DNA of 64,000 bases from the human T2T-CHM13v2.0 reference genome, Homo sapiens. The notes beneath the pieces were generated by a model. That model was not told the DNA's origin. It worked only from the letters and a program-made list of their open reading frames with translations, and made no database searches. This document shows, in pieces, positions 1 through 64,000 of the stretch (position 1 is its first letter; each line of letters begins with the position of its first letter). Position numbers and translations under genes: made by a program. Location of the stretch: assembly GCF_009914755.1 (NCBI RefSeq), contig NC_060948.1. The stretch is one strand, 5' to 3'.

Positions 1-1190
1 TTGGCTACAGCAAAAATGTAATGAGTGCAGCAATAATTGCATGGGTGCGCGCACCGCTTCAACATACTGATCTGTGTACTGGCGGGCGTGCCCGGGTATT
101 CTGATTTGCTGGATCATATAGTGGGTGGTTCTACTTGTAGATTTCTGAAGGCTGTTTATACTTAAATAAGAGCCATAAAGCTTCTTTAATGCCAGCACTA
201 ATTTACATTCTCCCCAAAAGTGAGCAGGGAATTCGTTTTCTCTGCCTCCTCACCAGAGATTAGGGTTTTCTTTTCTTTCTTTTTTTTTTTTTGTTTGTTT
301 GTCTTTCGGATAATATGCATTCTGACTGAAGTGAGAAGAAATCTCATTGTGTTTTTGATTTGCATTTTCGTGATGGATTGGGGATAATGAGGAATTTTTA
401 GTGTGTCTTCTGGGCAACTGTATGTCTCAGTTTCACAAGTGAGTCTTCGCAGCCTTCGCCCATTTGTTTTCATGCTATTGAGTTGTTGGGAGTTCCTTAT
501 GTACTGTGACTATTCCCCCATGAACAGATGTATGGTGATCCAATCATTGCTCCCATCCTGTAGGATGCCCCTTCTGTATGTTGAGTTTTCTATGGTGTGG
601 TGAAGCACTTTAGTTTGATATGATTCCATTCTCTATTTTTGATGGTGTTTACTGTGTTCTTGCAGTCACTTTGAGACCATCATTGCACACACGGACGCCA
701 TGGAGCTTCTTCCTTGTGATCTCTTCTGCTATTTTTATCGTTTCACATCTGACACTGGAGTTTGGTGATAAATAATCCACTTGTAAAATCCTTTGTGTGG
801 CTATTCAGATTTCCCCAACCTAGTTTATAGAAGATACTTGATTTTGCATTGGGCGTTCTTGCTTCTTTGGGAAAAGGCTGTGAGCTGCAAATGCAGTGAC
901 TTAGTTCTGGGCTCCTGTTGTTTTTCCTAAGCTCTAGTCTCTGCTTTTCTGCCAGTGCTATTGTATTTTGGTACAAAAAGTTTTGTAGTAGTATATCATG
1001 AAGTTAGGTAGTGTGGTGGCTCCAGCTTTGTGCTTTTTACTGGATTGCTCTGGGTTTTCAGGATCTTCTGCCATTTCATAGCAAATTTGGGATTCCCAGA
1101 TTGTTTTTCTAAGAAGAATGTGTCATTGATATTTTTACAGGGGTTGTATAGAATCTGAGGATGACTCAGGTAGTAGTGATGTCAATGCCG
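1..1190 (-). mobile_element. Old LINE-1 fragment (ORF2 3' end), truncated by the window start
   Basis: Minus-strand ORFs KMQIKNTMRFLLTSVRMHIIRK and YQNT...KSSIFYKLGWGNL resemble the L1 ORF2 motifs EMQIKTTMRYHLTPVRMAIIKK and WYQNR...KDSLFNKWCWENW. Confidence 0.85.
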
Positions 1191-1234
1191 TTTAGACAAT
1201 GTGCGTGTTTGTGTGCACAAGCTCAGGGCCAAGA

Positions 1235-2650
1235 GACACTGGGTGTCCTCACCAATACTGAGGTGGGCCTTAATATCCAGCCAGATTGCCTTCTGGAAAC
1301 ACACGGAATGTCCTGTTCTGTTTTGCCATCTCTTCACATTTCCTCCCCTGTGAGCCCTGTGTGGTCCTCCAGATTCCCTGTGCGGTGGCCTGCCTTTTTT
1401 GGGGTGGGGAGTTGCTGGGTGAATGAGGATGGCGGAGGGAACCAAGTATGTCAGTGGAGCGTGGTGTCATCCAAACGGTACTTAGCAGGCCTGGGAGAGT
1501 CATTCTGGGAGGACGCAGACCTAGAGAGGCCTCAGGTGGGCATCTGTGTGGAGGGTGAGAGATCCCTGGTTGAGCCCAAACTGAACCCCAGGTAGAAGCA
1601 AGCCTCAGGACAGGGAAGTAGCTAGCAAGGGATGATGAGGGAGCTATCTCTTGACCCTGGCTTCCCACCCATTGACCTTAGCTACTTGTGCCTATTAAGC
1701 AGATTACGGTTCCCCCATCGTGAAATGTGGGTACCACAGTTCCCTGATGGGCATTTCTCCACCAGCCCATGATGGCCTGAGTTTCCTTACTGCAGTCTCC
1801 TCCCTGAGCCTTGGCTTCTCTATGTGTGTCCTAACTCCAGGACCCACAGGCCTGTCAACCCCCAGCCCTGGGCTGCTTCCCTGGCCTCTTCTCTGTTCCC
1901 TCTCTGAGGGCCTAACTCCCTTGGGTAGTGCTGCAGAATATAGAGCCACAGGCCCTGGCTGATGATCTGGTGGACTGGGCAAATTGGTCGTGACAGGTCA
2001 GGTTCTGGTTCAAAGCCAATTCCTCCGATGCCAAGGAATGTCGAAGAAGGTCCTTTGCCATGATGCCCCATAGCTGCCCCACCTCAGCAATCGTGCCGTA
2101 ACCTGGGCCCTCACAGTCAGACAACCAGCTGAAGAAGCTCAGGCAGTGACCTGCGGGAAACTCGGGCTTTCACCTGCATGACCCTAGAACCACTGGACTG
2201 CAGTGGAGCCAGTCGCCCTGTATCCTGGAGGGAGACGAGTCAGGAAGGCGCACGCCAGGCCCAGCTCCCGAGGTACTACCCCCTCTACTCCTCAGGGAGG
2301 ATGCCAACGCAATACTCCTTAGTCATCACTTTGTTTCCGAAGTAAATGTTGTGATGAAAGGCAAACTTCTTCCTACCCCTTGTATTCAGGGTGGCCGAGT
2401 TCCTCCACCTGCCTGTCCAAGAAGGAGAAACAGGGCTGTGAAGGGGCAATTTCATCTAGGTGGGCTGAGGTGGCATTCTAGCCGGGGTGAAGCATGCGTT
2501 TCCCCTTCCCAGCTTTCCCGCTGAGACACACCTGAGCCCCAGAAGGACCTCAACCTGACCAGGACCTTAGCACCCTCCCCCAGACCCAGGCTTTCCATCC
2601 TGACCTGCAAATCCAACATGCAGCTTTGAAGGACTTTCTCATGGTTTCTG
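1235..2650. repeat. Diverged intra-unit direct duplication, paralogous to ~9595-11095
   Basis: Collinear matches include aggtgggccttaat (1261 vs 9622), gtgtggtcctccagattcc (~1358 vs ~9775), ttcaaagccaattcc (2009 vs 10436) and cagacccaggct...cctgacctgcaaatcca (2581 vs 11024). Confidence 0.9.
1880..2650 (-). pseudogene. Second inverted TSPY-family pseudogene fragment (relic B: 3' part of exon 2 and exons 3-5)
   Basis: e2 end ~2650-2605 (EKVLQSCMLDLQ|gtcagg); e3 2408-~2296 (VEELGHP/..FHHNIYFGNKVMTKEYCVGIL); e4 2224-2083 (YRATGSTAVQWF*.../LSFFSWLSDCEGPGYGTIAE|gtgggg); e5 from 1966 (IISQGLWLYILQHYPRE). Stops and frameshifts are present. Confidence 0.85.
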
Positions 2651-4698
2651 AGCTCCTTGCTCTCACCAGAAAGAATCAGAACTTTTAAAGTGTTCTTTAT
2701 GCCAACTTAAATTTTTCATTTTTACTACCTCATCTTTTGGATGAGGCATGTATTTTTAAATTTATTTTCACCCTTATTGTACCTCTATGATAAACTGCTT
2801 GCTTACATTCATACCGTAATTATCTCTCAGGTTACTTGTCTGTTCCTAAAGATTCACTGAAACGAAGAATTCTATATATGCTTGTATCTTTCAGCAACCG
2901 TATGTCAGATAGCACTGCACATTACTGCAGACGTCGCATATACAGGTCCAAAGGTAGAGGAAGAAGAAGAAAGCAAGCGTTAAGCTCTATACATTCCTAA
3001 AAGCATATCAGAAACTCACAAATAACAGTGAAATCAAAGAATGATCACAGCCAATTCCATTACATACCTAGACTGAAATACGAAACTTCAAAGAAAAGAA
3101 ACATTAGAACTTTGGGTTTGTAAAAATTTTCCTATATAGATAAAATTATTGGTAACTGTGTCTCACTAGAAAACGTAAACAAAAGTCCATGTTTTTCATA
3201 TTTGTAAATATACATAGTTTTATTTCCATCAGTTATGACATGCAAGCAAGTAATAAAGTGAAAGTACAATCAAATGATATATGGAACTTCCTCAGTCTTA
3301 AAATATTCCATGGAGACTATCAATTTTATGAAAACTATAAAGAATGCTTCATGAAACTACATTGTACAGTGCCATTTACTATTTTACTGACATTTTAAAT
3401 AATCAACAATTAAAGGGAATACATCAACATTATTTAATACCAATAACGTTATTTTTCTTGAGTAATCCTGTTGAAATTAAGGATTTTAAATAAAACATTA
3501 AAAACAAATTATATTGACTGATTTCAGCTTTGGATGAAATCATACTTGTGTATTTGTAGTAATGCGAAGCATAACTTTCTCCTCACAATTAATCTTTTAT
3601 AACATCGGTGTTATAGTTTTCTCTGACACCAACATTGTGATATCGCACAGGTTTACTGCATGCATGCATTACATGCCTCCAGAGAGTAGGCTTCAAATAT
3701 ATGGAAAAATTATATTTATGAAAAAATTCTAGGAAAGGGAATGGTGAAATGGAAGAGAATTTCTCACTTGCTAACTGTTGGACATGGATTTGTATATATT
3801 TGGATATAGACACATACTGGCACACTGTGAGTTTGCCCATGTATATATACACTTATATGAGAAACCCATAATATATGGGTTGTGTAATCTTTTAATTAAT
3901 CCATAATTGTATGTGTGTGAAATTAGATAAGCGGTTACCTTTTCTTTACTCAATTTGATGGAAAGCCAAAAAACTCTGTCCACCTTCATTTCAATTAATC
4001 CAATACTGTTAACTGCTGGTAGCTTCATTCTCCTTGTTCTCTTACGGCAACCGGAAAGTTAATTCTCGCTCTAATTTGGCTTTCAAGGTGCGATCAACAA
4101 GAGTGTCACCTTGCTGTGGATTGTGACCTCTGACTCCACCTCTGTCTTCCTTTTGCAGTCCTACCTTTGCATAGGTAACAAACTTTGTACATGGTTAAAA
4201 GGATAAAAGTTCAGTGAAATGTCAAGCCATGCTGTGAAATGTTCCATAGTTTCTATATCTCTAATTGTCCTTTGATGTTATAGAGGCAAGAAAAATAATT
4301 CAATCTTTTTCTTAGTATCTAGTCCAATGCACTCTTTCTTCATAATACTGCAAACAAGGCACTGACATGGAAACGTGGCTGGACGTCTCAAAATCTCTTC
4401 TCATTAATTACCATTATGTTAATCACTGTTGCCCACAACTGGAATTGGACTTTGAAATCCCCTGGTGGAAATTGCTATAATGGCTCAAACTACTGATAAG
4501 ACTATCTTTTTTTACCTGAAAATATCTGATGAGCATAGACGTATGCTATATACAGGAAGATATTGTACATTAACAACATACCATCACTGCCACTCAATAA
4601 TAGGTATCCCAAACCTTTGAGCCAAACTGAGCTCGGGTGCTCCCACAAACCAAGCTTTTCCCTCCACAGATTTCTTATGTCAAAAAGCCACAACTCCA

Positions 4699-4990
4699 GG
4701 CCAGGCTTCGTGGCTCTTGTTGTAATTTCTACATTTTGGGAGGCCGAGGTTGGTGGGTCACTTGAGGTCAGGAGTTGGAGACCAGCATGGGCAACATGGC
4801 AAAAAGCTGTCTCTACCAAAAATACAAAAATTAGCCAGACCTAGTGGCACTTTCCTGTGGTCCCAGCTACTTGGGAGGCTGAGGTAGGAGAACCACCTGA
4901 ACATGGGTGGCAGAGATTGTATAGTAAGCCAAGATCAGACTACTGCACTCCAGCCTGGATGACACAGCGAGACCATGAAAAAAAAAATAA
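4699..4990 (+). mobile_element. Alu, diverged and full-length (also ~24961 and ~45229)
   Basis: ggccaggc...tttgggaggccgagg...cacttgaggtcaggagtt...aaaaatacaaaaattagcc...actgcactccagcctgg...A tail. Confidence 0.92.
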
Positions 4991-5036
4991 AGGCAACTCC
5001 ACTCGTCCACTGGCTTAGGTAAAAAATACTGGAGTT

Positions 5037-5345
5037 GGCTGGGCTCGGTGGCTCACACCTGTATTCCCAGCACTTTGGATTTTGGGAAGCTGAGTCGGGC
5101 GGGTCACCTGAGATCTGTAGTAGGAGAGCAGCCTGGCCAACATGGTGAAGCCTGGCTTCTACTAAAAATACAAAACATTAGCTGAGCGTGGTGATGCATG
5201 CTTGTAATCCCAGCTACTGCAGAGGCTGAACCTGGGAGGCGGAGGATGTGTTGAGCTGAGATCCTGCCACTGCGCTCCAGCCTGGTCTACAGAGCGAGAG
5301 TACCCTGTGAGAAACAAAGGTGAAGAGAACAAGAAAAAAAAATGA
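5037..5345 (+). mobile_element. Second Alu in tandem, same orientation (also ~25299 and ~45577)
   Basis: ggctgggctcggtggctcacacctgta.tcccagcacttt...cagcctggccaacatggtgaa...ctactaaaaatacaaaa...A-rich tail. Confidence 0.92.
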
Positions 5346-5448
5346 GAAAAATAAGACCCACTGCAAAAGGTTGCCACAGAAAAGATTAAACATTTCAGCA
5401 ACTTCTATCTTCTATCATGGAAGCCAAGGTTATTTGGACCAAACCTCC

Positions 5449-5801
5449 TGTCTTAGTTCATTTTCACGCTGCTGAAGAAGAGATACCTGAAACTGGGAAT
5501 AAAAGGAGGTTTAATTGGACTGACAGTTCCACATGGCTGTGGAGGCCTCAGAATCATGGTATACGAATAAAGGCACTTCTTACATGGCAATGCCAAGAGA
5601 GAATGAGGAAGAACCTGAGGCAGAAACCCCTGAAAAACCCATCAGATCCCGTGAGACTTCTTCACTGTCACAAGAATAGCATGAGAAAGACCGACCCCCA
5701 TGATTCAATTACCTCCCCCTGGGTCCCACCCGCAACACGAGGGAATTCTGGGAGATACAATTGAAGCTGAGATTTGAATGGAGACACACCAAACCATGTC
5801 A
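5449..5801 (+). mobile_element. Solo THE1-type MaLR LTR (also 25711-26063 and ~45990-46342)
   Basis: 353 bp long, starting tgtcttagttcattttcacgctgctg and ending ccaaaccatgtca, with internal ccccatgattcaattacctccc. Flanked by a near-perfect 5-bp TSD cctcc/cttcc. The strand label follows the recognisable tg...ca reading and is not certain. Confidence 0.88.
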
Positions 5802-6269
5802 CTTCCCAAACAATTAAAAATTCCCAATAGAAGAAGCATTAATTATATCAAAAAGTGGTGGACCAAGAAGGAACTATTAGCCTCATATCTCAAGAAAGAC
5901 TCCAGTCAAGGCCTAGGGACTACTCATGAAAAGAGTTTAATAGCCGACTCTCTCCCAGTGGATCTGGATTCCACCGGACTGTATCTTCACAGTAAGGGTG
6001 AAACAGAAGCAAACCCATTCCTATTTCCAAGCTCAAGGAACTTTGGTCAAAGTTCTCTTGGAGCTGAGCAGAACAAGGAGGCAAACAGAAAAGATTTGTG
6101 TCCCTGAGAAGTCATGGCCACAGGCTGGCTATCACACAGATTGTCAAGCCAGTTCCATATTGCATGGGTATTACAGAAAATCTCAAAACATAAATTTGTG
6201 TGTGGGTTGTCCCAGAGTAGCAGGATCTGGCAGAAGGAAATTTCCTTCTAACCCTCAAAGAATCCACAT

Positions 6270-7240
6270 AAATCTTGTTACATTTGGGATTTTACGATTT
6301 GCTTCAGGAATGAGAATGGCCTTAATTTTCATATCTTTTTCTACACTCAGTTTATGGCTTGTTGGCGTCAAAGTTCTGCTTGCTTCACACAATGAGTTTA
6401 GGATTTTCCCTTTTTTATTCTATAGAATTCTTCATATATATTGAAATGCTCTGCCTGGGGAAAAAAATCTGAGCCTAGCGTTTTATCTCTAGGAAGAATC
6501 CTTTATTTCCTTGAACATTTATGAGACTATACAGATTATATATGTCTTCTTGTATCAATTTTACTAAGCTATATACATAGCTTATGTTTATATATTATAT
6601 ATATAAATGTAAGATACAAATATAAAAATTATGTATAAATATGAAAATATATATAGAAAGCGATATATATGTCTATATATATAGACAGATTATAAATATC
6701 TGTCTATTTGATCTAAGTTTTCAAATTTGTAGGTTAAGGTGTTAATGATATTTCCTTATTAGCTTCTTAATCTATGCTGTATCTATGGTTGTGTACCTTT
6801 TAAATTCTTAGTTTTATCTATGTTTTCTCCCTTTTTTTCTAAACTTGACTGACGGTTGCATCATTTATTATATTTCTCCAACAAGCAAAGGTTAGCTTTG
6901 TATGTTTTACTAATTTTGTCTACATCATTATTCCCACACTTTAGTTTTTCAGAATTGATTCTGTTGTTTCTTTTCTAATTCTTTATTGAAATATCTAGTA
7001 CATTAATTTTCAAGTTATTAGAGAAATATTTGTCTGTAAACTCCTATTGTAATATCACTTTTCTTGCTACTCACAGATTTAATCTTTAATATTGGCGGTA
7101 TCATTGAGTTCTAAGTACATTTCAATTCCTAGTATGATAATCTATGAATTGCTGAGAAATAGTGTTTACAATTTTGTTGTTCTATTTCCACTTAAGTTTA
7201 TTTTTACTTCTGCTAACTCAATTGAAAATTCTTTACTAAT
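6270..7240 (-). mobile_element. Highly decayed L1-like fragment with an internal (TA)n-rich tract
   Basis: T-rich antisense L1 ORF2-like text (ggcgtcaaagttctgcttgcttcacacaatgagtttagg, compared with L1 ggtatcagg.tgatgctggcctcatagaatgagttagg). Confidence 0.55.
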
Positions 7241-7249
7241 TTTTAAAAT

Positions 7250-7365
7250 CCTTGAACCCAAGAGATGGAGGTTGCAGTGAGCTGAGATCAGGCCACTGCA
7301 TTCCAGACTGAGTGACAGAGTGGAACGAGATTTCAAAACAAAACAAAACAAAACAAAACAAAACA
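7250..7365 (+). mobile_element. Alu right-arm fragment with (CAAAA)n tail
   Basis: cttgaacccaagagatggaggttgcagtgagctgagatc...ccactgcattccag...(caaaa)n; present in every unit. Confidence 0.88.
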
Positions 7366-8924
7366 GTCACTGGAAAGATAATAAAATACATAAATGTGGG
7401 ATGTAATATGTAATCGTGATAAAATAAACTGGATTTTTTGTATAAGTTATACATATAAATGTAATGCCAAGACACTGATAAGACAACTCATGGTCTTATC
7501 TCAATACTTAGTGTCTTCATGTAACATATGTCCTTTAGGATAGTTATAGTCCGTTTTCTTTCCAGGAGAGACAGATGAGAATGCAGAAATGTTAAAGTGC
7601 AAGGGACGGAAGCTTCCAGCTGTGCCCACCTGTAACCTGACGTAGACAGTTCCACCGTTTGCTTCATTAATCATGCCAAAGGCTCTAATGCAAATGTGGT
7701 ACAGAGTCACATGTTTTTGTATCTACATGATAGAAACTATAACTTCATCCCTATATAGAAGGGTATATAGCATATGCCTCAGTGATAAATATAAGTGAAT
7801 CATTGATCAGTAGGAAACCATTTTAAAAGTCTTTCATAACAGAACAAAATCCCTGAAAACATTTTCTTCTCAATCTCTGAGTTTTCTTACACGGCTTATG
7901 AATCTCTAGCCATACTAAAGAGATAGTATGCTGCTCTTCCCACAAATTATTCATTGTATATAATTCCTGTAATCTAATAACAGTACCTTTACACCTCAGG
8001 GTTTAAAATGACTCCAACCTTTTTCTGTTTCTCCAATTAAAATAACTTTTTTAAGGTTTAATCTTCAGTAATTTTTTGTAGTAATATTTTTGAAGGTATT
8101 TGACCAGGATGATTTGCTTATATACCTACCTGACGTCTCCCTTTCTTCTGAATACATATTTTATTACCCACCTATTAGATCTAAGTTTAAGAAGTTGGAA
8201 TAGGGATTTAAATCTAAATTCTACATTTGAATTTACAGGAGTCAGCGAGTCCGGGAAGTGCCTTTATGCACAGACCAATATCTGGCAATGGCACTAGGAG
8301 ACAAATAAGCTTTACCAGTCTCAAAGCCCTGGCTACTACAGTGAATCCACCCTTCTCCTGGATCTTATCTACTTCAGCAAAAGAAGGCCACCCACTAAAC
8401 CAGGCCCTTGTACTTTGGGTGGAAACTCCTAAGTCCTCTAGTCTCCTCAAACAGACAGCCAGGCTGCCAATTTCCACAATAATAATTTCTATAGCACTGA
8501 GTCTTTGGTAGCCTTGTAACTATAGCTACTGATGCTACAGTCTGGTCCCTGTATGATAAAACACCAGAGCAACAGAAACAAAAATATTGACTGAAGCCTT
8601 CTAAAATCTCTCTAAATATACCTTCAATAAATATGGTTTTTTTTACAGAACGACTGCTTTCAGCTTCCTGAACTAACGCTTGGCCTTCGCTAGTTGTCAC
8701 TGTTGAAATTGATTCAAAAGTGTACATTTAACATGAAAGTCAACACAGAATTTCATGTGTCAGCAACTAAAATTTTCAAAATGTTGCAAAATACAAATGT
8801 GAAACTGTATTTGTGAAATTTACCATTCATTGAAATTATATTTTCATACCTACCCAGGCACAGAATTTTTTATAACTGTCTGCATGTTCTCCTCATGTGG
8901 GGGAAAAGCAGCATCAGCAGGCAG

Positions 8925-9023
8925 AGGAATCCTTTGAAGCTGGAGGGAGAGGTTGCAGTGATCTGAGAGTTTGCCACTTGACTGCAGCCTGGATGACACA
9001 GTGAGACTCCAACTGAAAAGAAA

Positions 9024-9062
<39 letters not shown>

Positions 9063-9127
9063 CCAAAATTGATAAGTAAAAAAAAAATCCATATTCGAAA
9101 ACATGCTCACAGGCTAACTCCCATATC

Positions 9128-9170
<43 letters not shown>
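8925..9170 (+). repeat. Alu right-arm fragment followed by two (CA)n microsatellites (~9028-9061 and 9131-9170)
   Basis: gaggttgcagtga...cagcctggatgacacagtgagactcc, then (CA)n tracts whose lengths differ in unit 3. Confidence 0.85.
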
Positions 9171-9172
<2 letters not shown>

Positions 9173-10302
9173 TCCTTGAAAACGAAAGTTCCACAAGGGC
9201 AAAACAAGAAAACAAATTTAACACCCCCCAAAGAAAGTACAAAGAGTAACCTCAAAAGAACCGCAGGGGAAAACAATTCAAAATTTACAAGTATCTACCC
9301 TAAAAGAAGCTGAAAGTCCCTCAAAAACTTTCCAGAGGCCATGTCCTTGTATTACAAAAATGATCATAAAAACTGGCAGGAGTAGACGAATAGAAATGCA
9401 TCTTAAAACTTGCTAAACCCTTCAAGTCTCCCATAAGAATTGTAATGGAAAATGGATCGGTCGGCAGCTTTTTCCATACAATTATGAACAAATTATATTT
9501 CTTCATACATAGATTTGTTTTTTCAATATTCTAAGGAATTAACTTTTATATTAATAGTAGGTGATGTAAGAAAGCAGGCCTTTATCAAGATAACTGACAC
9601 TGGATGTCCATACCATTACTCAGGTGGGCCTTAATTCCCAGCCGGGTTCCCTCCCTGGACACACACTGAAGGTCCCCAGCCATTTGGCAATCTCTTCACA
9701 TTCCCAGCCCTGGAGGTAGCCCTAAAATACATGTACCTGAAGAAAATAAAACATTGCCTCACACTGGAGCCCAGTGTGGTCCTCCAGATTCCGTGTGAGG
9801 TGGACTAACTTATATGGGAAGGCAGGGCAGCGGGAGTGAGGATGGCAGAGAGGATTACACATGTCAAGGCAGCCGGGGTCATGGAAACAAAACATGACTG
9901 GCCTGGGAGAAACACTGTGAAAGGACACAGACCTAGGTGGGCCTCAGGTGGACATCCTCATGGAGAAAAAGGGGGCCCTGGTTGATCTCAAAATGAGCCC
10001 CAGGTGGTAGCAGGTCTTACCGCAGGGCAGGGAGCTGGCGAGTAATGATGAGACAGCTATCCCTTAAGCCCTGCTTGTCACCCACTGACTTTAGCCACAT
10101 ATGCATCATAGTGGCTTAAGGTGCCCCGATCCTGAAATGTGGGTGTTACATGTCCCTGATGGGCCTCTCTCCCCCAACCCACGGATTGCCTGGGATTGCT
10201 CACTGCAGTCTCCTCCCGGATCCTTGGGTTCTCCATGTGGGGCCCAGATCCAGGTCAAAAGGCCTCTCAGTTCCCAGCCCTTCCCAGCCCTAGGCTGCTC
10301 GC

Positions 10303-12570
10303 CTGGCCTCCTCTCTGTTCCGCCTCTAGGGCTGACCCTCTCTCCATGGGATAGAACTGCAATGGATTGAGCCATAGGCCCTGGCTGATGATCTAGGGGA
10401 CTGCAGAAGTGGGTCCAGGACAGTTCAGGTGACAGTTCAAAGCCAATTCCCCAGAGACCAAGGAATGACCAGCTAGGTCCTTTCCCATGATGCCCCACGG
10501 CGAACCCCACCTCAGCAATCCTGCCAAAACCCGGGCAGTCATGTTCAGCCAAACAGCTGAATGAGCTCAGGTAGGAGGTGTACTGCCTGCAGCTGGAGGC
10601 TTGACCTTCGTGATCCCAGAACCGCTGGACTGCAGTGGAATGAGACACCCTGTAGCCTGCAGGGAGAGGAGTCAGGAAGGTTCATGCCAGTCCCACCCTC
10701 CCACACACCAGCTCCCCTACCATGCTGGGAGGCATTCCTTACCGAGGATGCCAACACAGTGCTCCTTCATGATGATTTCACTGTGGAAATAAAGGTTGGG
10801 ATGAAAGGAAATCATCCTGCCACCGGTAACCGGGATGGCTGAGTTCCTCCACCTGCCGGATCAAGGAGAAAGAGGATGGATTCAATGGGACCATCTCAAC
10901 TAGCCGGGCTGAGGTGGCCTACTAGCTGTAGTGAACCATGAGTTTCCCCTTCCCAGCTCTCCCACTGAGACAACCCTGGTCCCCAGGGGGACCTCAAACT
11001 GACTCAGACACTGGACTCCTCCCACAGACCCAGGCTCCCCAGCCTGACCTGCAAATCCATCACGTAGCAAAGCAGGACTTCCGCATGCTTTCCGACCCAC
11101 GCCGACATCTCGTGTGCCAAACAATCTACCTCTGCGCAAGAACTCTCCAGAGGATTGGGTGGGCAAGCCTCGTGACGCCTTGCAATTTCGCAAGAACACA
11201 GACAATGTGGAACAGGGCCATCTCCCAGACATTTGGCCAGTCACCCTTCATTGTTGGCCCTCTATCTCTGTCTGGCGAGGAGGCAACGCCACAACTGTGG
11301 TGGTTTTTGGAGTGGGTGGACCCCGGCCAAGACGGCCTGGGCTGACCAGAGACGGGAGGCAGAAAAAGTGGGCAGGTGGTTGCAGCTGAGGGACGGGAGG
11401 GACCGGGGGTGGTGTGAGGCGGCTGCTTCTCTGAGTTTCTGAGATGCAGGAGGCCTTTGTGTGCTGGGTGCTGGACATGCTCCGCTGATGTCCGGGTGTG
11501 TGGTGTCCTCTTATCCTAGTCTCCCTGAGGGGTGGGCCTGTCCACCTGAGGGAAGCCTTGTAGTTAGAAGCCACAGCAGGGTCGTGCCTGGCGCTCTCCA
11601 AGGGAATTGCGTGGGTCCAGAGGAAGTTATACAGGCTCAGGGCCTACACGCCTTTGAGTGCAGCGCCTGCAGTTGGATGAATGCGCATCTGCGGAGCTGG
11701 TGCCCGCCGTCAGGTGGTCGGCAGCCCCATGCGCCGCGAACCCGTCTTAAGCACCTTGTGTTTCTGGGGTGAGCCTGCTGGAAACAGGCACCGAGAGCAG
11801 GGGTGGTTCAATGGCTGGTAATGGCATACAGATTCCCCGTCCTCCAGGGACGTTCCCAGGGAAACGCGTCCTTCGAATTTGGGCTGTGCGCAAAGGGACC
11901 TTGGCGCCGCGATTCTCCCTTGTCAGTGCTGGCCCTGGCTCCCCTTCCCTACCACGTGCTCCCAGGGCTGCTACAAGCGAGCTGCCCTCACAGCTGCGGG
12001 AACGTGGCCTCGGCTCCCACGCTGTCCCCCATCCCCTGCCTCCTGGCTGACCCCACGTGCCTCCCACCTGGCTCCTCCCCCCAAACAGCCCCCATACCCC
12101 CCGAGGCCCGATGACTATCCCCTGCTGCCCGCCATCCCAAATCGGCAGCCGCAAGGATATGGCTCTGGCTCACAAGGCGGAGATGCTCTGTGGCCTGGGG
12201 CATTCACGGAGCCCAGCTCCAAGTGAAGGACCTCCAGTGAGTCCATTGACGGCCCCGGTGTGCTCGGTCCAGGGCCAGGCTGTGCCCGCTGGCCCTCCTT
12301 CTGCCACCCCACGTCGGGCTCCACCTCAACCACCACCTCCACCTCAGCCATGATGTCTTCCACCTTCAGCACCGCCTCCTCTTCCAAGGCCGCCTCCTTG
12401 CTCTGTACCCCGGCCGTCCTCTCCAGCATTGCCTCCAGCCTGAACACGGTTTTCTCCTGGGTGCTCCCACAGACCCTGGGCCTGCGCAGCCCAGCCCAGC
12501 CCAGCCCATGCCCCGCACCCGTAGGCTCTGGGGGCCCGCTCCCCAGCAGACCCGCTCCCTGCAAGACCCA
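10303..12570 (-). pseudogene. FAM197Y: Inverted, unprocessed TSPY-family pseudogene (relic A, exons 1-5), in the FAM197Y/CYorf16 region
   Basis: Minus-strand exon homologues: e1 ~12570-12161 (VCGSTQEKTVFRLEAM...[17 protein letters not shown]); e2 11125-11049 (IVWH/EMSA...EVLLCYVMDLQ); e3 10852-10743 (VEELSHP/...FHPNLYFHSEIIMKEHCVGIL); e4 10656-10511 (YRVSHSTAVQRFWD...GFGRIAE); e5 10392-10303 (IISQGLWLNPLQFYPM). Frameshifts occur in e1, e2 and e3. The FAM197Y name rests on the known antisense unit of this array; its transcript boundaries cannot be derived here. Confidence 0.85.
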
Positions 12571-14250
12571 CGGGCGTCGCCCTGCTGTGAACCTGGTCCC
12601 ACACCTACGTGGACCCAGGTTTCCTGAGGAGCTCCGCTGGACCCGCAGATCCCGCACTGGCCAAAGGGCTCCGGTCCCCAGCAGGCTCAACTGCGCACAG
12701 GAGCTCGGGAGCCAGAGGCCCCGGCCCTGGGCTTGCAGAGCCCCACCAACAGGCACCGCAACCGCTGCTGCGGGTGCGGGAGCCTCTGGGTCGTCAAGGC
12801 AGCGCACAACAGCGTGTGTGCAGGCCGACAATGGCCAACCCTGGCGGCTGGCCTCTGGTGTGCCCAGGGCATAGGACAAGAGGCCCTTTGGAATGCTCCT
12901 TGGAGTACAGCATCCTCAGGGAGGAAGCATGGTACTCGGAGCCTCTATTTGCCTCGACCTGTGAGAGTGTGTGCCGGGGCTCTGGCCTCTACAGCAGATC
13001 AATTCCACCTCAGCACCGGCAGGCGACTTTCCTCCCACGTGCCCGCCCCGATCACTTCCCCCAGGACACCCCTGCCGCCCTAGCCCCAGCAACCAGAGAG
13101 AGTTCTCTGCATCTGCTGTATTACCTCCGTACCATCTACCTGGCCTGCCTAACGAAGAGAGATGTTTCCTGTGTTCATGACACATAGAGATGTTCATGGC
13201 TTGCCACACTGAGGATGTCAGGGCACAGGGCTGCCATGCCCACAGTTCCAAAGGCCACGCAGCCCGCGTGTGCCCGGATGCCTAGCTACCCGGCACAAGC
13301 TCCAAGGGCTTCTCGGAGGAGGCTTGGGCAGGGAAGGCGGGGGGTGGGGGGGCTGGAGATGCAGGCCCGCCAGTGGCTGTGCCGCCCAGGGAGACGCCCA
13401 CCGCCCTCCCATTGACTGGCCACGACGGGAGGAAGTCGGCCTGGGTGCGGCCCCCCGGCCCTTCGCGCGCAGTCCCTTAGGGGGCGCCTGGAAGCCCGGC
13501 GCATGCGCCCTGAGGGCTCGCTGACCTACCGGGTGCCAGAGAGGCTGCGGCAGGGTTTCTGTGGCGTGGGTCGGGCAGCACAGGCCTTGGTGTGTGCGAG
13601 TGCCAAGGAGGGCACCGCCTTCAGGATGGAGGCTGTACAGGAGGGGGCGGCCGGGGTGGAGAGTGAGCAGGCGGCTTTGGGGGAGGAGGCGGTGCTGCTG
13701 TTGGATGACATAATGGCGGAGGTGGAGGTGGTGGCGGAGGAGGAGGGCCTCGTGGAGCGGCGGGAGGAGGCCCAGCGGGCACAGCAGGCTGTGCCTGGCC
13801 CTGGGCCCATGACCCCAGAGTCTGCACTGGAGGAGCTGCTGGCCGTTCAGGTGGAGCTGGAGCCGGTTAATGCCCAAGCCAGGAAGGCCTTTTCTCGGCA
13901 GCGGGAAAAGATGGAGCGGAGGCGCAAGCCCCAGCTAGACCGCAGAGGCGCCGTCATCCAGAGCGTCCCTGGCTTCTGGGCCAATGTTGTATCCTTCTCA
14001 GTGTTTCTTCGGCCTTTCTAGTGGAGAGGTGCTCTCGGGGAAGTGTAAGTGACCGATGGGCAGCTCGGCGTCGATGTGACTCTTTGGGGAACAAAGGGGA
14101 GTTGCCACGGACCAGTGTGGCTGTGGAAAGCCGGAGCAGGCGTGGGTACTATTGTCCTGCATGCGGCAGAGAAACCCTTGGTGATGCCGAGCAGCAGACG
14201 TTTGGGGCATCTTTTTGAAGAGCAGAAGCGAGTTCAGAGCGGAAGAGGTT
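11600..14250. promoter_or_regulatory. CpG island spanning relic A exon 1, the TSPY promoter and TSPY exon 1 (also ~31860-34510 and ~52140-54790)
   Basis: Visibly GC- and CpG-rich against an AT-rich background. Contains a GC box CCGCCC at 13401-13406, an ETS-like GGAAGT near 13431 and no obvious TATA box. Boundaries were estimated by eye. Confidence 0.75.
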
Positions 14251-16065
14251 TTTCAGTGAATGAAGCTATTTTTAAGGGAGTGTGATTGCTGCCCCTTGCT
14301 AGTCCGATCTGGGACTGGGCGTCTTCGGCTATAAGCAGATTCTGCCACTCCTCAGACACCAGCAAGTCTCTGCAAATCGCGCCTCCCCATGTCAGTGCAG
14401 TCAGCCTCAGAATCATACACCCTCTGTGAACACAGGAGGCCTTAGTTTACGGGGAGGGGGAGGCGAAAGGAGATCATACATGGAAGCAGATCTGAGAAAT
14501 CCCCTACCCCAGCCTCTGGGTGCTCTTAGGCCTTCTTCCCTGTTGCTCCTCGCTTTCCCTTCCATCGTGTGTAAAGTCTCTTTGACCTAAATCAGATTGC
14601 AAACCACCCCCAGATGTCAGCCCTGATCACTGACGAAGATGAAGACATGCTGAGCTACATGGTCAGCCTGGAGGTGAGGCCAGGAAGACTGGGGCTAGAG
14701 GGTTTAGCGGGGGAGGGTAAGGGAAATAATTCATTCCTGTAAGCAAGAGTGAGCACCTCACCCGAAAACCTATCTAAGCTTTCTCCACCTTGTCCTGACA
14801 GGTGGAAGAAGAGAAGCATCCTGTTCATCTCTGCAAGATCATGTTGTTCTTTCGGAGTAACCCCTACTTCCAGAATAAAGTGATTACCAAGGAATATCTG
14901 GTGAACATCACAGGTGACAGGTGGCTCCCAGGATGGGTAGTGGAAGGAAGATGGTGGGTGGATCATTGCCAACGGGATCCAGCCCCCTTCCCACAAAAAC
15001 TCCTGTCTCTGTAGAATACAGGGCTTCTCATTCCACTCCAATTGAGTGGTATCCGGATTATGAAGTGGAGGCGTATCGCCGCAGACACCACAACAGCAGC
15101 CTTAACTTCTTCAACTGGTTCTCTGACCACAACTTCGCAGGATCTAACAAGATTGCTGAGGTGAGTCCTCACTGGGAAACATGAGGAATGACCCCGTGTG
15201 TTCCCAGCTGCTTGGGTCACCTTTCTGAGCCCTGATGAGGCCTTTCCCGATTGAGTCCCCTGACAGATCCTATGTAAGGACCTGTGGCGCAATCCCCTGC
15301 AATACTACAAGAGGATGAAGCCACCTGAAGAGGGAACAGAGACGTCAGGTGAGCCGTTAGTTGGCACTGGAGCTGTTTGATGCCCAGTATAAGGGGGTTG
15401 ACACACCTGCCTATTCAGGGAGCCTGGGTGCTCATTTCAGAAATGTAGAAATTGAGGCTCCTTTCGTACATGTAGAAATTCCTTGAGAGGAAGACAGAGA
15501 GTGACAGAATCCAGGACGTTCATGGCATTGGGCTGAAAAGGCACGTTAGAGACTGCACTGCAAAGCGGGTGATAGCTGTGGAGTCTTAAGCCCAGTGAAG
15601 AATCGTCCATTTCCAGAATCAATGAGAAGTAAAGCTGAAAATCATTCAGTTCAGTCTGTGGCACTTGATTCCACGGCTGTCAACCCCACCGGCAGTCATC
15701 CCACCAACCCCATGAGATTGGGCTCCCTGAATGTGCGTCCTGGTCATCCTTGCCCCAAACCACAAAGGACTGTTTAGATTGATGGATTTCCTTAAGCTGT
15801 TGCCCCATCAGACTTGTGTGTGCTTTTAGGGCCCAGTGCATCTTGTTAGCTGACTCCCCTCACAGACAATACTGGGAATGGGGCAGGGATTGCGCAGAAC
15901 AGTTTGTAACACGTGGTAGGAGGAAGTTTAAGGGATCACAAATGGGGAAGGGATATCCTTTTCTCAGCGGGCCCCACAATTGAAACATTTCAAAGTATGG
16001 CTCAGAGAAAATGCGTTTTAACATGAGTTTGTGTTTCTCTAGGGGACTCCCAGTTGTTGAGTTGA
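13503..16065 (+). CDS. TSPY: Testis-specific protein Y-linked (NAP/SET family), copy 1; spliced CDS of 308 aa
   Basis: Exons are 13503-13988, 14596-14673, 14802-14913, 15015-15160, 15267-15348 and 16043-16065 (486+78+112+146+82+23 = 927 nt), all with GT-AG introns. The translation [18 protein letters not shown]...FWANV|IANHPQMS...MVSLE|[10 protein letters not shown]...|[12 protein letters not shown]...KIAE|[14 protein letters not shown]...|GDSQLLS* is recognisably human TSPY. The specific numbered paralogue cannot be assigned. Confidence 0.97.
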
Positions 16066-16235
16066 ATATGATGGAGCATCAGATTTTACCTAATACAGCA
16101 GAACTCCTAAAAAGTTACAGCCATATGCAGGACGGCAGTACTCAGCATGGTCTTATGCACAGGAACTAAAGGAAAAAGAGATCGAGTCACAAAAATTCAG
16201 GAAGAGGGGGTAAATGTGGATTGTATGGAATGAAA

Positions 16236-16241
16236 AATAAA
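16236..16241 (+). terminator. TSPY polyadenylation signal AATAAA with downstream (GT)n element (also 36498-36503 and 56778-56783)
   Basis: AATAAA lies ~170 nt after the stop codon and is followed by a GT-rich tract at ~16255-16320. Confidence 0.85.
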
Positions 16242-16262
16242 CATTCTCAAGGATGTGTGACT

Positions 16263-16320
16263 CTGTGTCTGTGTGTGTGTGTGTGTGTCTTTGAGTTTGT
16301 GTGTGTGTGTGTGTGTGTAT
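16263..16320 (+). repeat. Interrupted (TG)n microsatellite just 3' of TSPY; length differs among units
   Basis: Read directly; the two tracts are shortest in unit 1 and longest in unit 2. Confidence 0.9.
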
Positions 16321-18977
16321 GTTTATCCACTTTATTCGGGTGTCATAATGAATTGATCAATCCACGTGCTTTATTCTCTTCATGGAAATAACCAGTCTGC
16401 GTTGGAGCTGGGCCTCTAAAGTTGTAGAGTGAATGGGTGTGGGATGTGTTGGGATTCTTCCTACAGGACAGAGTGGGAGAGGTAAAAGCAAAAGACAGCT
16501 TAGTTGGAGGCTGACTTCGTCCTGTGGAAGCAGAGATAGTTCAAGGAAAGGGGTTACTGGGTTTCCAGGGCCCAGTTTGCTGGGACCTCCAAAATCCTTC
16601 ATTTTGGGTATCATCATACACAGTAGCTAAGCACAGGATGATGGAAATCTTAAAGTTCGCTTTCGTGTTGAATCCACATGTTCTTTTAAAGGTGAATGCA
16701 TGATCCTTTTCTGGGACAATCAGCCTCTCAGGACTTCTGAAACATCAACGTGAGAAGAAATGGGCATGTAAGGTGTATGGAGGGACTGTGGGAAAGGTGA
16801 CAGAGGCATGTGGGAAGGCATTCAGGATACGCTTTTGGCATAGATGACTAAGGGAAAACAGAAACTTACAGAAGTGAGGGGAAAGGGGGTGGATTAGTGG
16901 AATATAAGATTGTTGGAGAATCCATCCATGGACTCTCTTGTCACTTGATGACCCAGGATATGGACACTCTTGTTGATGTTTACATCTTTAGTTGTTTTAA
17001 GCTTTTCTCCAAGATTCTGTGTTAGGTGAGGAGCCAATAACGTATGTAGCTAACAACAGTACGAGTGCATTTTGTGCTCTTGCAAAGTCTAGTGAGGCTC
17101 TATTCTCCCTCGTGATTGGCACTGCAGATTGTATCTGGAGCCCAGGGCCCCTAAATTTTCTGTGGCCTCTTCAGCATAGTTTGCCTAAGGTTTAGAACGT
17201 AAAGCGAATATAGTTGCGGAATATGTTTTGCAAGCCTCACACAGGAGGACAAAACATACAGCTTTCATTCGCGAGTGGGAGGCTGCTTCCCAGGAACACG
17301 TGTGTCTGCACAAGACAAGGGGTTGCCTCTGTCAAGGATGGGGCAGGAGGATTTCAGTGTCGGAGGCAGAACTTTCTTTCCTGTTCCCAGATGAAACAGT
17401 TCCAACACGAGCATCCATGTTGACCACACGCTACTAGAGTGCTAACATTGCTGTCCCGTATAGACTCTGGTCAGCACAGCTTCTGTGAGAAGAGCTATGT
17501 TGTTTCAGGGAAGAGGGTTTGACAGTCAAAGTTCCTGAATCTGTTGTGGTGCCTGCAATATGCATTCTACCCCTCCTGCTCGGTGTCAAAGCAGTTGAGC
17601 TTTGAAAATCTATCGCCCGGTTTTGTCCCTGCTCCTATGCAGACCTCTGAAGCTCTGGAGCGGGAGTCTTGTCCTCCTCTGACTACCGTCCCCCTGACCC
17701 ACAAACACAGGAGAAACAGGTGTTCTAAGCAAATTATTCTGAAAACAGTCGGAACCCTTTGGCCCCCTCAAGCTGCCCTGTATCCTACTGTGTGCATGTC
17801 AAAGACACTGTGGTCCAGTACGGTATCCCTATAGCGGCAATGGGGCAACAGATTGGTGTGTGCACTCTGGGCAACTCAGATTAGGAAACGTCTGGGGACT
17901 TGCCTATAACGAGGTCGTCTTAAAACGTGTTGCCCCAAATTTAAGGCATAGGAAAATGTTGAGGAAAGGGTCTTGCAATGATTTTTCTAGGAGGTAAATA
18001 GATAAGAAAATGACCGTAAATAGATGCCAGGGCTAGTTTTGGAGCTAGCCTGTTTTAAAGTGGTGGTAGGGGAGGAGCTTTTTCCAAGGCAGGTAGCAAA
18101 CCAGGAACTGTCTACGATGGATGGGCGTGCCACGGGTTGGTGGCTCAGCCATATTGCCACCCCACCGAGTGAATGCAGCAGACTGGGCTTCTTCCTTGAA
18201 TCCTACGTGCAATTCAGTCTAGTGATTTCACATGAGATCCCTTCTTCTGGTATTATCACAGATCGTGCTGAATTATACAGGCTGTGTAATGCTTCTTCCA
18301 CTGAATATCCGTGCACGTGGGCCACAGATGCTAAGGGCACTGACAAATTTGCACCGTGCCTCAGTAACTCGGAAGCACATCTGTGATTTGTACCGACAGG
18401 GACTTGGTGTCTTTTCGTGTTTAAAGTAGCACGTGTGTGTTTGTGGTTGCGTATGTTTATTTCTCTGTGCGGGTTTGTATATTTTCTCTGACTCCACCTG
18501 TGTCTCCGTGGTTCCGATATTTTTCCACACTCCCTGCGACAATTTGCACATGCCTATCTCTACAACCATTGTAGACTTTGTATCTGTGTCTTTGAACATC
18601 TGTCACTCTCTCTCCCTTCCTTTTTTCTTTTCCTTCCTTTACACCCCTTTCATCCTTCCCTTGCTTCCCCACCACACTCTCTCCATCTGTATCGTCTATC
18701 TTTCTATTCTCTATCTGGGTTTACTTTCTAATTCTGAATTCAAGGGCATTGAATTGAAAAGAAGCACTCTTCGTACTTTTATGTGTTTTAACTCATTTGG
18801 GGAATTTGGCGTGGTATTATTTACAGGGTTCTCTCTGCCCTTTCTCATTGTTCTCCCCAGCCGGGGCTGTTATTATGTGAAAGCTGGTTTCCTTCATCAC
18901 ATCGCGTAGGCTCTAATGATGTTTCGTTTATTTTGATTCTCCTCACACTACATAGTTTTAATTTACCTAATGTGACT

Positions 18978-19280
18978 GTTTTTTTGTTTGTTTTCCGAGA
19001 ATGGGTCTTACTCTGTCTTCTAGGTTGGACAGCAGCCCCACGATCTCAGCCCACTGCAGCCCAGGCACCACACACCCATGTGATCCTGTCAACTCAGACT
19101 CTCACACACCTGGCAGTACAGGTGCATGCCACCCCTCCAAGCTATGTATTAATTAACTAAATACTTACTTTTTGAATGTGGGTCCATGTTGCCCCAGGCT
19201 CATCTGGAACTCCTGAGTGCAGGCAATCCTCCCACCTCAGCTTATCAAAGTGCTGGGATGACAGGTGTGACCCATGGCCC
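18978..19280 (-). mobile_element. Old, strongly diverged antisense Alu (AluJ-like; also ~39242 and ~59520)
   Basis: gggtcttactctgtc...ccatgttgccccaggctcatctggaactcctgag...caatcctcccacctcagc...caaagtgctgggatgacaggtgtga. Confidence 0.8.
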
Positions 19281-19427
19281 TGCCATGGCTTTGTGTTTTT
19301 TGCTTTTTCTTCCTCCTCCTCACGTCTTGTTTTGAAACATGCACTGAAGGTTTCAATTCATGGACTATAGTCTCTGTGCCTGGAATTTCTATCTTTCAAC
19401 TCATCATCAGCATTCATTGGGATTTTC

Positions 19428-19560
19428 ATATATATATACACCTATATAAGAATACCTATGTACACACATATATACGTATATACATGTATATACGTATATA
19501 TGCACATTTATATACGTATATACATGTATATACGTATATATATACATGTACACATATGTA
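19428..19560. repeat. (TA)/(TACA)/(TACG) low-complexity alternating purine-pyrimidine tract containing two perfect palindromes
   Basis: Read directly; recurs at ~39693 and ~59971. Confidence 0.85.
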
Positions 19561-19699
19561 TTTATTTCTCAAGTTACGAAACGGCTTGCATTCTTTCCTG
19601 TGTCATGAAAAAGACTTTGCTAGAAAAGAAAAGCACTGCTTTATAATAAAATATTTTATTTGCATTTATTTTGTTAAGGCATTTTAAAAATTGTATGTT

Positions 19700-21450
19700 T
19701 GTTTAAAAAATGTCATATGAAATGATACATATTTACAACTTAAGGCGTGATGTTCAACAGGTCATATACATTATGCATTGGATACATCCAGCCAATCAAC
19801 ATATGTGTGACCTCACATAGTTGTCATTTTTGTTGTGAAAAAACTTGACCTGCACTGTATTCGAATATTTTTAGAGAAAGAATATGTTACCACTAGTTAT
19901 AGTGAGCATGCTGAAGAAAATATTTTTAACCTATTCCTCCTTTATAACTAGAAGTATGAGTTCTTCATCCAGCATCTCGTCAGTGCACCCTCTTCACCGC
20001 AGTCATTGGAGTCACTACTTCTGTGAAGTCCGCTTTTTTGATTTCATATAAGAATGAGATCATGTGCTATTTTCCTTTCTGATACCTGGCTTATGTCACT
20101 TAACAGAATGGCATGCACACATTCAGCAGATTCCCACACATTCTCACAACTGGCAGGATTTCCTGATTTCTTATTGCAGCGCATATTTCCGTTGCGCATA
20201 TGCGTTTTTGCCCCATTTTTTAATCCACTTATCAATGGAGGGACACTCAGGTTGCTTCCGCATTTTGGCTACAGCAAAAATGTAATGAGTGCAGCAATAA
20301 TTGCATGGGTGCGCGCACCGCTTCAACATACTGATCTGTGTACTGGCGGGCGTGCCCGGGTATTCTGATTTGCTGGATCATATAGTGGGTGGTTCTACTT
20401 GTAGATTTCTGAAGGCTGTTTATACTTAAATAAGAGCCATAAAGCTTCTTTGATGCCAGCACTAATTTACATTCTCCCCAAAAGTGAGCAGGGAATTCGT
20501 TTTCTCTGCCTCCTCACCAGAGATTAGGGTTTTCTTTTCTTTCTTTTTTTTTTTTTGTTTGTTTGTCTTTCGGATAATATGCATTCTGACTGAAGTGAGA
20601 AGAAATCTCATTGTGTTTTTGATTTGCATTTTCGTGATGGATTGGGGATAATGAGGAATTTTTAGTGTGTCTTCTGGGCAACTGTATGTCTCAGTTTCAC
20701 AAATGAGTCTTCGCAGCCTTCGCCCATTTGTTTTCATGCTATTGAGTTGTTGGGAGTTCCTTATGTACTGTGACTATTCCCCCATGAACAGATGTATGGT
20801 GATCCAATCATTGCTCCCATCCTGTAGGATGCCCCTTCTGTATGTTGAGTTTTCTATGGTGTGGTGAAGCACTTTAGTTTGATATGATTCCATTCTCTAT
20901 TTTTGATGGTGTTTACTGTGTTCTTGCAGTCACTTTGAGACCATCATTGCACACACGGACGCCATGGAGCTGCTTCCTTGTGATCTCTTCTGCTATTTTT
21001 ATCGTTTCACATCTGACACTGGAGTTTGGTGATAAATAATCCACTTGTAAAATCCTTTGTGTGGCTATTCAGATTTCCCCAACCTAGTTTATAGAAGATA
21101 CTTGATTTTGCATTGGGCGTTCTTGCTTCTTTGGGAAAAGGCTGTGAGCTGCAAATGCAGTGACTTAGTTCTGGGCTCCTGTTGTTTTTCCTAAGCTCTA
21201 GTCTCTGCTTTTCTGCCAGCGCTATTGTATTTTGGTACAAAAAGTTTTGTAGTAGTATATCATGAAGTTAGGTAGTGGGGTGGCTCCAGCTTTGTGCTTT
21301 TTACTGGATTGCTCTGGGTTTTCAGGATCTTCTGCCATTTCATAGCAAATTTGGGATTCCCAGATTGTTTTCTAAGAAGAATGTGTCATTGATACTTTTA
21401 CAGGGGTTGTATAGAATCTGAGGATGACTCAGGTAGTAGTGATGTCAATG
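19700..21450 (-). mobile_element. Old LINE-1 (L1M-like) 3' fragment, ORF2 end plus 3' UTR (also ~39965-41715 and ~60243-61995)
   Basis: Same ORF2 motifs plus typical antisense L1M 3' sequence (gagatcatg...cctggcttat.tcacttaaca). The subfamily was not determined. Confidence 0.8.
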
Positions 21451-22142
21451 CCGTTTAGACAATGTGCGTGTTTGTGTGCACATGCTCAGGGCCAAGAGAC
21501 ACTGGGTGTCCTCACCAATACTGAGGTGGGCCTTAATATCCAGCCAGATTGCCTTCTGGAAACACACGGAATGTCCTGTTCTGTTTTGCCATCTCTTCAC
21601 ATTTCCTCCCCTGTGAGCCCTGTGTGGTCCTCCAGATTCCCTGTGCGGTGGCCTGCCTTTTTTGGGGTGGGGAGTTGCTGGGTGAATGAGGATGGCGGAG
21701 GGAACCAAGCATGTCAGTGGAGCGTGGTGTCATCCAAACGGTACTTAGCAGGCCTGGGAGAGTCATTCTGGGAGGACGCAGACCTAGAGAGGCCTCAGGT
21801 GGGCATCTGTGTGGAGGGTGAGAGATCCCTGGTTGAGCCCAAACTGAACCCCAGGTAGAAGCAAGCCTCAGGACAGGGAAGTAGCTAGCAAGGGATGATG
21901 AGGCAGCTATCTCTTGACCCTGGCTTCCCACCCATTGACCTTAGCTACTTATGCCTATTAAGCAGATTACGGTTCCCCCATCGTGAAATGTGGGTACCAC
22001 AGTTCCCTGATGGGCATTTCTCCACCAGCCCATGATGGCCTGAGTTTCCTTACTGCAGTCTCCTCCCTGAGCCTTGGCTTCTCTATGTGTGTCCTAACTC
22101 CAGGACCCACAGGCCTGTCAACCCCCAGCCCTGGGCTGCTTC

Positions 22143-22912
22143 CCTGGCCTCTTCTCTGTTCCCTCTCTGAGGGCCTAACTCCCTTGGGTAGTGCTGCAGA
22201 ATATAGAGCCACAGGCCCTGGCTGATGATCTGGTGGACTGGGCAAATTGGTCGTGACAGGTCAGGTTCTGGTTCAAAGCCAATTCCTCCGATGCCAAGGA
22301 ATGTCGAAGAAGGTCCTTTGCCATGATGTCCCATAGCTGTCCCACCTCAGCAATCGTGCCGTAACCTGGGCCCTCACAGTCAGACAACCAGCTGAAGAAG
22401 CTCAGGCAGTGACCTGCGGGAAACTCGGGCTTTCACCTGCATGACCCTAGAACCACTGGACTGCAGTGGAGCCAGTCGCCCTGTATCCTGGAGGGAGACG
22501 AGTCAGGAAGGCGCACGCCAGGCCCAGCTCCCGAGGTACTACCCCCTCTACTCCTCAGGGAGGATGCCAACGCAATACTCCTTAGTCATCACTTTGTTTC
22601 CGAAGTAAATGTTGTGATGAAAGGCAAACTTCTTCCTACCCCTTGTATTCAGGTGGCCGAGTTCCTCCACCTGCCTGTCCAAGAAGGAGAAACAGGGCTG
22701 TGAAGGGGCAATTTCATCTAGGTGGGCTGAGGTGGCACTCTAGCCGGGGTGAAGCATGCGTTTCCCCTTCCCAGCTTTCCCGCTGAGACACACCTGAGCC
22801 CCAGAAGGACCTCAACCTGACCAGGACCTTAGCACCCTCCCCCAGACCCAGGCTTTCCATCCTGACCTGCAAATCCAACATGCAGCTTTGAAGGACTTTC
22901 TCATGGTTTCTG
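22143..22912 (-). pseudogene. TSPY-family relic B, unit 2
   Basis: Copy of 1880-2650 at offset ~+20263. Confidence 0.85.
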
Positions 22913-25900
22913 AGCTCCTTGCTCTCACCAGAAAGAATCAGAACTTTTAAAGTGTTCTTTATGCCAACTTAAATTTTTCATTTTTACTACCTCATGTTTT
23001 GGATGAGGCATGTATTTTTAAATTTATTTTCACCCTTATTGTACCTCTATGATAAACTGCTTGCTTACATTCATACCGTAATTATCTCTCAGGTTACTTG
23101 TCTGTTCCTAAAGATTCACTGAAACGAAGAATTCTATATATGCTTGTATCTTTCAGCAACCGTATGTCAGATAGCACTGCACATTACTGCAGACATCGCA
23201 TATACAGGTCCAAAGGTAGAGGAAGAAGAAGAAAGCAAGCGTTAAACTCTATTCATTCCTAAAAGCATATCAGAAACTCACAAATAACAGTGAAATCAAA
23301 GAATGATCACAGCCAATTCCATTACATACCTAGACTGAAATACGAAACTTCAAAGAAAAGAAACATTAGAACTTTGGGTTTGTAAAAATTTTCCTATATA
23401 GATAAAATTGTTGGTAACTGTGTCTCACTAGAAAACGTAAACAAAAATCCATGTTTTTCATATTTGTAAATATACATAGTTTTATTTCCATCAGTTATGA
23501 CATGCAAGCAAGTAATAAAGTGAAAGTACAATCAAATGATATATGGAACTTCCTCAGTCTTAAAATATTCCGTGGAGACTATCAATTTTATGAAAACTAT
23601 AAAGAATGCTTCATGAAACTACATTGTACAGTGCCATTTACTATTTTACTGACATTTTAAATAATCAACAATTAAAGGGAATACGTCAACATTATTTAAT
23701 ACCAATAACGTTATTTTTCTTGAGTAATCCTGTTGAAATTAAGGATTTTAAATAAAACATTAAAAACAAATTATATTGACTGATTTCAGCTTTGGATGAA
23801 ATCATACTTGTGTATTTGTAGTAATGCGAAGCATAACTTTCTCCTCACAATTAATCTTTTATAACATCGGTGTTATAGTTTTCTCTGACACCAACATTGT
23901 GATATCGCACAGGTTTACTGCATGCATGCATTACATGCCTCCAGAGAGTAGGCTTCAAATATATGGAAAAATTATATTTATGAAAAAATTCTAGGAAAGG
24001 GAATGGTGAAATGGAAGAGAATTTCTCACTTGCTAACTGTTGGACATGGATTTGTATATATTTGGATATAGACACATACTGGCACATTGTGAGTTTGCCC
24101 ATGTATATATACACTTATATGAGAAACCCATAATATATGGGTTGTGTAATCTTTTAATTAATCCATAATTGTATGTGTGTGAAATTAGATAAGCGGTTAC
24201 CTTTTCTTTACTCAATTTGATGGAAAGCCAAAAAACTCTGTCCACCTTCATTTCAATTAATCCAATACTGTTAACTGCTGGTAGCTTCATTCTCCTTGTT
24301 CTCTTACGGCAACCGGAAAGTTAATTCTCGCTCTAATTTGGCTTTCAAGGTGCGATCAACAAGAGTGTCACCTTGCTGTGGATTGTGACCTCTGACTCCA
24401 CCTCTGTCTTCCTTTTGCAGTCCTACCTTTGCATAGGTAACAAACTTTGTACATGGTTAAAAGGATAAAAGTTCAGTGAAATGTCAAGCCATGCTGTGAA
24501 ATGTTCCATAGTTTCTATATCTCTAATTGTCCTTTGATGTTATAGAGGCAAGAAAAATAATTCAATCTTTTTCTTAGTATCTAGTCCAATGCACTCTTTC
24601 TTCATAATACTGCAAACAAGGCACTGACATGGAAACGTGGCTGGACGTCTCAAAATCTCTTCTCATTAATTACCATTATGTTAATCACTGTTGCCCACAA
24701 CTGGAATTGGACTTTGAAATCCCCTGGTGGAAATTGCTATAATGGCTCAAACTACTGGAAAGACTATCTTTTTTTACCTGAAAATATCTGATGAGCATAG
24801 ACGTATGCTATATACAGGAAGATATTGTACATTAACAACATACCATCACTGCCACTCAATAATAGGTATCCCAAACCTTTGAGCCAAACTGAGCTCGGGT
24901 GCTCCCACAAACCAAGCTTTTCCCTCCACAGATTTCTTATGTCAAAAAGCCACAACTCCAGGCCAGGCTTCGTGGCTCTTGTTGTAATTTCTACATTTTG
25001 GGAGGCCGAGGTTGGTGGGTCACTTGAGGTCAGGAGTTGGAGACCAGCATGGGCAACATGGCAAAAAGCTGTCTCTACCAAAAATACAAAAATTAGCCAG
25101 ACCTAGTGGCACTTTCCTGTGGTCCCAGCTACTTGGGAGGCTGAGGTAGGAGAACCACCTGAACATGGGTGGCAGAGATTGTATAGTAAGCCAAGATCAG
25201 ACTACTGCACTCCAGCCTGGATGACACAGCGAGACCATGAAAAAAAAAATAAAGGCAACTCCACTCGTCCACTGGCTTAGGTAAAAAATACTGGAGTTGG
25301 CTGGGCTCGGTGGCTCACACCTGTATTCCCAGCACTTTGGATTTTGGGAAGCTGAGTCGGGCGGGTCACCTGAGATCTGTAGTAGGAGAGCAGCCTGGCC
25401 AACATGGTGAAGCCTGGCTTCTACTAAAAATACAAAACATTAGCTGAGCGTGGTGATGCATGCTTGTAATCCCAGCTACTGCAGAGGCTGAACCTGGGAG
25501 GCGGAGGATGTGTTGAGCTGAGATCCTGCCACTGCGCTCCAGCCTGGTCTACAGAGCGAGAGTACCCTGTGAGAAACAAAGGTGAAGAGAACAAGAAAAA
25601 AAAATGAGAAAAATAAGACCCACTGCAAAAGGTTGCCACAGAAAAGATTAAACATTTCAGCAACTTCTATCTTCTATCATGGAAGCCAAGGTTATTTGGA
25701 CCAAACCTCCTGTCTTAGTTCATTTTCACGCTGCTGAAGAAGAGATACCTGAAACTGGGAATAAAAGGAGGTTTAATTGGACTGACAGTTCCACATGGCT
25801 GTGGAGGCCTCAGAATCATGGTATACGAATAAAGGCACTTCTTACATGGCAATGCCAAGAGAGAATGAGGAAGAACCTGAGGCAGAAACCCCTGAAAAAC

Positions 25901-28900
25901 CCATCAGATCCCGTGAGACTTCTTCACTGTCACAAGAATAGCATGAGAAAGACCGACCCCCATGATTCAATTACCTCCCCCTGGGTCCCACCCGCAACAC
26001 GAGGGAATTCTGGGAGATACAATTGAAGCTGAGATTTGAATGGAGACACACCAAACCATGTCACTTCCCAAACAATTAAAAATTCCCAATAGAAGAAGCA
26101 TTAATTATATCAAAAAGTGGTGGACCAAGAAGGAACTATTAGCCTCATATCTCAAGAAAGACTCCAGTCAAGGCCTAGGGACTACTCATGAAAAGAGTTT
26201 AATAGCCGACTCTCTCCCAGTGGATCTGGATTCCACCGGACTGTATCTTCACAGTAAGGGTGAAACAGAAGCAAACCCATTCCTATTTCCAAGCTCAAGG
26301 AACTTTGGTCAAAGTTCTCTTGGAGCTGAGCAGAACAAGGAGGCAAACAGAAAAGATTTGTGTCCCTGAGAAGTCATGGCCACAGGCTGGCTATCACACA
26401 GATTGTCAAGCCAGTTCCATATTGCATGGGTATTACAGAAAATCTCAAAACATAAATTTGTGTGTGGGTTGTCCCAGAGTAGCAGGATCTGGCAGAAGGA
26501 AATTTCCTTCTAACCCTCAAAGAATCCACATAAATCTTGTTACATTTGGGATTTTACGATTTGCTTCAGGAATGAGAATGGCCTTAATTTTCATATCTTT
26601 TTCTACACTCAGTTTATGGCTTGTTGGCGTCAAAGTTCTGCTTGCTTCACACAATGAGTTTAGGATTTTCCCTTTTTTATTCTATAGAATTCTTCATATA
26701 TATTGAAATGCTCTGCCTGGGGAAAAAAATCTGAGCCTAGCGTTTTATCTCTAGGAAGAATCCTTTATTTCCTTGAACATTTATGAGACTATACAGATTA
26801 TATATGTCTTCTTGTATCAATTTTACTAAGCTATATACATAGCTTATGTTTATATATTATATATATAAATGTAAGATACAAATATAAAAATTATGTATAA
26901 ATATGAAAATATATATAGAAAGCGATATATATGTCTATATATATAGACAGATTATAAATATCTGTCTATTTGATCTAAGTTTTCAAATTTGTAGGTTAAG
27001 GTGTTAATGATATTTCCTTATTAGCTTCTTAATCTATGCTGTATCTATGGTTGTGTACCTTTTAAATTCTTAGTTTTATCTATGTTTTCTCCCTTTTTTT
27101 CTAAACTTGACTGACGGTTGCATCATTTATTATATTTCTCCAACAAGCAAAGGTTAGCTTTGTATGTTTTACTAATTTTGTCTACATCATTATTCCCACA
27201 CTTTAGTTTTTCAGAATTGATTCTGTTGTTTCTTTTCTAATTCTTTATTGAAATATCTAGTACATTAATTTTCAAGTTATTAGAGAAATATTTGTCTGTA
27301 AACTCCTATTGTAATATCACTTTTCTTGCTACTCACAGATTTAATCTTTAATATTGGCGGTATCATTGAGTTCTAAGTACATTTCAATTCCTAGTATGAT
27401 AATCTATGAATTGCTGAGAAATAGTGTTTACAATTTTGTTGTTCTATTTCCACTTAAGTTTATTTTTACTTCTGCTAACTCAATTGAAAATTCTTTACTA
27501 ATTTTTAAAATCCTTGAACCCAAGAGATGGAGGTTGCAGTGAGCTGAGATCAGGCCACTGCATTCCAGACTGAGTGACAGAGTGGAACGAGATTTCAAAA
27601 CAAAACAAAACAAAACAAAACAAAACAGTCACTGGAAAGATAATAAAATACATAAATGTGGGATGTAATATGTAATCGTGATAAAATAAACTGGATTTTT
27701 TGTATAAGTTATACATATAAATGTAATGCCAAGACACTGATAAGACAACTCATGGTCTTATCTCAATACTTAGTGTCTTCATGTAACATATGTCCTTTAG
27801 GATAGTTATAGTCCGTTTTCTTTCCAGGAGAGACAGATGAGAATGCAGAAATGTTAAAGTGCAAGGGACGGAAGCTTCCAGCTGTGCCCACCTGTAACCT
27901 GACGTAGACAGTTCCACCGTTTGCTTCATTAATCATGCCAAAGGCTCTAATGCAAATGTGGTACAGAGTCACATGTTTTTGTATCTACATGATAGAAACT
28001 ATAACTTCATCCCTATATAGAAGGGTATATAGCATATGCCTCAGTGATAAATATAAGTGAATCATTGATCAGTAGGAAACCATTTTAAAAGTCTTTCATA
28101 ACAGAACAAAATCCCTGAAAACATTTTCTTCTCAATCTCTGAGTTTTCTTACACGGCTTATGAATCTCTAGCCATACTAAAGAGATAGTATGCTGCTCTT
28201 CCCACAAATTATTCATTGTATATAATTCCTGTAATCTAATAACAGTACCTTTACACCTCAGGGTTTAAAATGACTCCAACCTTTTTCTGTTTCTCCAATT
28301 AAAATAACTTTTTTAAGGTTTAATCTTCAGTAATTTTTTGTAGTAATATTTTTGAAGGTATTTGACCAGGATGATTTGCTTATATACCTACCTGACGTCT
28401 CCCTTTCTTCTGAATACATATTTTATTACCCACCTATTAGATCTAAGTTTAAGAAGTTGGAATAGGGATTTAAATCTAAATTCTACATTTGAATTTACAG
28501 GAGTCAGCGAGTCCGGGAAGTGCCTTTATGCACAGACCAATATCTGGCAATGGCACTAGGAGACAAATAAGCTTTACCAGTCTCAAAGCCCTGGCTACTA
28601 CAGTGAATCCACCCTTCTCCTGGATCTTATCTACTTCAGCAAAAGAAGGCCACCCACTAAACCAGGCCCTTGTACTTTGGGTGGAAACTCCTAAGTCCTC
28701 TAGTCTCCTCAAACAGACAGCCAGGCTGCCAATTTCCACAATAATAATTTCTATAGCACTGAGTCTTTGGTAGCCTTGTAACTATAGCTACTGATGCTAC
28801 AGTCTGGTCCCTGTATGATAAAACACCAGAGCAACAGAAACAAAAATATTGACTGAAGCCTTCTAAAATCTCTCTAAATATACCTTCAATAAATATGGTT

Positions 28901-29285
28901 TTTTTTACAGAACGACTGCTTTCAGCTTCCTGAACTAACGCTTGGCCTTCGCTAGTTGTCACTGTTGAAATTGATTCAAAAGTGTACATTTAACATGAAA
29001 GTCAACACAGAATTTCATGTGTCAGCAACTAAAATTTTCAAAATGTTGCAAAATACAAATGTGAAACTGTATTTGTGAAATTTACCATTCATTGAAATTA
29101 TATTTTCATACCTACCCAGGCACAGAATTTTTTATAACTGTCTGCATGTTCTCCTCATGTGGGGGAAAAGCAGCATCAGCAGGCAGAGGAATCCTTTGAA
29201 GCTGGAGGGAGAGGTTGCAGTGATCTGAGAGTTTGCCACTTGACTGCAGCCTGGATGACACAGTGAGACTCCAACTGAAAAGAAA

Positions 29286-29324
<39 letters not shown>

Positions 29325-29389
29325 CCAAAATTGATAAGTAAAAAAAAAATCCATATTCGAAAACATGCTCACAGGCTAACTCCCATATC

Positions 29390-29434
<45 letters not shown>

Positions 29435-30564
29435 TCCTTGAAAACGAAAGTTCCACAAGGGCAAAACAAGAAAACAAATTTAACACCCCCCAAAGAAAGT
29501 ACAAAGAGTAACCTCAAAAGAACCGCAGGGGAAAACAATTCAAAATTTACAAGTATCTACCCTAAAAGAAGCTGAAAGTCCCTCAAAAACTTTCCAGAGG
29601 CCATGTCCTTGTATTACAAAAATGATCATAAAAACTGGCAGGAGTAGACGAATAGAAATGCATCTTAAAACTTGCTAAACCCTTCAAGTCTCCCATAAGA
29701 ATTGTAATGGAAAATGGATCGGTCGGCAGCTTTTTCCATACAATTATGAACAAATTATATTTCTTCATACATAGATTTGTTTTTTCAATATTCTAAGGAA
29801 TTAACTTTTATATTAATAGTAGGTGATGTAAGAAAGCAGGCCTTTATCAAGATAACTGACACTGGATGTCCATACCATTACTCAGGTGGGCCTTAATTCC
29901 CAGCCGGGTTCCCTCCCTGGACACACACTGAAGGTCCCCAGCCATTTGGCAATCTCTTCACATTCCCAGCCCTGGAGGTAGCCCTAAAATACATGTACCT
30001 GAAGAAAATAAAACATTGCCTCACACTGGAGCCCAGTGTGGTCCTCCAGATTCCGTGTGAGGTGGACTAACTTATATGGGAAGGCAGGGCAGCGGGAGTG
30101 AGGATGGCAGAGAGGATTACACATGTCAAGGCAGCCGGGGTCATGGAAACAAAACATGACTGGCCTGGGAGAAACACTGTGAAAGGACACAGACCTAGGT
30201 GGGCCTCAGGTGGACATCCTCATGGAGAAAAAGGGGGCCCTGGTTGATCTCAAAATGAGCCCCAGGTGGTAGCAGGTCTTACCGCAGGGCAGGGAGCTGG
30301 CGAGTAATGATGAGACAGCTATCCCTTAAGCCCTGCTTGTCACCCACTGACTTTAGCCACATATGCATCATAGTGGCTTAAGGTGCCCCGATCCTGAAAT
30401 GTGGGTGTTACATGTCCCTGATGGGCCTCTCTCCCCCAACCCACGGATTGCCTGGGATTGCTCACTGCAGTCTCCTCCCGGATCCTTGGGTTCTCCATGT
30501 GGGGCCCAGATCCAGGTCAAAAGGCCTCTCAGTTCCCAGCCCTTCCCAGCCCTAGGCTGCTCGC

Positions 30565-32832
30565 CTGGCCTCCTCTCTGTTCCGCCTCTAGGGCTGACCC
30601 TCTCTCCATGGGATAGAACTGCAATGGATTGAGCCATAGGCCCTGGCTGATGATCTAGGGGACTGCAGAAGTGGGTCCAGGACAGTTCAGGTGACAGTTC
30701 AAAGCCAATTCCCCAGAGACCAAGGAATGACCAGCTAGGTCCTTTCCCATGATGCCCCACGGCGAACCCCACCTCAGCAATCCTGCCAAAACCCGGGCAG
30801 TCATGTTCAGCCAAACAGCTGAATGAGCTCAGGTAGGAGGTGTACTGCCTGCAGCTGGAGGCTTGACCTTCGTGATCCCAGAACCGCTGGACTGCAGTGG
30901 AATGAGACACCCTGTAGCCTGCAGGGAGAGGAGTCAGGAAGGTTCATGCCAGTCCCACCCTCCCACACACCAGCTCCCCTACCATGCTGGGAGGCATTCC
31001 TTACCGAGGATGCCAACACAGTGCTCCTTCATGATGATTTCACTGTGGAAATAAAGGTTGGGATGAAAGGAAATCATCCTGCCACCGGTAACCGGGATGG
31101 CTGAGTTCCTCCACCTGCCGGATCAAGGAGAAAGAGGATGGATTCAATGGGACCATCTCAACTAGCCGGGCTGAGGTGGCCTACTAGCTGTAGTGAACCA
31201 TGAGTTTCCCCTTCCCAGCTCTCCCACTGAGACAACCCTGGTCCCCAGGGGGACCTCAAACTGACTCAGACACTGGACTCCTCCCACAGACCCAGGCTCC
31301 CCAGCCTGACCTGCAAATCCATCACGTAGCAAAGCAGGACTTCCGCATGCTTTCCGACCCACGCCGACATCTCGTGTGCCAAACAATCTACCTCTGCGCA
31401 AGAACTCTCCAGAGGATTGGGTGGGCAAGCCTCGTGACGCCTTGCAATTTCGCAAGAACACAGACAATGTGGAACAGGGCCATCTCCCAGACATTTGGCC
31501 AGTCACCCTTCATTGTTGGCCCTCTATCTCTGTCTGGCGAGGAGGCAACGCCACAACTGTGGTGGTTTTTGGAGTGGGTGGACCCCGGCCAAGACGGCCT
31601 GGGCTGACCAGAGACGGGAGGCAGAAAAAGTGGGCAGGTGGTTGCAGCTGAGGGACGGGAGGGACCGGGGGTGGTGTGAGGCGGCTGCTTCTCTGAGTTT
31701 CTGAGATGCAGGAGGCCTTTGTGTGCTGGGTGCTGGACATGCTCCGCTGATGTCCGGGTGTGTGGTGTCCTCTTATCCTAGTCTCCCTGAGGGGTGGGCC
31801 TGTCCACCTGAGGGAAGCCTTGTAGTTAGAAGCCACAGCAGGGTCGTGCCTGGCGCTCTCCAAGGGAATTGCGTGGGTCCAGAGGAAGTTATACAGGCTC
31901 AGGGCCTACACGCCTTTGAGTGCAGCGCCTGCAGTTGGATGAATGCGCATCTGCGGAGCTGGTGCCCGCCGTCAGGTGGTCGGCAGCCCCATGCGCCGCG
32001 AACCCGTCTTAAGCACCTTGTGTTTCTGGGGTGAGCCTGCTGGAAACAGGCACCGAGAGCAGGGGTGGTTCAATGGCTGGTAATGGCATACAGATTCCCC
32101 GTCCTCCAGGGACGTTCCCAGGGAAACGCGTCCTTCGAATTTGGGCTGTGCGCAAAGGGACCTTGGCGCCGCGATTCTCCCTTGTCAGTGCTGGCCCTGG
32201 CTCCCCTTCCCTACCACGTGCTCCCAGGGCTGCTACAAGCGAGCTGCCCTCACAGCTGCGGGAACGTGGCCTCGGCTCCCACGCTGTCCCCCATCCCCTG
32301 CCTCCTGGCTGACCCCACGTGCCTCCCACCTGGCTCCTCCCCCCAAACAGCCCCCATACCCCCCGAGGCCCGATGACTATCCCCTGCTGCCCGCCATCCC
32401 AAATCGGCAGCCGCAAGGATATGGCTCTGGCTCACAAGGCGGAGATGCTCTGTGGCCTGGGGCATTCACGGAGCCCAGCTCCAAGTGAAGGACCTCCAGT
32501 GAGTCCATTGACGGCCCCGGTGTGCTCGGTCCAGGGCCAGGCTGTGCCCGCTGGCCCTCCTTCTGCCACCCCACGTCGGGCTCCACCTCAACCACCACCT
32601 CCACCTCAGCCATGATGTCTTCCACCTTCAGCACCGCCTCCTCTTCCAAGGCCGCCTCCTTGCTCTGTACCCCGGCCGTCCTCTCCAGCATTGCCTCCAG
32701 CCTGAACACGGTTTTCTCCTGGGTGCTCCCACAGACCCTGGGCCTGCGCAGCCCAGCCCAGCCCAGCCCATGCCCCGCACCCGTAGGCTCTGGGGGCCCG
32801 CTCCCCAGCAGACCCGCTCCCTGCAAGACCCA
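30565..32832 (-). pseudogene. FAM197Y: TSPY-family relic A, unit 2
   Basis: Near-identical copy of 10303-12570 at offset +20262 (ORFs 30368..30910 and 32377..33141). Confidence 0.85.
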
Positions 32833-33764
32833 CGGGCGTCGCCCTGCTGTGAACCTGGTCCCACACCTACGTGGACCCAGGTTTCCTGAGGAGCTCCGCT
32901 GGACCCGCAGATCCCGCACTGGCCAAAGGGCTCCGGTCCCCAGCAGGCTCAACTGCGCACAGGAGCTCGGGAGCCAGAGGCCCCGGCCCTGGGCTTGCAG
33001 AGCCCCACCAACAGGCACCGCAACCGCTGCTGCGGGTGCGGGAGCCTCTGGGTCGTCAAGGCAGCGCACAACAGCGTGCGCGCAGGCCGACAATGGCCAA
33101 CCCTGGCGGCTGGCCTCTGGTGTGCCCAGGGCATAGGACAAGAGGCCCTTTGGAATGCTCCTTGGAGTACAGCATCCTCAGGGAGGAAGCATGGTACTCG
33201 GAGCCTCTATTTGCCTCGACCTGTGAGAGTGTGTGCCGGGGCTCTGGCCTCTACAGCAGATCAATTCCACCTCAGCACCGGCAGGCGACTTTCCTCCCAC
33301 GTGCCCGCCCCGATCACTTCCCCCAGGACACCCCTGCCGCCCTAGCCCCAGCAACCAGAGAGAGTTCTCTGCATCTGCTGTATTACCTCCGTACCATCTA
33401 CCTGGCCTGCCTAACGAAGAGAGATGTTTCCTGTGTTCATGACACATAGAGATGTTCATGGCTTGCCACACTGAGGATGTCAGGGCACAGGGCTGCCATG
33501 CCCACAATTCCAAAGGCCACGCAGCCCGCGTGTGCCCGGATGCCTAGCTACCCGGCACAAGCTCCAAGGGCTTCTCGGAGGAGGCTTGGGCAGGGAAGGC
33601 GGGGGTTGGGGGGGCTGGAGATGCAGGCCCGCCAGTGGCTGTGCCGCCCAGGGAGACGCCCACCGCCCTCCCATTGACTGGCCACGACGGGAGGAAGTCG
33701 GCCTGGGTGCGGCCCCCCGGCCCTTCGCGCGCAGTCCCTTAGGGGGCGCCTGGAAGCCCGGCGC

Positions 33765-36327
33765 ATGCGCCCTGAGGGCTCGCTGACCTACCGGGTGCCA
33801 GAGAGGCTGCGGCAGGGTTTCTGTGGCGTGGGTCGGGCAGCACAGGCCTTGGTGTGTGCGAGTGCCAAGGAGGGCACCGCCTTCAGGATGGAGGCTGTAC
33901 AGGAGGGGGCGGCCGGGGTGGAGAGTGAGCAGGCGGCTTTGGGGGAGGAGGCGGTGCTGCTGTTGGATGACATAATGGCGGAGGTGGAGGTGGTGGCGGA
34001 GGAGGAGGGCCTCGTGGAGCGGCGGGAGGAGGCCCAGCGGGCACAGCAGGCTGTGCCTGGCCCTGGGCCCATGACCCCAGAGTCTGCACTGGAGGAGCTG
34101 CTGGCCGTTCAGGTGGAGCTGGAGCCGGTTAATGCCCAAGCCAGGAAGGCCTTTTCTCGGCAGCGGGAAAAGATGGAGCGGAGGCGCAAGCCCCACCTAG
34201 ACCGCAGAGGCGCCGTCATCCAGAGCGTCCCTGGCTTCTGGGCCAATGTTGTATCCTTCTCAGTGTTTCTTCGGCCTTTCTAGTGGAGAGGTGCTCTCGG
34301 GGAAGTGTAAGTGACCGATGGGCAGCTCGGCGTCGATGTGACTCTTTGGGGAACAAAGGGGAGTTGCCACGGACCAGTGTGGCTGTGGAAAGCCGGAGCA
34401 GGCGTGGGTACTATTGTCCTGCATGCGGCAGAGAAACCCTTGGTGATGCCGAGCAGCAGACGTTTGGGGCATCTTTTTGAAGAGCAGAAGCGAGTTCAGA
34501 GCGGAAGAGGTTTTTCAGTGAATGAAGCTATTTTTAAGGGAGTGTGATTGCTGCCCCTTGCTAGTCCGATCTGGGACTGGGCGTCTTCGGCTATAAGCAG
34601 ATTCTGCCACTCCTCAGACACCAGCAAGTCTCTGCAAATCGCGCCTCCCCATGTCAGTGCAGTCAGCCTCAGAATCATACACCCTCTGTGAACACAGGAG
34701 GCCTTAGTTTACGGGGAGGGGGAGGCGAAAGGAGATCATACATGGAAGCAGATCTGAGAAATCCCCTACCCCAGCCTCTGGGTGCTCTTAGGCCTTCTTC
34801 CCTGTTGCTCCTCGCTTTCCCTTCCATCGTGTGTAAAGTCTCTTTGACCTAAATCAGATTGCAAACCACCCCCAGATGTCAGCCCTGATCACTGACGAAG
34901 ATGAAGACATGCTGAGCTACATGGTCAGCCTGGAGGTGAGGCCAGGAAGACTGGGGCTAGAGGGTTTAGCGGGGGAGGGTAAGGGAAATAATTCATTCCT
35001 GTAAGCAAGAGTGAGCACCTCACCCGAAAACCTATCTAAGCTTTCTCCACCTTGTCCTGACAGGTGGAAGAAGAGAAGCATCCTGTTCATCTCTGCAAGA
35101 TCATGTTGTTCTTTCGGAGTAACCCCTACTTCCAGAATAAAGTGATTACCAAGGAATATCTGGTGAACATCACAGGTGACAGGTGGCTCCCAGGATGGGT
35201 AGTGGAAGGAAGATGGTGGGTGGATCATTGCCAACGGGATCCAGCCCCCTTCCCACAAAAACTCCTGTCTCTGTAGAATACAGGGCTTCTCATTCCACTC
35301 CAATTGAGTGGTATCCGGATTATGAAGTGGAGGCCTATCGCCGCAGACACCACAACAGCAGCCTTAACTTCTTCAACTGGTTCTCTGACCACAACTTCGC
35401 AGGATCTAACAAGATTGCTGAGGTGAGTCCTCACTGGGAAACATGAGGAATGACCCCGTGTGTTCCCAGCTGCTTGGGTCACCTTTCTGAGCCCTGATGA
35501 GGCCTTTCCCGATTGAGTCCCCTGACAGATCCTATGTAAGGACCTGTGGCGCAATCCCCTGCAATACTACAAGAGGATGAAGCCACCTGAAGAGGGAACA
35601 GAGACGTCAGGTGAGCCGTTAGTTGGCACTGGAGCTGTTTGATGCCCAGTATAAGGGGGTTGACACACCTGCCTATTCAGGGAGCCTGGGTGCTCATTTC
35701 AGAAATGTAGAAATTGAGGCTCCTTTCGTACATGTAGAAATTCCTTGAGAGGAAGACAGAGAGTGACAGAATCCAGGACGTTCATGGCATTGGGCTGAAA
35801 AGGCACGTTAGAGACTGCACTGCAAAGCGGGTGATAGCTGTGGAGTCTTAAGCCCAGTGAAGAATCGTCCATTTCCAGAATCAATGAGAAGTAAAGCTGA
35901 AAATCATTCAGTTCAGTCTGTGGCACTTGATTCCACGGCTGTCAACCCCACCGGCAGTCATCCCGCCAACCCCATGAGATTGGGCTCCCTGAATGTGCGT
36001 CCTGGTCATCCTTGCCCCAAACCACAAAGGACTGTTTAGATTGATGGATTTCCTTAAGCTGTTGCCCCATCAGACTTGTGTGTGCTTTTAGGGCCCAGTG
36101 CATCTTGTTAGCTGACTCCCCTCACAGACAATACTGGGAATGGGGCAGGGATTGCGCAGAACAGTTTGTAACACGTGGTAGGAGGAAGTTTAAGGGATCA
36201 CAAATGGGGAAGGGATATCCTTTTCTCAGCGGGCCCCACAATTGAAACATTTCAAAGTATGGCTCAGAGAAAATGCGTTTTAACATGAGTTTGTGTTTCT
36301 CTAGGGGACTCCCAGTTGTTGAGTTGA
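33765..36327 (+). CDS. TSPY: TSPY copy 2; spliced CDS of 308 aa, intact
   Basis: Exons are 33765-34250, 34858-34935, 35064-35175, 35277-35422, 35529-35610 and 36305-36327, with the same splice sites as copy 1. Codon 144 is His. Confidence 0.97.
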
Positions 36328-39300
36328 ATATGATGGAGCATCAGATTTTACCTAATACAGCAGAACTCCTAAAAAGTTACAGCCATATGCAGGACGGCAG
36401 TACTCAGCATGGTCTTATGCACAGGAACTAAAGGAAAAAGAGATCGAGTCACAAAAATTCAGGAAGAGGGGGTAAATGTGGATTGTATGGAATGAAAAAT
36501 AAACATTCTCAAGGATGTGTGACTCTGTGTCTGTGTGTGTGTGTGTGTGTCTTTGAGTTTGTGTGTGTGTGTGTGTGTGTGTATGTTTATCCACTTTATT
36601 CGGGTGTCATAATGAATTGATCAATCCACGTGCTTTATTCTCTTCATGGAAATAACCAGTCTGCGTTGGAGCTGGGCCTCTAAAGTTGTAGAGTGAATGG
36701 GTGTGGGATGTGTTGGGATTCTTCCTACAGGACAGAGTGGGAGAGGTAAAAGCAAAAGACAGCTTAGTTGGAGGCTGACTTCGTCCTGTGGAAGCAGAGA
36801 TAGTTCAAGGAAAGGGGTTACTGGGTTTCCAGGGCCCAGTTTGCTGGGACCTCCAAAATCCTTCATTTTGGGTATCATCATACACAGTAGCTAAGCACAG
36901 GATGATGGAAATCTTAAAGTTCGCTTTCGTGTTGAATCCACATGTTCTTTTAAAGGTGAATGCATGATCCTTTTCTGGGACAATCAGCCTCTCAGGACTT
37001 CTGAAACATCAACGTGAGAAGAAATGGGCATGTAAGGTGTATGGAGGGACTGTGGGAAAGGTGACAGAGGCATGTGGGAAGGCATTCAGGATACGCTTTT
37101 GGCATAGATGACTAAGGGAAAACAGAAACTTACAGAAGTGAGGGGAAAGGGGGTGGATTAGTGGAATATAAGATTGTTGGAGAATCCATCCATGGACTCT
37201 CTTGTCACTTGATGACCCAGGATATGGACACTCTTGTTGATGTTTACATCTTTAGTTGTTTTAAGCTTTTCTCCAAGATTCTGTGTTAGGTGAGGAGCCA
37301 ATAACGTATGTAGCTAACAACAGTACGAGTGCATTTTGTGCTCTTGCAAAGTCTAGTGAGGCTCTATTCTCCCTCGTGATTGGCACTGCAGATTGTATCT
37401 GGAGCCCAGGGCCCCTAAATTTTCTGTGGCCTCTTCAGCATAGTTTGCCTAAGGTTTAGAACGTAAAGCGAATATAGTTGCGGAATATGTTTTGCAAGCC
37501 TCACACAGGAGGACAAAACATACAGCTTTCATTCGCGAGTGGGAGGCTGCTTCCCAGGAACACGTGTGTCTGCACAAGACAAGGGGTTGCCTCTGTCAAG
37601 GATGGGGCAGGAGGATTTCAGTGTCGGAGGCAGAACTTTCTTTCCTGTTCCCAGATGAAACAGTTCCAACACGAGCATCCATGTTGACCACACGCTACTA
37701 GAGTGCTAACATTGCTGTCCCGTATAGACTCTGGTCAGCACAGCTTCTGTGAGAAGAGCTATGTTGTTTCAGGGAAGAGGGTTTGACAGTCAAAGTTCCT
37801 GAATCTGTTGTGGTGCCTGCAATATGCATTCTACCCCTCCTGCTCGGTGTCAAAGCAGTTGAGCTTTGAAAATCTATCGCCCGGTTTTGTCCCTGCTCCT
37901 ATGCAGACCTCTGAAGCTCTGGAGCGGGAGTCTTGTCCTCCTCTGACTACCGTCCCCCTGACCCACAAACACAGGAGAAACAGGTGTTCTAAGCAAATTA
38001 TTCTGAAAACAGTCGGAACCCTTTGGCCCCCTCAAGCTGCCCTGTATCCTACTGTGTGCATGTCAAAGACACTGTGGTCCAGTACGGTATCCCTATAGCG
38101 GCAATGGGGCAACAGATTGGTGTGTGCACTCTGGGCAACTCAGATTAGGAAACGTCTGGGGACTTGCCTATAACGAGGTCGTCTTAAAACGTGTTGCCCC
38201 AAATTTAAGGCATAGGAAAATGTTGAGGAAAGGGTCTTGCAATGATTTTTCTAGGAGGTAAATAGATAAGAAAATGACCGTAAATAGATGCCAGGGCTAG
38301 TTTTGGAGCTAGCCTGTTTTAAAGTGGTGGTAGGGGAGGAGCTTTTTCCAAGGCAGGTAGCAAACCAGGAACTGTCTACGATGGATGGGCGTGCCACGGG
38401 TTGGTGGCTCAGCCATATTGCCACCCCACCGAGTGAATGCAGCAGACTGGGCTTCTTCCTTGAATCCTACGTGCAATTCAGTCTAGTGATTTCACATGAG
38501 ATCCCTTCTTCTGGTATTATCACAGATCGTGCTGAATTATACAGGCTGTGTAATGCTTCTTCCACTGAATATCCGTGCACGTGGGCCACAGATGCTAAGG
38601 GCACTGACAAATTTGCACCGTGCCTCAGTAACTCGGAAGCACATCTGTGATTTGTACCGACAGGGACTTGGTGTCTTTTCGTGTTTAAAGTAGCACGTGT
38701 GTGTTTGTGGTTGCGTATGTTTATTTCTCTGTGCGGGTTTGTATATTTTCTCTGACTCCACCTGTGTCTCCGTGGTTCCGATATTTTTCCACACTCCCTG
38801 CGACAATTTGCACATGCCTATCTCTACAACCATTGTAGACTTTGTATCTGTGTCTTTGAACATCTGTCACTCTCTCTCCCTTCCTTTTTTCTTTTCCTTC
38901 CTTTACACCCCTTTCATCCTTCCCTTGCTTCCCCACCACACTCTCTCCATCTGTATCGTCTATGTTTCTATTCTCTATCTGGGTTTACTTTCTAATTCTG
39001 AATTCAAGGGCATTGAATTGAAAAGAAGCACTCTTCGTACTTTTATGTGTTTTAACTCATTTGGGGAATTTGGCGTGGTATTATTTACAGGGTTCTCTCT
39101 GCCCTTTCTCATTGTTCTCCCCAGCCGGGGCTGTTATTATGTGAAAGCTGGTTTCCTTCATCACATCGCGTAGGCTCTAATGATGTTTCGTTTATTTTGA
39201 TTCTCCTCACACTACATAGTTTTAATTTACCTAATGTGACTGTTTTTTTGTTTGTTTTCCGAGAATGGGTCTTACTCTGTCTTCTAGGTTGGACAGCAGC

Positions 39301-42300
39301 CCCACGATCTCAGCCCACTGCAGCCCAGGCACCACACACCCATGTGATCCTGTCAACTCAGACTCTCACACACCTGGCAGTACAGGTGCATGCCACCCCT
39401 CCAAGCTATGTATTAATTAACTAAATACTTACTTTTTGAATGTGGGTCCATGTTGCCCCAGGCTCATCTGGAACTCCTGAGTGCAGGCAATCCTCCCACC
39501 TCAGCTTATCAAAGTGCTGGGATGACAGGTGTGACCCATGGCCCTGCCATGGCTTTGTGTTTTTTGCTTTTTTCTTCCTCCTCCTCACGTCTTGTTTTGA
39601 AACATGCACTGAAGGTTTCAATTCATGGACTATAGTCTCTGTGCCTGGAATTTCTATCTTTCAACTCATCATCAGCATTCATTGGGATTTTCATATATAT
39701 ATACACCTATATAAGAATACCTATGTACACACATATATACGTATATACATGTATATACGTATATATGCACATTTATATACGTATATACATGTATATACGT
39801 ATATATATACATGTACACATATGTATTTATTTCTCAAGTTACGAAACGGCTTGCATTCTTTCCTGTGTCATGAAAAAGACTTTGCTAGAAAAGAAAAGCA
39901 CTGCTTTATAATAAAATATTTTATTTGCATTTATTTTGTTAAGGCATTTTAAAAATTGTATGTTTGTTTAAAAAATGTCATATGAAATGATACATATTTA
40001 CAACTTAAGGCGTGATGTTCAACAGGTCATATACATTATGCATTGGATACATCCAGCCAATCAACATATGTGTGACCTCACATAGTTGTCATTTTTGTTG
40101 TGAAAAAACTTGACCTGCACTGTATTCGAATATTTTTAGAGAAAGAATATGTTACCACTAGTTATAGTGAGCATGCTGAAGAAAATATTTTTAACCTATT
40201 CCTCCTTTATAACTAGAAGTATGAGTTCTTCATCCAGCATCTCGTCAGTGCACCCTCTTCACCGCAGTCATTGGAGTCACTACTTCTGTGAAGTCCGCTT
40301 TTTTGATTTCATATAAGAATGAGATCATGTGCTATTTTCCTTTCTGATACCTGGCTTATGTCACTTAACAGAATGGCATGCACACATTCAGCAGATTCCC
40401 ACACATTCTCACAACTGGCAGGATTTCCTGATTTCTTATTGCAGCGCATATTTCCGTTGCGCATATGCGTTTTTGCCCCATTTTTTAATCCACTTATCAA
40501 TGGAGGGACACTCAGGTTGCTTCCGCATTTTGGCTACAGCAAAAATGTAATGAGTGCAGCAATAATTGCATGGGTGCGCGCACCGCTTCAACATACTGAT
40601 CTGTGTACTGGCGGGCGTGCCCGGGTATTCTGATTTGCTGGATCATATAGTGGGTGGTTCTACTTGTAGATTTCTGAAGGCTGTTTATACTTAAATAAGA
40701 GCCATAAAGCTTCTTTAATGCCAGCACTAATTTACATTCTCCCCAAAAGTGAGCAGGGAATTCGTTTTCTCTGCCTCCTCACCAGAGATTAGGGTTTTCT
40801 TTTCTTTCTTTTTTTTTTTTTGTTTGTTTGTCTTTCGGATAATATGCATTCTGACTGAAGTGAGAAGAAATCTCATTGTGTTTTTGATTTGCATTTTCGT
40901 GATGGATTGGGGATAATGAGGAATTTTTAGTGTGTCTTCTGGGCAACTGTATGTCTCAGTTTCACAAATGAGTCTTCGCAGCCTTCGCCCATTTGTTTTC
41001 ATGCTATTGAGTTGTTGGGAGTTCCTTATGTACTGTGACTATTCCCCCATGAACAGATGTATGGTGATCCAATCATTGCTCCCATCCTGTAGGATGCCCC
41101 TTCTGTATGTTGAGTTTTCTATGGTGTGGTGAAGCACTTTAGTTTGATATGATTCCATTCTCTATTTTTGATGGTGTTTACTGTGTTCTTGCAGTCACTT
41201 TGAGACCATCATTGCACACACGGACGCCATGGAGCTGCTTCCTTGTGATCTCTTCTGCTATTTTTATCGTTTCACATCTGACACTGGAGTTTGGTGATAA
41301 ATAATCCACTTGTAAAATCCTTTGTGTGGCTATTCAGATTTCCCCAACCTAGTTTATAGAAGATACTTGATTTTGCATTGGGCGTTCTTGCTTCTTTGGG
41401 AAAAGGCTGTGAGCTGCAAATGCAGTGACTTAGTTCTGGGCTCCTGTTGTTTTTCCTAAGCTCTAGTCTCTGCTTTTCTGCCAGCGCTATTGTATTTTGG
41501 TACAAAAAGTTTTGTAGTAGTATATCATGAAGTTAGGTAGTGGGGTGGCTCCAGCTTTGTGCTTTTTACTGGATTGCTCTGGGTTTTCAGGATCTTCTGC
41601 CATTTCATAGCAAATTTGGGATTCCCAGATTGTTTTCTAAGAAGAATGTGTCATTGATACTTTTACAGGGGTTGTATAGAATCTGAGGATGACTCAGGTA
41701 GTAGTGATGTCAATGCCGTTTAGACAATGTGCGTGTTTGTGTGCACATGCTCAGGGCCAAGAGACACTGGGTGTCCTCACCAATACTGAGGTGGGCCTTA
41801 ATATCCAGCCAGATTGCCTTCTGGAAACACACGGAATGTCCTGTTCTGTTTTGCCATCTCTTCACATTTCCTCCCCTGTGAGCCCTGTGTGGTCCTCCAG
41901 ATTCCCTGTGCGGTGGCCTGCCTTTTTTGGGGTGGGGAGTTGCTGGGTGAATGAGGATGGCGGAGGGAACCAAGCATGTCAGTGGAGCGTGGTGTCATCC
42001 AAACGGTACTTAGCAGGCCTGGGAGAGTCATTCTGGGAGGACGCAGACCTAGAGAGGCCTCAGGTGGGCATCTGTGTGGAGGGTGAGAGATCCCTGGTTG
42101 AGCCCAAACTGAACCCCAGGTAGAAGCAAGCCTCAGGACAGGGAAGTAGCTAGCAAGGGATGATGAGGCAGCTATCTCTTGACCCTGGCTTCCCACCCAT
42201 TGACCTTAGCTACTTATGCCTATTAAGCAGATTACGGTTCCCCCATCGTGAAATGTGGGTACCACAGTTCCCTGATGGGCATTTCTCCACCAGCCCATGA

Positions 42301-42407
42301 TGGCCTGAGTTTCCTTACTGCAGTCTCCTCCCTGAGCCTTGGCTTCTCTATGTGTGTCCTAACTCCAGGACCCACAGGCCTGTCAACCCCCAGCCCTGGG
42401 CTGCTTC

Positions 42408-43178
42408 CCTGGCCTCTTCTCTGTTCCCTCTCTGAGGGCCTAACTCCCTTGGGTAGTGCTGCAGAATATAGAGCCACAGGCCCTGGCTGATGATCTGGTG
42501 GACTGGGCAAATTGGTCGTGACAGGTCAGGTTCTGGTTCAAAGCCAATTCCTCCGATGCCAAGGAATGTCGAAGAAGGTCCTTTGCCATGATGCCCCATA
42601 GCTGCCCCACCTCAGCAATCGTGCCGTAACCTGGGCCCTCACAGTCAGACAACCAGCTGAAGAAGCTCAGGCAGTGACCTGCGGGAAACTCGGGCTTTCA
42701 CCTGCATGACCCTAGAACCACTGGACTGCAGTGGAGCCAGTCACCCTGTATCCTGGAGGGAGACGAGTCAGGAAGGCGCACGCCAGGCCCAGCTCCCGAG
42801 GTACTACCCCCTCTACTCCTCAGGGAGGATGCCAACGCAATACTCCTTAGTCATCACTTTGTTTCCGAAGTAAATGTTGTGATGAAAGGCAAACTTCTTC
42901 CTACCCCTTGTATTCAGGGTGGCCGAGTTCCTCCACCTGCCTGTCCAAGAAGGAGAAACAGGGCTGTGAAGGGGCAATTTCATCTAGGTGGGCTGAGGTG
43001 GCATTCTAGCCGGGGTGAAGCATGCGTTTCCCCTTCCCAGCTTTCCCGCTGAGACACACCTGAGCCCCAGAAGGACCTCAACCTGACCAGGACCTTAGCG
43101 CCCTCCCCCAGACCCAGGCTTTCCATCCTGACCTGCAAATCCAACATGCAGCTTTGAAGGACTTTCTCATGGTTTCTG
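42408..43178 (-). pseudogene. TSPY-family relic B, unit 3
   Basis: Copy at offset +40528. Confidence 0.85.
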
Positions 43179-46100
43179 AGCTCCTTGCTCTCACCAGAAA
43201 GAATCAGAACTTTTAAAGTGTTCTTTATGCCAACTTAAATTTTTTCATTTTTACTACCTCATGTTTTGGATGAGGCATGTATTTTTAAATTTATTTTCAC
43301 CCTTATTGTACCTCTATGATAAACTGCTTGCTTACATTCATACCGTAATTATCTCTCAGGTTACTTGTCTGTTCCTAAAGATTCACTGAAACGAAGAATT
43401 CTATATATGCTTGTATCTTTCAGCAACCGTATGTCAGATAGCACTGCACATTACTGCAGACATCGCATATACAGGTCCAAAGGTAGAGGAAGAAGAAGAA
43501 AGCAAGCGTTAAACTCTATTCATTCCTAAAAGCATATCAGAAACTCACAAATAACAGTGAAATCAAAGAATGATCACAGCCAATTCCATTACATACCTAG
43601 ACTGAAATACGAAACTTCAAAGAAAAGAAACATTAGAACTTTGGGTTTGTAAAAATTTTCCTATATAGATAAAATTATTGGTAACTGTGTCTCACTAGAA
43701 AACGTAAACAAAAATCCATGTTTTTCATATTTGTAAATATACATAGTTTTATTTCCATCAGTTATGACATGCAAGCAAGTAATAAAGTGAAAGTACAATC
43801 AAATGATATATGGAACTTCCTCAGTCTTAAAATATTCCGTGGAGACTATCAATTTTATGAAAACTATAAAGAATGCTTCATGAAACTACATTGTACAGTG
43901 CCATTTACTATTTTACTGACATTTTAAATAATCAACAATTAAAGGGAATACGTCAACATTATTTAATACCAATAACGTTATTTTTCTTGAGTAATCCTGT
44001 TGAAATTAAGGATTTTAAATAAAACATTAAAAACAAATTATATTGACTGATTTCAGCTTTGGATGAAATCATACTTGTGTATTTGTAGTAATGCGAAGCA
44101 TAACTTTCTCCTCACAATTAATCTTTTATAACATCGGTGTTATAGTTTTCTCTGACACCAACATTGTGATATCGCACAGGTTTACTGCATGCATGCATTA
44201 CATGCCTCCAGAGAGTAGGCTTCAAATATATGGAAAAATTATATTTATGAAAAAATTCTAGGAAAGGGAATGGTGAAATGGAAGAGAATTTCTCACTTGC
44301 TAACTGTTGGACATGGATTTGTATATATTTGGATATAGACACATACTGGCACACTGTGAGTTTGCCCATGTATATATACACTTATATGAGAAACCCATAA
44401 TATATGGGTTGTGTAATCTTTTAATTAATCCATAATTGTATGTGTGTGAAATTAGATAAGCGGTTACCTTTTCTTTACTCAATTTGATGGAAAGCCAAAA
44501 AACTCTGTCCACCTTCATTTCAATTAATCCAATACTGTTAACTGCTGGTAGCTTCATTCTCCTTGTTCTCTTACGGCAACCGGAAAGTTAATTCTCGCTC
44601 TAATTTGGCTTTCAAGGTGCGATCAACAAGAGTGTCACCTTGCTGTGGATTGTGACCTCTGACTCCACCTCTGTCTTCCTTTTGCAGTCCTACCTTTGCA
44701 TAGGTAACAAACTTTGTACATGGTTAAAAGGATAAACATTCAGTGAAATGTCAAGCCATGCTGTGAAATGTTCCATAGTTTCTATATCTCTAATTGTCCT
44801 TTGATGTTATAGAGGCAAGAAAAATAATTCAATGTTTTTCTTAGTATCTAGTCCAATGCACGCTTTCTTCATAATACTGCAAACAAGGCACTGACATGGA
44901 AACGTGGCTGGACGTCTCAAAATCTCTTCTCATTAATTACCATTATGTTAATCACTGTTGCCCACAACTGGAATTGGACTTTGAAATCCCCTGGTGGAAA
45001 TTGCTATAATGGCTCAAACTACTGGAAAGACTATCTTTTTTTTACCTGAAAATATCTGATGAGCATAGACATATGCTATATACAGGAACATATTGTACAT
45101 TAACAACATACCATCACTGCCACTCAATAATACGTATCCCAAACCTTTGAGCCAAACTGAGCTCGGGTGCTCCCACAAACCAAGCTTTTCCCTCCACAGA
45201 TTTCTTATGTCAAAAAGCCACAACTCCAGGCCAGGCTTCGTGGCTCTTGTAATTTCTACATTTTGGGAGGCCGAGGTTGGTGGGTCACTTGAGGTCAGGA
45301 GTTGGAGACCAGCATGGGCAACATGGCAAAAAGCTGTCTCTACCAAAAATACAAAAATTAGCCAGACCTAGTGGCACTTTCCTGTGGTCCCAGCTACTTG
45401 GGAGGCTGAGGCAGGAGAACCACCTGAACATGGGTGGCAGAGATTGTATAGTAAGCCAAGATCAGACTACTGCACTCCAGCCTGGATGACACAGCGAGAC
45501 CATGACTGAAAAAAGAAAAAAAAAAAATAAAGGCAACTCCACTCGTCCACTGGCTTAGGTAAAAAGTACTGGAGTTGGCTGGGCTCGGTGGCTCACACCT
45601 GTATTCCCAGCACTTTGGATTTTGGGAAGCTGAGTCGGGCGGGTCACCTGAGATCTGTAGTAGGAGAGCAGCCTGGCCAACATGGTGAAGCCTGGCTTCT
45701 ACTAAAAATACAAAACATTAGCTGAGCGTGGTGATGCATGCTTGTAATCCCAGCTACTGCAGAGGCTGAACCTGGGAGGCGGAGGATGTGTTGAGCTGAG
45801 ATCCTGCCACTGCGCTCCAGCCTGGTCTACAGAGCGAGAGTACCCTGTGAGAAACAAAGGTGAAGAGAACAAGAAAAAAAAAATGAGAAAAATAAGACCC
45901 ACTGCAAAAGGTTGCCACAGAAAAGATTAAACATTTCAGCAACTTCTATCTTCTGTCATGGAAGCCAAGGTTATTTGGACCAAACCTCCTGTCTTAGTTC
46001 ATTTTCACGCTGCTGAAGAAGACATACCTGAAACTGGGAATAAAAGGAGGTTTAATTGGACTGACAGTTCCACATGGCTGTGGAGGCCTCAGAATCATGG

Positions 46101-49100
46101 TATACGAATAAAGGCACTTCTTACATGGCAATGCCAAGAGAGAATGAGGAAGAACCTGAGGCAGAAACCCCTGAAAAACCCATCAGATCCCGTGAGACTT
46201 CTTCACTGTCACAAGAATAGCATGAGAAAGACCGACCCCCATGATTCAATTACCTCCCCCTGGGTCCCACCCGCAACACGAGGGAATTCTGGGAGATACA
46301 ATTGAAGCTGAGATTTGAATGGAGACACACCAAACCATGTCACTTCCCAAACAATTAAAAATTCCCAATAGAAGAAGCATTAATTATATCAAAAAGTGGT
46401 GGACCAAGAAGGAACTATTAGCCTCATATCTCAAGAAAGACTCCAGTCAAGGCCTAGGGACTACTCATGAAAAGAGTTTAATAGCCGACTCTCTCCCAGT
46501 GGATCTGGATTCCACCGGACTGTATCTTCACAGTAAGGGTGAAACAGAAGCAAACCCATTCCTATTTCCAAGCTCAAGGAACTTTGGTCAAAGTTCTCTT
46601 GGAGCTGAGCAGAACAAGGAGGCAAACAGAAAAGATTTGTGTCCCTGAGAAGTCATGGCCACAGGCTGGCTATCACACAGATTGTCAAGCCAGTTCCATA
46701 TTGCATGGGTATTACAGAAAATCTCAAAACATAAATTTGTGTGTGGGTTGTCCCAGAGTAGCAGGATCTGGCAGAAGGAAATTTCCTTCTAACCCTCAAA
46801 GAATCCACATAAATCTTGTTACATTTGGGATTTTACGATTTGCTTCAGGAATGAGAATGGCCTTAATTTTCATATCTTTTTCTACACTCAGTTTATGGCT
46901 TGTTGGCGTCAAAGTTCTGCTTGCTTCACACAATGAGTTTAGGATTTTCCCTTTTTTATTCTATAGAATTCTTCATATATATTGAAATGCTCTGCCTGGG
47001 GAAAAAAATCTGAGCCTAGCGTTTTATCTCTAGGAAGAATCCTTTATTTCCTTGAACATTTATGAGACTATACAGATTATATATGTCTTCTTGTATCAAT
47101 TTTACTAAGCTATATACATAGCTTATGTTTATATATTATATATATAAATGTAAGATACAAATATAAAAATTATGTATAAATATGAAAATATATATAGAAA
47201 GCGATATATATGTCTATATATATAGACAGATTATAAATATCTGTCTATTTGATCTAAGTTTTCAAATTTGTAGGTTAAGGTGTTAATGATATTTCCTTAT
47301 TAGCTTCTTAATCTATGCTGTATCTATGGTTGTGTACCTTTTAAATTCTTAGTTTTATCTATGTTTTCTCCCTTTTTTTCTAAACTTGACTGACGGTTGC
47401 ATCATTTATTATATTTCTCCAACAAGCAAAGGTTAGCTTTGTATGTTTTACTAATTTTGTCTACATCATTATTCCCACACTTTAGTTTTTCAGAATTGAT
47501 TCTGTTGTTTCTTTTCTAATTCTTTATTGAAATATCTAGTACATTAATTTTCAAGTTATTAGAGAAATATTTGTCTGTAAACTCCTATTGTAATATCACT
47601 TTTCTTGCTACTCACAGATTTAATCTTCAATATTGGCGGTATCATTGAGTTCTAAGTACATTTCAATTCCTAGTATGATAATCTATGAATTGCTGAGAAA
47701 TAGTGTTTACAATTTTGTTGTTCTATTTCCACTTAAGTTTATTTTTACTTCTGCTAACTCAATTGAAAATTCTTTACTAATTTTTAAAATCCTTGAACCC
47801 AAGAGATGGAGGTTGCAGTGAGCTGAGATCAGGCCACTGCATTCCAGACTGAGTGACAGAGTGGAACGAGATTTCAAAACAAAACAAAACAAAACAAAAC
47901 AAAACAGTCACTGGAAAGATAATAAAATACATAAATGTGGGATGTAATATGTAATCGTGATAAAATAAACTGGATTTTTTGTATAAGTTATACATATAAA
48001 TGTAATGCCAAGACACTGATAAGACAACTCATGGTCTTATCTCAATACTTAGTGTCTTCATGTAACATATGTCCTTTAGGATAGTTATAGTCCGTTTTCT
48101 TTCCAGGAGAGACAGATGAGAATGCAGAAATGTTAAAGTGCAAGGGACGGAAGCTTCCAGCTGTGCCCACCTGTAACCTGACGTAGACAGTTCCACCGTT
48201 TGCTTCATTAATCATGCCAAAGGCTCTAATGCAAATGTGGTACAGAGTCACATGTTTTTGTATCTGCATGATAGAAACTATAACTTCATCCCTATATAGA
48301 AGGGTATATAGCATATGCCTCAGTGATAAATATAAGTGAATCATTGATCAGTAGGAAACCATTTTAAAAGTCTTTCATAACAGAACAAAATCCCTGAAAA
48401 CATTTTCTTCTCAATCTCTGAGTTTTCTTACACGGCTTATGAATCTCTAGCCATACTAAAGAGATAGTATGCTGCTCTTCCCACAAATTATTCATTGTAT
48501 ATAATTCCTGTAATCTAATAACAGTACCTTTACACCTCAGGGTTTAAAATGACTCCAACCTTTTTCTGTTTCTCCAATTAAAATAACTTTTTTAAGGTTT
48601 AATCTTCAGTAATTTTTTGTAGTAATATTTTTGAAGGTATTTGACCAGGATGATTTGCTTATATACCTACCTGACGTCTCCCTTTCTTCTGAATACATAT
48701 TTTATTACCCACCTATTAGATCTAAGTTTAAGAAGTTGGAATAGGGATTTAAATCTAAATTCTACATTTGAATTTACAGGAGTCAGCGAGTCGGGGAAGT
48801 GCCTTTATGCACAGACCAATATCTGGCAATGGCACTAGGAGACAAATAAGCTTTACCAGTCTCAAAGCCCTGGCTACTACAGTGAATCCACCCTTCTCCT
48901 GGATCTTATCTACTTCAGCAAAAGAAGGCCACCCACTAAACCAGGCCCTTGTACTTTGGGTGGAAACTCCTAAGTCCTCTAGTCTCCTCAAACAGACAGC
49001 CAGGCTGCCAATTTCCACAATAATAATTTCTATAGCACTGAGTCTTTGGTAGCCTTGTAACTATAGCTACTGATGCTACAGTCTGGTCCCTGTATGATAA

Positions 49101-49565
49101 AACACCAGAGCAACAGAAACAAAAATATTGACTGAAGCCTTCTAAAATCTCTCTAAATATACCTTCAATAAATATCGTTTTTTTTTACAGAACGACTGCT
49201 TTCAGCTTCCTGAACTAACGCTTGGCCTTCGCTAGTTGTCACTGTTGAAATTGATTCAAAAGTGTACATTTAACATGAAAGTCAACACAGAATTTCATGT
49301 GTCAGCAACTAAAATTTTCAAAATGTTGCAAAATACAAATGTGAAACTGTATTTGTGAAATTTACCATTCATTGAAATTATATTTTCATACCTACCCAGG
49401 CACAGAATTTTTTATAACTGTCTGCATGTTCTCCTCATGTGGGGGAAAAACAGCATCAGCAGGCAGAGGAATCCTTTGAAGCTGGAGGGAGAGGTTGCAG
49501 TGATCTGAGAGTTTGCCACTTGACTGCAGCCTGGATGACACAGTGAGACTCCAACTGAAAAGAAA

Positions 49566-49602
<37 letters not shown>

Positions 49603-49667
49603 CCAAAATTGATAAGTAAAAAAAAAATCCGTATTCGAAAACATGCTCACAGGCTAACTCCCATATC

Positions 49668-49714
<47 letters not shown>

Positions 49715-50844
49715 TCCTTGAAAACGAAAGTTCCACAAGGGCGAAACAAGAAAACAAATTTAACACCCCCCAAAGAAAGTACGAAGAGTAACCTCAAAAG
49801 AACCGCAGGGGAAAACAATTCAAAATTTACAAGTATCTACCCTAAAAGAAGCTGAAAGTCCCTCAAAAACTTTCCAGAGGCCATGTCCTTGTATTACAAA
49901 AATGATCATAAAAACTGGCAGGAGTAGACGAATAGAAATGCATCTTAAAACTTGCTGAACACTTCAAGTCTCCCATAAGAATTGTAATGGAAAATGGATC
50001 AGTCGGCAGTTTTTTCCATACAATTATGAACAAATTATATTTCTTCATACATAGATTTGTTTTTTCAATATTCTAAGGAATTAACTTTTATATTAATAGT
50101 AGGTGATGTAAGAAAGCAGGCCTTTATCAAGATAACTGACACTGGATGTCCATACCATTACTCAGGTGGGCCTTAATTCCCAGCCAGGTTCCCTCCCTGG
50201 ACACACACTGAAGGTCCCCAGCCATTTGGCAATCTCTTCACATTCCCAGCCCTGGAGGTAGCCCTAAAATACATGTACCTGAAGAAAATAAAACATTGCC
50301 TCACACTGGAGCCCAGTGTGGTCCTCCAGATTCCGTGTGAGGTGGACTAACTTATATGGGAAGGCAGGGCAGCGGGAGTGAGGATGGCAGAGAGGATTAC
50401 ACATGTCAAGGCAGCCGGGGTCATGGAAACAAAACATGACTGGCCTGGGAGAAACACTGTGAAAGGACACAGACCTAGGTGGGCCTCAGGTGGACATCCT
50501 CATGGAGAAAAAGGGGGCCCTGGTTGATCTCAAAATGAGCCCCAGGTGGTAGCAGGTCTTACCGCAGGGCAGGGAGCTGGCGAGTAATGATGAGACAGCT
50601 ATCCCTTAAGCCCTGCTTGTCACCCACTGACTTTAGCCACATATGCATCATAGTGGCTTAAGGTGCCCCGATCCTGAAATGTGGGTGTTACATGTCCCTG
50701 ATGGGCCTCTCTCCCCCAACCCACGGATTGCCTGGGATTGCTCACTGCAGTCTCCTCCCGGATCCTTGGGTTCTCCATGTGGGGCCCAGATCCAGGTCAA
50801 AAGGCCTCTCAGTTCCCAGCCCTTCCCAGCCCTAGGCTGCTCGC

Positions 50845-53112
50845 CTGGCCTCCTCTCTGTTCCGCCTCTAGGGCTGACCCTCTCTCCATGGGATAGAACT
50901 GCAATGGATTGAGCCATAGGCCCTGGCTGATGATCTAGGGGACTGCAGAAGTGGGTCCAGGACAGTTCAGGTGACAGTTCAAAGCCAATTCCCCAGAGAC
51001 CAAGGAATGACCAGCTAGGTCCTTTCCCATGATGCCCCATGGCGAACCCCACCTCAGCAATCCTGCCAAAACCCGGGCAGTCATGTTCAGCCAAACAGCT
51101 GAATGAGCTCAGGTAGGAGGTGTACTGCCTGCAGCTGGAGGCTTGACCTTCGTGATCCCAGAACCGCTGGACTGCAGTGGAATGAGACACCCTGTAGCCT
51201 GCAGGGAGAGGAGTCAGGAAGGTTCATGCCAGTCCCACCCTCCCACACACCAGCTCCCCTACCATGCTGGGAGGCATTCCTTACCGAGGATGCCAACACA
51301 GTGCTCCTTCATGATGATTTCACTGTGGAAATAAAGGTTGGGATGAAAGGAAATCATCCTGCCACCGGTAACCGGGATGGCTGAGTTCCTCCACCTGCCG
51401 GATCAAGGAGAAAGAGGATGGATTCAATGGGACCATCTCAACTAGCCGGGCTGAGGTGGCCTACTAGCTGTAGTGAACCATGAGTTTCCCCTTCCCAGCT
51501 CTCCCACTGAGACAACCCTGGTCCCCAGGGGGACCTCAAACTGACTCAGACACTGGACTCCTCCCACAGACCCAGGCTCCCCAGCCTGACCTGCAAATCC
51601 ATCACGTAGCAAAGCAGGACTTCCGCATGCTTTCCGACCCACGCCGACATCTCGTGTGCCAAACAATCTACCTCTGCGCAAGAACTCTCCAGAGGATTGG
51701 GTGGGCAAGCCTCGTGACGCCTTGCAATTTCGCAAGAACACAGACAATGTGGAACAGGGCCATCTCCCAGACATTTGGCCAGTCACCCTTCATTGTTGGC
51801 CCTCTATCTCTGTCTGGCGAGGAGGCAACGCCACAACTGTGGTGGTTTTTGGAGTGGGTGGACCCCGGCCAAGACGGCCTGGGCTGACCAGAGACGGGAG
51901 GCAGAAAAAGTGGGCAGGTGGTTGCAGCTGAGGGACGGGAGGGACCGGGGGTGGTGTGAGGCGGCTGCTTCTCTGAGTTTCTGAGATGCAGGAGGCCTTT
52001 GTGTGCTGGGTGCTGGACATGCTCCGCTGATGTCCGGGTGTGTGGTGTCCTCTTATCCTAGTCTCCCTGAGGGGTGGGCCTGTCCACCTGAGGGAAGCCT
52101 TGTAGTTAGAAGCCACAGCAGGGTCGTGCCTGGCGCTCTCCAAGGGAATTGCGTGGGTCCAGAGGAAGTTATACAGGCTCAGGGCCTACACGCCTTTGAG
52201 TGCAGCGCCTGCAGTTGGATGAATGCGCATCTGCGGAGCTGGTGCCCGCCGTCAGGTGGTCGGCAGCCCCATGCGCCGCGAACCCGTCTTAAGCACCTTG
52301 TGTTTCTGGGGTGAGCCTGCTGGAAACAGGCACCGAGAGCAGGGGTGGTTCAATGGCTGGTAATGGCATACAGATTCCCCGTCCTCCAGGGACGTTCCCA
52401 GGGAAACGCGTCCTTCGAATTTGGGCTGTGCGCAAAGGGACCTTGGCGCCGCGATTCTCCCTTGTCAGTGCTGGCCCTGGCTCCCCTTCCCTACCACGTG
52501 CTCCCAGGGCTGCTACAAGCGAGCTGCCCTCACAGCTGCGGGAACGTGGCCTCGGCTCCCACGCTGTCCCCCATCCCCTGCCTCCTGGCTGACCCCACGT
52601 GCCTCCCACCTGGCTCCTCCCCCCAAACAGCCCCCATACCCCCCGAGGCCCGATGACTATCCCCTGCTGCCCGCCATCCCAAATCGGCAGCCGCAAGGAT
52701 ATGGCTCTGGCTCACAAGGCGGAGATGCTCTGTGGCCTGGGGCATTCACGGAGCCCAGCTCCAAGTGAAGGACCTCCAGTGAGTCCATTGACGGCCCCGG
52801 TGTGCTCGGTCCAGGGCCAGGCTGTGCCCGCTGGCCCTCCTTCTGCCACCCCACGTCGGGCTCCACCTCAACCACCACCTCCACCTCAGCCATGATGTCT
52901 TCCACCTTCAGCACCGCCTCCTCTTCCAAGGCCGCCTCCTTGCTCTGTACCCCGGCCGTCCTCTCCAGCATTGCCTCCAGCCTGAACACGGTTTTCTCCT
53001 GGGTGCTCCCACAGACCCTGGGCCTGCGCAGCCCAGCCCAGCCCAGCCCATGCCCCGCACCCGTAGGCTCTGGGGGCCCGCTCCCCAGCAGACCCGCTCC
53101 CTGCAAGACCCA
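50845..53112 (-). pseudogene. FAM197Y: TSPY-family relic A, unit 3
   Basis: Near-identical copy at offset +40542 (ORFs 50648..51190 and 52657..53421). Confidence 0.85.
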
Positions 53113-54044
53113 CGGGCGTCGCCCTGCTGTGAACCTGGTCCCACACCTACGTGGACCCAGGTTTCCTGAGGAGCTCCGCTGGACCCGCAGATCCCGCACT
53201 GGCCAAAGGGCTCCGGTCCCCAGCAGGCTCAACTGCGCACAGGAGCTCGGGAGCCAGAGGCCCCGGCCCTGGGCTTGCAGAGCCCCACCAACAGGCACCG
53301 CAACCGCTGCTGCGGGTGCGGGAGCCTCTGGGTCGTCAAGGCAGCGCACAACAGCGTGCGTGCAGGCCGACAATGGCCAACCCTGGCGGCTGGCCTCTGG
53401 TGTGCCCAGGGCATAGGACAAGAGGCCCTTTGGAATGCTCCTTGGAGTACAGCATCCTCAGGGAGGAAGCATGGTACTCGGAGCCTCTATTTGCCTCGAC
53501 CTGTGAGAGTGTGTGCCGGGGCTCTGGCCTCTACAGCAGATCAATTCCACCTCAGCACCGGCAGGCGACTTTCCTCCCACGTGCCCGCCCCGATCACTTC
53601 CCCCAGGACACCCCTGCCGCCCTAGCCCCAGCAACCAGAGAGAGTTCTCTGCATCTGCTGTATTACCTCCGTACCATCTACCTGGCCTGCCTAACGAAGA
53701 GAGATGTTTCCTGTGTTCATGACACATAGAGATGTTCATGGCTTGCCACACTGAGGATGTCAGGGCACAGGGCTGCCATGCCCACAGTTCCAAAGGCCAC
53801 GCAGCCCGCGTGTGCCCGGATGCCTAGCTACCCGGCACAAGCTCCAAGGGCTTCTCGGAGGAGGCTTGGGCAGGGAAGGCGGGGGGTGGGGGGGCTGGAG
53901 ATGCAGGCCCGCCAGTGGCTGTGCCGCCCAGGGAGACGCCCACCGCCCTCCCATTGACTGGCCACGACGGGAGGAAGTCGGCCTGGGTGCGGCCCCCCGG
54001 CCCTTCGCGCGCAGTCCCTTAGGGGGCGCCTGGAAGCCCGGCGC

Positions 54045-56607
54045 ATGCGCCCTGAGGGCTCGCTGACCTACCGGGTGCCAGAGAGGCTGCGGCAGGGTTT
54101 CTGTGGCGTGGGTCGGGCAGCACAGGCCTTGGTGTGTGCGAGTGCCAAGGAGGGCACCGCCTTCAGGATGGAGGCTGTACAGGAGGGGGCGGCCGGGGTG
54201 GAGAGTGAGCAGGCGGCTTTGGGGGAGGAGGCGGTGCTGCTGTTGGATGACATAATGGCGGAGGTGGAGGTGGTGGCGGAGGAGGAGGGCCTCGTGGAGC
54301 GGCGGGAGGAGGCCCAGCGGGCACAGCAGGCTGTGCCTGGCCCTGGGCCCATGACCCCAGAGTCTGCACTGGAGGAGCTGCTGGCCGTTCAGGTGGAGCT
54401 GGAGCCGGTTAATGCCCAAGCCAGGAAGGCCTTTTCTCGGCAGCGGGAAAAGATGGAGCGGAGGCGCAAGCCCCACCTAGACCGCAGAGGCGCCGTCATC
54501 CAGAGCGTCCCTGGCTTCTGGGCCAATGTTGTATCCTTCTCAGTGTTTCTTCGGCCTTTCTAGTGGAGAGGTGCTCTCGGGGAAGTGTAAGTGACCGATG
54601 GGCAGCTCGGCGTCGATGTGACTCTTTGGGGAACAAAGGGGAGTTGCCACGGACCAGTGTGGCTGTGGAAAGCCGGAGCAGGCGTGGGTACTATTGTCCT
54701 GCATGCGGCAGAGAAACCCTTGGTGATGCCGAGCAGCAGACGTTTGGGGCATCTTTTTGAAGAGCAGAAGCGAGTTCAGAGCGGAAGAGGTTTTTCAGTG
54801 AATGAAGCTATTTTTAAGGGAGTGTGATTGCTGCCCCTTGCTAGTCCGATCTGGGACTGGGCGTCTTCGGCTATAAGCAGATTCTGCCACTCCTCAGACA
54901 CCAGCAAGTCTCTGCAAATCGCGCCTCCCCATGTCAGTGCAGTCAGCCTCAGAATCATACACCCTCTGTGAACACAGGAGGCCTTAGTTTACGGGGAGGG
55001 GGAGGCGAAAGGAGATCATACATGGAAGCAGATCTGAGAAATCCCCTACCCCAGCCTCTGGGTGCTCTTAGGCCTTCTTCCCTGTTGCTCCTCGCTTTCC
55101 CTTCCATCGTGTGTAAAGTCTCTTTGACCTAAATCAGATTGCAAACCACCCCCAGATGTCAGCCCTGATCACTGACGAAGATGAAGACATGCTGAGCTAC
55201 ATGGTCAGCCTGGAGGTGAGGCCAGGAAGACTGGGGCTAGAGGGTTTAGCGGGGGAGGGTAAGGGAAATAATTCATTCCTGTAAGCAAGAGTGAGCACCT
55301 CACCCGAAAACCTATCTAAGCTTTCTCCACCTTGTCCTGACAGGTGGAAGAAGAGAAGCATCCTGTTCATCTCTGCAAGATCATGTTGTTCTTTCGGAGT
55401 AACCCCTACTTCCAGAATAAAGTGATTACCAAGGAATATCTGGTGAACATCACAGGTGACAGGTGGCTCCCAGGATGGGTAGTGGAAGGAAGATGGTGGG
55501 TGGATCATTGCCAACGGGATCCAGCCCCCTTCCCACAAAAACTCCTGTCTCTGTAGAATACAGGGCTTCTCATTCCACTCCAATTGAGTGGTATCCGGAT
55601 TATGAAGTGGAGGCCTATCGCCGCAGACACCACAACAGCAGCCTTAACTTCTTCAACTGGTTCTCTGACCACAACTTCGCAGGATCTAACAAGATTGCTG
55701 AGGTGAGTCCTCACTGGGAAACATGAGGAATGACCCCGTGTGTTCCCAGCTGCTTGGGTCACCTTTCTGAGCCCTGATGAGGCCTTTCCCGATTGAGTCC
55801 CCTGACAGATCCTATGTAAGGACCTGTGGCGCAATCCCCTGCAATACTACAAGAGGATGAAGCCACCTGAAGAGGGAACAGAGACGTCAGGTGAGCCGTT
55901 AGTTGGCACTGGAGCTGTTTGATGCCCAGTATAAGGGGGTTGACACACCTGCCTATTCAGGGAGCCTGGGTGCTCATTTCAGAAATGTAGAAATTGAGGC
56001 TCCTTTCGTACATGTAGAAATTCCTTGAGAGGAAGACAGAGAGTGACAGAATCCAGGACGTTCATGGCATTGGGCTGAAAAGGCACGTTAGAGACTGCAC
56101 TGCAAAGCGGGTGATAGCTGTGGAGTCTTAAGCCCAGTGAAGAATCGTCCATTTCCAGAATCAATGAGAAGTAAAGCTGAAAATCATTCAGTTCAGTCTG
56201 TGGCACTTGATTCCACGGCTGTCAACCCCACCGGCAGTCATCCCACCAACCCCATGAGATTGGGCTCCCTGAATGTGCGTCCTGGTCATCCTTGCCCCAA
56301 ACCACAAAGGACTGTTTAGATTGATGGATTTCCTTAAGCTGTTGCCCCATCAGACTTGTGTGTGCTTTTAGGGCCCAGTGCATCTTGTTAGCTGACTCCC
56401 CTCACAGACAATACTGGGAATGGGGCAGGGATTGCGCAGAACAGTTTGTAACACGTGGTAGGAGGAAGTTTAAGGGATCACAAATGGGGAAGGGATATCC
56501 TTTTCTCAGCGGGCCCCACAATTGAAACATTTCAAAGTATGGCTCAGAGAAAATGCGTTTTAACATGAGTTTGTGTTTCTCTAGGGGACTCCCAGTTGTT
56601 GAGTTGA
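54045..56607 (+). CDS. TSPY: TSPY copy 3; spliced CDS of 308 aa, intact
   Basis: Exons are 54045-54530, 55138-55215, 55344-55455, 55557-55702, 55809-55890 and 56585-56607. The coding sequence appears identical to copy 2. Confidence 0.97.
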
Positions 56608-59600
56608 ATATGATGGAGCATCAGATTTTACCTAATACAGCAGAACTCCTAAAAAGTTACAGCCATATGCAGGACGGCAGTACTCAGCATGGTCTTATGC
56701 ACAGGAACTAAAGGAAAAAGAGATCGAGTCACAAAAATTCAGGAAGAGGGGGTAAATGTGGATTGTATGGAATGAAAAATAAACATTCTCAAGGATGTGT
56801 GACTCTGTGTCTGTGTGTGTGTGTGTGTGTCTTTGAGTTTGTGTGTGTGTGTGTGTGTGTATGTTTATCCACTTTATTCGGGTGTCATAATGAATTGATC
56901 AATCCACGTGCTTTATTCTCTTCATGGAAATAACCAGTCTGCGTTGGAGCTGGGCCTCTAAAGTTGTAGAGTGAATGGGTGTGGGATGTGTTGGGATTCT
57001 TCCTACAGGACAGAGTGGGAGAGGTAAAAGCAAAAGACAGCTTAGTTGGAGGCTGACTTCGTCCTGTGGAAGCAGAGATAGTTCAAGGAAAGGGGTTACT
57101 GGGTTTCCAGGGCCCAGTTTGCTGGGACCTCCAAAATCCTTCATTTTGGGTATCATCATACACAGTAGCTAAGCACAGGATGATGGAAATCTTAAAGTTC
57201 GCTTTCGTGTTGAATCCACATGTTCTTTTAAAGGTGAATGCATGATCCTTTTCTGGGACAATCAGCCTCTCAGGACTTCTGAAACATCAACGTGAGAAGA
57301 AATGGGCATGTAAGGTGTATGGAGGGACTGTGGGAAAGGTGACAGAGGCATGTGGGAAGGCATTCAGGATACGCTTTTGGCATAGATGACTAAGGGAAAA
57401 CAGAAACTTACAGAAGTGAGGGGAAAGGGGGTGGATTAGTGGAATATAAGATTGTTGGAGAATCCATCCATGGACTCTCTTGTCACTTGATGACCCAGGA
57501 TATGGACACTCTTGTTGATGTTTACATCTTTAGTTGTTTTAAGCTTTTCTCCAAGATTCTGTGTTAGGTGAGGAGCCAATAACGTATGTAGCTAACAACA
57601 GTACGAGTGCATTTTGTGCTCTTGCAAAGTCTAGTGAGGCTCTATTCTCCCTCGTGATTGGCACTGCAGATTGTATCTGGAGCCCAGGGCCCCTAAATTT
57701 TCTGTGGCCTCTTCAGCATAGTTTGCCTAAGGTTTAGAACGTAAAGCGAATATAGTTGCGGAATATGTTTTGCAAGCCTCACACAGGAGGACAAAACATA
57801 CAGCTTTCATTCGCGAGTGGGAGGCTGCTTCCCAGGAACACGTGTGTCTGCACAAGACAAGGGGTTGCCTCTGTCAAGGATGGGGCAGGAGGATTTCAGT
57901 GTCGGAGGCAGAACTTTCTTTCCTGTTCCCAGATGAAACAGTTCCAACACGAGCATCCATGTTGACCACACGCTACTAGAGTGCTAACATTGCTGTCCCG
58001 TATAGACTCTGGTCAGCACAGCTTCTGTGAGAAGAGCTATGTTGTTTCAGGGAAGAGGGTTTGACAGTCAAAGTTCCTGAATCTGTTGTGGTGCCTGCAA
58101 TATGCATTCTACCCCTCCTGCTCGGTGTCAAAGCAGTTGAGCTTTGAAAATCTATCGCCCGGTTTTGTCCCTGCTCCTATGCAGACCTCTGAAGCTCTGG
58201 AGCGGGAGTCTTGTCCTCCTCTGACTACCGTCCCCCTGACCCACAAACACAGGAGAAACAGGTGTTCTAAGCAAATTATTCTGAAAACAGTCGGAACCCT
58301 TTGGCCCCCTCAAGCTGCCCTGTATCCTACTGTGTGCATGTCAAAGACACTGTGGTCCAGTACGGTATCCCTATAGCGGCAATGGGGCAACAGATTGGTG
58401 TGTGCACTCTGGGCAACTCAGATTAGGAAACGTCTGGGGACTTGCCTATAACGAGGTCGTCTTAAAACGTGTTGCCCCAAATTTAAGGCATAGGAAAATG
58501 TTGAGGAAAGGGTCTTGCAATGATTTTTCTAGGAGGTAAATAGATAAGAAAATGACCGTAAATAGATGCCAGGGCTAGTTTTGGAGCTAGCCTGTTTTAA
58601 AGTGGTGGTAGGGGAGGAGCTTTTTCCAAGGCAGGTAGCAAACCAGGAACTGTCTACGATGGATGGGCGTGCCACGGGTTGGTGGCTCAGCCATATTGCC
58701 ACCCCACCGAGTGAATGCAGCAGACTGGGCTTCTTCCTTGAATCCTACGTGCAATTCAGTCTAGTGATTTCACATGAGATCCCTTCTTCTGGTATTATCA
58801 CAGATCGTGCTGAATTATACAGGCTGTGTAATGCTTCTTCCACTGAATATCCGTGCACGTGGGCCACAGATGCTAAGGGCACTGACAAATTTGCACCGTG
58901 CCTCAGTAACTCGGAAGCACATCTGTGATTTGTACCGACAGGGACTTGGTGTCTTTTCGTGTTTAAAGTAGCACGTGTGTGTTTGTGGTTGCGTATGTTT
59001 ATTTCTCTGTGCGGGTTTGTATATTTTCTCTGACTCCACCTGTGTCTCCGTGGTTCCGATATTTTTCCACACTCCCTGCGACAATTTGCACATGCCTATC
59101 TCTACAACCATTGTAGACTTTGTATCTGTGTCTTTGAACATCTGTCACTCTCTCTCCCTTCCTTTTTTCTTTTCCTTCCTTTACACCCCTTTCATCCTTC
59201 CCTTGCTTCCCCACCACACTCTCTCCATCTGTATCGTCTATGTTTCTATTCTCTATCTGGGTTTACTTTCTAATTCTGAATTCAAGGGCATTGAATTGAA
59301 AAGAAGCACTCTTCGTACTTTTATGTGTTTTAACTCATTTGGGGAATTTGGCGTGGTATTATTTACAGGGTTCTCTCTGCCCTTTCTCATTGTTCTCCCC
59401 AGCCGGGGCTGTTATTATGTGAAAGCTGGTTTCCTTCATCACATCGCGTAGGCTCTAATGATGTTTCGTTTATTTTGATTCTCCTCACACTACATAGTTT
59501 TAATTTACCTAATGTGACTGTTTTTTTGTTTGTTTTCCGAGAATGGGTCTTACTCTGTCTTCTAGGTTGGACAGCAGCCCCACGATCTCAGCCCACTGCA

Positions 59601-62600
59601 GCCCAGGCACCACACACCCATGTGATCCTGTCAACTCAGACTCTCACACACCTGGCAGTACAGGTGCATGCCACCCCTCCAAGCTATGTATTAATTAACT
59701 AAATACTTACTTTTTGAATGTGGGTCCATGTTGCCCCAGGCTCATCTGGAACTCCTGAGTGCAGGCAATCCTCCCACCTCAGCTTATCAAAGTGCTGGGA
59801 TGACAGGTGTGACCCATGGCCCTGCCATGGCTTTGTGTTTTTTGCTTTTTTCTTCCTCCTCCTCACGTCTTGTTTTGAAACATGCACTGAAGGTTTCAAT
59901 TCATGGACTATAGTCTCTGTGCCTGGAATTTCTATCTTTCAACTCATCATCAGCATTCATTGGGATTTTCATATATATATACACCTATATAAGAATACCT
60001 ATGTACACACATATATACGTATATACATGTATATACGTATATATGCACATTTATATACGTATATACATGTATATACGTATATATATACATGTACACATAT
60101 GTATTTATTTCTCAAGTTACGAAACGGCTTGCATTCTTTCCTGTGTCATGAAAAAGACTTTGCTAGAAAAGAAAAGCACTGCTTTATAATAAAATATTTT
60201 ATTTGCATTTATTTTGTTAAGGCATTTTAAAAATTGTATGTTTGTTTAAAAAATGTCATATGAAATGATACATATTTACAACTTAAGGCGTGATGTTCAA
60301 CAGGTCATATACATTATGCATTGGATACATCCAGCCAATCAACATATGTGTGACCTCACATAGTTGTCATTTTTGTTGTGAAAAAACTTGACCTGCACTG
60401 TATTCGAATATTTTTAGAGAAAGAATATGTTACCACTAGTTATAGTGAGCATGCTGAAGAAAATATTTTTAACCTATTCCTCCTTTATAACTAGAAGTAT
60501 GAGTTCTTCATCCAGCATCTCGTCAGTGCACCCTCTTCACCGCAGTCATTGGAGTCACTACTTCTGTGAAGTCCGCTTTTTTGATTTCATATAAGAATGA
60601 GATCATGTGCTATTTTCCTTTCTGATACCTGGCTTATGTCACTTAACAGAATGGCATGCACACATTCAGCAGATTCCCACACATTCTCACAACTGGCAGG
60701 ATTTCCTGATTTCTTATTGCAGCGCATATTTCCGTTGCGCATATGCGTTTTTGCCCCATTTTTTAATCCACTTATCAATGGAGGGACACTCAGGTTGCTT
60801 CCGCATTTTGGCTACAGCAAAAATGTAATGAGTGCAGCAATAATTGCATGGGTGCGCGCACCGCTTCAACATACTGATCTGTGTACTGGCGGGCGTGCCC
60901 GGGTATTCTGATTTGCTGGATCATATAGTGGGTGGTTCTACTTGTAGATTTCTGAAGGCTGTTTATACTTAAATAAGAGCCATAAAGCTTCTTTAATGCC
61001 AGCACTAATTTACATTCTCCCCAAAAGTGAGCAGGGAATTCGTTTTCTCTGCCTCCTCACCAGAGATTAGGGTTTTCTTTTCTTTCTTTTTTTTTTTTTG
61101 TTTGTTTGTCTTTCGGATAATATGCATTCTGACTGAAGTGAGAAGAAATCTCATTGTGTTTTTGATTTGCATTTTCGTGATGGATTGGGGATAATGAGGA
61201 ATTTTTAGTGTGTCTTCTGGGCAACTGTATGTCTCAGTTTCACAAATGAGTCTTCGCAGCCTTCGCCCATTTGTTTTCATGCTATTGAGTTGTTGGGAGT
61301 TCCTTATGTACTGTGACTATTCCCCCATGAACAGATGTATGGTGATCCAATCATTGCTCCCATCCTGTAGGATGCCCCTTCTGTATGTTGAGTTTTCTAT
61401 GGTGTGGTGAAGCACTTTAGTTTGATATGATTCCATTCTCTATTTTTGATGGTGTTTACTGTGTTCTTGCAGTCACTTTGAGACCATCATTGCACACACG
61501 GACGCCATGGAGCTTCTTCCTTGTGATCTCTTCTGCTATTTTTATCGTTTCACATCTGACACTGGAGTTTGGTGATAAATAATCCACTTGTAAAATCCTT
61601 TGTGTGGCTATTCAGATTTCCCCAACCTAGTTTATAGAAGATACTTGATTTTGCATTGGGCGTTCTTGCTTCTTTGGGAAAAGGCTGTGAGCTGCAAATG
61701 CAGTGACTTAGTTCTGGGCTCCTGTTGTTTTTCCTAAGCTCTAGTCTCTGCTTTTCTGCCAGTGCTATTGTATTTTGGTACAAAAAGTTTTGTAGTAGTA
61801 TATCATGAAGTTAGGTAGTGTGGTGGCTCCAGCTTTGTGCTTTTTACTGGATTGCTCTGGGTTTTCAGGATCTTCTGCCATTTCATAGCAAATTTGGGAT
61901 TCCCAGATTGTTTTTCTAAGAAGAATGTGTCATTGATATTTTTACAGGGGTTGTATAGAATCTGAGGATGACTCAGGTAGTAGTGATGTCAATGCCGTTT
62001 AGACAATGTGCGTGTTTGTGTGCACAAGCTCAGGGCCAAGAGACACTGGGTGTCCTCACCAATACTGAGGTGGGCCTTAATATCCAGCCAGATTGCCTTC
62101 TGGAAACACACGGAATGTCCTGTTCTGTTTTGCCATCTCTTCACATTTCCTCCCCTGTGAGCCCTGTGTGGTCCTCCAGATTCCCTGTGCGGTGGCCTGC
62201 CTTTTTTGGGGTGGGGAGTTGCTGGGTGAATGAGGATGGCGGAGGGAACCAAGCATGTCAGTGGAGCGTGGTGTCATCCAAACGGTACTTAGCAGGCCTG
62301 GGAGAGTCATTCTGGGAGGACGCAGACCTAGAGAGGCCTCAGGTGGGCATCTGTGTGGAGGGTGAGAGATCCCTGGTTGAGCCCAAACTGAACCCCAGGT
62401 AGAAGCAAGCCTCAGGACAGGGAAGTAGCTAGCAAGGGATGATGAGGCAGCTATCTCTTGACCCTGGCTTCCCACCCATTGACCTTAGCTACTTATGCCT
62501 ATTAAGCAGATTACGGTTCCCCCATCGTGAAATGTGGGTACCACAGTTCCCTGATGGGCATTTCTCCACCAGCCCATGATGGCCTGAGTTTCCTTACTGC

Positions 62601-62686
62601 AGTCTCCTCCCTGAGCCTTGGCTTCTCTATGTGTGTCCTAACTCCAGGACCCACAGGCCTGTCAACCCCCAGCCCTGGGCTGCTTC

Positions 62687-63457
62687 CCTGGCCTCTTCTC
62701 TGTTCCCTCTCTGAGGGCCTAACTCCCTTGGGTAGTGCTGCAGAATATAGAGCCACAGGCCCTGGCTGATGATCTGGTGGACTGGGCAAATTGGTCGTGA
62801 CAGGTCAGGTTCTGGTTCAAAGCCAATTCCTCCGATGCCAAGGAATGTCGAAGAAGGTCCTTTGCCATGATGCCCCATAGCTGCCCCACCTCAGCAATCG
62901 TGCCGTAACCTGGGCCCTCACAGTCAGACAACCAGCTGAAGAAGCTCAGGCAGTGACCTGCGGGAAACTCGGGCTTTCACCTGCATGACCCTAGAACCAC
63001 TGGACTGCAGTGGAGCCAGTCACCCTGTATCCTGGAGGGAGACGAGTCAGGAAGGCGCACGCCAGGCCCAGCTCCCGAGGTACTACCCCCTCTACTCCTC
63101 AGGGAGGATGCCAATGCAATACTCCTTAGTCATCACTTTGTTTCCGAAGTAAATGTTGTGATGAAAGGCAAACTTCTTCCTACCCCTTGTATTCAGGGTG
63201 GCCGAGTTCCTCCACCTGCCTGTCCAAGAAGGAGAAACAGGGCTGTGAAGGGGCAATTTCATCTAGGTGGGCTGAGGTGGCATTCTAGCCGGGGTGAAGC
63301 ATGCGTTTCCCCTTCCCAGCTTTCCCGCTGAGACACACCTGAGCCCCAGAAGGACCTCAACCTGACCAGGACCTTAGCGCCCTCCCCCAGACCCAGGCTT
63401 TCCATCCTGACCTGCAAATCCAACATGCAGCTTTGAAGGACTTTCTCATGGTTTCTG
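62687..63457 (-). pseudogene. TSPY-family relic B, unit 4
   Basis: Copy at offset +60807. Confidence 0.85.
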
Positions 63458-64000
63458 AGCTCCTTGCTCTCACCAGAAAGAATCAGAACTTTTAAAGTGT
63501 TCTTTATGCCAACTTAAATTTTTTCATTTTTACTACCTCATGTTTTGGATGAGGCATGTATTTTTAAATTTATTTTCACCCTTATTGTACCTCTATGATA
63601 AACTGCTTGCTTACATTCATACCGTAATTATCTCTCAGGTTACTTGTCTGTTCCTAAAGATTCACTGAAACGAAGAATTCTATATATGCTTGTATCTTTC
63701 AGCAACCGTATGTCAGATAGCACTGCACATTACTGCAGACATCGCATATACAGGTCCAAAGGTAGAGGAAGAAGAAGAAAGCAAGCGTTAAACTCTATTC
63801 ATTCCTAAAAGCATATCAGAAACTCACAAATAACAGTGAAATCAAAGAATGATCACAGCCAATTCCATTACATACCTAGACTGAAATACGAAACTTCAAA
63901 GAAAAGAAACATTAGAACTTTGGGTTTGTAAAAATTTTCCTATATAGATAAAATTATTGGTAACTGTGTCTCACTAGAAAACGTAAACAAAAATCCATGT

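What the first reader, a model, noticed from the sequence alone, without database searches (positions are those of the whole stretch)
1235..2650. A second TSPY relic per unit: three TSPY-derived loci per 20.3 kb, with relics A and B forming their own lost subfamily
Seen in sequence: 1235-2650 is a diverged direct duplicate of ~9595-11095 and encodes the exon 2 end and exons 3-5 on the minus strand. A and B share residues absent from TSPY: DLQ|gtcagg, VEEL(S/G)HP, CVGIL, STAVQ and IISQGLWL. Their introns and ~650 bp of 3' flank also align with each other. Inference: a distinct TSPY-like gene diverged from TSPY first, apparently while still coding given the preserved exon sizes and conservative changes, and was then duplicated and inactivated. 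Its protein could be partly reconstructed from the A/B consensus.
Basis: partly seen in the sequence, partly recalled or inferred. Interest (0 to 1): 0.7.

Follow-up and report, generated by a model that had tools for sequence, protein, structure and literature searches.

The report
Fossils of a lost second TSPY
Each repeat of the human Y chromosome's TSPY gene array carries two broken copies of a related gene, and these are likely the remains of a second, ancient TSPY gene that cats, horses, bats, whales and mice-like rodents still have but that monkeys and apes likely lost.

Summary
Observation confirmed: 1235-2651 (A) is a 72%-identical direct duplicate of 9596-11095 (B), both minus-strand TSPY-derived, exons 2-5. 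A and B are not a private pair: the same family occurs at 30 places outside the array, and forms three subclades whose members sit beside TSPY or RBMY copies. All 20 aligned copies share a +1 frameshift in exon 3, and 4 of 4 with exon 1 share a deletion and a dead donor, so the gene likely died once, before A and B split. Exons and introns have since diverged alike. Mammalian TSPY proteins fall into two old types; the relics group with type II (cat, horse, bats, whales, colugo, murids; 100/97), simian TSPY with type I; profile scores and a library-wide search agree, but AU tests do not reject alternatives (p 0.07-0.32). FAM197Y splices at B's exon boundaries. Two TSPY subgroups were proposed from cat (PMC6280758); the human fossils of the second were not found in print in ten searches.

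The parts
1235..2651 (-). Relic A: 5'-truncated unprocessed pseudogene (half of exon 2, exons 3-5, 3' flank), A subclade
2605..2651 (-). A exon 2, 3' half, with GT donor; homology breaks into AT-rich DNA above 2651
2296..2408 (-). A exon 3, 113 nt, carrying the family-wide +1 base near 2378-2381; donor lost
2083..2224 (-). A exon 4, 142 nt, with the TAG shared by the A subclade (2184-2186) and a 4-nt deletion
1881..1966 (-). A exon 5
9596..12501 (-). Relic B: near full-length unprocessed pseudogene, exons 1-5, head-to-head with TSPY; template of FAM197Y / LOC124905637
12161..12501 (-). B exon 1: 5'/middle part 80% like TSPY (likely converted), 76-nt deletion near 12190, donor reads AT instead of GT at 12160
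11049..11125 (-). B exon 2, 77 nt; its donor is the end of LOC124905637 exon 1 (11049)
   Evidence: hub annotation
10743..10852 (-). B exon 3, 110 nt (+1 shared, -3 own); donor used by FAM197Y7 and LOC124905637
10511..10656 (-). B exon 4, 146 nt, open; equals FAM197Y7 exon 2 (30773-30918) one unit on
10303..10392 (-). B exon 5
13489..16253 (+). Active TSPY copy (type I), the third TSPY-derived locus of the unit
   Evidence: hub annotation
21498..22913 (-). Relic A, second unit
29858..32760 (-). Relic B, second unit, under FAM197Y7
41763..43179 (-). Relic A, third unit
50138..53040 (-). Relic B, third unit, under LOC124905632
62042..63458 (-). Relic A, fourth unit

Best explanation
A and B are broken, intron-containing TSPY-derived copies that belong to a Y-wide pseudogene family, and that family is likely the primate remnant of a second ancient TSPY gene (type II), which likely died once and was then copied passively beside TSPY and RBMY. 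Steps: (1, inferred from trees) the boreoeutherian ancestor had two TSPY paralogues, I and II; (2, inferred) in the primate line type II was disabled by a 76-nt exon-1 deletion, loss of the exon-1 donor and a +1 insertion in exon 3 (lesions shown; their timing before the duplications inferred from their being shared); (3, shown) the dead gene now exists as three subclades: B head-to-head with TSPY, A mostly tail-to-tail with TSPY, C head-to-head with RBMY; (4, inferred) the B-TSPY-A block became the 20.3-kb unit and was amplified by unequal exchange because TSPY was, so the relics are passengers; (5, shown) FAM197Y transcripts use B's exon 3 donor and exon 4 splice sites; (6, inferred) the 5' part of exon 1 was homogenised with the neighbouring TSPY by gene conversion across the inverted pair. 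The relics most likely make no functional protein.
For: Tree of 63 rows x 126 columns: 9 relics one clade (100/98) inside a clade with colugo P0096, three murids, marmot and 17 laurasiatherian proteins (100/97); simian, lemur, colugo P0063/P0091, squirrel, pig, bovid, donkey P0009 lie outside it. After dropping 23 long or redundant rows and changing model the relics still join type II (99/94). Profiles trained on non-primate proteins score 20 of 20 relics 8-24 bits higher for type II, while neutrally decayed human TSPY scores 16-26 bits lower on average (1 of 1200 reached +10); with laurasiatherian-only training 20 of 20 stay positive (+1 to +21; decayed control 6 of 900 reached +5). B exon 4 against 1.84 billion proteins: 12 hits, 5 chance frames over relics, 1 unrelated repeat protein, 6 type II TSPYs, 0 type I. 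The 3' end of exon 1, outside the tree, also lacks the proline of most type I proteins. Shared +1 base in 20 of 20 copies (net +1 in 16; four carry a further own indel); exon-1 junction and AT donor in 4 of 4. Exon versus intron K2P 0.225/0.242 over all pairs, 0.305/0.301 for A-B; 0-fold versus intron change matched for base content 0.90 (95% 0.77-1.06). Context: 10 of 11 C copies 11-15 kb head-to-head with an RBM1CTR match, 4 of 4 non-array B copies about 3 kb head-to-head with a TSPY exon-1 match. 16 of 16 primate proteins scored are type I. Two cat subgroups and a multicopy eutherian ancestor with lineage losses were proposed in PMC6280758.
Against: AU tests do not reject relics+simian TSPY (lnL 30.4 lower, p 0.089; 19.0 lower, p 0.072) nor relics+type I (4.8 lower, p 0.32). 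The type II signal comes from exons 4 (20 of 20) and 3 (16 of 20); exon 2 (0 of 20, and simian controls invert) and exon 5 (6 of 20) carry none. Only 9 columns are diagnostic and relics match type II at 3-4, type I at 0-2. Codon-model omega among relics is 0.59-0.60, below 1 (p 2e-5) and below all 50 neutral simulations (0.61-1.09); raw 0-fold sites change 0.82 times as often as introns (p 0.007). I ascribe this to GC decay because it is the same in the stop-bearing A subclade (0.57) and on both sides of the frameshift, but the simulation did not model that bias. Mid exon 1 of B is closer to simian TSPY than to anything else. PMC6280758 groups the cow gene with cat TSPY1a/c, whereas all bovid proteins I retrieved are type I. 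A lacks exon 1, so only the exon-3 lesion ties it to the single death. No DNA of other species could be examined.
Confidence: 0.72

Rival explanations
1. The relics descend from a third, separate TSPY duplicate (an early primate or euarchontoglire offshoot), which looks like type II only through retained ancestral states and long-branch effects.
For: AU tests leave both alternative placements standing (p 0.07-0.32); the relic stem is long (0.29-0.46); the root of TSPY is unstable (treeshrew falls first); mid exon 1 is simian-like.
Against: High branch support in two trees; decayed type I controls do not drift to type II scores; TSPYL outgroups and xenarthran proteins, which should show ancestral states, score -20 to +1, below 19 of 20 relics; library search returns type II only.
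Confidence: 0.16
2. The family stayed coding for a while, or still is, in a shortened form: either from the internal Met in exon 3 (FAM197Y7 mRNA holds a 105-codon frame whose first 73 residues are the C-terminal half of the NAP domain), or by skipping exon 2, where the 76-nt loss and the +1 base would cancel.
For: FAM197Y7 spliced frame is open from the exon-3 Met through exon 4; B has no stop in exons 2-5; omega among relics 0.6; -76 and +1 sum to a multiple of three.
Against: Omega is the same before and after the frameshift (0.62, 0.60) and in the stop-bearing A subclade (0.57); composition-matched ratio 0.90 includes 1; by my reading only B and L051 of 20 copies keep Met, frame and splice sites downstream; the exon-1 donor is AT in 4 of 4; database proteins over B exon 4 are chance frames without a NAP domain.
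Confidence: 0.08
3. One reading: A and B alone form the subfamily; a coding gene was duplicated into A and B, which were then inactivated separately.
For: A and B do have different private lesions (A: truncation, TAG, 4-nt deletion; B: 1-nt loss in exon 2).
Against: 30 further places outside the array; one insertion shared by 20 of 20; A-B exon and intron divergence equal.
Confidence: 0.04

Closest known systems
Cat TSPY1a/c versus TSPY1b subgroups (Brashear et al. 2018, PMC6280758, citing Murphy et al. 2006)
   Same: Two deep TSPY subgroups about 64% alike; TSPY1b groups with dog and human; multicopy eutherian ancestor with lineage-specific losses proposed. Cat Q1WF20 (P0031) is type II in my tree and the best named hit of B exon 4.
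   Different: The paper reports no human remnant of the other subgroup and found no cat orthologue of CYorf16; it groups cow with TSPY1a/c, my bovid proteins are type I. That P0031 is TSPY1a/c is my inference by elimination.
FAM197Y / CYorf16, the antisense transcript of the DYZ5 (TSPY) unit
   Same: FAM197Y7 exons 1-2 coincide with B exon 3 donor and B exon 4 exactly.
   Different: Annotated as a lncRNA family; here it is a spliced transcript of a TSPY-type pseudogene on its own sense strand, not an antisense copy of the active gene. Relic A has no row in the annotation.
Dispersed human TSPY pseudogenes (Rhie et al. 2023 preprint, Extended Data Fig. 6; Xue and Tyler-Smith 2011)
   Same: Most pseudogenes branch apart from the coding copies.
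   Different: The passages I saw do not describe a second paralogue or relics inside each unit. I could not map TSPYnP names to my loci; separate exon-1 matches with an intact 3' end may be the named type I pseudogenes.
Murid Tspy (rat, Mus platythrix functional; mouse Tspy-ps; PMC3954093)
   Same: Three murid proteins score and group as type II, like the relics.
   Different: Treated in that review as orthologous to human TSPY, though rat Tspy is reported in elongated spermatids and human TSPY in spermatogonia to round spermatids. Rat itself was not among my sequences.
TSPYL retrogenes / TSPX (NAP family, PF00956)
   Same: NAP-family ancestry.
   Different: The five intronless TSPYL-type frames form the outgroup (100/99); the relics keep TSPY intron positions. 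TSPYL2/TSPX itself was not retrieved.

Membership tests
TSPY gene family (unprocessed pseudogene) | Homology to TSPY exons with the same intron positions and phases | tested here: met
TSPY gene family (unprocessed pseudogene) | Y linkage | tested here: met
   all 100 listed matches and all 42 are on the Y contig; 25 matches were not listed
TSPY gene family (unprocessed pseudogene) | Disabling lesions | tested here: met
Functional TSPY gene | Intact frame with a whole NAP domain | tested here: not met
   frameshift, exon-1 deletion or loss, donor loss
TSPY type II (cat Q1WF20, donkey P0008, murid Tspy group) | Groups with type II in a protein tree of exons 2-5 | tested here: met
   100/97, 99/94
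TSPY type II (cat Q1WF20, donkey P0008, murid Tspy group) | Other placements statistically rejected | tested here: inconclusive
   AU p 0.089, 0.072, 0.32
TSPY type II (cat Q1WF20, donkey P0008, murid Tspy group) | Profile score above type I, beyond decayed-type-I controls | tested here: met
   20 of 20; signal in exons 3-4 only
TSPY type II (cat Q1WF20, donkey P0008, murid Tspy group) | Intron homology and synteny with type II genes of other mammals | not testable with these tools
   no mammalian genomes other than the window's own were on hand
TSPY type I (simian TSPY) | Groups with simian TSPY in exons 2-5 | tested here: not met
   but mid exon 1 of B is simian-like
TSPYL retrogenes | Intronless, autosomal | tested here: not met
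   introns present, Y-linked

The most novel reading that the evidence does not exclude
The boreoeutherian Y carried a head-to-head pair of TSPY genes whose 5' ends were kept alike by gene conversion while their NAP halves specialised: type I for spermatogonia, type II as a spermatid histone chaperone. Murid rodents kept only type II, so rat and mouse Tspy are paralogues, not orthologues, of human TSPY; simians kept only type I, yet still carry over a hundred fossils of type II in the TSPY and RBMY units, and FAM197Y still splices and may translate a 105-residue piece of it.
Probability: 0.35. Interest if true: 0.78.

Novelty: new member of a known kind. Interest (0 to 1): 0.57.

Why it matters
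It names a primate gene loss that annotation hides, and gives FAM197Y/CYorf16 an origin. It turns the two-subgroup idea from cat into a mammal-wide, testable map: which species keep type I, type II or both. If murid Tspy is type II, the long-noted mismatch between rat and human expression (PMC3954093) has a simple cause, and rodent data should not be read as data on human TSPY. The relics are also neutral markers that date the TSPY unit and the RBMY unit and show that the two amplicon families share a passenger. Practical point: TSPY probes, primers and copy-number or RNA mapping meet two diverged relatives in every unit. The relics themselves are probably inert, which caps the interest.

Tried and rejected
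Neutral simulations with and without CpG excess gave omega 0.81-0.83 (25 runs each), not the observed 0.60; base-content matching, not CpG alone, removed most of the deficit. Search for an intact primate orthologue: a type II query gave 123 proteins (120 listed; only the 7992 best word-sharing candidates scored), B exon 4 gave 7 chance frames and 12 library hits; none is an intact primate type II protein, but absence from protein sets is weak evidence. Pfam finds NAP only weakly in A exon 3 (E 0.003, under the cut-off) and nothing in B exon 4 or in TSPY's own exon 4. TSPYL2/TSPX was not found by the family or protein scans, so TSPYL retrogenes served as outgroup. Rows left out: 12 of 127 core rows for low coverage; 63 of the rest chosen for the first tree, four model tails, the marmot exon 2 and the L040 5' end masked; 7 fetched loci left out of the 20-row alignment as near copies (L035, L037, L038, L041-L044); 5 further places near RBMY and 3 others were not fetched. 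The idea that exon 2 (-1 in B) compensates the exon-3 +1 was rejected: most copies have no such loss and the shifted frame meets a stop. Bhowmick et al. 2007 (recalled as treating TSPY and RBMY pseudogenes), the journal version of Rhie et al., and Kido and Lau 2006 were not held.

Full report
Observation. The window is three 20.3-kb TSPY units. A self-comparison shows 1235-2651 (A) as a direct duplicate of 9596-11095 (B), 72% identical, in every unit. Both lie on the minus strand and carry TSPY exons with TSPY intron positions: A has half of exon 2 and exons 3-5, B has exons 1-5 and faces the active gene head-to-head. Exon sizes are not fully preserved: exon 3 is 113 nt in A and 110 in B against 112.

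A Y-wide family. An exon-5 motif gave 125 matches (0 for the reversed control); the 100 listed are on the Y. Two motifs built to miss the array copies gave 26 and 16 matches, all on the Y. Together these mark 30 places outside the array. I aligned A, B and 18 of these loci. Their DNA tree has three well-supported groups: 7 copies with A, 4 with B, 9 others (C); A and B sit across the deepest split. Group tracks neighbourhood: 10 of 11 C copies lie 11-15 kb head-to-head with an RBM1CTR (RBMY) match, 4 of 4 non-array B copies about 3 kb head-to-head with a TSPY exon-1 match, 4 of 7 A copies tail-to-tail with one (four of these labels rest on BLAST identity). So the B-TSPY-A block exists outside the array too and is older than it (inferred).

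One death. All 20 copies have an extra base at the same place in exon 3; 16 are net +1, four have a further indel of their own. Proteins of other mammals have no gap there, and TSPY-like residues lie in different frames on the two sides, so this is a frameshift. The four copies for which exon 1 was fetched share a junction that removes 76 nt (measured in B: 8 nt where TSPY has 84) and an AT where the donor GT should be. Since then exons and introns have diverged alike (K2P 0.225 and 0.242; A-B 0.305 and 0.301). Against this, a codon model gives omega 0.59 among relics, below 1 (p 2e-5) and below all 50 neutral simulations, and 0-fold sites change 0.82 times as often as introns. The value is the same in the A group, which shares a stop (0.57), and on both sides of the frameshift (0.62, 0.60); G/C sites change about twice as often as A/T sites, and matching for base content gives 0.90 (0.77-1.06). 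I read it as mutation bias, with a small residue unexplained.

Which gene died. A search with a donkey TSPY returned 123 proteins (120 listed). They fall into two types that cut across species: donkey, camel, whales, bats, seals and colugo have both. In a 63-row tree rooted on five human TSPYL-type frames, the nine relics used form one clade (100/98) inside type II (100/97), with colugo P0096, marmot, three murids and 17 laurasiatherian proteins; all simian proteins and the lemur protein are outside. Dropping long branches keeps the grouping (99/94). Profiles built without primates prefer type II for 20 of 20 relics, unlike decayed human TSPY (1 of 1200 controls reached +10); laurasiatherian-only profiles agree (20 of 20 positive, the lowest +1.2) and also place murids, marmot and colugo P0096 in type II. 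B exon 4 run against 1.84 billion proteins found six TSPYs, all type II. Limits: the alignment is 126 columns, the signal lies in exons 3 and 4 only, and AU tests reject neither relics+simians (p 0.089, 0.072) nor relics+type I (p 0.32). No intact primate type II protein turned up (16 of 16 primate proteins scored are type I), which is weak evidence of absence.

Exon 1 is mosaic. In its middle B is 80% like TSPY and 73-76% like two other relics; at its 3' end the order reverses (65% versus 77-84%). Donkey, whale and colugo proteins of the two types also share N-termini within a lineage. Gene conversion between the inner ends of an inverted pair would explain both (inferred; gene order in those species not seen).

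Age. A-B intron distance of 0.30 would be roughly 60-75 million years at a recalled primate Y rate of 2-2.5e-9 per site per year, probably an overestimate for GC-rich DNA. A squirrel monkey gene model (P0006) has an exon 2 that matches B at 17 of 25 residues, better than any TSPY protein (13 of 26); if real, the B group predates the New World monkey split. It is one predicted model.

Transcription. FAM197Y7 exons 31005-31106 and 30773-30918 map to B 10743-10844 and 10511-10656: the exon-3 donor and the whole of exon 4. The spliced RNA holds a 105-codon frame whose first 73 residues are TSPY-type. This is probably the CYorf16 frame mentioned in PMC6280758 (inferred). Nothing here shows that it is translated.

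Literature. PMC6280758 (passages and section 6 read) reports two cat subgroups, 64% alike, and proposes a multicopy eutherian ancestor with lineage losses; it found no cat CYorf16 and groups cow differently from my result. The T2T-Y preprint 10.1101/2022.12.01.518724 (passages) says most TSPY pseudogenes branch apart from coding copies and that units hold five new repeat annotations; its supplements were not seen. PMC3924835 (parts 1-2 of 4) counts five human pseudogenes. PMC3954093 (passages) gives the rat spermatid expression and the mismatch with human. PMC3759724 (passages) lists dog TSPY and TSPY-like. PMC1420679, 10.1101/2024.04.02.587783, 10.64898/2026.03.25.713844, PMC12679747 and PMC13252187 (passages) added nothing on the relics. 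Ten full-text searches found no statement that FAM197Y or the unit's minus-strand relics derive from the second TSPY subgroup; the library lacks most subscription papers, including Skaletsky 2003 and Bhowmick 2007, which I did not see.

Verdict. The feature is real and larger than reported. It is most likely a dead second TSPY paralogue carried as a passenger in TSPY and RBMY units (0.72). The kind (ancient TSPY subgroups, Y pseudogene families) is known; the human member, its single death, the FAM197Y link and the likely paralogy of murid Tspy appear not to be described. Interest 0.57.

Noticed in passing
G000:C23:119249797-119284431: Eight NAP-family pseudogene matches in tandem at about 4.86-kb spacing on the X; the spacing fits the CT47 array (name recalled, not checked).
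   Followed up: no
P0006 (squirrel monkey model), residues about 203-228: Type I gene model whose exon 2 resembles relic B (17 of 25) more than any TSPY; conversion from a relic or a modelling error.
   Followed up: partly
P0040 (grey seal); P0061, P0064, P0071, P0085 (whales): P0040 joins type II exons 2-3 to a type I exon 4; whale type I proteins end with a type II-like exon 5: further signs of exchange between the two types.
   Followed up: no
L055 and L059, exon 5: Both carry a related insertion of about 75 nt in exon 5; source not sought.
   Followed up: no
G000:C24 at 5.96, 6.19, 7.31, 7.34, 8.17, 8.59, 9.86, 9.95, 10.17, 10.39, 22.34 Mb: TSPY exon-1 matches with an intact 3' end outside the array, probably type I pseudogenes; several lie next to relics.
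   Followed up: partly
L049 (G000:C20:33912300-33914900): Intronless TSPYL-type frame open for 452 codons; likely TSPY26P, which PMC12679747 lists as now coding (identity by recalled location).
   Followed up: no
window 33719-36515: TSPY7P is annotated as a pseudogene although the region is 99.8% identical to the coding copy at 13489-16253; the lesion was not sought.
   Followed up: no
window 25507-25566 and 29116-29274: FAM197Y7 ends in two exons unrelated to TSPY; both overlap stretches masked as repeats, so they look exonised from repeats.
   Followed up: no
G000:C24:2606829-2607392: A processed NAP-family pseudogene with many stops on distal Yp.
   Followed up: no
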